Source: Octopus sinensis
Taxonomy: Eukaryota
DNA: 64,000 nucleotides
Assembly: GCF_006345805.1 (NCBI RefSeq)
Contig: NC_042999.1
Coordinates: 143,034,001-143,098,000 of the forward strand
Direction: 5' to 3'
Below, one piece after another: positions 1-64,000 of this stretch (the stretch's first letter is position 1; each line of letters begins with the position of its first letter). The notes beneath the pieces were generated by a model, which was not told the DNA's origin, made no database searches, and was given only the letters and a program-made list of their open reading frames with translations. The position numbers and the translations under genes are program-made.

Positions 1-53
1 TATTATAGCTGAATATATGATTAGTTCAAACAACCAAAGAAATAGTCTCTTAC

Positions 54-189
54 CAATTGCATTGTAGAAAAGACATCTTTCAAGTCCTGATATGTTGAGT
101 GATAAGTATAATTGTCTCCATACTCATCAAAGTCTTCTCTTATCTTAGCAATTGTGGCCTTTGTTGCATGGATGATATTTTTGGGAGTC
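54..189 (-). CDS. LIG4: LIG4 coding exon 15 ([10 protein letters not shown]...FDEYGDNY...LKDVF)
   Basis: TTCAAG acceptor, GTAAGA donor; inter-BRCT XRCC4-interaction region (D.YGD.Y). Confidence 0.93.
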
Positions 190-3100
190 CTTGAAAATAA
201 ATATTTATAATATACAAGTTTATAAGTTATACATCCTGAATCCATTAGCCTGATAATTAAAATATCTTTCTATCAAATTTTTGGTCTCTAAAGGTTTCTT
301 TACATATTGTGATTAATATTATCAATATACAGATGAATGTATTTTATATCATCTAGTTTTGCTTTTCTTAAACCATTTTCATATTTCAAAATGACTTCAA
401 TGGTTCTTTAGGTTTGGACATTGACTCAAATTTTTGACGCAACATATTTTAGAGCAGAATAACTTTAATAGATTATTGTTCTTTAAAATTACAAATCTGA
501 CAATTGCTCAAACTTACCAAGGAAGCAGCTTTTTATTTTCAATGCAATCTAAAAACCAGCTGACATTAATGATGTTGTAAATATTACTTTTGATATAATG
601 GTTCACTTGGTAAGTCTTCTTGTCAGCCAACACACAGTATGTCTGGGAATCTGATGAGGGTAGAATAAACAAGCAGAATATATGAGATGGGGTGTGATAG
701 TGGAGTTGGGAAAAAAGATGATGCAGAAGTTGGAATGCAAGGTGGTGGTAGTGGAGAGGAATAATTTTACATTGTACTCAATGCATACCCCACCCATATC
801 TAATCTGAATGTGGTAGTGGTTAGAGAGCTCTATAAATTTGTCCACTGATTGTTGCACAACTCTATACAGTTCTTTTCTATATGACTCTATTACTGTAGA
901 TTTGTGGGTCCTAACCTGCAGTACATGTACCATCATAGTATATCAATACATCTATATGAAAGAGTCTGGGTGTATAACTATAATGTACACTGCAGTATAA
1001 CAGCCTCGTTACAAAATAGCTGAAAAATGCAACCAACCAGGAATGGTTTGCTCCTTTACAAAATTATAAATAAACTATGTTAAAGGCCACCCAGTGTTTT
1101 TGCATACCAGCAAATACATTTTATGTTATTTTTATATACTTCTGGTTGGTTGTTACAGATTGATTTCAGAAGTGGGTTGAATATATAACACTGATGAGCC
1201 AAAAAATAAAAACTGAAATATCAATGTATCATCTTCATTCAGTTTCAGGATGATTTTGTTTTTTAATACTATGCATCTTTAAATATATTCTATACTAGAA
1301 AGCATGCCATATGTTCTATATACTGCCAAGTATATACTATGCCACTGTCTCTGCACATATACATGTACTGCACTATAAGTACAGAAATGATATTTTCTAA
1401 GTTCTATTCAATGAAACTGCTGTATTGCATTATAAAAACTACATCACTACATAGTACTGCATATCTTTCATTAAAGAAACTGCACTGAATTACACTGTAG
1501 AAAATGTATTTTGCTATATTGTATTATACTAGTATACTACAATATATTTCACACTAGTTGTGCAGGAGATGTCTATATTGAGCTTTGTAAATTTGACTTA
1601 TCAATCTGTCATGGCTTAAATTCTGGACAATCTGATCTTGTTTCATTGCTTTGTGTATTTCACTGAATCTTTTACCTAGATTCTCTATGGTTTTCTCACA
1701 TATTTCGAAATGTTATACTACAGTACACTGGCGCTGAAGCAGTGATATGATCTTTGCAAACTGAAGTCTGTAGTTGAGATAGTTTACTTCATTTGCTCCT
1801 CATATTTGCAAATGTCATCCAGCCAATAGCCTGGAGAAGAATAAGCTGACTTGCCCCTATTATAAAGACATGAAACTTTCAGCAGAGTTATATTAAGATC
1901 ACTGGACCTGTTTCAATATAGCATCATGCTATTACTACAAAAATAACTACATTACTTGGGTCCCGTACTGACTACATACCATGCTACATTATACTATAGT
2001 TGCAGAAGTGGTTTACATTACACTCTACTTTATAGTAGACATCACTTTATTTTTTGGATTCTATACGAGATACACACCACACTACACCTATACTATACTC
2101 ATAGAGGTGACTACATCTCTTGGGTCCTGTGTAATATACAGACCATATTACACTACACCAAACTATAGGAATCTATACATAGTTGATCAGCTTGCTTGGA
2201 ATAACAGCCAAAGCTCTTTCTAATTACATCGTAATTTACCATTCTTTATCAGACATGCAATAATCATCACTACTGAGAATGAATAAAAAATGGGATGGTC
2301 ACATCTGACATACCTTTGATCACAGGTCTGCTCAATCAGCACTGACCTGGGGTTAAACAACAATGTGCAGTATTAAATCAATCTGTACTATGTTACAGCT
2401 TTAGAAGTGATTACCTTACCTGGGTTCTGTACAATTTGTCCTCCATACTGCACTACATGTTTCTCTAGTTTAGCCTTGTCCCAAAGCTTTGGACCATTCG
2501 CTACACAGATGTCCTTTTGATCAAAGATATTGTGTACCTGTCAACAGGAAAAATATGAGATTAAGCCATGATGGATTTTGAGGTACTTGGTGGTTGCAAA
2601 CAGCTAGGTACAGAAATAGATGGAGATTGTGGAATGAGTGTTTATGGCATCTGGGGAACAATGATAGATAAGGGTATTGTAAAGTAATTAGTGTTAATTG
2701 GCATTAAGATAGGCCAAGGTAGTAAAGGTGGACTGAGAGTACTATGAAAGGGTATGAGTAGTGGTTGAGGGTAACTGAAAACTGTGATAGACCAAAAGTG
2801 CTGGTGGCACATAAAAAAGCACTGGTGATGGTACCACATAAAAAAACCATCCAGTACACTCTGTAAAGTGGTTGTCACCAGGAAGGGCATCCAGCTTTAG
2901 AAACTAAGCCAAAACAGACTATGGGACCTGGTATTGCCTTCAACCCATGCCAACATGGAAAACGGATAATAAAAATGAAGATGATGATAAAAGGTCACAT
3001 TGATTACAGGTGTTAAATTCTGGTTTCATGGCATGAAGTAGATAAAAAGTAAATATCTTGCTCGAATAGACTATCAGTTTATCTCAAGTAACACATCCAG

Positions 3101-6100
3101 ATGATCTTGTGTCTATTCCTGACAGCTCAGTGAACCAAGGAAATACAGAATAAGGTGTTCTGCTTAAATACTCAACAGATACTTGTAGATTTGAACTCAT
3201 AAACTAGAAGTTGGTAGTCCACTGTATTATGCTTGTGACCATTTTACCTCTACCTAGATCTAGGACAACATGAAAGTAGATGGCTAGGTGTTGATGGTAG
3301 CAAAGGAAGCTTGGGGTGATTATAGATAGAAAATGGTATATAATTGGAAAAAGAGGGATGAGTGGTGACTGGGAGCTGAAGGTAAATGTAGGCAGAGTTA
3401 CAGAGTGATTTCCATAAAGTCTGGTGGCGGTAACTGAAATAAGAGATGGAAGCTAGAAGTAGAGGTAGCCCAGGAGAGGTAACAAAATAGTTAAGTACAA
3501 TCTGAGAGAAATATGACTAATAGTTGTTGCTAGCTCGGGTAGAAGTATTGTGGAAATTATGAGGTAGATGGATATGACTTGTGGAACTATAACTAGTTAC
3601 TGTGGGCAGTTGGTGGGCTGGTAAATCAAGAAAGATTGTGGAAGAACTAGTTAGACAAAACCTAAGAGAAATTACACTACATGATGATGATGATACAGAG
3701 AGGCTTAATTATGAGCTGAAGACTGCAAAATGAATTAAGAAAAACAGTAGTGAGGTGTAATATTACAGAACCAACTAACTTAAAAAAAACACGAGCAAAA
3801 TATAGATGTAAAACTCCTGGAGATGACAATGGTGGTGGCAATGAAGATGATGAAATGAGGATAATAAAGTCTTGCTGATGTTGCTAATAACAGTGATAAG
3901 GTTAGTTGATATGGTGGAAATTATTGCAATCAATGTTTTGACTCACCATTTTCACATGAGAGGTATCAGAAGGTTTGAATCTCTCCATCACTCCTTTTTT
4001 CTCTACTTTGGGCGCCACTGTTCTCTTCTTTTTGACAGGTGTTGTATCATCCACATTTTCATCTAATTTGTTGGACAGTTTACCTCCTGATTTCTGGAAT
4101 ATATCAAGAGAGAAAGAAAGAAATTGCAAGTTCATATGATAAAGCAGGATCTAATATCTGAGCTCAATTTTGAAATGGAGTCTGTTAAACAACAACATCA
4201 GCTGGTACTTTAATTGATTTATTTTGGTGAAGAGGTACCTTAATCAATGTAGTCTAGCCACCAGGTATGTTTATCTATTCTGGCTAATAAATAACTTAAT
4301 ATACTCTTGTGATGTACCATACTGTAGTTTTTGTAGGTAACATAATATATTCTGGCTACAAGGTACTTCAATGTATTCTGGCCCTAAACACTTGAATCAA
4401 TGAATATTGGCCACTTCATACTTTAATAAATGTATTTTGGTCACTGGGTATTTTAATCAACATTTTCTATCTTCATCAGTATATTCTGACCACTAGGTAT
4501 TTTAATCACTGTATTCTGGTCACAAGGTATCTTGACTAATGTATTCTGGTCAGTAGATGGCCAGAATAATCCAATATATACTGCCTATAAAGGGTATATA
4601 ATTACCACTAAGTAGTATTACGTATTCTAATTTCTAAATATGATTAGGACGTTAAACGATGATGATGATGATTAGTAACCAGAAGGTACTTCATTAAATA
4701 AATACTGACTACCAGATACATTGAATAGGATGAGATCAGCCTCATAACCAATCAAAGCACCTGACTGATTAGATGTAGGATATTTAGAAAAGTTAGTTCC
4801 ATCTGCTTCCTGCAGGGAGAGTAGGATATGTATAATTAGTGAGATTAGTAATTTGATCAATCTTTACTATAGAAATGTAATAACCTGTTTCAGGTCTTCC
4901 AAGTCCCTAGTTGTCATACATTCAAACCAAGATTTATCATCACGAATCTTCTCTACTCGAGGGAAACGGAGGGTGCAACCAGTTTGAAACTTGTCACTTG
5001 ATACAATTTCTGCTGCCTTTACCTGTACAATAAATAAAAAGATCTGTCAATCATTGAATGAATTAAATAAGAAACATTGAGTAAATATTTCTACTGGGTT
5101 TATTCAAACCTGTTGGGGTAGTAAAGAGTCAAACAAATCTGTTAATGCAACAGGTTATAGTAGTGTATAGTACTATAGTTTTATACTATAGAAATGCCAC
5201 AATCAATATTATAAGGTAACCAATGCAGTTTCTGCTCCTTTATCTCATTACCACTCTATAGTATAAAACTCTCAGGAACCACCCTACAAACTGTAAAATA
5301 CTTAGAATACTTAGGCAATTTTACATTACATATATCAACACCACCTCCATACTACAGCGACATTCAAAATATCATTCCTTCAAAATCTACTGACCTGTAC
5401 AATACATGATTTAGAAGGTTCAATCCAAACAGATGGTTTCTCTTTGAATCCAGGTGCCAAAACAATTGACTTGGGTGGGTTTTCATCACTCTTTTTCCAG
5501 TGTTTGTATAATTTTTCATTGAGTTCAGTTAATTCATTTTTTGTATATCCTGACCCAACCTAGAAAGGAAATGACCAAACATGAACAGTTTCCTTAAAAT
5601 AACATTGGAACCTTTTGAAGATGATGCCTGCTAATGCTTTAACACTGAAGGAGATGAAATGATTTTTATGAAACGTAAAAAGAACATGGGTTATTATCCA
5701 AAGTTTTGACAAAAGTATTTGAATTGTAATAAACAAAGAAAAGTATAGACATTCTTGAAGAGATTGATTTGTTATTGTAAATCAATAAGGGTTAAAATCT
5801 ATAATGTTTTACATGAAAAATAGAGAAATACAACACTGCATATTTTGTGATTAGAGACAAAATAGACTAAAAGAATTTACATTTTTTTTCAAGATAATAT
5901 GAGTTGAATGGGTTTGCTGCCTGACTGGCACCCATGCCAGTGGTACGAAAAAAGTACCATTCGAGTGTGGCTGATGCCAGCGCTGTCTGACTGGCTCCCG
6001 TGCTGATGGCATGTAAAAGCACCCACTACACTCTTTGAGTGGTTGGTGTTAGGAAGGGCATCCAGCTGTAGAAACCTTGCCAAATCAGATTGCACCCTGG

Positions 6101-9100
6101 TGCATCTCCCAGCTTGCCAGTTCTCAGTCAAACTGTCCAACCCATACCAGTATGGAAAGCAGATGTTAAACGGTGATGATGATGATTTGCATTGCATGAA
6201 GAGAGTGTGAATGGTGAAGTTAATAGGGTATATTCATCAAAGAAGTTAGAGGTTAATATACAGCTATCAGCACAGTGTTGTACCTGTGGCTAAGACAAAT
6301 GTTAATAAGATCTAACTTCAGCAAGCTTAATGTAGGGACCACAAAATGGCTCAATTCAGCACTGAAGAAGCAACAACAATCCATTCCTCTGAATTTCTGC
6401 AGGCGGTTTGGCAAAAGAGACTGATAGAATAAGTACTAGGCTTACAAAGAATAAGTCCTGAGGTCGATTTGCTCGACTAAAGGCAGTGCTCCAGCATGGC
6501 CACAGTCAAATGACTGAAACAAGTAAAAGTAAAGAGTAGATATCCTTTTTAGAGGGAATATGAACTACTTAAAGCCAAAAAGTTAGAGATAAGTATTGGC
6601 TTTTAAAAACTCTTTGAGAGACATTTGCATCTAAGTATCTTACATGTCAAAATCAAATTTACTTCGTGAAGAATAAATATGAAGATGTTTCAATAATAAA
6701 CAAGAAACAAAATTCACATGGAAAAAAAAAAAAAAATTTGTACCTTACAGAAAGAATGAAATATATTTGGTTTTTCACCATCTTTAGGTGACTTTGCAAG
6801 AGCAAGGAGGAAGTGAGACATTAGTCCGGACCGATGTCCTGTGCCTCTGTAGCCACCAATAATCAGTAAGTCAAGTTGATCCATCAAACCATCAACATAT
6901 TCTGGTTTTACCTTGAACCATCCCTCTCGTCGGGCTTTGGGCCGATACACTGATTCACAGTCCTTTATCATTATTCCTTCTTCTCGGTCATCGATTGCCT
7001 TGTTCAAGGCTTCAATGCAGTCAGCCCTGGAGAAGGAGAAATATATTTACTAGTTGATAAATGAATTGAAAATTCTTATAAAATTATTCTTAAAATAATG
7101 TCATGGGAACCGTTGAGTAACTATACATTGTTGAATACGATTAAGGTACAGCTGTGTATTTGACTAACCCATATTTGGCTTGGCTTGAAGATTCAAAAAT
7201 GAAACTTCTGCTTGAATCAGAAAATGCTGAGCAACCAAGTTAAACTTAGCAAGGCTTGAACTCAGAATGATATGCCACTAAATATTAGATCTATATAAGA
7301 ACTCTATCACTAACCTACATGTCTTTTAATTAGCTTTGTAGCAGTAAACCTTCCATTTTTATTGAAATTTGCATTCTAAAATATGAAGTCTATACTTCAA
7401 ACTAATGTGATAATAGCTAACCTATGAAAAGAAGACTTTTAACTTGCCAAACTAACTTACCATTATACTGTGTTCTGTCTATTATTATTACAACTATAAT
7501 TGTTTGTTTTTATGTCTCTACTTTATTCAAACACATCCATCACTCTTATCTCTTTTCGTTTTATTATGTACAAAAGCCTATTCTCACTTCACATAACTCA
7601 TAGTTTCTATGAAAAACTGCAGTCATCAATAACTCTCCAGTTACTTATAGTGTTCTTCAGAATATCACCCTGCTACAATTGAAACTAAGTGTTAACTTGG
7701 TCCACTGCATCTGTGGACTTTCCAAGACATACTCCAAATAGTAGTTGTGATACCTGTGCTGGTGGCACATAAAAAGCACCATCCGAACGTGGCCGATGCC
7801 AGCACCGCCTCGACTGGCTTCTGTGCCGGTGGCACATAAAAAGCACCACCCGAACGTGGCCGATGCCAGTGCCGCCTCGACTGGCTTCTGTGCCGGTGGC
7901 ACATAAAAAGCACCATCCGAACATGGCCAATTCCAGCGCCGCCTTGACTGGCTTCTGTGCCGGTGGCACGTTAAAAGCACCAACCGATCGTGGCCGATGC
8001 CAGACTCCCCTGGCACCTGTGCCAGTGGCATGTAAAAATTACCCACTACACTCGCGGAGTGGTTGGCATTAGGAAGGGCATCCAGCTGTAGAAACACTGC
8101 CAGATCAGACTGGAGCCTGGTGCAGCCTCTGGCTTCTCAGATCCCGGTCGAACCGTCCAACCCGTGCTAGCGCAGAAAACGGACGTTAAACGATGATGAT
8201 GATGATGATGATGATTTTTACTGAAAATTGTATAGTAGAATGCAGAGTGCAGTCTCAAAAGAGAATAACATTTAATAGCAGAATGGAAGATTTGAGAGGT
8301 GTCATATATGTCTGGTTTACTATCTTTATAATTGGTGCTTTAGTCTACACCCAGAACTACAGTAATAGCTTAGGAGTGAAATTTAGGATTTCTTGGTTTT
8401 ATGTGAATTGATTTTGATAAAACTTTTCCCAGTTGGTTTGCACACTATGGTAACACCATTATTGTGTTTTCATTATTCTGTGTAATGTGCTTTCTTTTTT
8501 ATTTCAGATTCTTCAGTTTCTGGGTGAACCATGCTAATAGCTTTTGAATGAAAACAGCCCATCTAGACATTTTTTTCAGAAAATGAAGGGTAATGATACA
8601 TATTAAGCATACATTGAGTATATATTTAACAGAAAACCATAATAATAATATTATAACATTTATTGATATAATGAATTATTTGGCCACATGTGTGCCATTT
8701 CAACATAACTTCAAAAACCCTGTTAGTCATGGAATATGTCAATTTCTTAATAGTAGCAGGTTGGACTGCTCCTGCTGCAGCTTTGATGGTTGCCCATAAG
8801 ACATCTTTTGATGTCAATTGGTGTCCATCAGCATAACATTTTGTTTAACGATGGATCAAAGATTTTTGATAGGGTTGAGATCCAGAGATGCTGGTGGCCA
8901 CACCATCAACCTTTCACCTTGTATAGCCTAAGACCCTAGGAATGTTTGGGTGGTCCTAGCAGAGTGGGAGGCAGCATTGTCATGCATAAATATGAGATTC
9001 CTTAGAAGTGATGGCAGTATGTCATCTAGCCAGGGATCCAAGTCCTCATTCAGGAGATTGTAGTAGGTGGCTGCGGTCACTTTAACCACTCCAGGCACCC

Positions 9101-11157
9101 TGACTGGGCCAACAAGTCCGTCCTCAATGATACCAGCCCACAACATGACTCCTCCACCTTGTTGTTGACACTCATCTCCAAAACAGACCCAACCATTTGC
9201 CCAACCATCAGACCCATCAAGGGTTGCCTTGGTTTTGTAAGTGAACAGAACACAACTCATGTCTAACATCATGTACTTTTGGGCCCATTGAAGCCTTAAC
9301 TCCTGTGACAGGGCATTAAAGGAGGTAGTTTCAGGGGTTCTCGCATGGAAGCCATGATCCCAAGGATGTGATTTCTGGTGATTTTTGGTACATGAGGAAG
9401 TCTGGATGTGGTGAAAATGGCTTTGCTTGCTTGTCCAGGTTTCCCATGTAACTTGTAGCTAATATTCCTTAAATCCTTAGCTTCACAATCTTGGAGGTCC
9501 CACAACTGAATCGTTTCTTCCTTGGTGAAGGAATTGTCTAACTAATTTCTCTTCAATGACATGAAGAGAGGTGCCTTTAGTGCTTTCTTTGATGATGACA
9601 GACTTTTCTTCATCGCTGAGGCCTTTTCCACATCTCATTGTTCTTAGAGAGGAGAGGTGCTATTAGCATGGTTCACCCAAAAACTGAAGAAAGGAAGTTA
9701 CACAGAATAATGAAAACATAACAATGGTGTTGCCATAGTGTGCAAACCAGCTGGGAAACAGACTAGGGCAACTCAACAGCAACATAAGCAAAAATAAAAA
9801 AAGAGAAAAAAAATCAGTAGAGTTATTCTGTACTCACTTGGATACACCTTTTTTATAGTGACTAATCTGTATTCTACCACTGATGGGTGCAATGGTCTCT
9901 CGTATGTATGGTAGGCGCTCTGTGATTGGTAAATTTGTCAAGACTTTATCGTTATGCAATAGAATATCAAAGACTATGAAACACGGGTTGTAATCACCGC
10001 TGTCAGCTGATTTGATATCATAATGATTGGCTTTGGTTCCTGTAACAAGTTAGAAAACATTATGCTTTTCAATGATTTATGTGTGTGTGAGTTTGTATAA
10101 TTTTGTGCGTGCGTGTTATGTTGTTGCTTAGCTCCTAATTATCCCAGACTGAACTGACCTATGATCAAATGTGTTCCAGGCATAATTTTTCTGTGTGTAT
10201 TTTTAAGCACGGTCTAACTAGAACTACATTAACCCTTTAGCATTTAAACCGGCCATATCCGGCCAAAAGTATTCTGCTTGTTTTACGTTCAAACTGGCCA
10301 GATCTGGTCTCTCACACCAACCCTACAATATTGTTTGAAAAATGAACAGCTACCTCATCAAAATCTCATAGCTACAACATAATGCATGATTAGTTCAAAA
10401 CAATGTGGATGAAAAAGGATTAATTTTGGCAGAATAATGTGAACACTAAAGGGTTAAAAGACATGTGATTTGAGAAAGATTACATAACATAAACAGAAAT
10501 AGAAAAATCAGAAGTTTGCCTCTCTTCTGCTACAAGAAGATCAGAGTTATTTCAGAGTATCAAGATAAATAAAAAATTATTAGGGAAAATATGTTTGAAA
10601 TGCAAATAGTGCACTTACTAATGCAGATACTTAGAAGAAAGAGGCCTGAAAAATGCTATTGTCGAATATGAAAAATGTGTGTGAGGAAGAGAAACTACTC
10701 AAACTATATCAAATAGAGGGACTAGCCATTGAAATGGACACTTACATAATAACAAAAGTCATTAAATATATGAAAACAGAGAGAAAGAGTAGCGGGGCTA
10801 TAGGTAAGTTGCTGAGACAATGAAGATATCTAGCAAAGTAGGGCTTAAGAAAGGAAGTGTTGTACCAAATTACTGGCATGGCAGTAAAATTGCCAACAAC
10901 TGCAAAGGAGATGCTTTGGGAAGATTTGTGCTTTTAAATGTGGCCATTTTGTTGTTCTTGATTTGATCCAACACCGGTTGAACAGATCTATGTTCAAAAG
11001 CATTCTCACCATGACCAGTCTATCTGTAAAGAAGAATATATTATCCAATATATTCCTCATCATACCCTTTTACTCCCAAATGTCCTTCACTTACTTTTGA
11101 TACATTTAAGGTATGGTTTAAAGGAAATTTGATTAGCTAAGTGTATGTGTGTGTATA

Positions 11158-11190
<33 letters not shown>

Positions 11191-14100
11191 ATGTACACAC
11201 ACACAACAGGCTTCTTGGCTCCTTTCAGTTTCCACCTACCATATGCAATCACAAAGCTTTGGTTGGCATGGGGCTATTGTAGAAGGCACTTGCCCAAGGT
11301 GCCATGCAGTGGGACTGAACCTCAAACCATATGGTTGGGAATCAAAGTTCTTACCACACAGTTACATCTGTGTCTTTATATGTGTATGTGTGTGAATGTA
11401 TGTGTATGTATATATGAGAAAAACAGAGAGAGAGAGAGAGTTTGTGTTAAAGGGAAACAATGCTTTCAGCTAAAGTGAATAACTTACCAAACTCGCCAGT
11501 GTCTGAGTTGTATCCAAGCATTTCTCCATCTAAGATACAGGAATGGATACCAGGAAGAAAGCTCTCATGAATGTATTGTGTAATGGTGCCTTGAAAGGCA
11601 GATGCTCCAAATGTTTTTGAATAATTATGTCCACTGGAAATGCAAATAAATAAATGAAGAAAGCTTGCATGGTTATTTCTTGGCAGTGGTAGTTGTGGTA
11701 TTGATAATGAATGCAAGTTATATACATATACATAAATATATATACATACACAAAGAGCATGTTATTGTATATACAATAACATGCCATTCACTTCCCAGAA
11801 CTTTTTCCATGTGCATCTCACTCTAGCTACTGTCACCGAGTCTAATCCACTCCTCTATTCTTCATGTCTTTATGTATTCATCATCATCATCATCATCATC
11901 ATTTAGCGTCCGCTTTCCATGCTAGCATGGGTTGGATGGTTCAACTGGGGTCGGTGAAGCCAGAAGGCTGCATCAGGCCCAGTCTGATCTGGCAGTGTTT
12001 CTACGGCTGGATGCCCTTCCTAACGCTAACCACTCCGTGAGTGTAGTGGGTGCTTTTTACGTGCCACCCGCACAGGTGCCAGACAGAGCTGGCAAACAGC
12101 CACGGACGGATGGTGCTTTTTATGTGCCACCAGCACGGGGGTCTTCTGTCTTAATGCCATTTTCAAAATTCATCTCAACATCCCTCCCATCTACAGTCTC
12201 TTTCATACACACCTTATACTTAAGTGTAACTGTTATATTACTAAATGACCTACTCACACCACCTCATTTTCACTCAGCACATATTGTACATTTAATTGAG
12301 TCCACTCCAAACATCTTCATTCCACAATGCTTCTGACCACTTTCCTGTTCTCTCCACCTCACAAAATGTTTTACCATTTACCATCTTCTTTTACTTTCTG
12401 ATATTTATCCTCATACCTTTTACCTCCATACAGTCCATCCATATATTTATCTTTACTTTCAATCCAACCATGCTTGCTATTATTAAGCCATATCATCTAC
12501 GGATAGTAATTCCCAAAGTAAACTCTTCTTTACACTTAAAGTCAGTAGCACCTTCATCATGATTACAAATAGTAATAAGTTTAATACTGATTCCTGGTGC
12601 TATCTAACCTTCACTACAAACTCAACATTGTTTCTGTCTTCTGTTATTGTGGCCGTGTATACTCTCTTATGTGGAGGTGCATGGCTTAGTGGCTAGGGTG
12701 TTAGACTCATGAGCGTAAGATTGTGGTTTCAATACCTGGACTGGATGATGTGTTATGTTTGTAACAGTATCAGAAAGGATAGGTAGTTAAGTTACCACTT
12801 TAACAAAATAGAAAGATGATACCACATTAGCTAGGATAGTGTGCATGTAAGAAACATCAGAAGACAATATTTTACTGTTAATAAATACAACAATTTATTC
12901 CTTGAATGGTAGTTCACACATGTCAGTAGAAAGCATATCACAAGGTTATTAATGTTAAAGTTAAAGTTAAACAGGGTGTAGTGTGAGACAAACTAATTTC
13001 TAATAATGTACAAGTTGGTTAAGTTTGTAACTTGAAGGTTTTAAAGAGTTAGTATATACAACAAATCCAATGAGTGGTATGCAAGGGGAGTTAGAATCTT
13101 GCGGATAAATCAGTGACTACATCTTGTCAACTTGAAGTACCAACAGCAATGAGGTGTTTTCATCTTGGCAGTCCAACACAACTCTCTTTGATTCTTGAAA
13201 AAGGCGTGCTTGACTGCTGGGTAGAAGTTGCCACATGTATCCTTCCACAGCCAGCAGTAGTTGGATGAAATGGGCAAAGCATGACTGAGCTATGCTGCCA
13301 CAACAAAATAGTGCTAATATGTCTCACTACATGTTCTTAAGCAAAACACTTCATTTCAATGTTGTTCCAGTTCACACAGCAGGTAAAAATGAGTAATCCT
13401 GTAACAGAGTGGCATCCCATCTAGACATGAAGAATAGAGGAATGGATTAGACTCGGTGACAGAGAGAAAATCGCAGTTGTGGCATATACTGGTGTCACAC
13501 AAATGGCACTCATGCTGGTGGCAAGTAAAAGCACCCACTACATTCTTGGAGTGGTTGGTGTTAGGAAGGGCATCCAGTTGTAGAAAACCATGCCAAATCA
13601 GATTGGAGTCTGGTGCAGCCTTCCAGCTTATATATACATATACATATACATATATCATCATCATTGTTTAATGTCCACTGTCTATGCCGGCATGGGTTGG
13701 ACCATATATATAAATCTCCTGCAATGGGTTTAGAGCAGGCATTTGGCCCCAAATCGGTAGTTGTAGGTGGATTTATCTGGCCTACATGGGTTAGATGTGG
13801 GTAGGAATGATGCTGTACTATTCACACACACAATGTAAATGGCCTATATCAGGAAAAATGTCTTACTTTCGAGAGAAGTAACTATAGTCATCATTTTGTT
13901 TGTGAAGCTGTATCCTTTCACCATCAAATTTAGTCTCAATCAAATAGGGCTTCCCAGACAATACTTCAGAAATCTACAAAAAAATTCAAACATATATATG
14001 TATATATATACAACATTTACACATGATTCCAAAGAATCAATTTCTGATTTTATGTTTATGATAACCTTATGCATCAATGGTTGTATATATTATTGCAATG

Positions 14101-14210
14101 CTCATGAGATTGATTTTTGAAGAAAAAACTGTAAATCAATGAAATAAAAAGACTTGCTTATGCCATACTCCTTGGATGCAATGATGTATATATATATAGA
14201 TGTATGTGTG

Positions 14211-14263
<53 letters not shown>

Positions 14264-17200
14264 TGGATGCGTTGTCTCCTTAAGCAAAACACTTAATTTC
14301 ACGTTGCTCCAGTTCACTCAGCTGGAAAAAATGAGTTGTACTTGTATTTCAAAGGGCTGGCCTTGTCACATTCTGTGTCAGGCTGAATCTTCTTGAGAAC
14401 TATTTTACGGGTACGTGTGTCTGTGGAGTGCTCAAACACTTGCATGTTAATTCCACGAGCAAGCTGTTCCATTGATCAACTGGAACCCTTGTCATTGTAA
14501 CCGACGAAGTGCCAGTTTAGTTTAGCTTCTATAAATATATAGATTATGTATTGGCACCACATAATAGCACCCATGCCATGTAAAAGCTGAGTGAAAGGAA
14601 AATTGTACAATGCTATATGGTAGTGAGATGTGTGCCCTAAATGCAGATGACACATGAAGACTAGAGAGGAATAAAACTAGTATACTCTGTTGGATTTGCT
14701 ATGTCAATGTCAAAGAGGAATTAGGTGTAATGTAAGAGAGATGACTGCTGGTTTGGTCATGTGATTGCATATGGATGAGAGAGTTGCATAAAGAAGTGCT
14801 GACCACTTAAAGTGGATGGAGCTTGTGAAAGAAGAAACACAGGAAGATATGGGTTGAAGTAATGAAGGACAATCTCAAGATACTGAACCTTAAGGAAGAG
14901 ATGACAAAGGACAAAGTAATCTGGTGTCTTGCTGTGCTTGAGAAAACCTGACTACCACAACAGAATTGATATTCTAAAACTACCTTGGTAAATGTTTGAA
15001 CATGTGAAGTTCTGCCCCACCTTCATTCTCATTGCCCCCGTCAAGCTTCCCCAACATCTCATTCCTTACACTCATCACATCTTTATCTCTGGTATTATTA
15101 AGCTATCATAATCTCCTGAAAGCAGAATAGGCACATTCTATGCACTGTCACCCCTACCTTGTTACCTTCTGCTCCACCTCTCTAGAACCATTTTCATTCC
15201 TTATTGGTTTCTCTCTAGCCATGCTCTCTCTCTCTTCTGCTAGACTTCCACTAGATTCCTTAGAATCACTTTCATTCCTTATCTTCCTTGTACCATGCTT
15301 TTTCCTCTCTGCCAGACTCCATCCTTACACCTGTTTCATCCCCTATCTCTCCCAATGCCTTCACATATCTAACATAACTCCCACCCCCACGAACTACTCC
15401 TATATCTCTCACCTTCAATTGCAACATCCACCTCGATTCCAGCTAACCATTTCTCCTTATATTCTTTTGAAATTTTCCTTTCTGTACCTTCACCCAGTCC
15501 AATCCTCTGTATCACTTTATGTTTATACCTTCATTGTGCCTTGAGGGTATATCCTGATACATATCCACCAACATCTCTCTCACTTTCTCAATCTCAATCC
15601 TTCCTTTATCTCTAACTGCTTTATCCTTGTATCTCTTCCATAGCAAGACATCTATCTCTATCTCTCAATTATTCTTCTAACTTCTCATCAACTAGCATGA
15701 AACCACTGCCTTCAATACTACTCCCCCTGTTTGAGGGGACTTTGTTTTGTTTTGCAAGTTGCTTAGTGACTCTGCCAGTGCTGGTGCCACATAAAGAACA
15801 CCCAGTACACTCTGTAAAGCAGTTGGTGTTAAGAAAGGCATCCAGTGATATAAACTATGTCAAAGCAGACAATAGAGCTCAGTATAGCTCTCTGGCTTGC
15901 CAGCTCTTGTCAAACTGTCCAACCCATGCCAGCATAGAAAGCAGACGTTAAATAATGATGATAATGATGCATATAAAGAAACTGTTAGAATATCAAAATT
16001 GTCAACTATTCTTCTATTATAACTTCTTTTATATGGGATTAAATAATTAAAAATAGAAACAAAGGAAATATACAGATATAAATAAAAGAAGTGAGACACA
16101 TTGAAAATAAGTTATAAGTTTAGACAAGTATAGTTACCTTGTTTGGGTGAGCAGTTTCTCCTAACATTGGTGAAAATGGAGTAAATAATGAAATGGCAAT
16201 CTCATGAGATCTGATGTTAGGATCTGATAGTTGTAAACAGACCTTTAAAAGATAGAAAACAAGTCAAAGTTGTTATTATTACTAGCTGGACCCGTGAAAA
16301 CTTCACGGAAAACATAGAAAATGTATGCATCTGTAAATTGTGTGCTGGTGCCATGAGAAATGCTTCTATATTGTGACACTTACAGAATATAGAAAGAAGT
16401 GTGAAACTGATAACTATATAATCCAACCAAAATATCTCGTTACACAAACGTAAACAGAATTACTATTTAGCCTTAAAATACATTGAACATATTCAAAGAA
16501 CCTTCTTTGTTTAGTGGTATGGAATGTTCTACTGGTATTCTTTTATTCTTTTACATGTTTCAGTCATTTGACTGTGGCCATGCTGGAGCACTGTCCTTTA
16601 ATCAAAGAAATTGACCCCTGGACTTATTTTATGTAAGCCTAGTGCTTCTTCTATCAGTCTCTTCTGCCAAACAGGTAAGTTATGGGGACTCAAACACACC
16701 AACATCGGTAGTCAAGTAATGGTGGAGGGGGAAAAAACACAGACACAAACATACACACATAAATATAGACACACACATCAATATGACGGGCTTCTTTCAG
16801 TTTCCATCAACCAAATCCACTCATGAGGTTTTGGTTGGCCTGAGGCTATAGAAGACACTCTTTAAAGTACAGAGTTGAATTTCGTGTAGCCACCTGCTGG
16901 CAACTTTTTTCCCCACCCATTTTTCTGGGCTCTTTTCACAGCTATACCTCATTCAAAATTTGCATTAGCTTTTGTATGAAAAAAAAAGGAAAGGAGGGGA
17001 GCTTGTTTGTAGATTGTAGAGAAAATGTTAAATGTGCCTGAAAGAAAAAAAAAAAACATGGTCTTTCTCCCTAAGTAAAAGACATGAAGAACTATCAAAG
17101 AAGGCAAATAAGTACCAGGGGTGGGGGAAAGAAGAGAGAACTAACACTCGATCCTTCTAGAACTCCTGGGATAAAAAGGTAAACACCTGAAAGACTTTCC

Positions 17201-20200
17201 CTCTATTCATTACTAAATGTCTTTCCCTCTTCTTCATTGTTAAAAGTAAAGAAGCTAGAAAAGATTGATCGTATTTCATTCTAATTGTCATTTTAAATGT
17301 CTGAGGCTTTCCTTTCTGTCTCTATCACTTCACCCACTTTCTCTACAGTTAAGAGAGTTAAAGTGCATGGCTCAGTGGTTAGGGGTATTTGGCTCACAAT
17401 CATAAAATCATGAGTTCAATTCCTGGCAGCGTGCTGTGTTCTTGAGCAAGGTACTGTACTTCACCTTGCTGCAGTCCACTCAGCTGGCAAAAATGAGTTG
17501 TAACTGTATTTGAAAAGGGGCCAGCCTCATCACATTCTTTGTGAGGTTGAATCTCCCTGAGAACTATGTTATGGCATGCATGTCTGTGGAGTACTCAGCC
17601 ACTTGTGCATAAATTTTATGAGCAGAATGTTCAGTTGATCAGATAAACAGGAACCTTGTCATCGTAACCGACGAAGTGCCATTTTTTAAAAAGAGTGAAA
17701 GAAAAGGAAATGTTCCATATTGTAAGGCAAAAATGTCATGTGTTCAGTATAAGTATTGAAAGCTAAAACAAAATAAGTGCTATTCCGTCATGTAGTGACT
17801 TTGCCCTTGACTCGCGTTCAATTTGATAACAACAACAACCTGCACATTGGTGTTTATCTGGGGGCTTGGCCTCCAAATCTGTGAGACCCACAAATGCCGC
17901 TGTTAGGACTGGATTAACACCCATAATGACCCTAATGACTAAAAAGATATCAGAAATTATTATATTATTTATTCATTTATTTAAGAAGTGATAGTTAGAG
18001 AAATATTTAATGTGTTGTTTTGTGTTCAAGAAGACAGTCACATGTAATTTGATGGTAATTAACAACCAGCAAAAGTTCTGAAACCGAAAGTCATTCTAAG
18101 ATATCACAGTTCTACTGACCTTTTCAAGATTATTGTTCACATTAAACATCTCTTCAGCATCAGGGTGATATACACCAAATATGGAATTTTGACTCAAACC
18201 AACTTTTAGTTCCTTCATTACCATGCGGATCAACCACTTCTGTTCAATGGCAGTCATGTTGCGCAAAAGGTGAAGCATTGTTTCATGTACAACATCATGT
18301 TTCTTGCTAGTATTGGAGACTGCGATATCATCCAAACATTTGTTCACATCTGAGATACTCAGGTTACCATTTTTGGGACAACGGTTCTTCAGCACATAGT
18401 AGGCTACACTGGCAAAATCATTGTTCTGTCAAAAAATATTAAAGTTTCATGAAGTACTTTCAGATCAAACAATTCCCATTCTAGGCAACTTACACTCATT
18501 TGAATATAATTACCATATTTACTTGCATACAAAACCATGTTTTTTCTGGATTTTTAAACCTAAACATAGGGCTGTGCATTATACAAGAACTAAGTATGAA
18601 CACCTTTTCCAGTCAAGTGTACTGAAAGGTTAAGATCACTATAATAATGTTACATTTTTTTTTGATGAAAGCAGTAAAATATTTGATGTTTGATACAACA
18701 GCAGAATATGCATCTGTAGAATCACTGTTGTCAATGTTCAGGATTTTTCAGTTTTTGAAAGCACTACATGAGTTACTCAGTGTGAATATTAGATTACTTA
18801 ATGATGAAAAAGAATAATACATAAATACAGTCATTATAGTAAAGTGACTATAAATTGGGAGAAAAAATAATTTTGTTCTTGAAATACTCTATTTATTATA
18901 ATGAACTACAACTATATACATTTTTGTTGAGAGAACAAACTTATTTAACAATGAAACTATTTAAGTGGAAGTGTATACAGTTTACATTATGTTTCTTATG
19001 TTCGTCTATACTGGCTGATGTCAGAGAAGACACACTTTTACAGCCTACACTGGTTAAGTTCAAAGGTCACTTTTGAATTTGTTTATTGCTTTGAGAATAG
19101 GTAAATTTTTTTCAATGCAGTTATAATAAAACTGATTTTTCTCTATATCATAGTACTAAAGAAAATGCACTATGTATTAGAGAGATATTTGTTTTTCAGG
19201 GCTTCATTATTTGCCAACAATAGTGTGCATTATACATAAGTGCACATTGTATATTAAAAAAAAATAAGGTAAATTTTGTATAGTTTGTTTTTCCTTTCCC
19301 TTTCAAGTCAGTGACAAAATATCGAAATATATTGTCTACAACAGAATTCACAACTAAAACAGTTTGTAAATTTGAAGGATTGTTTATACCACATATATAG
19401 TTATAAGTCAAAATATGGTAACATGCACTAATAAAAGCTATAGAATGCAAATACTATATATTTTCTTTAAAAAAAGTCCAAATTTACTATATTCAAAGGA
19501 AGTCTTTAAAATGGGCTCCATCTAGTTAGTAGTAGCATCTCCACAGTATAACTTAAGGCAGTGGAAGATAAAATTTACGGTAGAAAAATTCATGTTGCAT
19601 AGTTAAGCCAGTAGTTTAGTTAACTAATAAGAAGAGTTAGAGTTAGAATGTTGTTTTCTTGACTAAGAAGGGTCAGTAGTGATGACTGATATGTCTCTTA
19701 AACTTATCAGCTGATAGGAATGATTGAGCAAACATTCAAATTGCTCTATCAAGTGTAATGCTCATTTATTTACATTGTTTTGTATTAACCACAAATATCT
19801 TGTAACTTTAAGATTTCAATGATGTGACATTTTATTTTTAAAATGGCATTGTAGGATAGGTATGAGGGGCTGGATCTGGCCAGTTTGAATATAAAACAGA
19901 TAGAATATTTAGGCCAAATACAGGTGGTTTAAATGCTAAAATGTTAAGACAGTTACTGATATAATGTTTAGGGACAAATCATCTGTTCAACACTCAGTAG
20001 TTAGTAGATGGACACGGCAGACCTAGATGACACACAGTGGCCAGTAATTAAAAAAATTGCTGAAGGAAAATTTTCTGATATGTATTTACTTACAGCTTCT
20101 CTTTTAGTATTAAAATTTAGAAGTTTAGAAGCATCTGGACTGTTTTTCCCAAGACATAATACTTTAATTAAAAGTTTTGCAAATGTATGCTGCAAGCAGG

Positions 20201-21326
20201 AGAAAAAATAAAAGATAAGTTAGTTATGAATACCATTGTTTTCAAGTCAGTCAAATCTGAAATATTATGAGTGTAAAAACATATCTGAAGAAACGCTACA
20301 GTTCATGGCATTGGTTAGTCATTGAATAACCATAAAAATTACATAGAAATTAGCAGAAACATATTATATACAGTTAGTACTTTTATGTAATGAGACTTTG
20401 TGTATCTGACAGTGAGGTACACAAGAGTTCAGGTGGAACTTTGGTAACTGTAGTACCAATATATGAGAGAGAGCATCATCCTCATCATTTAATGTCTGTT
20501 TTCCATGCTGGCATGGGTTGGGTGGTTTGGTAGAAGCTGGTAAGGCCAGGAGCTGCACCAGGTTCCATTGTCTGTTTTGTCATGGTTTCTACAACTGGAT
20601 GCCCTTCCTAACACCAACCACTTTACAGAGTGTACAGGGTGATTTTTATGTAGCACCAGCATGATAATGTGTGAGAGAAACTTGATATTTTATTGATAAT
20701 ACTGAACCAATGACAACTGAGCGAATGCAGCAATTCAGAGTAATTTCTAAAATGTTTGATGAAGGTGGTATGACTTCTCTATTGATCAAATAAACTGAGC
20801 TTGTGCCTTCTGAACATCTCAGTTGGATTTGAAGATGTCATTTGAAAACTGAAGAAATAAAAATAGATGATAGAATAAACCAGTCTGAGAGGAAGATGAT
20901 GCTGTTTAACCTTAGGTCAAACTTGATCAAGCAGAACTATGATCAAATGCATTTTAATTGTGACCAGCCCATCAAATCAGTAGGCTGTAATTTAAAGGAA
21001 AATTGACTACTATTTTTAGGGTATTGAGAGAGCATGTAGATGTTCCCTCATTAACTGAGAGGCTATAAAAATTGGTAAATAAATAGTAAATAAAAATTAA
21101 CTGGAATAAATCATTAGAGTGGTAATGACACAAAACACATTTCATTTTCATTTTTCAAATAGGTTGTAACAAGGTTGAAGAAAATAGAAAATGAATACTT
21201 CTTTGATTCCATAAGCAACACGTTCATTTTCCAGGTGAGGAAGTAAAAGCCGCATCACTGGGTAAAATGAATCAGTCTGAAATAAACAATATATATACAT
21301 AAATAAAATACATAAATGTGTATGAC

Positions 21327-21384
<58 letters not shown>

Positions 21385-22447
21385 TATAATTATTGTCTTT
21401 GAGAGCGGTCGAGTTCATTTTTAGTATTCTCGTTTGTGAGAGCAGTCAAGTTTATTTCAGATATTCTCATTTTAAAACTCTACGGCTAATAATAATTCTA
21501 CTATAGGCATACAACCAGCAATTTTGAGGGAGGTGGCATCAACCTGTGTTCATTGACTCCTGTTCAACTGTTACTTATTTTATTGACCCTGAAAGGATGA
21601 AAGCCAAAGTTGACCTTGGTGAAATTTGAACTCAGAATGTAAAGATGGATGAAATATCATTTTGCCCAGTGTACTAACAATTCTGTCATCTCACCGCCTT
21701 AATAATAATAATAATTATAATAACAATAATAATAATAATAATAATAATAATAATTTGAATTCAAAACACAGAGCTGAAAGAAACGCTGCTAAACATTTCA
21801 TTCACCCTGCTAATGATTTTGCCAGTTTGCTACTTTTTTAAAAAATGGGTAATAATAAGAATAACAAGATCACTCAGAGCGCAAACCTCTGCCAAGGAAA
21901 TACCAACATCCTCTCAAAGATTAGCCAGAGATGATTTTTAAAATGAAAATATCTGAAATAAACTCGACTGCTCTCACAAACAAGAATACTAGAAATGAAC
22001 CTGATCACTCGCAAAAATTAAGTAAAAAAATTGGGAAAATAATCCAGAATTCTTGTCTGGGACCAGATCAATCCCATAATCTAGTCAGTTCATGCCAGTC
22101 ATGAGGTTAAACATCACTGGAAGTTTCATCCGAATCCATCCAGCGATTCTTGAAATATCTTGTCCATAGACAAACAAACAAACACAAGTGAAAACAATAC
22201 CTTCATTAAGGCGGAGGTAATAAAGTTCACTGAAAATGAAACTAAATTTAAAACTTACAGTTTTCTTGCCTTTATGCAGTTCCTTATGTTTTTGTCGCCA
22301 TTGATCAAGAAATAGCCTCAAATTCTGCTTCTTTTTCTCAATTCCTTGAGCTTTCTTTATTTTCTCAAGCAGACCTGTTAACTCTTCAAAATGGACTTTA
22401 TCAGAAATTTTAGTCTCAACAGGTTTGTCTGTCTGAGCAACATCCAT
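54..22447 (-). CDS. LIG4: DNA ligase IV, multi-exon gene; 15 coding exons in window (2349 nt, 783 codons), 3' end (second BRCT) beyond left edge
   Basis: Hand-spliced exons 22259-22447, 21199-21276, 20094-20189, 18120-18425, 16138-16242, 13867-13973, 11488-11633, 9838-10039, 6744-7026, 5395-5559, 4885-5022, 3947-4093, 2420-2537, 518-650, 54-189. All introns are GT-AG and phases join into one frame. Motifs: [20 protein letters not shown], adenylation motif [37 protein letters not shown], then a BRCT domain. Confidence 0.97.
518..650 (-). CDS. LIG4: LIG4 coding exon 14 (DSQTYCVLA...[14 protein letters not shown])
   Basis: CATCAG acceptor, GTAAGT donor, BRCT W..DC motif. Confidence 0.93.
2420..2537 (-). 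CDS. LIG4: LIG4 coding exon 13 (BRCT1 start, VHNIF...GGQIVQNP)
   Basis: TGACAG acceptor, GTAAGG donor, GG..VQNP BRCT motif. Confidence 0.93.
3947..4093 (-). CDS. LIG4: LIG4 coding exon 12 (basic linker, KSGGKLS...SHVKM)
   Basis: TTCCAG acceptor, GTGAGT donor, KKKR NLS-like linker before BRCT1. Confidence 0.9.
4230..4570. repeat. Degenerate ~30-bp minisatellite in a LIG4 intron
   Basis: Recurring GTATTCTGG.CACTAGGTATTTTAATCAAT-like units. Confidence 0.55.
4885..5022 (-). CDS. LIG4: LIG4 coding exon 11 (VKAAEIV...[14 protein letters not shown])
   Basis: GTACAG acceptor, GTTATT donor, motif VI RFPR. Confidence 0.95.
5395..5559 (-). CDS. LIG4: LIG4 coding exon 10 (VGSGYT...[15 protein letters not shown])
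   Basis: TTCTAG acceptor, GTCAGT donor, OB-fold VGSG motif. Confidence 0.95.
5911..6186 (+). mobile_element. (GAT)n-tailed retroposon copy
   Basis: Same 3' body as 7745-8214. Confidence 0.8.
6744..7026 (-). CDS. LIG4: LIG4 coding exon 9 ([22 protein letters not shown]...SFCK)
   Basis: CTCCAG acceptor, GTAC donor, motifs IV and V. Confidence 0.96.
7745..8214 (+). mobile_element. (GAT)n-tailed retroposon copy with four internal 67-bp tandem units
   Basis: Units start at 7756, 7823, 7890, 7957. The 3' body ...AACCGTCCAACCC...GGACGTTAAACGATGATG is shared with copies at about 2790, 5911, 13485, 15765, 22555 (plus) and 11881, 20475 (minus). Confidence 0.85.
8424..9758 (-). mobile_element. Degenerate Tc1/mariner DD37E (TRT-like) transposon in a LIG4 intron
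   Basis: Inverted repeats of about 100 bp (CCCAGTTGGTTTGCACACTATGG... at 8428; complement ending 9755). Transposase fragments [37 protein letters not shown]. 37 residues between the second D and the E position (now K). Stops and frameshifts present. Confidence 0.85.
9838..10039 (-). CDS. LIG4: LIG4 coding exon 8 ([10 protein letters not shown]...[11 protein letters not shown]...KKGVS)
   Basis: TTACAG acceptor, GTGAGT donor, motif IIIa FD, phases 1/2. Confidence 0.95.
11488..11633 (-). CDS. LIG4: LIG4 coding exon 7 ([10 protein letters not shown]...[11 protein letters not shown])
   Basis: TTCCAG acceptor, GTAAGT donor, motif III DGEM, phases 2/1 match neighbours. Confidence 0.96.
11881..12140 (-). 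mobile_element. (GAT)n-tailed retroposon copy
   Basis: Reverse complement of the same family. Confidence 0.8.
13867..13973 (-). CDS. LIG4: LIG4 coding exon 6 with active-site lysine ([14 protein letters not shown]...YFSR)
   Basis: TTGTAG acceptor, GTAAGA donor, ligase motif I KxDGxR. Confidence 0.96.
14640..14950 (+). mobile_element. Degenerate RTE LINE 3' coding fragment in a LIG4 intron
   Basis: Decayed WFGHV..M..........K.....G....GR...W..V.K..L..L.L...MT.D...W pattern. Confidence 0.55.
16138..16242 (-). CDS. LIG4: LIG4 coding exon 5 (VCLQLSDP...[13 protein letters not shown])
   Basis: TTAAAG acceptor, GTAACT donor; not in the ORF track, found by manual translation. Confidence 0.93.
18120..18425 (-). 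CDS. LIG4: LIG4 coding exon 4 ([17 protein letters not shown]...NNNLEK)
   Basis: TGACAG acceptor, GTCAGT donor; EQKWLIRM and [11 protein letters not shown] motifs of the DNA-binding domain. Confidence 0.96.
20094..20189 (-). CDS. LIG4: LIG4 coding exon 3 ([10 protein letters not shown]...KREA)
   Basis: TTGCAG acceptor, GTAAGT donor, phase 0/0. Confidence 0.93.
21199..21276 (-). CDS. LIG4: LIG4 coding exon 2 ([26 protein letters not shown])
   Basis: TTTCAG acceptor, GTATTC donor, phase 0/0, conserved LIG4 motif. Confidence 0.95.
21400..22220. repeat. Inverted pair of a dispersed repeat between LIG4 coding exons 1 and 2
   Basis: 21401-21477 is the reverse complement of about 21935-22010. Confidence 0.55.
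22259..22447 (-). CDS. LIG4: LIG4 coding exon 1 (MDVAQ...KGKKT)
   Basis: ATG at 22447, donor GTAAGT at 22258, acceptor TTTCCAG 16 nt upstream of the ATG (exon starts 22463). Confidence 0.9.
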
Positions 22448-22715
22448 AGTAATAAGTTTTAAGCTGGAAACAGAAAGATGAAAGACTGTCATCCAGAATG
22501 TGACCATCAAGAATGATTGAAAAAATTTTTTATTGGACCCTCAACGTCAAGGAAATAATCAACCTGGTGCAGCTCTTTGCCTTACTATTCCTAGTTAAAT
22601 CATCTTACCCATGCTAGCATAGAAAACAGATGCTAAATGATGATGATTATCAGCTTTTTGGAGACAACTTACTTCAATGAATTTCATCCAAAGAAAAGTG
22701 GACATTAAAACAATG

Positions 22716-22770
<55 letters not shown>

Positions 22771-22966
22771 TTTAGATATTTTTACATTCTAATTGTGCTT
22801 GGGTTGCTGTTACTTTTGCTCTTCATAAGTACCAGTAATATACTTGCATCACATCTTTCAACCCCTTTAAAAAAATTTGTGCTCTATGCGAAGAGTGGAA
22901 GAGAATACTCTTTCATAATTCTGTTGGAGTTGAACATGTAAATACCACTGGCACATCAACACTCAC

Positions 22967-23016
22967 CACTTCATCTATCGAAAAAGCCTGTTTAACCTCG
23001 ACCTCACACAAAAAGT
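22967..23016 (-). other. LIG4: Predicted 50-nt upstream LIG4 exon carrying an in-frame ATG
   Basis: Acceptor TTTTATATATTTAATAG (AG at 23018-23017), donor G|GTGAGT at 22966. ATG AAG TG joined to the 22463 acceptor reads [13 protein letters not shown], in frame. Prediction only. Confidence 0.5.
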
Positions 23017-23080
23017 CTATTAAATATATAAAAGTATGAACAGGCTCAGGTGAGGCTGTGTGGTAAGAAGCTTACTTCCC

Positions 23081-24535
23081 GTGCATGCGTCGGTCTATTC
23101 GCTGTATTGATTTTTGATGAGACGGATTTTTTTTGAGCTGCTTGGCAGCAGTTTGTCGGTGAGTGTCATATCGGTGGAAAGGAATGTATTCGGACCTTAG
23201 CGAGTATGAGCTGTCCTCAGTGGAGGAGGAGCTCATTAAGGCGGTAAATAGAATGGATGAGCATTTGGAAAGAGTAAAGAGTTTTGCTGAAGCTGCAGAA
23301 GTGAAGAAAAGGGAAGTGGACCTTGCTGGACTGAAGGAGCTGCGTAAGATGACACAGAAGGTGGGGTTATGGTAAATATGGAAAAGAAGACCATTACCTA
23401 CAAGGTGTACTCAGTGGAGAGTAGGAAGGTGGAGCAGATGGAGATGGAAAAAGTAGAAAAAAGCATTGAAGGGTCTTTCGAAGGAAGTGCCATATATAAC
23501 GAAAGGAAATGGATATGGGACGGTGGTTGCCCAGTTAAGGACAGCAGAGGAGGCAAAGAGGCTGGTGAGTACAATGGTGAGAACGGAGGAAGTAGTACTT
23601 CTACCCACATACCTTGGAAGAAAGACTTCTAATGTGAGGGTAGAAGGAATTCCACCCGATATAGAAGTGGCTTGGGTTACAGCAGCTGTCCTCATTGGTA
23701 GTGAGGAGGAGGTGGCTGCCCTCCACGCCACAGAGATGGAGGAAGGAGGATATAGAGGAAAAACATTGGAAATCATCATACAAGTGGAAGTGAAGCACAT
23801 AGAAAATTTGATGGAGACAGTGACGGGAGAAATAGTATTGAGAATATGGGTAGAGGGCAGAATTCTGCGATGCTTTAAATGTTGCCAAAAAGGCCACATT
23901 AGAGCTCACTGCCCTCTACAGAGGAAAACGACAGAAGAAGCGTTGCTGAAGACGGAGAAGAAAAAAGAAGTACAGATAGATGGAAGGAACAAGGAGGACG
24001 AATGGACAGTGACAGAGAATAAAAGGAAAAAGAGAAAGAAGAGGAAGAACAGTCAGTGTGATGTGGGACCCCAGACCAACTCCATTCCACCCAAGACCAC
24101 TCAGACCCACCTTCCCCATACAGACACCAAACCCACCCACCCCCTCTCCCTACTTGAAAAAAAAAAAGAAGATAGTACAGGCACCACAAAATTTACAAGA
24201 CCCCTCCCCCAGTGAAAAAGGTTACGTGTACATGGAAGAGAGAGTGTTGTCACTCAGTGATGGGGAAAACGGTAAACCAAAGACTAGATTAAAGACTAAT
24301 GAAGACTCGGGACTCAGAGGTGGCGAGTGGTGTTACTCAGTGTGGGGTGAGTAACACACTTTTCATATTCTCATTTCTCAGTAGTATCATTATTCTAATA
24401 TTTTGATTTTAATGTTTTTCATGTTCAGTTTCATGTCATTCATAGCATCATATTTTATTTTAATTGTTATATGTACCCACATGTGTTGTAGTGTTACCCT
24501 CTATGTAATGCCTTTATGGCAATTTAAAAGAAATA
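23081..24535 (+). mobile_element. ORF1-only non-LTR retroelement (half-L1/Tx1-like) with CCHC zinc knuckle, inserted into a SINE head
   Basis: 16-bp TSD AAGAAGCTT(A/G)CTTCCC at 23065-23080 and 24536-24551. Frameshifted gag-like ORF pieces 23163-23375, 23369-23632, 23466-24215 (RCFKCCQKGHIRAHC), 24058-24354. No endonuclease or RT; A-rich 3' end. Confidence 0.85.
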
Positions 24536-24685
24536 AAGAAGCTTGCTTCCCAACCACATGGTTCCGGGTTCAGTCCCCCTGCGTGGCACCTCGGGCAAGT
24601 GTCTTCTACTATAGCCTCGGGCCGACCAAAGCCTTGTGAATGGATTTGGTGGACGGAAACTGAAAGAAGCCCGTCGTGTGTATGT

Positions 24686-24727
<42 letters not shown>

Positions 24728-24935
24728 CTTTGCGTTTGTGTTTGTCCCTGCCACTCCCGCTTGACAACAGATGTTAGTGTGTGTTTACGTCTCCGTAACT
24801 TAGTGGTTCAGCAAAAGTGAGCGATAGAATAAGTACCAGGCTTACAGAGAATAAGTCCTGGAGTCGAGTTCTACGACTAAAAGGCGGTGCTCCAGTATGG
24901 CCGGAGTCAAACGACTGAAAGAAATAAAAGAATAA
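24536..24935 (+). mobile_element. 3' part of the tRNA-derived SINE split by the ORF1-only insertion
   Basis: Continues the head sequence from 23041-23080; colinear with 58697-59106. Confidence 0.85.
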
Positions 24936-25315
24936 AAATTCCAAGTTCATATTATAAAAAAGTCAAGGAAGTGGAGAGTAGATCGGATTTGGGAATATGA
25001 AAAGGAAGAAAAAGTCCAAAACTTTTGATTTTACAATATGTCAAAATTCCATAGAAAAAAACTTACATATCATAAATGATTATACTTAAATCACTATCTA
25101 CTAAATGTATTGTTTATCTAACTTCCCAGATAATGCTGTGCACATAATGTACTTCCTTGTTTAATAAAACATGAAACCATACGAAAGATTGTTTTCTTTA
25201 CCTTAAATTTATTTCATAAAACTGGGTGTGTATATCAAGCAATAAGTCCTGGTTAGAATGAAACACATTCCTAAAGGTGAAATAAGGAAGGAATTGCAAC
25301 GTCAAGACAGAATGT

Positions 25316-25711
25316 TCAAACTTTGCTGAGGATACATAGGCATACACCCAGAACAATAAGTAACATGCCAGATAGCGATCGACGTGGAATTTTTTCTCCG
25401 AGAAAATAACCTGTTAAGACTGTAAAGACAAATGTGAGGGAATTGGTTAAAGGTACGGCAATAGAAAGATCAGCCGAAGCGAGAGTTAAATAGAATAAAA
25501 CAGAGCCGCACTGATTAATTAGGAAAGCCGCTACATACTTCAAACGAAATACTAGAAACAACAGCTCGGACTTTAGCTGTAAAATGGTGTTTTGCTCTTT
25601 TATGTTCTCAATACCAGCACTTGTTTTCTTTAGAATAGGGTTAGTGCATCCCCATATTACTGATACTAACACTAGCCAAAAAACACTTATTAAGGTATCC
25701 GAGTAAGTCAT
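25316..25711 (-). CDS. TMEM234: Transmembrane protein 234 (EamA/DMT-like small membrane protein), intronless CDS, 131 aa
   Basis: ATG at 25711; motifs WGCTNP, FLINQCGSVLFY, DLSIAVPLTNSLTF, GEK typical of TMEM234. Predicted 88-nt 5' UTR intron 25731-25818 (GTAAAC...TTCCCAG). AATAAA at 25213-25208. Confidence 0.93.
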   Translation of the reverse strand: MTYSDTLISVFWLVLVSVIWGCTNPILKKTSAGIENIKEQNTILQLKSELLFLVFRLKYVAAFLINQCGSVLFYLTLASADLSIAVPLTNSLTFVFTVLTGYFLGEKIPRRSLSGMLLIVLGVCLCILSKV

Positions 25712-25818
25712 TGGAAATTAATTTAGAAATCTGGGAATAAAAACAATAAAAGAAGGGAGTTAACTGCCGGTGACAAGCCAGAACTTGTTTTCTATACAAA
25801 TAATGTAAATCAGTTTAC

Positions 25819-26066
25819 CTTTACTTCGTTTATCTTGCTTCGTTCACACACAAGTTAATTGCTGATAGCGAGCTGCCAGTTTATAACTAAATAAATGGTA
25901 TTTTCACAATAATAACGTTGATTAGATTTTATAACTTATAACCACATTTTTTCGATTTATATTAATTTTCTAATTAACCAATCTTGAGTGAGGAAGACGC
26001 GGGGGGGGGGAGGGAGGTTACGCAGTGAAGTTCAGGGAGACAACTTCTTCAGCATCCGGTCTCACA
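25819..26066. promoter_or_regulatory. Bidirectional promoter and first-exon region between TMEM234(/LIG4) and NDUFA6
   Basis: Only 248 bp between the minus-strand donor at 25818 and the NDUFA6 ATG at 26067; CpG-containing with a G-rich GC-box-like tract at about 25998-26016. TSS positions not determinable. Confidence 0.7.
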
Positions 26067-29000
26067 ATGGCTGCTTCACGCGCTTCGGTTCAGGGTATGA
26101 AGCTTGTGAAACCCATACTCTCTGTCGACAGCACCGAAGCTCGGAGAAGGGTCCTAAATTTATACAAGGCTTGGTATAGACATTTACCGTACTTAGGTAA
26201 GGCTTTCCTTCCTTTCTAGCTATTCTAGAAATAAGTTTATCTTGTAGGTTGTTGTATGTCATTGTGAAGGACACGTAAAAGTGATTTTGTTTTCTTCTAT
26301 TTTTATTAATAAATCAGTTATTGAAATTGAATTTTTTATTCTTTTTACTCGTTTTGTTACTTTTATGAACGAAACTTCTCTGTCATTTATAGACATAACC
26401 AAACACAGGAGGTTTGACAGTCGTATCAAAGGTTACTTTTGTTCTGTCGTTCTAAAGATGTTTATTCTGCTAATTCGGTAGACTTCTTTCAGTTACATCA
26501 ATTGCACATCGTATGTATTTGAAGAATTATCGATTCAACAGAACACGGGAGTTATCTCATATTTCAAATCAGTATATGTTTGAATGTCGGAAAAATTTGT
26601 AAATTTACTCGTATATTCGGATATTGTTTCAAAAACACTCGTCTAAAAAGAAAACATTTGTTAACCTCAAAGTCAACCCTCATTAAACAATTAAGATCGA
26701 AAGCATTTTAAGCCATGACCACCTTGTAACACATTATTTATATATCCCTCTTTATATGTTGGACATCATATAGTTCAGTGCGGGCTAAGATATTGAGCAT
26801 AGTGAGCTATTTTTACACCTTAATTGGAATTAAATCCGTAATAAAACAGTCATTAAGGTAAGGGCGAGAACTCCGATATTTATAGTGTTGAAAACGAAAC
26901 GAGAACATCCCAGAGAAACAAGATGGAACAGGTAGGATAAAACCAGAGGTGAGGGCACTCGGTTGATTAGCGAGTTTGATCTTAGGAGGAATGCGGTTGA
27001 CAACTGTTTTGTCACAGTATTTTCAAAGTTCCTTTGCAGAGTAGTGTCTAACAGTCATAGCCAAACTGCGGCCCTCGGGACCTTCTGAATGGTATGCCTT
27101 GAATTTTTAGTAGTACGACTAGTCTCATGATGTGTCATATCTCGTGCAGCCTGCTTCTCGGAAAAGGTTGCCTATACCTGGTCTAATAAATACAGATCGT
27201 AAAACAACTTTGAGAGAAAATTTGTAATTATCATTCACAACGAAAGATTTCCAAATACTTAAAAGTCGCTTAATAAATAATCTAATCCGCTGGTATTTTA
27301 GATTTTAACTTTTCTAATAAGAACACTTGTTTTAACTTAAGTAACAAAGGCCTACAAATAGAATACTTGCTACACTACAACAAACACGACAAAGTGATCG
27401 TGTCGTGTCGTAAACAATCTTAAGAGTTTGGAGGCGGGGCAAAATGAGTAATTTCTGATTTCTTGTTATTTCCCCCAACCTATTTTCAATCATTACATCA
27501 CAATTATTGCATAATGTTAGGAATAAAAATTGGTCAGCATTGTTGGTATTGTAATTGAGAGAGTTTGAAACATAGGTAACGTACTTTTTTCCAAGAAATT
27601 TTCCTTCAACTTTGACCTGATCCAAATTGAGGTTGCTAATAAAATATCTAGATACTTTTTAGTGTCTAATAATCAATATTCTTTTCTCTGTTGGATTCCA
27701 AGTCAATTTCTTCCCACAGTAATGTTTAATTTAATAGTTTTCAATTTTCAAAGGATGATGTCTAATGCGGGGCAAAATGAGTAATAACTATTTTCAATAT
27801 GTTCACTTTAATTGCATGGTGCATCAGGAATAGAGCTACACCAACTGATCGTGAAGAAGCTATAGAGAATATTTTATGTTGAGTTTAGATTTAGTCGTGT
27901 TTTGTTAATTTCATATGTGCCATGTTTTCATGATTCTCTTTCATTTGACCTAGATATTTAAAATTTTTCTTGCATTTCTGATTTTTCTGATGTCCAATGA
28001 TGGATATTGATGTGCATGAGTATTTCTTCAGATGTAATTCTGGAGAATTGAAAAGGCAAATTTACCTTATCTTGTCTTACTCATTTTGCCCCATCTAAAT
28101 CTGTCTATTATTTTGCTCAAAGAGAAGAGAGATAATTTTCCAAAACAGTGTTCTGAATATATTATTTTTAATGTATTTAGAGAAGATCATTTGCTTAGCT
28201 GATACAGCTTATGTATGGTAGTGAACATTTGTAAAAAAATTTTTTTCTCATAGTCAAAAATGCAGTAAATTTTACACATTGTGCCTCACCTCATACTTTT
28301 CATCATGAAAGTTAAAACAAAAGTGATCCTATTAAAAAAGTTAAATATTTTAAAGAATGAAAATAAAATACTAATGGATTATTAAACAAATTATTTAACA
28401 AGTGACATTTAATAATCTATCCTGGATTGTTTTGATTTTGTTATTAGAATTGCTTCTTTCATCTTCGTGTGTTTCTATTTCAGTGCGTGATTATGATGTT
28501 CCTTTGACTATAGGAGAATGTAAAAACAAACTTCGAGAATTATTTTTGAAAAACCAACATGTTACAGATCTTAGAACTATCGACGTACTTGTCATTAAGG
28601 TATTTATTTTGGAAATATTTTTCTTGTGGAAATTGAGCCTTCATAAAATATCAAAGTAAAATTTATTTAATTGGTAAATATTTGATTTCAGAATATATTA
28701 GTTGTTTCTACCTCAATTTCTATTGAATTTGATTTCATTAATCAACATGACAAATAAGCTCATCCATCTTCAAACTATACTCGCAAAAAAAATTTGTGTG
28801 CATCACTGTAAGCTATCAAAATGTTCATAGATTACAAGGTTTCCATTGCTGCAATCATTGAATCGTAGCATTCAGTCAATCATATCTATTTACAGTTAAG
28901 TCAGCTGAGTCATTTGGGAATTTGGGGTTAGAGCAATGGAGATAAAATATCATCGGTGTCAGGATATGCACTTTAGAATTACCTTAAATTTTTAGTTGTA

Positions 29001-31677
29001 AGTGTTGGGCTGCAGCCAATGATAATTTTAGACCCACCTATTTCTAGATAGGTGCAGGAATGGGTGTATGGTTAGAGGTTCACTTGGCAACCATGTGTTT
29101 TCGGTTGCTGCCCACCATGCAGTAGCTTGGGCAAATATTTTCTACTATAGTCTTGGGATGACCAAAGCCTTGTGTGGGAGTTTGTTAAACAAAACAAAAC
29201 CTGTCATCTTTGTGTGTCCATCCTTTTTTGTCTTGTGATTACTTGCCAATTATAAACAAACATCACTGTCACACAAGCAGTGACATTTGCAGTCTTCTGT
29301 GAAAACATGAACAGGAGGAAATATTACCTTGCTTTGAAACAGGTTGGTGACAGGTAAAGCGTTTAATCATTCTGCTTCAATGAATCACATCTAATCCATG
29401 TGAGCATGGAAAAGTAGACATTGAAACAATGATGATGATGATGAATTAGGGGAGGATAGACATAACTGGGTGTAGTTACTCAGGTAAGTGTTCAATTTGA
29501 ATTATAGTTATTAGTGGTTGAAGGGGAAAAAACTTCAGTGGATAGATTGTTCATGATCTGAGGAATCAAGAAAAAGGACATGGATGCATTTAGTTGATTT
29601 ATGGTGAAGTGAGTGTAAAACTGTTATTGTAATAGAAGAGAAAGAGATAAAATACATGTTGACAGGCAACAATGGGCAGTAAAGACTTACTTATTTGACA
29701 AATAACATTTTAAATGAATTTGTGTATGGGTGGAGGTGTAATCTCTTGTCTCAGATATATGAACAGTAATGTATTGAAGAGCATTGGGGTGAGATGGAAA
29801 GCAAGCTTTTCCAATGATACAAAATATTTGTAGCTTGATACACACCTAATTCCAGACTTATTATTTAGACAGCTAGTGTCTTATGTGATGTATATAATTC
29901 ATTGGTAGCTGAATCTCCATAAATCATTGTAATAAATTATTCTATTCTACTTATTGTATTGAATACTTTTTCTATCATTTACACTTAGTGTATATGTGTG
30001 GGGGAAGGTATGTGGTTAGGGTGTTGCACCCCAACACAGCTCCCATGACTTTCGGAAACATTTTTTCACGCTCAGAGTTGCTGAAGCATGGTATAAACTG
30101 CCTGCGTCAGTTGTTGACTGCCATGACACTGCATCCTTTAAGGCCCTCATGCTTCCCGAAATCCGTCGAAACTACACCTGATTATATATGCACTTTAGAT
30201 GAGTTGTAGTGCACCTGAGCACTGTACACAATGTTTATTATTATTATAAAATCATGGTTTTGATTCCTGTACCAAGCAGTGCATTGTGTTTAGCAAATAC
30301 TTCATTTCATATGTGCCAGTTCACTCAGCTGTAAAGAGTTCAAGCCATAGCTGGAAAGTTAACTCAACAACAAACTGGTGTCCTGTTCAGGAGCAGCATT
30401 GTAATATCAGTCATTTATACATCTTGGAAACCAGGTTCAGCCTTATGAGTTCTAGGGTTATTGACAGCTCTAAGTATATATATGTGTGTAGGTGTATGTT
30501 TGAGTTCCCTTGTTTTGACACTGTGATAATTGTAGATGAGTGTCACCATCATACAAGTGGTGTCGTTTGTTTCCATCTTTGGTGAAAACATGCAGCCATG
30601 TGGAAATATTACCTTGCTTGGAAATGGATGTATGTTGGTGACAGGTAGGGCATCTGCCTGTAGAAACTGTACCTCAAAAAATTCCATCTGACTCTTTCAA
30701 GTATAGAAAGGATACTTTAAAATGATGATATCAAAACAAACACACACACACACGCGCGTGCTTTGCAAGGGGAATAACTGCAGTGACAAACAAGTTTCAA
30801 AAATTGCAGCATTTACAGTTCAGATTAGCAGGTGATGAAGTTACTGAAAATTTGTTGGAATGCAACGTGTGTTTCTAATTTTGATTGAATAAGTTAGGCA
30901 GAGTTGAACGATGTTTGTCACTTAGAAACAATGCTGATATTAGGACAGATCTTGTGATATTTTAGGCCAAGGTTCAGTACTTTTACCTCACAGCTTTCTT
31001 TTATTTGGAAAGTTTTCTTTCTTAAGCTCAAATTTTATAAAATGTTCATGTCTTTCTCAAAAACATTAACCAACAAGGGAGCCTCCATATAGTTGCTCAG
31101 TCTGCCAGAAGTAGCTGTCAAATCTCTCTCAAATTGCACTATACTATTTTAAGTAAAGCAAGATACACTGGGTAATATAATCAGGATGGTGACAGATGAA
31201 ATGTCTTTGCTCATAGGTATGCTCACCCAGAGATGACCTGAGTTAAACAACAATAGCATGTAAGTGAATTAGCTTCAAATAGGAATCAAAACTAGCTCAC
31301 CTTACTGTTTGCTTATCCTTATTCTGTTACTTAAATTTATATTTCCAGAGAAGTTGAAAATTATGCACAATGATAGACTCACTAGTTATGTGTTCAAATA
31401 CTACTTGTGACAGATTATGTTTAATGATTATTATAAAGGTAAAATAATATATAAAGATGTAAAATACATTCCCAGTAATAACAAACAATATTTTTTTATA
31501 TGTCCTGTAAATTATTGAAGATAACTAACTTTGTCTTGTTCATTCCAGGGTCAAATGGAGTTGGTGGAGACCATGGAAGTCTGGAAACAGAGACATCATA
31601 TTATGAAATATTTCAGGGATTCTGAGAACCCTCGACCTGCAGATTTTCTATCCAAATTCTATGATGGCAGTGATTAG
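26067..31677 (+). CDS. NDUFA6: NADH:ubiquinone oxidoreductase subunit A6 (LYRM6), 3 exons, 124 aa
   Basis: Exons 26067-26196, 28484-28599, 31549-31677, GT-AG, phases 1 and 0. Protein [10 protein letters not shown]...[15 protein letters not shown]...[33 protein letters not shown]...[17 protein letters not shown] at 31764-31769. Confidence 0.97.
27430..28100. mobile_element. MITE-like DNA element with a repeated GGGGCAAAATGAGTAA motif (NDUFA6 intron 1)
   Basis: Motif at 27436-27451 and 27769-27784 (plus) and inverted at 28077-28092. Confidence 0.45.
30032..30247 (+). mobile_element. 5'-truncated CR1-clade LINE 3' end nested in a SINE head (NDUFA6 intron 2)
   Basis: 30032-30181 translates [40 protein letters not shown]...* (CR1 RT C-terminus). 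Followed by a short 3' UTR and (TTA)n tail; SINE head sequence on both sides. Confidence 0.8.
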
Positions 31678-34600
31678 TTCCACTTCCATAAAGTTGCTCT
31701 TGTTTTGTATATTAACTTTTGTAGGTTTGTTGGGGCATTGTTTTGTGTAACAAACAAATAGGCAATAAACTTATATGAAAAATTTGTTGTCGTTGTTGAG
31801 TATATAGTTAGTTGTGTTGAAACATGTCTGGTTGTAGAGGTAACTGTTGGAACATTTAAGAGAGGTAAATAATCTGTCATAGAATAAATCTGCTGTTTTA
31901 ACCTGAACTGAAATCATGTGATGATGGTGGAGGTAGTGACAGTGATGACAAGATGGTGATGAAACTTAATGAGACTTCATTTGGAGCAGTTTTGTCAGCA
32001 GCACAGTCTTTTGAAGATGTTGAATCAAGCCTAATTATGTATATTCAGTGTTTACAGTGGAACAAATCTTTGTGAATTTGATCTGGAATCTACATTTAAT
32101 CAGGATAGACATTTCCTATGAGTTCTGTGTTCTATCATTCTCTAAAATCTCTCAGACTATTTTGACAAAAACTCTTTATTGTTAATTTAAATATTAATGA
32201 AGTTCACAGTCAACATTAAAATAGTTGTTTAATTATAATTTGGTGACCAGATTTATTTAGTTGATTGATCAATATTGGATCTATTTGACAACTAGCATTG
32301 GTCTGAATATGTACCAATGAAATTCTTGTGGTCAGTTACATTAACTTTAGTCATCCTTGTGCACTATTAGAAATCATTACAGTTGTTCTTTGTTCATTTT
32401 TCTGCAAACTTTATTTCCTATTTGTTCTACTATCTTCATTATATTTATCTATCTGTAGTAATACTGCTCAGGTTATTGTTATCCAATATATTTATAGATT
32501 TTATGTCCATGATATGTCCAGTCTAGGTGGTTGATCAGCAGAGATGGCAGAACATTGAACAGATTGCTTTGCTGTAATCATTCTAGCTCTCTCCATTCTG
32601 AGCTCTAATCTTGCCAAAATCAACTTTGCTTTTCATCCCTTTAGGCGGATAAATAGAATAGCAGTTCTGTACTGGGGTAGATTCTTATCTAACACTTTCT
32701 CTCTTTCTTCTGGAAAAAAATTGATTGAGGTCAAATCTGGAGAGGTATTGGCTCCATCAAGTGTGAAATGTTCAAGACATGCTGTATTTCTTGATGGCAC
32801 TCGTACAGCTTCACCAATGAGTTACAGGCCCATGGCATGATATAACATGTCCAAACTATCATAATTTCATTTATCATGAATCATCCAAGTTTTTAAATCT
32901 TTTGAATACTTACATTTTTCGATCCCCATAACACATCTTACACAAAATAAGTCTCAAATCATGGATGTCCCTTGATAATTCTCTTGAGATCATTATTACT
33001 ATAGAAAACTGTTGTTTACCTTGTTTTATTGATCATACTGATGAATTTTCTAAAGTCTTCAATTATTTTAATAAAAACCTGCAACATAGATACCTCTTGT
33101 GATACTTTGTTAGGGGAATCACTGCTGAAAATAAAGCATTGAGATAATTTTCTATGAAGAAGACACTTGAAAAAGCTTTTGTGTCTATTTGAATTTAGGG
33201 TTCTGAAAGATAAGAATTTTGTTTGTTACACTATGTTTATAGAGGCTATGAGCACATCACGATACCAATATATTTACTGGTAGTTGGTCTGGGACAACAG
33301 GAGTTTGTTAATCTTGACTTGGAATATTGTACAATGGTTGATGCACCCATTGAGCTTTTGAACTCAAACAAAACCATTTCTTTATTACACACCTGGTTGT
33401 GGTGATAGTAGTGGTTAGTTCTTAACCCTATTGAACTTAGTTCCGCAACTTAACGAAACACCTATTAGCTTTACAGTGCTCCCATTGTGTACATTTGTGA
33501 ACTATACCATTCTGTGGTATCTAAATGAACTTGGCTGTTAATGCAATTCCAAGGTGACAACAGTATATTGACCAATTATTGTTTGTTCAATATCTTACCT
33601 TCTTCATCATTCACTTTTTTAGACACATCAAATTTATCATGTTCCATTGGGAATAGTTTCCTTTTGCTGTACGTATTCTGCTGCTATTTAATGTATTATG
33701 GCTGGAAATATTGTACACTAGATATTTATATTGTGAAGAGGGATGGACAAAAAAACCCTACTGAATTGGATCACTCAATGTATCTTAATGTAAGTGGTCT
33801 CACACTGGTAAGGAAAATGTGACTATGTAATGTTGATCTTGTTTTTTGTGTAAGGCATGTGAGATGGCTACAACAAAGAAATAAAACTTTAGCCACAAAT
33901 AATGAAAATAAATCGGTCTTTAATCAACAAAGTTTTGATATCTAAAACTTGAAACACACAAAAACAAAAATAAATTTTCCAGTCAAGAAATATCTAAAAA
34001 GACAGTCTAAATTCATTGAAGAAAAAATAATTTGTCATGAATGCGATGGTGTGAGTAAAAATGTTTTATTCAGCTTGTTTGTTGCTGTTAAAACTTTTTA
34101 TTCAACAAAACCATGTTTTTTTGTTTTTTTTTTGAGGAGGATAAGAAATGGGAAGCTGTGCTGTTCATATTTTTCCTAAAGGTGTTGGCATATGTGAAAG
34201 GCAAAGCAAAAAGCAAAAGCACATTGTGGATTTGTCTCTCAAATATATATATATTTTTTGGTGCTTGGTGAAGAGATATGTAGCTTTGTTGTCTAAGTTT
34301 TTCATTTCAACACAAATGATCATGGCTGATTTCTGAAATTGATCAGATGAAATAGAAATTGTTGTCTGATCAAATTCACTCTTTTGCTGGCTTTGGCTAG
34401 TGATCTTTGACCATACTAGGTTACTGCCATCATAAGAATATTTCTTTGAAGATATATGGTTTAATAGTTTGAACTTTTCCTTTCTCTGTTGATGCACTTC
34501 TTTGATTTGGAGTTTGTTGTATGTTTTGTTTGCAATATACAAATTTATCTGTCTATTTGAGGTATGAAAATGTTTGATTCAAATGTTTGGATTATGAGTT

Positions 34601-37470
34601 CAGTCAAGAGACTTTAGTTCAAATTTGAATATGTCTAATTTCTAATTGTCAGATAATCTGGTGCAACAGTTTAGATAATTGTAATTCTCTCTAATTCAGT
34701 CATCTGAAAGATTAGTTTAACAGAAAGAGAATGTATGCTTGAATTTCTGGAAAATCTTGATTTGGTTTTGAGATTCTTTTCCATCACTCCAAAAATTATT
34801 TCATGAATTACTGCTTCATCAGTACAGTGGAGAAAAAAATCACCGGGCTACCTTTGAAAAAAAAAAAAAAAAAACCTGAAAGAACTTCTGTGACACCATT
34901 GAAATAATATGGAAAATAAGCTTTTGGTAATGCCATACAAATGCTCCATTTGAGTAAATGTGCTGAAAATTTAAATCTAAGACTCAAAAGTAAATTATGA
35001 TTATGTAAATTCTATACAGGAATATAAACATTTATTAAATAGATGGGAAACCTTAGATTTAGAGAATGAAGGGTATAGGGAATTGCAAAATTCATTTTGG
35101 TAGATATTAGCTACATAAAAGAAGAAACTATCAATCAGCTATCAAGATTTGACTTTAATTCCAACTTGATGTTATTTAAACCAATGACATAATAATAATA
35201 ACTTTGTATTTCTTCTTTAAATATTTCTGGTTTTACATTTCTATAAGAATGTTGGATTGGATAGTGTATTTTATGTAGTTTGATACTTTACTGCGTCAAG
35301 TTCAGATTTCACTGGAAGTGTCTGACTTTCAACTCTTGGGATGACAAAATAATTACCAGTAATATATTGAACTCAAAAGAATATCAACTTGAAACACACA
35401 AAAACAAAAAAACAACAAACTTGTATTCAATTTAGGTAAATTAGCTCATGTTTAGCCCCTGGTCTGTCCTGAGTGAGAAAACTTATGATCAAAGATGTTC
35501 CAACAGAGATCATCCTATCATATTTCTGACATAATGTATCTACATTATTGAATGTGTCCTTCATTTTGTAAGCACCATAAAGTGACAAGCAGATCTCTTG
35601 ACTGTGTATGATATTGCCTGACTGGCATGGTGAGCTCTCAGCAAACTGAAACTACTCTGTGAATTTAATCCATAATCAAAGTGATTCCACTGTTAAGTAA
35701 AGAGGAAATCAGATATGCCACAACTTTCATGTTCTTCCTTATAAAAGTCAAGGATTCTTGAGCATTTTGAGAAGTGATGAAAATTATTATCCAGTGTATA
35801 CTCTCAAGCTGTATTCCTTTCATTATTTGAACTAAATTACAACTAAAATTTACTTTAAGAATCCAAATAATGAAGTGATATTTCGAGTACTAATATGAAA
35901 TTGAACCAGTCTCTTGATCTTGAGCTATGTGTTTCAGCTCAGGATCTTACAAGTTAGTCTGCATTAGAAGTTATTTTAGAAAGAATGATTAAATATTATA
36001 TAAGAAGATATTTCCTTTTCTTAGATGAAAAAATAACTATGAGCCAGTACAGAAGTTTTGACATGGTCAGAAGACCTGCTGAAAATAGTAGCTAAATGCT
36101 CTCAAATCCTAATCATGTTAAAACTGGAAAGAATGTATTAGACAACGTAGTCTATGATATACCTAAAAAGACATGATGGTCAAGGCTAGAATGTCTTTGA
36201 TCAAAGTTTTCTAATTCAGGCTGACCAGTGGTTAAATAACAATAATTACAGCTTTATTTATCCACCCTCACAATTGAGAGAGAGCCAGTAACTGGATTTT
36301 TGCAGATTCTATCAACAAATGATCAGCTCTGTTGGCTTCAGATTATGGAATGCTGAATTTGTGATGTTCATACTATTCCCAAGAGTATAAACAGATTAGA
36401 TGAAATATTTGCTGTGGAGAATCCAAATTAGTTCATAGACTTGGTTTTCTGGGAGCTTCTCACCTTTTGATATTTACATCTCTTGAACTGTTAACAAAAG
36501 GTAAAAAAGGGCCAGTGTTGGTGTTTATTCTGTTACAATACACTGAGTGGATGAAAGTAAAATCCTTGCACCACTTATAATCAATGCACCCTCTGAGCTG
36601 TGCACCTTTTTTTAATGCAGCTAATGCACAAAGGAAAAATGTATGCACTTAAGTTTTCCAAGATGAAACTGACTTTTTTTAAATTGAAGATGTTTACTTG
36701 CCAGGATGCCAACATATGCTGCTAAGAAAGACAAAATTTGCACACAAGCAAATTTTTGCACACATCCTCTAAAAAAATTAGTGAGAACATTGCCTATAAT
36801 ATGTTATTTTAAACATTAGTGATTAAAAATTGGAGGGGAAAAAAAAAGAAAAGAAAGGATAAAATAAAATGGGCAAATTGAGGAATATTGTATATTTCTC
36901 CAGACAGCATATTTCTGTGGAGGAGGCATAATGCAGAATTTTTTTCTCTGTGTATAATAAATCATTTTACATGTCTGCATTAATATGCATGCTATGCATC
37001 AAACAATACAATTGAATATTTACAAATCAATGCAGATAAAGAAAGCTAGCTCATCAGATCATGGTTACATCGATGCTTCAACTCTAAGTATGCCTTATGG
37101 GGCAGCAACTTCAACAGTATGCAAAAAATGGTGGAAGTATTAAATATAATAGAGACTAGAATGTTATATGCCAACAGGTAAATTGTGTCTTACAAATAGT
37201 AGATTATCTGAATGTGAGCTATTATACATTATTTATTACTAAGGTGAGACCAAATTATGGTTAACCAAGGCAGAGAATTATCCATTTGTATTGATCTGGG
37301 TTAAAAGTTTATTAGTGGTGGTATAATAGTTAAGTGAAAGGTTAGGTATAGTTATGACATAAGATCAATTTATATTTGAGGTGGGAGCTAGGTATCTTTA
37401 CAGGTAGTAAAATGTTTGAATGCGGTCTAATACTTTATCTATCACTAACGTGAAAATAATATATATATAC

Positions 37471-37790
37471 ATATCCCAAATAAGCAACAAGGATATTCAA
37501 GTGTAGTACAATTGTTTCATGCTACTTCATTTCATTAAACACTGTAAGTATTATATCAGTTTTAAAATGTCAAGCAATCTTCAGCCACATATAGAATTTT
37601 TTAATTAAACGGACAATGCACATAGGTATAAGAATGTGCATTGTCCGTTTAATTAAAAATTTCTATATGTGGCTGAAGATTGCTTGACATTTTAAAACTG
37701 ATGTAATACTTACAGTGTTTAATAAAATGAAGTAGCATGAAACAATTGTACTACACTACCTTGGATATTCTTGTTGCTTATTTTGGATAT
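37471..37790. repeat. Long fold-back palindrome (123-bp core arms, 3 mismatches, 10-nt loop)
   Basis: 37501-37623 pairs with 37634-37756; outer arms extend with an indel. Confidence 0.95.
37668..37755 (+). ncRNA. Minimal type I hammerhead ribozyme (mirror copy on minus strand at 37502-37589)
   Basis: Stem I UGUGG/CUACA; core CUGAAGA 37673-79; stem II UGCU/AGCA after a U-U pair; GAAAC 37739-43; palindromic stem III ACAAUUGU; GUA cleavage triplet (cut after 37750). Confidence 0.7.
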
Positions 37791-38946
37791 ATATGATAAT
37801 ATTTTGAATGTGACTCCTGAGAAACAGTAAAAGTAATTACCCAATCAACGACGGCTATTACTGCTAGCGTATAGAGTACACTTACCAGTTCGTTTTCCAC
37901 TCATTATATATATATATATATCGTAAATATGAAGATAATAAATTAAAATAATTTATTACCAGTGGTTAGCTTGCATAAATAAAAGTCATGAGACAACATA
38001 TTTTTAAAAATATAAGAGTGTATAAAATATTTTTTATACACAAAGAGGAGTTATTTCATTTTTTCCAGAAATACGTTTTTAAAAAGTTTTAGAGATTTAA
38101 AGTTTGACCATTTTCACCCAGTCAGGAGAGAGGATCAAATTTTAAACCTCTATGGTTGATTGTAATCAAAATTCAGAGTTGCATCTATACACCAAAATTG
38201 AAAGCAATCCGAGCAAAATTAAAGGGGGCTGATTTTGTGAATCAATTTAACTAGATCCGATATCTCTTTCTTGTAGCCACTATTAATTAATGAGCTTCTT
38301 AATGAGAAGGTTGAAAAAAAATGTTCCCCTAATATGGAACACAGCGTGGAATTTGTATCCAAAGTTTCACACCTAGAGTAATGAGGCCATATCATTGATG
38401 AGGTTGCGAATGACGATGAGAGGGCTTTGGCAAACTAATTGATCAACTGATCGAATGATTAATGAAACATTCAATTAGTTAATTAGCTAACATGTTGATA
38501 ACAATAATAAAAATAAGTGAAATAGAATCAATGCACATGTTTATATTGGCAAAAAGACTGACTATTTCAAGCTACAAAAACATTTATTTCAACACATAAT
38601 TTCAGGTTAAGAATTTTGCGACACAAATACAAATACAATATACCCTGGAGACTTATTGTAATATTTGGTTCTGAATTTTTTGAATTCCATGCTGTTCAAC
38701 AGAAATAGCTCGTTTAATTACCTTCTCATTGTACATTTAATCAGCTGTCCTCTGCATTTAAAGTATAATTTATGCTAAAATATAAACTTTATTGACTCCA
38801 TGTTCCCTTATCTTATAATGGTTTTAAATGTTATATTTCAATATCTTGAAACCTTCTTCATTTTTCTCTATTCACTCTGATATAATTCGTTTGAAGACTA
38901 ATCACTAACTAAGCGTGCGCGCACACACACATACATACATATATTT

Positions 38947-38999
<53 letters not shown>

Positions 39000-39254
39000 A
39001 TTGACATTTCTGTGATAATGATCCCTATTGATCAAATTTTTTTTCCTTCCCACCACCTTTTTTTTTTTTAATTATATCCCCCCCCCCTTATTTTGTCCTC
39101 TTTCTTTCCATTTACAATCCCTTTTGATCAAAAACCAAACCCCCTTCTTTTACCCCCAAAAGAAAAGCTCTACCTTGTAATTTTGTCCTGTCTGTGTGCA
39201 GCCCTGTGGGGCTAATAAAGAAACATATCTATCTGTCTATCTATCTATCTGTTT

Positions 39255-39296
<42 letters not shown>

Positions 39297-39297
39297 G

Positions 39298-39375
<78 letters not shown>

Positions 39376-39473
39376 AATAACAAAGGGTAAAATTAATCAA
39401 TTAAGAAGTAATCAATAATTTCACCAAGGAGAATTCGGCATGAAAAAGGACCATTTCATGGTAAACTTAAGTA

Positions 39474-39914
39474 ATACTTTATAATTAGGGTTCAGCAAAG
39501 ATTTGCTTTACCACATACCGAAGTTTAGAAATAGCAGCCAAAAAACCTTAGCTATTTCTTCTACTTTAAAAAGGGACTCCCAGAAAAACCAAAATACTTG
39601 AAAACAATCCACGCAGGCAGAGAGGAAAAATAACGAAAATCAATCTATATCTGGTCACCCATGTATGCGCGTTTCGGAATTAGATCGGTATAAAGAATAT
39701 AGAATTATACTTTACCCAACCATTTTCTTCATCAGCATGGGACTCCAACAATATTAAATATTAAAAATATTAAATTCGAAGGTACTGGAAGAATTGAACA
39801 TATCTCTCCATCTACTTTTTAAAGTAGAAGAAATAGCTAAGGTTTTTTGGCTGCTATTTCTAAAATTCGGTATGTGGTAAAGCAAATCTTTGCTGAACCC
39901 TAATTATAAAGTAT
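39474..39914. mobile_element. Penelope-like non-autonomous element with ~100-bp inverted arms enclosing a hammerhead
   Basis: 39474-39573 is inverted at 39815-39914; a third partial arm at 39961-40012; abuts TA microsatellite. Confidence 0.65.
39658..39741 (-). ncRNA. Type I hammerhead ribozyme relic with one stem III lesion
   Basis: Stem I CCCAUG/CAUGGG (6 bp perfect); CUGAUGA; long stem II; CGAAAC-GCGC-AUA. ACGCGCAU is one CpG-type change from the palindrome ACGCGCGU. Confidence 0.6.
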
Positions 39915-40011
39915 ATATGTGTGTATATATATATGTATATATATATATATACACACATATATACTTTATAATTAGGGTTCAGCAAAGATTTGCTTTACCA
40001 CATACCGAATT

Positions 40012-40056
<45 letters not shown>

Positions 40057-40057
40057 G

Positions 40058-40138
<81 letters not shown>

Positions 40139-40814
40139 GTACTGGGAGAATAAGAAACGGAAAGAATCGAATCGAACCCAACGCGAAGGCGCTGTCAACC
40201 AATAGTGTAATAAATAAAATATATGCATACATACAAACATATATGTACGTACCTACATCTACATGTATATATACAGGCATATATAAATATATATATATGT
40301 GAGTACAGGACACCACAACTAGACGTAGAACTCAACGAGAAACGAAAATCGAAAACGGAAAAAACATTTTTTTTACAACAGAAAACAGAGACGTAGAACT
40401 CAATGAGAAACGAAAACGGAAAAACCATTTTTTTACAACAGAAAAAACAAGTACAGGGCATACTACACAAGGAAAAATCCCCTATCATCAGCTGTCACTA
40501 GTTCGGCTCCAGCGTGTTTCGAAGACACGCCCAATTAAATTTAATTGGGCTAATCTGCCAAAAAGTACGTCGAAACAATGCATTGTCCAAGGATGATTAG
40601 GGTAAATGTTTTAATTTTCCTTTGATTTCTGAATTACTACTATTTAGCGGTTTGAGTCTTGGCTGCTCTTTCTAGTGAGTCGAATGGCCTATCAGGGCCA
40701 TTCCTTAATATTGTTGAAATTATATATATATAGTCTGTGATTATTTTCTCTTTCTCACTGGACCGCTGGTGGCGAAAAAAATTTCTATTCAATTTTTTGC
40801 TACCCTTATATTGA

Positions 40815-40877
<63 letters not shown>

Positions 40878-41755
40878 ATAATGAAGATGAACGTCTGCGT
40901 GTCTGTCTAACTGTCGATTTATAGAAAAAAAGGCTATAGCATCCACATAAAAACTAAAAGTTAATTCTTGTGTAAATTTTTCCGAGGAAGACAATGGAAG
41001 TGGTTCCGAGTCTCTAGGTGCACCCCAATGGAGCGACGGGCCTTTCCCCACAATGTTACACATAGCGCAGTCTCCACTAAAAAAAAAGATGCCCGGTCTA
41101 AGGGAAATAACATACATACAAACATGCAAACATGCACACACAAACACATAAATATGCAGAATATATATGTACACACACGCATACATACATATATGCGCGC
41201 ACACACACACACATGCACGCACATACATACATACACATACATACATACATACATACATACATACATACATACATACATACATACATACATACATACATAC
41301 GTTGCAAGAAGCAACGAAAATTTTAGAAAAAAAAATGAGTGGAAATCGAACTGGTGAGTGTTAATAAGGCATCAAAACAGAATGATTTTCCCCAGACACA
41401 ACAAAACTAAATGAAAGTTCTGGGAAAACTAAAAGAGGAAAATTATTCATGGTCTATTTTTCACGTTTAACGCTGTTTGATCTTCAGTTATCTCTTTTAT
41501 TATTCTGTGTAAGAAGTATGGTACTCACAGAGATAGATTGTTACTACTAAATTTGTGTGTGCACTTTAATAGCATTATTATATTGTTTTTATTCGTTTTA
41601 TATATATATTTATATCTTCGATCCACCGGGCTATTCGTCTAAGAAAAGCTATTTGTATTTTTTCTTGATGCAATACTTAAGTTCAATAATTTATAGCACA
41701 TATGTTTTTAGTTTCCCCCTAATTTTTACATACTTACTTTGTACTACAAGCCATC

Positions 41756-44042
41756 GGCTAGTGGGAGTTATGCTGCACTCCCGCCTTGTGATTTACTTTA
41801 ATGGGTATTTTCAAGTAGCCCTTGGTCTAGCAAGTCAGAAAATTGATGTTGTCAGCAAAAAAACTGGGATGGAAAATACCCACCGATGGACTTTTTGACC
41901 ACGCTCACTTTTACAGCTGGAAGCAGAAAATTAGAGGCATGGAAAATTCAAACAGCTCTAACTTTGCAACTCTTCGCGAAAATATTTCGAATGACCACTT
42001 AAAATGATTGCCTGGTCAAGATTTAAAAGTTCATGTAAATGATAAGTAAATTTATTCTGTTAAAGGTCACCAGAAGTCAAGAGGTCACGAACTTTGATCT
42101 TTACCTATAATATCTCACATTCACAGGTTCTATTTATCACCAAAATCATATAAGTTTTTTTTTTTAATTGAAAATTAATCAAAACGAAGGTTTACATGTG
42201 TTTTTTAATACCAGAAGTAAAAAAAAAATTGAAAAGAAGTAGTCTCGAGAGAGTGTATTTTTTTAAAAAGGAAATTTGCTCTCAACTTGGACGAGTGAGG
42301 TGTCTGCTGACATTCTCACTGGACATGAGATGGTACTGATATGTGAAGGAAAAGCTTGCCAGTCGACATCGAATAGACATAACTCATTCTGTCAATAAAT
42401 ACACTTTCTCGAATCTACACAGGAAGAAACTGACACTCGTATGATCCTATATGGCATGTATGCTAAAGAACGGGGATGCAAACCCGTTCGCGTGAGGAGT
42501 CCCGATTCTGATATATTTTTCGTCTTACTTCATCATGCTAGATTCCTGGAAGGATTTCAAATTCTGTTTGAAACTGGAAAGAGAAACACACAACACCTTA
42601 TCAATGTGACCAAACTGGCTATGTTTTCCACGCCTGTTTTCCACGTTCTGCATTGCTTGGTTATCATGCTTTCACCGGGTGTGATAGTACGAGTGCATTC
42701 AAGGAGAAGGTGAAAGTGATGGGACTGAAAGTCGTTGAAACAAATGAATTATTCCAGAAAGCACTCTCCAAGATAGGGGAGTCTTGTGAAGTCGACAAGG
42801 AGGTGATGAATCAACTGGAGAGGTTCACATGTGTGCTGTATGGTAACAAAAGGACATAAAAAGTGAATACATTGTGGTTCACAACCTTGCAAGCAAAGTG
42901 CAGTAGGAAGGATGATTTCACAAAATCTAAGCAATTCGATCTCGCTTTACTACCCCCATGTAGAAATGTCCTCGAGCAACATGTTCGTCGAAGCAATTTC
43001 CAGACCAGGATATGGAAGCTCACGAACATTGCCAAGCCTTCAGTGCCTAGATCAGACGAAGGACCTGGATGGACAATGGAAGCTGGAATTATGAAGATGA
43101 AGTGGACAGAGGGTGAAGTGATGCCCGTCAGTTGGTGGATATTCTGGAAGAAGAACTTGAAGATGTAAATTGCACATCAAACCAACTAAAAAAGTTGGTT
43201 TGCATTCATAATGAGTATAATACATTTAATTTTGTTGACTAGTGTTATTAATCGGACACTTGAAATGACTCATGAATGTAATAGATGGCTCACAAATAAT
43301 GTTGTCATCTGTGACAGTTATGTGGCGTATGTGGATGGGGCGAAGTCCTATGCATTACAAAGTTAATGAAACTAAGAACAGATATAATTGTCGTGAAAAT
43401 AAGATACAACCAGGTAAGAATTCGGATGAATGCTTACTGGAAATGTGTTAATTCAAATTTTAATGATCCGAAGGGTGCTCAGATGAGATTTCTAACTCAA
43501 ATTTCAAGCAAACTCGTACATCCACTGTTTTAATTCTGTGTATATACCTACCAGGAAGGAAGGTAACTGCCACAACACTTGAAATGGACCTTGTTTAAAC
43601 TTGAGAGATAGAAAGTATTATATAAACTGGCATTTGTTTCAATATTAAAATCATATGGCACATTTCATAACAACGATATATAACAAACTGCTATGGTGTA
43701 GGTAGGGTCAACTTTTGTTTACTTTTGACTTCAACAACCTCTTTGATGAAAATATTTGCATAATTTGATGTTTCATTTTATAGATCAACTTAAATATCAT
43801 CTTATGTAGTCATTTGCAATGATTCAAGGAAAGATTCCAAAATACCACTTGCCAGATTTAGCCTTACTTCTACTCGACACATTCAGCAATACGTGCAAAA
43901 CAGAATCTAAAAAGTGCAGAAATATCTCATATTCCACAGGATAAACACTACTTCTTTTCAATTTTTTTACTTCTGGTATTAAAAAACACATATAAACCTT
44001 CGTTTTGATTAATTTTCAATAATAATGATGATGATGATGATG

Positions 44043-44078
<36 letters not shown>

Positions 44079-44447
44079 GTAATAATAAACGTTTTATGGT
44101 CTAGGTGATAAATAAAACCTGTGAATGTGAGATATCATAGGTAAAGATCAAAGTTCGTGACCTTTTCACCTCTGGTGTCATTTTTACAGAATAAATTTGC
44201 TTATCATTTGCATGAACAAGTACTCATTTTAAGTGGTCATTTGTAATATTTTGGTGGAAAGTTGCAAAGTTAGAGCTGTTTGAATTTTCCATACCCCTAA
44301 TTTTCTGCCTCCAGTGGGCGTGGACAAAATGTCCATGTTTTTTTGCTTGCAACATCGATTTTCTGACTTGTTAGACCCAGGGCTACATGAAAATACTCAT
44401 TAAAGTAAATCACAAGATGAAGTGTACCATTGGCCCATAGCCTGCTA
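41756..44447 (+). mobile_element. AcademX-like DNA transposon deletion derivative with long TIRs and an XPG-like domain fragment
   Basis: TIRs of about 490 bp (41756-42243 and 43947-44442, the right one with an (AAT/GAT)n expansion). Frameshifted ORFs 42441-43168 with RSPDSDIF, HAFTGCDSTSAF, LPPCRNVLEQHVRRSNFQTRIW, matching the XPG/H3TH-like part of Academ proteins as I recall the family. Exact termini are fuzzy. Confidence 0.7.
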
Positions 44448-45074
44448 CACATAAGCCAAAGTCTGTGCGATGTTTATTTTACTTATAGACTGTAATACTT
44501 GAGATTATAGGTCAGAAGTTTATTTGCACCCATTATACTATAGGTCAGAAGGAAACAGTTGTGCAGTCAACATGAAAGTTGACAGTCATTTCTTATATGT
44601 TGGCCAGATGGATACAGCTCTGTGATTTACGTGAAAGTTAACAGCCATTTCTTCTATAAATGTTCAAAACAATCTAAATAAACAGCTTTCAATATTCATA
44701 GCACAATTTTGGCAGTTTTTCAACCCGGTCAACACACACACATACCGACAAACGTATACACACACACACACATACCGACAAACGCACACATACATACCGA
44801 CAAATACACACACACACACACACACACACACATAAGAAGTAGATGGAATTAAATTTCATAAATAGTTCATAATGTAATTATTCTTCACGCTTTTCTGCTT
44901 ATAATTCTAAATATGTTGTCAACGCTTTAGCCTATTCTGTATATCAAATGTAAGTTTGTTTCACCAAAGTTTACTGCATTGGTTTAATGTATTGGAATTT
45001 AACATCGTGTTATTCATAGACCTCCTGGGTACCATAGGTAATATTTTCCATGTTTATGCATTACGCAAATTCCA

Positions 45075-45124
45075 TATGTGTGTGTGTGTGTGTGTGTGTA
45101 TAGATATATATATATATATATATA

Positions 45125-45187
<63 letters not shown>

Positions 45188-45529
45188 ATATATATATATA
45201 TATATAATATATATATATATATATAATGTATATATGTGAAGGCGCGTGGTTTAGTTGGTTCGAGTATTCGGCTCACAATCGTAAAGTCGTGAGTTCAATT
45301 CCCGGCGACGCGTTGTGTCCTTGAACAAGATACTTTATTTCACGTTGCTCCAGTCCACTCAGTTGGCAAAAAATGAGTAGTACCTGTATTTCAAAGGGCC
45401 AGAACTACGTTAAGAGTACACGTGTCTGTGGGGTGCTCAGCCACTTGCACGTTAATTTCATGAGCAAGCTGTTCCGTCGATCGTATCAGCTGGGGCCCTC
45501 GTCGTTGTAACCGACGGAGTGCACCTTAA

Positions 45530-45577
<48 letters not shown>

Positions 45578-45672
45578 TATATATATATATATTATATAAT
45601 ATATATATATATAATATATATATAATATATATATTATATAATATATATATATAATATATATATATATATAAT

Positions 45673-45721
<49 letters not shown>

Positions 45722-45740
45722 TACATATATATATATATAT
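45075..45740. repeat. (TG)n/(TA)n microsatellites
   Basis: Direct inspection. Confidence 0.95.
45238..45525 (+). mobile_element. Second tRNA-derived SINE family
   Basis: AAGGCGCGTGGTTTAGTTGG...GAGTTCAATTCCCGG head; related copies near 12672, 14270, 17360, 30010, 51730. Confidence 0.8.
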
Positions 45741-45741
45741 A

Positions 45742-46170
45742 CAGTAATACCTTGACTGTCGCAGGTGTTACGTTCCAAACCCCAACCGCGATATAGGAGA
45801 AAATCCGCGAAGTCGAAACAGTACTGTATTGGATATTTTTATGATTTGTATATATTTATTTTATTATAAATGCAAAACATTCGTCTCCCGGGTTTCGCTT
45901 TCCATTATATACAGTATGAGCGATTCTTTGTTTACTCATCTATAGTACACTACGTATTTTCTTTTAATATATTTTAATTAATGTGTTATAGAGTGCAGTA
46001 CTGTACTGTGTTTTTATTTATTAATTCATTAATTTGTAGGTGTGAAAATGTTTATTTTACCACAGAAATAATTAAAATCTAAAAAAATATAAAAACCTAT
46101 CGGTCGCAGAAACCCGTGATATACTGAGGAGTTCGCGATAGGTGAACCGCGATACAGCGAGTGATTACTG
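45742..46170. mobile_element. Tigger/pogo-like MITE
   Basis: TA|CAGTAATACCTTG...CGAGTGATTACTG ends, no ORF, embedded in TA microsatellite. Confidence 0.6.
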
Positions 46171-46190
46171 TGTATATATGTGTATGTATG

Positions 46191-46223
<33 letters not shown>

Positions 46224-46308
46224 TATATATATTGGTTCTCGCAATGTATGTATATGTATATATATATATATCTATATATATATATATATCTATATATATA
46301 TATATGTA

Positions 46309-46344
<36 letters not shown>

Positions 46345-46345
<1 letters not shown>

Positions 46346-47202
46346 ACGTGGTCTGATCAGAAAGTATCCGTACTGTTGCTACAGTAACCAGGCTAAAGCA
46401 CGCAGAGTGAAACTGCTTGGTAGAGATTGACCTTGAACTCTACAGTGCAAGCGTACTAAGTTTCAATGTTCTAGCTCATTTCCGCTGATTACAGCAGCGC
46501 TTGGAAGGAAGGTATATAGCATATGATCATCGCATTGACCATGACAGAAAAAGCTGATCAGAGAATCTGCATCAAATTTTGCCAAAAGCTTGGCGATGCC
46601 TGCTCAGAGGCCAACGTTTTCATCGTTCTCGACACAATCAAGGAGATCTTGTGCAACCGAAACCCGAGTGTCTTTTTGGTCAGCTGAAAGCAGTTTTGGC
46701 ACAAACTTGGCAGACACGCGTCCCTTACTCAAATCTTCAGTGATAATGGACTGAATTGAACTGTAACTAATCTGCACCTCCTCTGATAACTCATGGATGG
46801 CGATTCAACGATTTCCCCTCACAGCTTCACGCACATCTGTGACGTTTTTCTCAGTTCCGCTTGTTGCGGATCTCCCAGAACGTTGGTCAATATCGACATT
46901 TTTTCGGCCATCTTGGAAACGTCTGAATCACTCGTACATTTGTGTGCAGCTCATACACTCCTCTCCATACTATTTCTGCAACCATATGTAGGCCTCTGAG
47001 CAGGTATCGCTATAACAACTTTCTCAATCATGGTCAATGCGACAATCAAATGCTACACACCTTCCTTCCAAGAACTGGTGTAAACAGCGGAAGTGAGCTA
47101 GTACGTTAAAACTTAGTGCACATGCACAGCAGCATTCAAGGTCAATCTCTGCATGCTTTAGCTTAGTTACTATGGCAGCAGCCTAGATACTTATTGATCA
47201 GA

Positions 47203-47206
<4 letters not shown>
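46345..47206. mobile_element. Non-autonomous mariner made of two inverted 5' ends
   Basis: TIR-like ends TACGTGGTCTGATCAGAAAGTATC and GATACTTATTGATCAGACC. Plus arm encodes MTEKADQRICIKFCQKLG; minus arm encodes a longer N-terminal HTH region (RRFQDGRKNV...VSAKFVPKLLS). Junction near 46616; no catalytic domain. Confidence 0.8.
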
Positions 47207-47299
<93 letters not shown>

Positions 47300-47659
47300 G
47301 TATATCTATCTATCTGTCTATCTACAAAGAAGAAGGTTAGCCTAAATATCAGTGGCAGGGTGGAGTACCACCACGTAACCCTTTTATTATCGCTAAAGAC
47401 CACAAAACCAATTTTAGGAGAAACTTTACATGTAGACTCATTAACCCAACTAAAACAGAAATAGCGATAATTAGTAAAAATATTTTAGATTCCATTCTTC
47501 ACTGGATTGGCAATGTCCTAAATTTCTCTTATGGAGTAACAGCACGTCTATTATAGACTGGTTTAAGAACATCAACGATAAATATAACAACAGGTTTACT
47601 TAGTTTGATATCGTGGATTTATACCCGTCGATAACAAGGCTTCTACTGTTTAAAACACA

Positions 47660-48258
47660 TGTAGTGATCCTATAACGGTGCGCGCGCGCGCACCGTCCAT
47701 TTTCTATTTCGCGCGTGTGGTGTTGGTGCCTTCACCAAGAGAGAGGAAGGGCCCTCTCGCGCATGCGCGAAGCACCGGAAGAAGAACCCTATTGCCTACG
47801 TAGCAGTTAACGAGGCAAGGGGGTCGTAGAACGTTTGACCACTAGCAGCAGTCAGCGGGGACTTGGGACGGCAGCGACGAAGGCGACGGACGTATATTTT
47901 CTAGCTGTCCAGCTCTGATAGCAGTCAGCCGAAGGTTTTCACCAAATTGTTGCCGACCACATTCATTTTCCCTGTTCCGGATGCCATCTTTAACCCGTTC
48001 TGTTTTAGCTGCTAAACATTGTAAATATTACAATCGATTAACTTTCAGCCTTGCGCGCCCAGAACCAAGGACATCAGATAACCACTTATTGTTACTGTTA
48101 CCAAGAAAGAGAATAAAGTAGTATATATATCTTTTACGTCTGCGTCTTGTTGTTTCTGACGGGTAGAATTCTGGATTATTAAAGCAACGGCTAGTGATTG
48201 CCTCTTGTACCCCGAAAGTACAAGAGAAGATATTCACACACTCACGAAGTTCGTTACA
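47660..48258 (+). repeat. 5' LTR
   Basis: TGTAGTGATCC...CGTTACA, CpG-rich, internal AATAAA. Confidence 0.95.
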
Positions 48259-48259
48259 G

Positions 48260-48278
48260 TGGTGACCCCGACGTGATT
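48260..48278 (+). promoter_or_regulatory. Primer binding site complementary to the tRNA-Trp 3' end
   Basis: TGGTGACCCCGACGTGATT is the reverse complement of the conserved animal tRNA-Trp(CCA) 3' end (...AATCACGTCGGGGTCACCA). Confidence 0.9.
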
Positions 48279-49801
48279 CTGGTCTAAAACCAGAGATCAC
48301 TTATCAACAAAAAAAAATCCAGTTTTTCTGCGAAGTCGGAACACGATTAACTCTACGCATTCATCTTTCGACGATTTGTTTCCGGCCACCACAAACAGTT
48401 GCAGAAGGAGCCTTTTCTTATTCTACAGCCATGATGACGAACGCCATCATATCAACGATGCCTTTTCTCCACCTTCATCATCGCCATCGTCGTCTTTCTA
48501 CTTCACGTCGTCGTTATCTTCGTCGCCATCATCACTAAGAACGATGTTGTCTCAAGTCCACTACAGTCGCCTTCCTCCACCACCGTCGCCTTTCAACACC
48601 GTCGACCTCCACAAGATGTACATAGCAACTCGCGGAACTTTAGCGTGCACGCTGTATGTGCGTATGCACACCAAGGATAAACAGCACCGTCTATCTACGA
48701 GATTCTTCTGTTCCAGTTAACCTGTCACAGCATTGAAGCTACAACCGCTACACATTGTGTTCAACCGGCATCTGCATTTTGTGATTTCAACATTTCTGTT
48801 ACAGAACGAACTGCTATTGTGCATCAGGCTATTACAGACTGGTAAACTACCTCCATTGTCTGGGATAGCCTTGAGAGACATTTTTTCTATGCGCTGTATT
48901 TTTTATATTTTGCTCGCATTCACCTTGTATGTATTTTTGTCGCACACACGTACACACACATAAATGCTATCTCTCTCACATACATACGTCACACATGCTT
49001 TTCTCGCTTGTTTTTTCCATGCTAAATTTGCCTTTTGTGGACACACCTCATTTCTATAGACCCTAAGGGGTCACGTATACATAGAGAGGGTTGTTTGTTC
49101 ATTATAACGCGCCAGCATGTCATACCTTTGTTCCTGTACGAACGAGGCATATAATCGCTCAACCACTGGCATATTCATTGCTGTTTTTCGGTCTGGCAAG
49201 CACTATTGCATTTCATGCGCCTTGCTTCGCACGTGTATTGCCTGTTTTTTGCAACACGTTTGCAGTAGCTTAGTTTTTCCCGACTCATAGGACGTCGGAT
49301 GTTCACATGCGCTGCGCCATGTTTAGGCGTAATTATTTTTCCCTGTTAGACCACTGTTGGTCACGTAATTAACAGAAAATTATCTGTGTCGCGCATCACA
49401 CCAGCATGTTTGCACTTTTGCCTTTTGTGTTACTAGCGAGCTTCAGTCAATTCCATTTCCTCTCCTGCAGCAATTGATTTAACTGCTATTTCGCAGGATC
49501 AACCACCTTTAGAGAAGTTGGATTTTAATTTCGCCTAGGTTCATTGACTGTGAGTTTTGCTTTCCCTCCGCTCCCTACAGCGGAAGGGTTTATACTTTGT
49601 GACGTATACACTTTCATGCATGCACTCTTGATTTTTGCTCATTGAGTATTTTTTCTCTTTTTCCTTTAGTAAATTTCTTGTGTATGTTATAAATTTTGCC
49701 ATTTTATTATATTCTGTGCTATTTGGTTGTCTGGTGTCCGCCTTGAGTTTTAAAGTCACTACAAAGGATTTTGTGTCGTGCTACGCACTGGAGGGGAGCC
49801 T

Positions 49802-50400
49802 TGTAGTGATCCTATAACGGTGCGCGCGCGCGCACCGTCCATTTTCTATTTCGCGCGTGTGGTGTTGGTGCCTTCACCAAGAGAGAGGAAGGGCCCTCTC
49901 GCGCATGCGCGAAGCACCGGAAGAAGAACCCTATTGCCTACGTAGCAGTTAGCGAGGCAAGGGGGTCGTAGAACGTTTGACCACTAGCAGCAGTCAGCGG
50001 GGACTTGGGACGGCAGCGACGAAGGCGACGGACGTATATTTTCTAGCTGTCCAGCTCTGATAGCAGTCAGCCGAAGGTTTTCACCAAATTGTTGCCGACC
50101 ACATTCATTTTCCCTGTTCCGGATGCCATCTTTAACCCGTTCTGTTTTAGCTGCTAAACATTGTAAATATTACAATCGATTAACTTTCAGCCTTGCGCGC
50201 CCAGAACCAAGGACATCAGATAACCACTTATTGTTACTGTTACCAAGAAAGAGAATAAAGTAGTATATATATCTTTTACGTCTGCGTCTTGTTGTTTCTG
50301 ACGGGTAGAATTCTGGATTATTAAAGCAACGGCTAGTGATTGCCTCTTGTACCCCGAAAGTACAAGAGAAGATATTCACACACTCACGAAGTTCGTTACA
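49802..50400 (+). repeat. 3' LTR
   Basis: Direct repeat of 47660-48258; only visible difference is GCAGTTAACG vs GCAGTTAGCG. Confidence 0.95.
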
Positions 50401-51440
50401 CACATGATTTTGCAAAAGAATATGTGCTCATAAGTAAATCAGACATTGACATCATCCTGCGAGCCAGGAAATCCCTACTGTTTTTCATTGATTCAACCTG
50501 AATCAAGTAAACCAGCAACTATATTTATTGTTAAAGTTCAATGCTCCAACGGGCGCATATGGCAGAGCAGAATTATGTATACTTATAGGCGTGTGTGTTT
50601 TGTACCACCTACATACAGAATTTCCTTGTTAAGTAGCAGGTTTACATTTGGATGATGGTGTAGAGCAAAATTCATGACAAACTGTAGACATTTCAAAATT
50701 CCGATTTTTGGCAATTTTCCGGAATCTCCGTATCCGAAAACGTGGGGGTTTTTTTTTTTTCAAAAAAAAACAAAAAAAAATATTTTGCGAGAAAATGGTC
50801 TGTGGGTGGGTGGAGGGGACGGGAGGAAGTCTTTCCACATCTTTAAACCTCCCTGAATTCTCAAAAAAAAGGTAAGCGAATTCGTTCCCGGATGTCGAAC
50901 GAGGCAGCTTTAACAATGCTTCCCCGTACTACAATGACGTACAAGGTAATAGCTGATTCTCTGAAAAGATCTCCTACGTCACCAGTGGAGACAACCCTAG
51001 ACAGACTCGCAGAACTAGAAAGGTTTTGTGAGATAGCTAGGAAAGTTTGAAATCTAATATATACGAGGTGGGTGCTAAAACGTTCCTGGCTTTGGGTAAA
51101 AGAAAATTCAAGCGGATCAGTTAAATGTAATTTTATTCAACATATTCACCTCTCAGATGCACACACTTATTGCAGTGGCTCTTCAGTTTTCTTCACTTGA
51201 AACTAATAGTAGCCCATAGAAAATATATATTGTGTCTATTAAATAATATTTATCTCTCACCAGATGGAGCATGTTTTTTGTTGTCTTACCATCGCGGACT
51301 AGTACACACACACACACACACACGTACGGATAAAATCTCTATAAGAATTCATCAAGTAGTCAGCGTGAAAAACCAGTTAAAGGAAAAATTTATACAAAAT
51401 ATATAATTAATTTATTCCCTTTTAAATACATTTATTATAT

Positions 51441-51502
51441 TAAGGGCATTACTACACGTAGTCCCCTACAGAGTGAGGCATTTACGTGTAGTAATGCCCT
51501 TA
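51441..51502. repeat. Short hairpin with 20-bp perfect arms
   Basis: TAAGGGCATTACTACACGTA ... TACGTGTAGTAATGCCCTTA. Confidence 0.85.
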
Positions 51503-51617
51503 ATATGATATTATATATATACATATATTGATGCTCATATGTAGTTGGTTAATAAATTATGTGAATGGGTATTATCTGGTAGTTGATTATTGATTTAGGT
51601 GTATTCCTCCATTTTCT

Positions 51618-51655
<38 letters not shown>

Positions 51656-52469
51656 ATATAATATATATATATATATAAAAATATAAATAAATAAATATAT
51701 ATAATATATATATATGAGCTTATACTCAGGTGAGGTGGAAGCGCGTGGATTATGGTTAGGGGTGTTGTACTCATGATCGTAAGATTGTGATTTCGATTCC
51801 TGCAAAGTACTTCATATCAATTTACTCCAGTTCACTCAGTTGGTGAAAATAAGTAATCCTTCGATGGATTGGCGTCCTGTCCTGTGGGGAAATATATGCG
51901 CCACAGAATCCGATAGACCGGCTTTATGAGCCCAAGGCTCGGGAAGGACATTTCTTCCGCTTTGGAAGAATAAAATTAAAATCTAAATAAGGGCGAATGA
52001 GTACGATAGAAAGAATAATAAAAAGTAGATAAAAAAAAAACAGAAGACCTTTATGAGAGAGAAAGAGAAAAATAGTAATGATAGCAGAAGAGAGAGGGAG
52101 GGGATAACGGATCACATAATGGTTACACATTAGGATGAACAAAATATTTATAAGCATCAAGCAAACATTTTATGACCAAGAGCTAAGTGAAAAGGGAAAA
52201 GGTGATAGCAATTAGAGTAATAAAGAAATGAACCAGATAGACAAAAGGACAAAGCAAAAGTTAATAAGACTTTTAAATAAGGTAAATTAGATAGATATAA
52301 AGAGGAACAAGGCTCGAACACAGAGACACAGTACAAGGTTATAAACAAAATACAATATGTCAAGAGGGGACAGATGTGTGCATAAACATGCATAGAGCCT
52401 GAAAATTGTGCTGGGAAAACTATCTATAAGTTTCTTTCAGCTTCTTTCAGCTTCAATAAAATAGTATAC

Positions 52470-52537
52470 ACACACACACGCACACACATAGACACATACA
52501 CAGACACACACACACACACCAGACACACAGACACACA

Positions 52538-52581
<44 letters not shown>

Positions 52582-52933
52582 GACACAGACACACACACAC
52601 ACACACATACGTAGTGTACATTCTGATTGAATTTTCCATGTGTTAACATGTATCTCCTTTCGACAATGTAAACTTTTATTTTATCAAGATATCCTTGCCC
52701 CGAAGAGTAGTCTGCGATATACACCTCGCTTTGATATTTACCACTTCCGAGGTTCCTTTCGCGGTGAAACATATGTAACCCGGATCTTATCTACTCCATT
52801 CCTTAACTCTTGTATACCCACACACACACACAACGCACACGCACACACACACGCACACACACACACACACACACACAACACACACACACACACACACACA
52901 CAACACACACACACACACACACACAACATATAT

Positions 52934-52968
<35 letters not shown>

Positions 52969-53071
52969 TATAGATATATATATATATATACTCCCTGGTT
53001 TCTTTTGCTAGGCCACTGGTGTTAAACTGACGGTATTATTAAATTAATATCTAATTTTTCACCCTCATTTA

Positions 53072-53125
<54 letters not shown>
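52470..53125. repeat. (CA)n and (TA)n microsatellites
   Basis: Direct inspection. Confidence 0.95.
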
Positions 53126-53129
<4 letters not shown>

Positions 53130-53267
53130 CAGTTGAATCAAGTACTTAAGTTGAAGCAAGCACCAAGTCAGTCCGGTATTATCCGCACAAACGAAGTAAA
53201 ATGAATAAAATAAAAATAAGCACAGGATAACAAGAAGTGTGTCAAACTAATTAAAATTCTATTCTGC

Positions 53268-53352
53268 TGCAGCTGATGATAGCAGTGCATTTAAATTGAT
53301 GTAATGATAGCATTATTCAATTAAATGGAGCCGCTTGAAACGTTTTACTGCA
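53268..53352 (+). ncRNA. Type I hammerhead ribozyme relic
   Basis: Stem I UGCAG/CUGCA; CUGAUGA 53273-79; stem II AGC/GCU after U-U; GAAAC-GUU-UUA (C15.2 unpaired); outer repeat CAAGAAGTG/CACTTCTTG. Confidence 0.5.
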
Positions 53353-53830
53353 CCACTTCTTGATATCTTTTTTTTATATATATATTATATATATATAATA
53401 CTTGGGAATGGATGCGTGGCGTTCAATTAACAATAATATAATAATATATCCGTATATATATATATATATATGTGTGTGTGTGGTGTGGGTGTATATGTAA
53501 AAAATACAAACTGGGACAGGAACGCAACATTTAGAAGACGATACAAAAAACACGGACGGGACATTCGAAGCCTTCAATCTTCAGTCAAGAACCGGATCAT
53601 CTCGCAATTTCGGCTGATTAATCTTGAGATTGCTCCGATCTGGCCCCCCCAAAGGAAAATCTAAGCCAAGCGCATTAGATTCCTTGGAAGAAAGCCTCGA
53701 ATGTATACAAAACACGGACGGAAACAGGACGATGTTACACGAAATAAAAATACAAAAATACGTAAAAACAATAATGATAATAATAATAACAAAAGCAGGA
53801 CATCACAGACAAGCGTATAGATATATATAT

Positions 53831-53894
<64 letters not shown>

Positions 53895-53895
<1 letters not shown>

Positions 53896-54072
53896 CGGAG
53901 TAAACACATAAATGTGAAAACAGGTGGAAAAAAGAGTACTCAAATACCAGTGGTAGAGTAATATGCTTTATTTAAAGCAGCAAAAAATTCAACAAAACCT
54001 GTTACTCTGAGTTTCCCGTTGCGGGAAACTCAGAGTAACAGGTTTGTTGAATTTTCTGCTGCTTTAAATAAA

Positions 54073-54078
<6 letters not shown>
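53895..54078. repeat. Dispersed repeat (second copy 63423-63570) truncated and folded back into a ~57-bp-arm hairpin
   Basis: 53961-54018 pairs with 54022-54078, loop TTG; flanked by (TA)n on both sides. Confidence 0.9.
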
Positions 54079-54113
<35 letters not shown>

Positions 54114-54115
54114 TT

Positions 54116-54396
54116 CAGGACATCACCGATTGTGTAAACGACATGAAGTACGAAAATAAACGAGTTAAATACGCAAACAACGAGAGAAAAAAATGGAAAA
54201 CAGGACAAGTAATACAAAGAACGACCCTTCAACGAATGTCGTTGAATACTCGAGATGTGGAGTAGAAAGACAGTCGGCAACTAATGAAGGGTCGTCCCTT
54301 GTGTTACTTATTTTCCATTTTTTTCTCTCGTTGTTTGCGTATTTAACTCGTTTGTTTTCGTACTTAATGTTGTTTACACAGTTGGTGACGTCCTGT
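54116..54396. repeat. Fold-back palindrome with ~105-bp arms
   Basis: CAGGACATCACC...ACGACCCTTCA is inverted as TGAAGGGTCGT...GGTGACGTCCTG. Confidence 0.85.
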
Positions 54397-54498
54397 ACCC
54401 ATACACACACACATATTAAATTTAAATTACGATAAACGTAAACATTATATATATATATATATATGTATATTTATGTATGTGTGTGTATTCATACGTAC

Positions 54499-54546
<48 letters not shown>

Positions 54547-55833
54547 TTCAAATGTATTAAAAGACCAAATGACAGAAACTGGTGAGGGAATTACAAACAA
54601 GGTCTATTAGTTAGACGCTCAGGAAAAATGGAAAAGTCTGACGCCTCGAGCCAACGCTCTTCTACAGAAAGGATTGAGAAAAAACCCCAAAAAACAAAAC
54701 AAAAACGGAGAGAGAAAACAACGTGCCTGGCTTAACGATTTCACATGTCGAATGGACTGGCAGGAAGTGGCTGAATGGAAGGAGAATATACATACATACA
54801 TACATACATACATACATACATACATACATACATACGTACATACGTGCATACATACATACATACATACATACATACATACATGCATGTATACATGCACACA
54901 CACACATACACATTATTTGATATACACTTGAATTTAAACGTGAGCTACTATAAGTTTCATGCTCCAATAGTACAGTGATGGGACGAGCTTGTAGAGTGTG
55001 CCGTGTACTATCGTGCAATCTTTCAGGTTCAAAGTTAACATGACTGCTCTATGAGAAAAAGCGAGGAAGAACGAGAAACAAGAAGAAACAAGAAAGAGAA
55101 AAGCTTGTGGGGAAGGGAGAAAAGAGTTGTGTCAGAATAGGAATTTACAATGGTTGGTGGGGTTAATTCGACAAGAAAAGATTAAAGTTTGTAAGAATGT
55201 ATCCCTAATCTGGAGAAGCTGGTGTTTTCCAGTTCAATAGTAGAAACTTGTCAAGATGCATGCAGATTTTGAAAATTTCCGATCTTGAAGTTGTTCAGTG
55301 GAATTATTAGATTTAAAAAGGATAGGAGTTCTTTAGCTATATGAAGCTTGCATCTCCTTGATCCATTAACGTACGGAGTGTGAAGTACTTTTGAAGAAAA
55401 GGGATGAAAATTCTGGTTGAGAGAAGAAAAGGGGAAAAGATTGCCAGGAGAGGAAGAAATAACGAAGTATGTGAGTGAGTGAGAATTATGAAGGAGATTG
55501 AATGGAAGTAAAAGCAATAATACTTAATACTTATTGAAAGAAGATGCATGAAACAAGACAGAAATGGGCAAAACTGAAATCAAGCTACTAAGAATAACTG
55601 AAAGGAGGTACAAATAATCCCCTCATTTTTGACGAGCACAATGTAGGCTCGAAACATCAAAGACTTTTCCATTCTTCCCCAGCGCCAAACTAACACATCT
55701 GCTTGTTGTTCCTTAACCTGTCTTCGGTTTTTGTTGTCAGTAAATTTGAATTATATACTCACATTTGAATTATACACATACACACACACTCTCTCTTTCT
55801 CTTCCACAGACACACACACACACCCACAGTCAC

Positions 55834-55883
<50 letters not shown>

Positions 55884-55942
55884 TTAAATTTGTGTAAAAA
55901 TCAGTAAGAAGAGTACTCCATCTAATGAGAGTCTAATATAAT

Positions 55943-56127
55943 TATAAATGCTTCATACTACATGCATTATATACGTTACTAATAGTTTCACGTACATAGG
56001 TACGTTCATCAGGCGCTGACTGATAAAACCTGATTGATAAGCAGGTTCAATCAGCTCCTGATGAACGTACTTATGTACGTGAAACTATTAGTAACGTATA
56101 TAATGCATGTAGTATGAATCATTTATA
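55943..56127. repeat. Fold-back palindrome with ~77-bp arms
   Basis: 55943-56019 pairs with 56051-56127. Confidence 0.92.
56058..56097 (+). ncRNA. Hammerhead core with perfect stems II and III (mirror copy on minus strand at 55977-56012)
   Basis: CUGAUGA-ACGUAC-uuau-GUACGU-GAAAC-UAUUA-GUA; stem I weak or absent in cis. Confidence 0.6.
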
Positions 56128-56129
56128 GT

Positions 56130-56131
56130 AG

Positions 56132-56190
<59 letters not shown>

Positions 56191-56287
56191 ATATATATTA
56201 TAGTATGTATTGCATATATTTTATTATTACATTATGTATGACTGAGCGCCATCGCGTCGTTTCGTTTCTTTTCTTTTTCTCCAAGTA

Positions 56288-56354
<67 letters not shown>

Positions 56355-56465
56355 TATATATATATAATATATATATATATATTATATATATATATATGTG
56401 TGTGTGTATGTATCTCTCTCTCTCTCTCTCTATAAATGTATATATATATATTATATATGTTTTAT
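56130..56465. repeat. (TA)n/(TC)n microsatellites downstream of the HS3ST stop
   Basis: Direct inspection. Confidence 0.95.
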
Positions 56466-56612
56466 ATACACTCATACATTCACATACACACATGTGTATA
56501 TGTGTGTATACGTACCTTTAAACGTAAGCAAATTTCATATATTATATAAGGTAGATAGATACCTTACTAAGTTTTATCGCATCTGCTCTGTTTTACAAAG
56601 CATTTGCACAGT

Positions 56613-57623
56613 TTACCATGGAAATCTTCGTCCAGTTAAATTGAAAAACTTTTCATTTTCCTTTCTGAAATAAGCACGAAGCTTTTCTGCTACAGTCTTA
56701 TCAACTGTAGGATGCTTTCTTCCTTTGGATTTTTGTAAGCATGCAATTGTTTCCTTTTTAATACAATAAAACTTCCTGGATTTATCAAAGAAGAAAAGGC
56801 TGCTATTGTAAAACTCCTGGAGTCCAAGGAAGGTCTGAATTTTTTGCATTTCAGTCCAAGGTTCTGTTCTTAGTATGTCGCCATCTGTAATGTGTATTTG
56901 TGATAGTGGAAAATACTCCATCCAGCGCCATAAATGATGATGATATTGGGAACGCTGGATAGCATAAAAGTCCAGGTCTAAATTGCCTGTCTTTTCATCA
57001 ACAGCCATATTTTCAAAGCTCTCGTATTTCAAACCACGATTGTTATAGGAAACCCGCATGTGGAGGTAATCTGATAAAGCTCGACTAAATGGTTCCCTAA
57101 CGACAAGTATAAGTCTTATAGAGCTGTTCATCTGATGCACCCTGAAAGGTACATCCGACACTGCGTAGTACATGGCTGTCTTTTCGACTGTAATTTGGTG
57201 GGGAAGCGATTCTGGCATTTGGTGCAAATACCATCTGTATCCTTTTTTGTAATTGTGACTTTTATCAAAGAAATGAACTTCATTTATTGGTCTTACCACA
57301 TGTGGATGCATATTAATGAACTCTAGCACTGCTCTGGTGCCCGCCTTCGAAGCACCAATCACAAGACAGTGCGGGAAGTGACGTACGCGTGGTTGTTCAG
57401 TATGAATCAAGGAAGAGTGATTTTTGAACGATAATAAAGACGACGGAAGCTTGTCCACCCACCAGCGACCACTTCTGTAGATTTTGTCGCCACCGAACAA
57501 AGTAGAGAAAGTTAAGTAAGAGTTCAAATACAGAACACTTCCACTTATTGCACAGAACAATAACGTTGGGATGAGATTTCGTCGTTGTAGCGGTACCAGT
57601 CGTAAACATTTAGCTGGCAACAT
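56613..57623 (-). CDS. Heparan sulfate glucosamine 3-O-sulfotransferase (HS3ST1/5-like), single coding exon, 336 aa
   Basis: Likely ATG at 57623 after a strong acceptor (TTTCTTTTTCTTTTACAG, exon start 57682). N-terminal type II signal anchor, 5'-PSB IGASKAGTRAVLE, EVHFFD, EKT, 3'-PB REPFSRALSDY, C..KSKGRKHP, FF..TGR.F.W. Exact paralog not assignable. Confidence 0.92.
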   Translation of the reverse strand: MLPAKCLRLVPLQRRNLIPTLLFCAISGSVLYLNSYLTFSTLFGGDKIYRSGRWWVDKLPSSLLSFKNHSSLIHTEQPRVRHFPHCLVIGASKAGTRAVLEFINMHPHVVRPINEVHFFDKSHNYKKGYRWYLHQMPESLPHQITVEKTAMYYAVSDVPFRVHQMNSSIRLILVVREPFSRALSDYLHMRVSYNNRGLKYESFENMAVDEKTGNLDLDFYAIQRSQYHHHLWRWMEYFPLSQIHITDGDILRTEPWTEMQKIQTFLGLQEFYNSSLFFFDKSRKFYCIKKETIACLQKSKGRKHPTVDKTVAEKLRAYFRKENEKFFNLTGRRFPW

Positions 57624-58696
57624 GATGACCAGCGAGTCAAAAAAGAAGCAATAAAAACTGTCAAGGAGGCTCGGTAAACTTACTGTAAAAGAAAAAGAAA
57701 AAGAAATAATCTCAATAATAGATAAACAATTTCTTATAAACAAAAGATTAATAAACCATGCTATTCTTTCATGTAATATATTTATATACTTCGAGTTCAC
57801 ATTTAGATGTTATAGAGTAACACACTTTTATAGGTACCGGATTGAAAGCAATCCACTGACACCTTCATTGCGGTATTAGAGTACCGGATTTAAGCATCAG
57901 CTAAACAAGTTACATATAGTTCAGGGCCTCACAATTCGCAGGGGTCGCAAACTAATTAAAAGGAAGATATGTTTTTAGTGACTTTCTGGCGTAAGTTTTT
58001 AACAAGGGGTCTTCAAGCTTTATATAGCATAGGGTCTCACCATGTCGAAATCTGGTGCTGGTTTAACTATAATACAGTAAGATACTGTTATTGCACCCTT
58101 CGAATAATTTTGTTTAATACATTTACACATATATATGAAATACTCACATACATTCCTACTGATCATGCATTCATCCCAGAATTACATATCAGATGACTCC
58201 AGGTACAAGTTTTTCTGGCTTCGTCAAAAAGAAGGTCGGCGTCCATAAACTTTTACAGGCTTCTGGAATCTGGAGGAGTAAAGGGGCAAATTTTCCTCAA
58301 ACTACTGTCCTGGCACGAATGTGTGCAACAGAGTGGACTCCACTAAAGATCTCCAAAGACCAGATGGTGGTGATGAGCCTAGTGACAGGTTAAGTTTACC
58401 ATACAAGAATAGGTACAATTCATCGATGGGTTTCACAGTTTCCAGTTACCGGGAGTCGATTTGAAGTAACTTTGTAAATATTTTCAGACCTTCACGAATA
58501 GAACGTTTGAATTGCTTCCATTAAAGTAAATAAAACAAGATAATATAAAGCAGTCGTCCAGACTAATGATATCCCACTTGGTGTTCCACCGGTGAGCCTG
58601 TCGCTCTCTCTGCCTGAAAGTAGTATTTTCGAAGCTATCAAAATTTACTTCCTTACACGTTTTCTCATGCACATGGCTGTAACTTTCTAGGGTTTC

Positions 58697-59106
58697 TTGG
58701 CTGTGTGGTAAGTAGCTTGCTTATCAACCACATGGTTCCGGGTTCAGTCCCACTGCGTGGCATCTTGGGCAAGTGTCTTCTGCTATAGCCCCGGGCCGAA
58801 CAATGCCTTGTGAGTGGATTTGGTAGACGGAAACTGAAAGAAGCCTGTGGTATATATGTATATATATATGTATGTGTGTGTATATGTTTGTGTGTCTGTG
58901 TTTGTCCCCCTAGCATTGCTTGACAACCGATGCTGGTGTGTTTACGTCCCCGTCACTTAGCGGTTCGGCAAATGAGACCGATAGAATAAGTACTGGGCTT
59001 ACAAAGAATAAGTCCCGGGGTCGATTTGCTCTCGACTAAAGGCGGTGCTCCAGCATGGCCGCAGTCAAATGACTGAAACAAGTAAAAGAGTAAAAGAGTA
59101 AAAGAG
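58697..59106 (+). mobile_element. tRNA-derived SINE, near full length
   Basis: Head GGCTGTGTGGTAAGTAGCTTGC...GGTTCCGGGTTCAGTCCC (A/B-box-like) and (GTAAAAGA)n tail. Same family as the interrupted copy at 23041-23080 plus 24536-24935, and minus copies near 11200 and 16550-16860. Confidence 0.85.
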
Positions 59107-60611
59107 ATTTTTGAAATGTTTCTTCACTTTACTTTTTAAAGACCCTTGTGACACTACATCTTTATATTCTTCATCTTGATAATACTAACACTCTAGGGAT
59201 GTTTGTGTGTAACTGAAATATCTCAGAAATAGTGTATTTTATCTTAATGATTTTTTACATATTAATTTTCATACTTATCTTCGGCAGTGCAGTACAAATT
59301 TTTGTAACATTTGAACCTCTATTTAAACGATTAAACACAATTTTTGTTATTTCTTGATGAAAAAAATACATGGCTTCCATGATGTCAACACACATACACG
59401 CATACAGAATACATACACATATAATGAATGTCATGGTGTGTCAATCAATACAGACACACATTCGCTATCTGTGACATATATACACACATTGTCTACGCGC
59501 TCTCTAAGGAAAAAAGAAAAAGCCGTTGACTTTTTGACGTAAACAATATTTTAATCATTTAGAAATATTTTTAACTGAATGTGATTTCGCTAATTTCCGT
59601 AAAATTTTTTCATTTATTTACTTTTGTTTCAAAGTGAAAAAGAGGAGAAAGTGAAAGATATATGTACGTGTATATGAAATGGACGTGAGAGAGAGAGAGA
59701 GAGAGAAAGAGAGAGTGTGGTGTGTGTGTGTGAGAGAGCGAGTGAAGGGGTATGTTGTCATGTATACGTACATACATCAATACATATGCGTTCATCTTTT
59801 TTGTATGTACGTGTGCATGTGTGTGTGTGTGTTAGAGAGAGAGAGATTGTAAGTGAGTGAACACGTGTGTTCTCATGTATGTATAAGTGGCACACCCCTC
59901 TCTCTCGCATCCCACCTCATGCATCCATTTCGTATACGCGTTCATACATTTTTCACTTTCTCTCTCTCAATTTAAAACAAAAGTAACAGGTGATTTTCAG
60001 GATAAAAATTATTTAAAAATGGCTTCTACTCATGTAAACTGATTACTATTGTATGGATAGTTTAAATATATATACAAGTATAAGTATCAGGAATTCCCAT
60101 TCTACAAACTGGCAAACAATTCCGTGAATACTTTACCGAGCAAGGCTGGGTAATAAGTTTAGTATACCTATAATAAATATATACAAGTGAACACTAGTTG
60201 TGAGCACACTTTCACAGACTTCACATACTTATGATAAACCTTTAAATGTTTCACTTAAATGGAATGTATTAATGTTTTACTAACGTGGTCCACTCTTGCG
60301 TTTTACAATCTTACTAGTACATGTTGGAAAAGTTTTATAACACAAAAGTTAATACAAAGACGTGTACATTTTTGGATAAAATCACTGAGTACTTTCATAA
60401 GTTATGTTTTCTATGCATGAATGTACACTAAAGTGACAGCTATAACTCTTTGAATACATACAAAGTATAAAATACACAACTGACTCATAAATGTATAACT
60501 TTACCTCGTATTGTCAATTATATTTCTCTTGTTGGTTAGCAATAATTGAAAGACAGATATATTGTTACTGACTCAATATAAATGTATTTACTTTCTCACA
60601 TAGACATACAT

Positions 60612-60695
60612 GCGTATGTATGTATGTATGTATGTATGTATGTATGTATGTATGTATGTATGTATGTATGTATGTATGTATGTATGTATGTATGA
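60612..60695. repeat. (TATG)n microsatellite
   Basis: Direct inspection. Confidence 0.95.
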
Positions 60696-60884
60696 TTCCT
60701 ACAGGTAACATGGAATCCAGTACAACCTGTTGCATGGTCGGGCCTTCAGCGACTAAACCGGTACACCCACCAGGTTAACCTGGCGAAGATGGTTGCTAGA
60801 AATCTAACAGGGCAAAAAACAAGACAAGTCAAAAGGACGGATGAACCAATTATGGGTTCAATGACTATCTAGCACTATCATGGG

Positions 60885-61697
60885 CACTCAGATATTCCGG
60901 AAGCGAAATTTTTTTTCCCACGAGAGTTCCGGATTTCAGTAATGAAATCATTTGCATACGGCCAATCAGAGCAGAGCTACTTTATCCCTTCTTCCATTCT
61001 AGTCAGCAACTTCTCCGTCTAGCACGTGTCGACAATATTTGTAAACAATACGTGCTGTCTCCGGTAATTTTATTTCATGTAAATAAATCTTATTTAGCTG
61101 TTATTTTTAGCACGAAAGTTCTTCAGTAATTTTCTTTCGTGTAAATAAATTTTTATGTTAATTTAAAAGAGAAAAATATGAATGTGTCTGTGGCTTACGA
61201 TTGACTAAAGTTACCAAAATGTTCAAACTTCAATTACAAATAACTCATGATTTATAGCGACAATTATTTTCACTTCATTAATTAGCCTATAAAATTCGAA
61301 CAGAAAATTGACGCTGGACACCAAACAAAGATGATCCCTCCACCAAAAAAGATCCCTCCCACGCAAAAAAATAAGATCCAAAAAAAGAAAAAAAAGTCAC
61401 GAAAATGTGTGAGTACTAAAAAATTTCACTGAGTACTATTATATTATTATTAGTAAATTATAGATCTATTTATTATAACTAGTGAAAAATTCACGGAAAA
61501 TATAAAAAAATGTAAGCATCTGTAAATTGTGCGCTGGTAATCGGAAGTTGCCATTTTGAATGCCAACATTTGTTAACTAGACAAGGTGAAGGTGAGCTCT
61601 GATTGGCTGTATGCAAATGAGTATTTGTATTGGGGCCCGGAACTCTCGTGGGAAAAAATTTCGCGTGCCGGAAAACCATTGGGAGTGAGGCACTCAA
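60885..61697. mobile_element. MITE-like element with ~100-bp inverted ends
   Basis: 60895-60980 is the reverse complement of 61595-61675. Internal 61477-61580 segment is shared with 16283-16360. Outer termini uncertain. Confidence 0.6.
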
Positions 61698-62679
61698 ATT
61701 TTGTTAAAGCATGTCTCCAGAAAGTGACTTTGATATAAAACCGGATATGCACGGAATGACATTGGAGATTTTGGAAATCTTTCGTCTGCGCTTGAGATCA
61801 TGGCGCTCTTACACTCCTAACCTTACACCCGTATTGGCACTTGATATCTTGCCTCGGCTCTTCTCTGGATCATGTCAATAGGGTGGAGAAGGGTTATAAG
61901 TTGTTGTGAAAACCTTATTGATAGTAAAATCTTGTATAGGAATTACTGACATTTTGCTTGGGCATTTCTGCTTTAATTTTTAATTTTACACTTGTCGAAC
62001 TTTACATTTTTTTATTCGAAAGTCCAGCGGTGATAGGAAGATGAAACATGCAGACCTGCGGTTTTGGAAGCACGTAGTTAGCGATCTACACGTAAGCAGC
62101 TCATTCTAGTCGTCTCCTTATCGTCCAAGACAATGCTCAGATTCGGTTACTACCTGGGTGTCTGAGTAGCTCCATTTGTGAAGAGACCAAGGAGATTCTA
62201 GAAAAGGTGAACTAAACATTGTTTTTATTTCTCTGTATCTGGTCAGTTTAGTGCGACTGAGAGTTGTCCACCTTGCGTCCGCAAAAACAAAGATAGTATT
62301 TACAAAATCTGGATGGAATATGAATATCTCACATTGGATTGTACATGTTCTGTTAGATAATAAGAGTGAATCTAGGCTTGAAGACGTACTGTGCATGTTG
62401 TTCGTGAACTGAACCGATATAACAGATATAGCCGCTCTTTCAGAGATTCGTTTGGAAGGTGATGGTCAGCTTAAGAAGGTTGTAAGAAAGAGAAACCGAA
62501 GAAGGGGTACAGGGAGGTTGGCTTTGATTTTGAAGTTCGATCTGCTTTCCCCAAGAAGCTGGTAAAGCTTCTTTTCTGCTATAAATGACCGTTTGATGAC
62601 TCTGCGTCTGCACTTGAACGATGGATGATTTGCTATTCTAGGCACTTACTCAGATCAGTCTCGCTGAACAGAAAACTAC

Positions 62680-62915
62680 TTTCCACATAGTAATCGAAGG
62701 AAAAATATTGAAAGTGGCAGACAAGTTTGTCTACCTTGGTAGCACTCTCAGCCGTCCTTGCTCCATGGATAATGAAATATCTTTAAGACTTCAGACGGCA
62801 ACCAATTCCTTCAGGGCTCTTGAGTTTTGTGTCTGGTCCCCCATGGCACCATATGGTGAACAAAAGTCGGTGTGTACTGTGCATGTGTGGCCGTTGAACG
62901 CTCTCAGCAGAGATG
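62680..62915 (+). mobile_element. RTE-clade LINE reverse-transcriptase C-terminal fragment
   Basis: HIVIEGKILKVADKFVYLGSTLSRPCSMDNEISLRLQTATNSFRAL resembles the RTE/BovB V..F.YLGS.....D.E...R...A...F..L block. Confidence 0.75.
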
Positions 62916-62954
62916 GCTGAGGCACATCCTGAACATACATATATAGCTACATAT

Positions 62955-63185
62955 AAAGGCGGCGAGCTGGCAGACACCGTTAGCACACCGGGCGAAATGC
63001 GTAGACGTATTTCGTCTGCCGTTCGCGCTCTGAGTTCAAATTCCGCCGAGGTCGACTTTGCCTTTCATCCTTTCGGGGTCGATAATTAAGTACCAGTTCC
63101 GCACTGGGGTCGATGTAATCGACTTAATTCCTTGTCTGTCCTCGTTTGTCCCCTCTATGTTTACCCCTTGTGGGTAGTAAACAAA
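62955..63185 (+). mobile_element. Third SINE family
   Basis: AAGGCGGCGAGCTGGCAGA...GAGTTCAAATTCCGCCGAGG head; decayed copies near 32545 (plus) and 21560-21700 (minus). Confidence 0.75.
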
Positions 63186-63339
63186 TATATATAGCTACAT
63201 ATATATGCAATGCATACATGAATATATACATATATAGATACAGATATCTACACATACATATAGATTCGTACATACATACACATGTATGTATATACACATA
63301 CAACATATGTATGTATGCATGTATGTATGTATATGCATG

Positions 63340-63396
<57 letters not shown>

Positions 63397-63516
63397 TATA
63401 TATATAGATAATATATATAGACCGGAGTAAACACATAAATGTGAAACAAGGTGGAAAAAAGTACTCAAATACCAGTGGTAGAGTAATCTGCTTTATTTTA
63501 AGCAGCAGAAATTCAA

Positions 63517-63568
63517 CAAAATCTGTTTCACTCTGAGTTTCTCGTTGCCGTTCATCAGACAGTTTTTG
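63517..63568 (-). ncRNA. Minimal type I hammerhead ribozyme with a 2-nt insertion at the cleavage site
   Basis: Stem I CAAAAACUGU/ACAGAUUUUG (9 of 10 pairs); CUGAUGA; CG-GCAA-CG stem II; GAAAC-UCAGA-GU. The sister copy at 53992-54021 shows the intact GUA|ACAG site. Confidence 0.62.
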
Positions 63569-64000
63569 CTAGAATGGAACATATATCTAAATTCAATCTA
63601 TACTCTTACAAACGCTAACACCTTTAAAAAGAAATGGACTTGTTTGATGGCCCTTTAGAAAAACGGTCAATCTTCGAGCGATAAACAAAAAGGTCAAAAA
63701 TATATGTATATATATATATAAACTTATAAAAATTATAAAATCCGAGGAAAAAACCGAGGAAAAAACCGATGAAAAAACCTATTGCCGTTAATGAAGACAG
63801 TACAAATTAATGCATAGAAATTAAAACCTGTTATAAATACTGCAATACATTTTATATTAAAATCCACATATATATATCAACATACACAAACGATGCGCGT
63901 AAACGCCATACATACATATACAGACGTATGAATATGAATCTAAATTATACACATAAAGCATGTGTACATATATTCACGCAAACCGTCTCGCACGCAAGCT

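What the first reader, a model, noticed from the sequence alone, without database searches (positions are those of the whole stretch)
22447..25900. LIG4 and TMEM234 may share a first exon and promoter (nested or bicistronic unit)
Seen: the LIG4 start exon has an acceptor 16 nt before its ATG, and a further predicted exon (22967-23016) also begins with an acceptor, so transcription must start further upstream. The 23.04-24.94 kb interval is SINE and LINE. Next come the same-strand TMEM234 CDS, an 88-nt intron and a donor at 25818 beside the NDUFA6 promoter. Inference: one non-coding first exon splices either to 25730 (TMEM234) or past it to LIG4, so a single ~250-bp bidirectional promoter would drive NHEJ ligase, TMEM234 and a complex I subunit. 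In human these three genes are unlinked.
Basis: partly seen in the sequence, partly recalled or inferred. Interest (0 to 1): 0.72.

Follow-up and report, generated by a model that had tools for sequence, protein, structure and literature searches.

The report
TMEM234 and LIG4 share one transcript
In octopus and cuttlefish the DNA-repair ligase gene LIG4 appears to have no promoter of its own: it is transcribed together with the small membrane-protein gene TMEM234 just upstream, and in cuttlefish the mature mRNA carries both reading frames.

Summary
The window is Octopus sinensis chromosome CM016861.1. On the minus strand lie a single-exon TMEM234 CDS (25711-25316) and the first 15 coding exons of LIG4 (ATG 22447). 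NDUFA6 starts head-to-head at 26067.

The transcript-based O. vulgaris model CAI9720237.1 (98% identical locus) can only be built in one way. A first exon ends at 25943, 120 nt from the NDUFA6 ATG. It joins a 69-nt exon inside the TMEM234 3'UTR (25270-25202). That exon joins the LIG4 acceptor at 22463. The whole TMEM234 CDS sits in intron 1.

In cuttlefish, all 7 RNA-seq contigs shown, which stand for 24 read, join the TMEM234 exon to fully spliced LIG4 across a canonical 3.3-kb GT-AG intron. Twenty-one of the 24 carry both complete ORFs, 70 nt apart, so the mRNA is dicistronic.

The donor after the TMEM234 stop and the LIG4 acceptor are conserved in four octopods. Nothing else in the intron is conserved. 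Lottia lacks the linkage.

The predicted exon 23016-22967 and the 88-nt intron are unsupported. This is a new example of a known kind. How LIG4 is translated is open.

The parts
26067..26196 (+). NDUFA6 exon 1 (ATG 26067; donor GT at 26197), head-to-head with the TMEM234-LIG4 unit
   Evidence: A 124-aa Complex1_LYR gene is called here in O. sinensis, O. vulgaris and Argonauta. The exon-1 peptide is 93-100% identical in four octopods.
25948..26066 (.). Putative bidirectional promoter region, between the NDUFA6 ATG and the first ATG of the O. vulgaris LIG4 model. Contains a C/G tract at 26001-26017.
   Evidence: The NDUFA6 CDS start and the start of the 937-aa LIG4 model are 110 nt apart in O. 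vulgaris and 120 nt apart here. The TSS itself was not determined.
25943..25947 (-). 3' end (ATGTG) of the LIG4 5' exon 1 used in the O. vulgaris model; weak donor GTG|GTTATA at 25942
   Evidence: The sequence is identical in O. sinensis. The donor GT is lost in the third octopod.
25731..25818 (-). It contains a block conserved in all four octopods (about 25790-25760, ..TTCTGGCTTGTCACCGGCAGTTAAC..)
   Evidence: The motifs score well, but the acceptor AG is absent in species X and Argonauta.
25316..25711 (-). TMEM234 CDS, single exon, 131 aa plus stop. The start codon is in a weak context (ccaATGa).
25202..25270 (-). 69-nt exon inside the TMEM234 3'UTR (acceptor tttag|G at 25270, donor AAG|GTAAAG at 25202/25201). 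This is LIG4 5'UTR exon 2 in the O. vulgaris model. If the unit is read from 25730 instead, it is the end of the TMEM234 exon of a dicistronic mRNA.
   Evidence: The donor is conserved in O. sinensis, O. vulgaris, species X and Argonauta.
25208..25213 (-). AATAAA hexamer 6 nt before the donor; a candidate TMEM234 poly(A) signal
   Evidence: It is present in three Octopus-type genomes and absent in Argonauta.
25160..25165 (-). ATTAAA hexamer 36 nt into the intron; a candidate poly(A) signal that would compete with splicing
   Evidence: The ATTAAA hexamer is aligned in O. sinensis, O. vulgaris and species X; Argonauta has ATTAAT at that position, so no canonical signal is conserved there. The cuttlefish genome has ATTAAA about 30 nt after its donor.
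22464..25201 (-). Intron between the TMEM234 exon and the LIG4 ATG exon (2738 nt). It holds a SINE (24536-24937), another repeat (22561-22650), an (AT)n tract (about 22768-22719) and a + strand 249-aa ORF (23466-24215).
   Evidence: There is no orthologous conservation with Argonauta between 25183 and 22534, apart from repeat or microsatellite similarity.
22259..22463 (-). LIG4 ATG exon (acceptor AG at 22465-22464, ATG at 22447, strong context actATGg)
52..21276 (-). Fourteen further LIG4 coding exons: 21276-21199, 20189-20094, 18425-18120, 16242-16138, 13973-13867, 11633-11488, 10039-9838, 7026-6744, 5559-5395, 5022-4885, 4093-3947, 2537-2420, 650-518, 189-52. The gene runs off the left end of the window.
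   Evidence: exact spliced mapping of XP_029633322, 737 of 907 aa.
22967..23016 (-).

Best explanation
TMEM234 and LIG4 form one transcription unit in coleoid cephalopods.

Transcription starts upstream of TMEM234. In octopods this is within about 120-350 bp of the divergently transcribed NDUFA6. The TMEM234 coding exon carries a 5' splice site shortly after its stop codon: 114 nt after it in Octopus (25202|25201) and 23 nt after it in cuttlefish. That site is joined, across an intron of 1.5-3.3 kb with no conserved sequence, to an acceptor just upstream of the LIG4 start codon (22463).

The product is a dicistronic mRNA: the TMEM234 ORF, a spacer of 70 nt (cuttlefish) or about 130 nt (Octopus, predicted), then the LIG4 ORF in another frame. 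Octopus also uses an acceptor in the TMEM234 3'UTR (25270). That splice removes the TMEM234 ORF and gives a monocistronic LIG4 mRNA.

Shown: the cuttlefish dicistronic mRNA; the two junctions of the O. vulgaris model; conservation of the splice sites.

Inferred: the same junctions in O. sinensis (identical sequence); the exact start site; a dicistronic form in octopus; TMEM234-only mRNAs made by polyadenylation at AATAAA/ATTAAA signals flanking the donor, in competition with splicing; and the way LIG4 is translated from the second position. For the last point I favour reinitiation, or leaky scanning past the weak TMEM234 start codon.
For: 1. The window is identical to O. sinensis GCA_006345805.1. 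The O. vulgaris locus is 98.3% identical and collinear.

2. The first 30 residues of O. vulgaris CAI9720237.1 (937 aa) are reproduced exactly by exon ..ATGTG|gt, then ag|69 nt|gt, then ag|CTTAAA..ATG. The TMEM234 CDS lies in intron 1. The same three pieces give an open frame in the window. Isoforms and UTRs in that annotation come from Iso-Seq and RNA-seq through PASA (PMC10700109).

3. Cuttlefish RNA-seq contigs L008-L011 hold a complete 132-aa TMEM234 ORF 70 nt upstream of a complete 919-aa LIG4 ORF. These four contig types stand for 21 of the 24 contigs read. The other three types (L012-L014) also begin inside the TMEM234 CDS.

4. Mapped to the Acanthosepion genome, the contigs show LIG4 split into 18 separate blocks, with the TMEM234 exon a further one. 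The TMEM234-LIG4 join is a canonical intron, aatg|GTAGGT ... ttcttag|G, of 3.3 kb.

5. The donor TAAG|GTAAAG is conserved in four octopods. The LIG4 acceptor AG is conserved in Argonauta.

6. Octopus-Argonauta homology runs without a break from NDUFA6 to 19 nt past the donor. It then disappears until the LIG4 exon.

7. TMEM234 is under purifying selection. Yet it is not called as a gene in the O. sinensis, O. vulgaris, Argonauta or Acanthosepion annotations. That is expected if annotators allow one CDS per transcript.
Against: No O. sinensis transcript was available, so the octopus junctions rest on another species' gene model.

That model's first-exon donor (GTG|GTTATA) is weak and is not conserved in the third octopod.

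O. vulgaris also has a 927-aa model that reads unspliced into the region upstream of 22463. This could mean a proximal start site rather than intron retention.

Short-read contigs cannot prove that one molecule carries both ORFs. L012-L014 start 100-125 nt before the donor.

Eight AUGs lie between the two start codons in the predicted octopus dicistronic form, so leaky scanning alone is unlikely there.

The spacer shows no unusual RNA structure.
Confidence: 0.75

Rival explanations
1. LIG4 has its own promoter. It lies either just upstream of the ATG exon, or inside the TMEM234 exon. The upstream junctions would then be minor read-through products that annotators and assemblers happened to pick up.
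For: The O. vulgaris 927-aa model starts unspliced upstream of the acceptor. Cuttlefish contigs L012-L014 begin within the last 125 nt of the TMEM234 exon. Two RefSeq transcripts encode the same O. sinensis protein, so 5' ends vary.
Against: Nothing upstream of the acceptor is conserved between Octopus and Argonauta except the AG and its pyrimidine tract. Every one of the 7 cuttlefish contigs shown, which stand for the 24 read, carries the spliced join to the TMEM234 exon, and 21 of the 24 span the full TMEM234 ORF. The donor after the TMEM234 stop is conserved over the Octopus-Argonauta distance (dS about 0.9).
Confidence: 0.15
2. The two genes share a promoter and a 5' exon but are never on the same mature mRNA. 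This is the cholinergic-locus type: TMEM234 mRNAs end at a poly(A) site at 25.2 kb, and LIG4 mRNAs always splice the TMEM234 ORF out. This would apply at least to octopods.
For: The only octopus model whose 5' exons can be read skips the TMEM234 CDS through the acceptor at 25270. AATAAA and ATTAAA flank the donor. Many AUGs in the octopus TMEM234 exon would hinder translation of a second cistron.
Against: Cuttlefish mRNAs are dicistronic, and there the donor is only 23 nt after the stop, leaving no room for a skipping acceptor. The 25270 acceptor is weak and its pyrimidine tract has decayed in Argonauta.
Confidence: 0.3
3. The joins are artefacts: chimeric de Bruijn contigs or mis-annotation.
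For: Logan contigs are short-read assemblies. L008 also carries an unrelated minus-strand ORF at its 5' end.
Against: The join removes exactly one GT-AG intron of the genome. It recurs in independent runs. An independent annotation in another order of cephalopods uses the homologous donor and acceptor.
Confidence: 0.03

Closest known systems
Cholinergic gene locus (VAChT nested in the first intron of ChAT; unc-17/cha-1 in C. elegans). From my own knowledge.
   Same: A small intronless ORF for a membrane protein lies on the same strand, between a common 5' non-coding exon and the coding exons of a larger gene. One promoter region serves both. Alternative splicing decides which ORF the mRNA carries. 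The O. vulgaris model fits this layout.
   Different: The two cholinergic products act in one pathway. TMEM234 and LIG4 have no known functional link. In cuttlefish the mature mRNA keeps both ORFs, which is not the cholinergic arrangement. The LIG4 5'UTR also reuses part of the TMEM234 3'UTR.
Animal dicistronic mRNAs that are not resolved by trans-splicing (Drosophila stoned A/B and Adh/Adhr; mammalian SNURF-SNRPN, GDF1-CERS1, MOCS2). From my own knowledge.
   Same: Two complete, non-overlapping ORFs in different frames sit on one spliced mRNA with a short spacer. The pair is conserved across a large clade.
   Different: The gene pair is new: full-text searches found no paper holding both names. 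Translation of the second ORF is untested. The upstream ORF is joined to the downstream gene by an intron that starts in its own 3'UTR.
Splice-versus-polyadenylation switches at composite exons (IgM secreted/membrane forms, calcitonin/CGRP). From my own knowledge.
   Same: A 5' splice site lies within a few tens of nucleotides of poly(A) hexamers (25213-25208 and 25165-25160). Use of one should therefore exclude the other.
   Different: No 3'-end data were available here, so the poly(A) sites are only motifs. The outcome would be one gene versus two genes, not two isoforms of one protein.
Nematode and tunicate operons resolved by spliced-leader trans-splicing. From my own knowledge.
   Same: Unrelated genes are co-transcribed from one promoter, and there is an acceptor just upstream of the downstream start codon.
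   Different: The acceptor is used in cis with a mapped donor. The contigs show no leader sequence. The mature RNA remains dicistronic.

Membership tests
Dicistronic mRNA (two cistrons on one mature transcript) | Two complete, same-sense, non-overlapping ORFs on a single spliced transcript | tested here: met
   Met for cuttlefish: contigs L008-L011 have TMEM234 132 aa, a 70-nt spacer and LIG4 919 aa, and LIG4 maps to the genome in 18 separate blocks. For O. sinensis itself this is only inferred from conserved splice sites.
Dicistronic mRNA (two cistrons on one mature transcript) | Both ORFs encode real, selectively maintained proteins | tested here: met
   TMEM234 matches PF10639 at 1.3e-38 and has dN/dS 0.12. 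LIG4 has its full domain set and is 95% identical to the composite exon query built from the window.
Dicistronic mRNA (two cistrons on one mature transcript) | The join is reproducible and not an assembly chimera | tested here: met
   The join has canonical GT-AG intron boundaries in the genome. It is seen in 7 contigs shown from different runs, which stand for the 24 read.
Dicistronic mRNA (two cistrons on one mature transcript) | The second cistron is translated from the dicistronic RNA | not testable with these tools
   Only indirect observations are available. The TMEM234 AUG has a weak context in all five species. AUG depletion is borderline in cuttlefish (P about 0.06) and absent in octopods. 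The spacer is unstructured.
Nested genes with a shared promoter and 5' exon (cholinergic-locus type) | The upstream gene's whole CDS lies in an intron of a transcript of the downstream gene, on the same strand | tested here: met
   In the O. vulgaris model, intron 1 (L004 10006-10677) contains the TMEM234 CDS (10237-10632). The sequences are identical at window 25942-25271.
Nested genes with a shared promoter and 5' exon (cholinergic-locus type) | The same first exon is also spliced to the upstream gene | tested here: inconclusive
   No TMEM234 transcript from an octopod was obtained. L005-L007 are unspliced genomic contigs. The proposed 25819 to 25730 splice is not conserved.
Bidirectional promoter (with NDUFA6) | Head-to-head genes with starts less than 1 kb apart | tested here: met
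   The NDUFA6 ATG at 26067 is 356 nt from the TMEM234 ATG at 25711 and 120 nt from the first ATG of the LIG4 model at 25947. Start sites were not mapped.
Bidirectional promoter (with NDUFA6) | The arrangement is conserved | tested here: met
   It is present in O. sinensis, O. vulgaris, species X and Argonauta. It is absent within 6 kb upstream in Acanthosepion and absent in Lottia, so it is specific to octopods.

The most novel reading that the evidence does not exclude
In coleoid cephalopods the only route to LIG4 protein is translation of the second cistron of a TMEM234-LIG4 mRNA. That would require reinitiation or internal entry after a 131-132-codon ORF. The arrangement would have arisen once, possibly when an intronless TMEM234 copy landed in the LIG4 5' region. 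It would then have been kept since the octopod-decapod split, and it would tie the amount of the end-joining ligase to the expression of a membrane protein.
Probability: 0.3. Interest if true: 0.7.

Novelty: new member of a known kind. Interest (0 to 1): 0.55.

Why it matters
There are three reasons.

**Translation.** LIG4 is the essential ligase of non-homologous end joining. If it sits behind a 131-codon ORF on its mRNA, across a clade that split more than 200 million years ago (date from my own knowledge), that is a natural and conserved test case for how animal ribosomes reach a long second cistron.

**Annotation.** TMEM234 is not called as a gene in four of the five cephalopod genome annotations seen here. 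One-CDS-per-transcript pipelines fold it into the LIG4 UTR or intron. It could therefore be scored wrongly as lost.

**Gene editing.** Edits or knock-downs aimed at the LIG4 5' region or promoter would also hit TMEM234, and in octopods probably NDUFA6 as well. Knock-down or disruption of LIG4 is often considered as a way to favour homology-directed repair.

Tried and rejected
- **Exact look-ups of TMEM234.** Look-ups of the window's TMEM234 and of the O. bimaculoides protein found no contig.
- **Short LIG4 query.** A search with only the first two LIG4 exons found nothing. A 577-aa composite query was needed.
- **L001.** This TMEM234 mRNA from a more distant animal is monocistronic and says nothing about cephalopods.
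- **L005-L007.** I hoped these were octopod transcripts. They are collinear, unspliced genomic contigs. The 152-aa 'read-through' TMEM234 (P0152) is a gene-caller artefact that reads TGA as Trp.
- **A possible LIG4-specific first exon.** A 52-nt Octopus-Argonauta match at 22740-22689 ends in a GTAAGT in Octopus, which looked promising. It is (AT)n plus the start of a common repeat, and the donor is not conserved.
- **Leaky scanning.** AUG depletion is not significant in octopods and is borderline in cuttlefish.
- **Structured IRES in the spacer.** Folding z-scores were -0.16 and +0.86.
- **'LINE' in the intron.** No Pfam match even at E = 5.
- **Spliced-leader trans-splicing.** I considered it because of the acceptor next to the ATG. 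I dropped it once the cis donor was mapped.
- **Literature.** Five searches for the gene pair, or for di- or bicistronic transcripts in cephalopods or molluscs, found nothing relevant.

Full report
**Identity of the window.** The LIG4 protein search returned O. sinensis XP_029633322. Its genomic locus L002 (GCA_006345805.1, CM016861.1) is 100% identical to window 20000-30000. On the minus strand, exact spliced mapping of that protein places 15 coding exons between 22447 and 52. The gene continues off the left end of the window. The 131-aa ORF at 25711-25316 is TMEM234 (PF10639, 1.3e-38). NDUFA6 exon 1 runs from 26067 to 26196 on the plus strand.

**The observation.** The acceptor 16 nt before the LIG4 ATG is real and strong and is conserved in Argonauta. 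The SINE at 24.5-24.9 kb and a second repeat at 22.56-22.65 kb have other copies in the window. The 'LINE' could not be confirmed. The exon 23016-22967 and the 88-nt intron 25818-25731 are motif matches only. The exon is not conserved. The intron loses its acceptor AG in a third octopod and in Argonauta.

**Octopus transcript evidence.** The cluster of O. sinensis LIG4 contains three O. vulgaris models of 937, 927 and 907 aa.
- The 937-aa model (CAI9720237.1) starts [35 protein letters not shown].
- I fetched the O. vulgaris locus L004, which is 98.3% identical and collinear with the window.
- I reproduced this N-terminus exactly from three pieces with canonical boundaries:
  - ..ATGTG|gt at L004 10001-10005;
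  - ag|69 nt|gt at 10678-10746;
  - ag|CTTAAAC..ATG at 13452.
- In window coordinates these are 25947-25943, 25270-25202 and 22463 onward. The O. sinensis sequence gives the same open frame.
- The first piece lies 110 nt (O. vulgaris) or 120 nt (window) from the NDUFA6 start codon.
- The whole TMEM234 CDS lies in the first intron.
- The second piece is TMEM234 3'UTR.
- The genome paper says that UTRs and splice forms were added by PASA from Iso-Seq and RNA-seq (PMC10700109). The junctions are therefore based on transcripts.
- The 30-residue extension is probably just 5'UTR. A 1-nt indel breaks its frame in the third octopod.
- The 927-aa model reads unspliced through the acceptor. This is either intron retention or a proximal start site.

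**Cuttlefish transcript evidence.** The sepiid LIG4 cluster (P0154) is carried by Logan RNA-seq contigs in 53 blocks of the collection, of which 24 contigs were read.
- Four contig types, standing for 21 of the 24 contigs, hold a complete 132-aa TMEM234 ORF 70 nt upstream of a complete 919-aa LIG4 ORF.
- The three shorter contigs also begin inside the TMEM234 CDS.
- Against the Acanthosepion pharaonis genome (L015), LIG4 maps as 18 separate blocks spread over about 25 kb.
- The TMEM234 exon ends at aatg|GTAGGT, 23 nt after its stop. It joins ttcttag|GTTGAC, 47 nt before the LIG4 ATG, across a 3.3-kb intron.
- This is a spliced dicistronic mRNA, not a chimera.

**Conservation.**
- The donor after the TMEM234 stop is TAAG|GTAAAG in O. 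sinensis, O. vulgaris, an unnamed octopod (L005-L007) and Argonauta hians. It lies 113-123 nt after the stop.
- The LIG4 acceptor AG is conserved in Argonauta.
- Octopus-Argonauta homology is continuous from NDUFA6 to 19 nt beyond the donor. It resumes only at the LIG4 exon. One apparent island in between is microsatellite plus repeat. The intron therefore holds no conserved promoter.
- TMEM234 has dN/dS 0.12.
- Lottia has neither TMEM234 nor NDUFA6 within 10 kb of LIG4. A LIG4 mRNA from another, unidentified animal (61% identical LIG4; species not determined) has a 125-nt 5'UTR without TMEM234. On this limited sampling the fusion may be confined to coleoids.
- The NDUFA6 partnership is specific to octopods.

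**Mechanism.**
- *Shown:* co-transcription, and splicing from the TMEM234 exon into LIG4.
- *Inferred:* poly(A) hexamers flank the donor. AATAAA at 25213-25208 is not conserved in Argonauta. ATTAAA at 25165-25160 is aligned in O. sinensis, O. vulgaris and species X, and degenerate (ATTAAT) in Argonauta. Cuttlefish has its own ATTAAA about 30 nt after its donor. TMEM234-only mRNA would therefore arise when cleavage beats splicing.
- *Open:* how LIG4 is translated.
  - The TMEM234 AUG has a weak context in all five species, and the LIG4 AUG a better one.
  - Octopus has eight intervening AUGs.
  - AUG depletion is at most borderline.
  - The spacer is unstructured.
  - In Octopus the skipping isoform solves the problem. 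In cuttlefish no such isoform was seen.

**Comparison and novelty.**
- The layout works like the cholinergic locus in the O. vulgaris isoform.
- It works like classic animal dicistronic genes in cuttlefish.
- It adds a splice-versus-polyadenylation choice like that of IgM.
- Full-text searches found no mention of the pair.
- I file it as a new member of a known kind.
- TMEM234 goes uncalled in the O. sinensis, O. vulgaris, Argonauta and Acanthosepion annotations. That is a practical consequence worth flagging.

**Limits.**
- The start site, the poly(A) sites and translation are untested.
- Species X and the cuttlefish species behind the SRR runs are unnamed.

Noticed in passing
window 56613-57800 (- strand): An intronless 395-aa ORF with a sulfotransferase domain (PF00685, 3.9e-24). 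It looks like a heparan-sulfate 3-O-sulfotransferase-type gene.
   Followed up: partly
window 23466-24215 (+ strand), with shorter ORFs from 23163: A 249-aa ORF antisense to LIG4, inside the TMEM234-LIG4 intron. It has one CCHC-like knuckle (CFKCCQKGHIRAHC) and a lysine-rich tail. It has no Pfam hit and no second copy in the window. It is shared with O. vulgaris and absent in Argonauta. It may be a decayed retroelement gag.
   Followed up: partly
window 21-245 (- strand): The ORF ending ..[15 protein letters not shown] is the C-terminus of O. sinensis LIG4 isoform X2 (793 aa). The isoform reads through the donor at 52 and truncates the protein by 114 residues at its C-terminus. Isoform X3 (792 aa) is truncated at the same point with a different tail.
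   Followed up: partly
window 26001-26017 and about 22768-22719: Two length differences from O. vulgaris lie in the regulatory or intron sequence. One is the C/G homopolymer tract between NDUFA6 and the LIG4 first exon, which is 10 nt shorter in O. vulgaris. The other is an (AT)n microsatellite, which is much shorter in O. vulgaris.
   Followed up: no
window about 25790-25760: The block TTCTGGCTTGTCACCGGCAGTTAAC lies 50-80 nt upstream of the TMEM234 ATG. It is the best conserved non-coding stretch across four octopods. Cuttlefish has GTTAACCGGT and an ETS-like ACTTCCGC just upstream of where contig L011 begins (L015 about 6010-6060). These are candidate core-promoter elements.
   Followed up: partly
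L008 89-502 (- strand): The longest cuttlefish contig also carries a divergent 137-aa F5/8 type C (discoidin) ORF upstream of TMEM234. Its first 409 nt do not map within the 10 kb of Acanthosepion flank. In cuttlefish the head-to-head neighbour therefore seems to be a different gene from NDUFA6.
   Followed up: no
L002, L003, L004, L015 (regions orthologous to window 25711-25316): TMEM234 is not called as a gene in the O. sinensis, Argonauta hians, O. vulgaris or Acanthosepion pharaonis annotations, although the ORF is intact in all of them. Only O. bimaculoides has it (XP_014772656).
   Followed up: yes
L005 1016-1474: The 152-aa 'TMEM234' P0152 reads the TGA stop as Trp. This is a genetic-code artefact of the gene caller, not read-through or editing.
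   Followed up: yes
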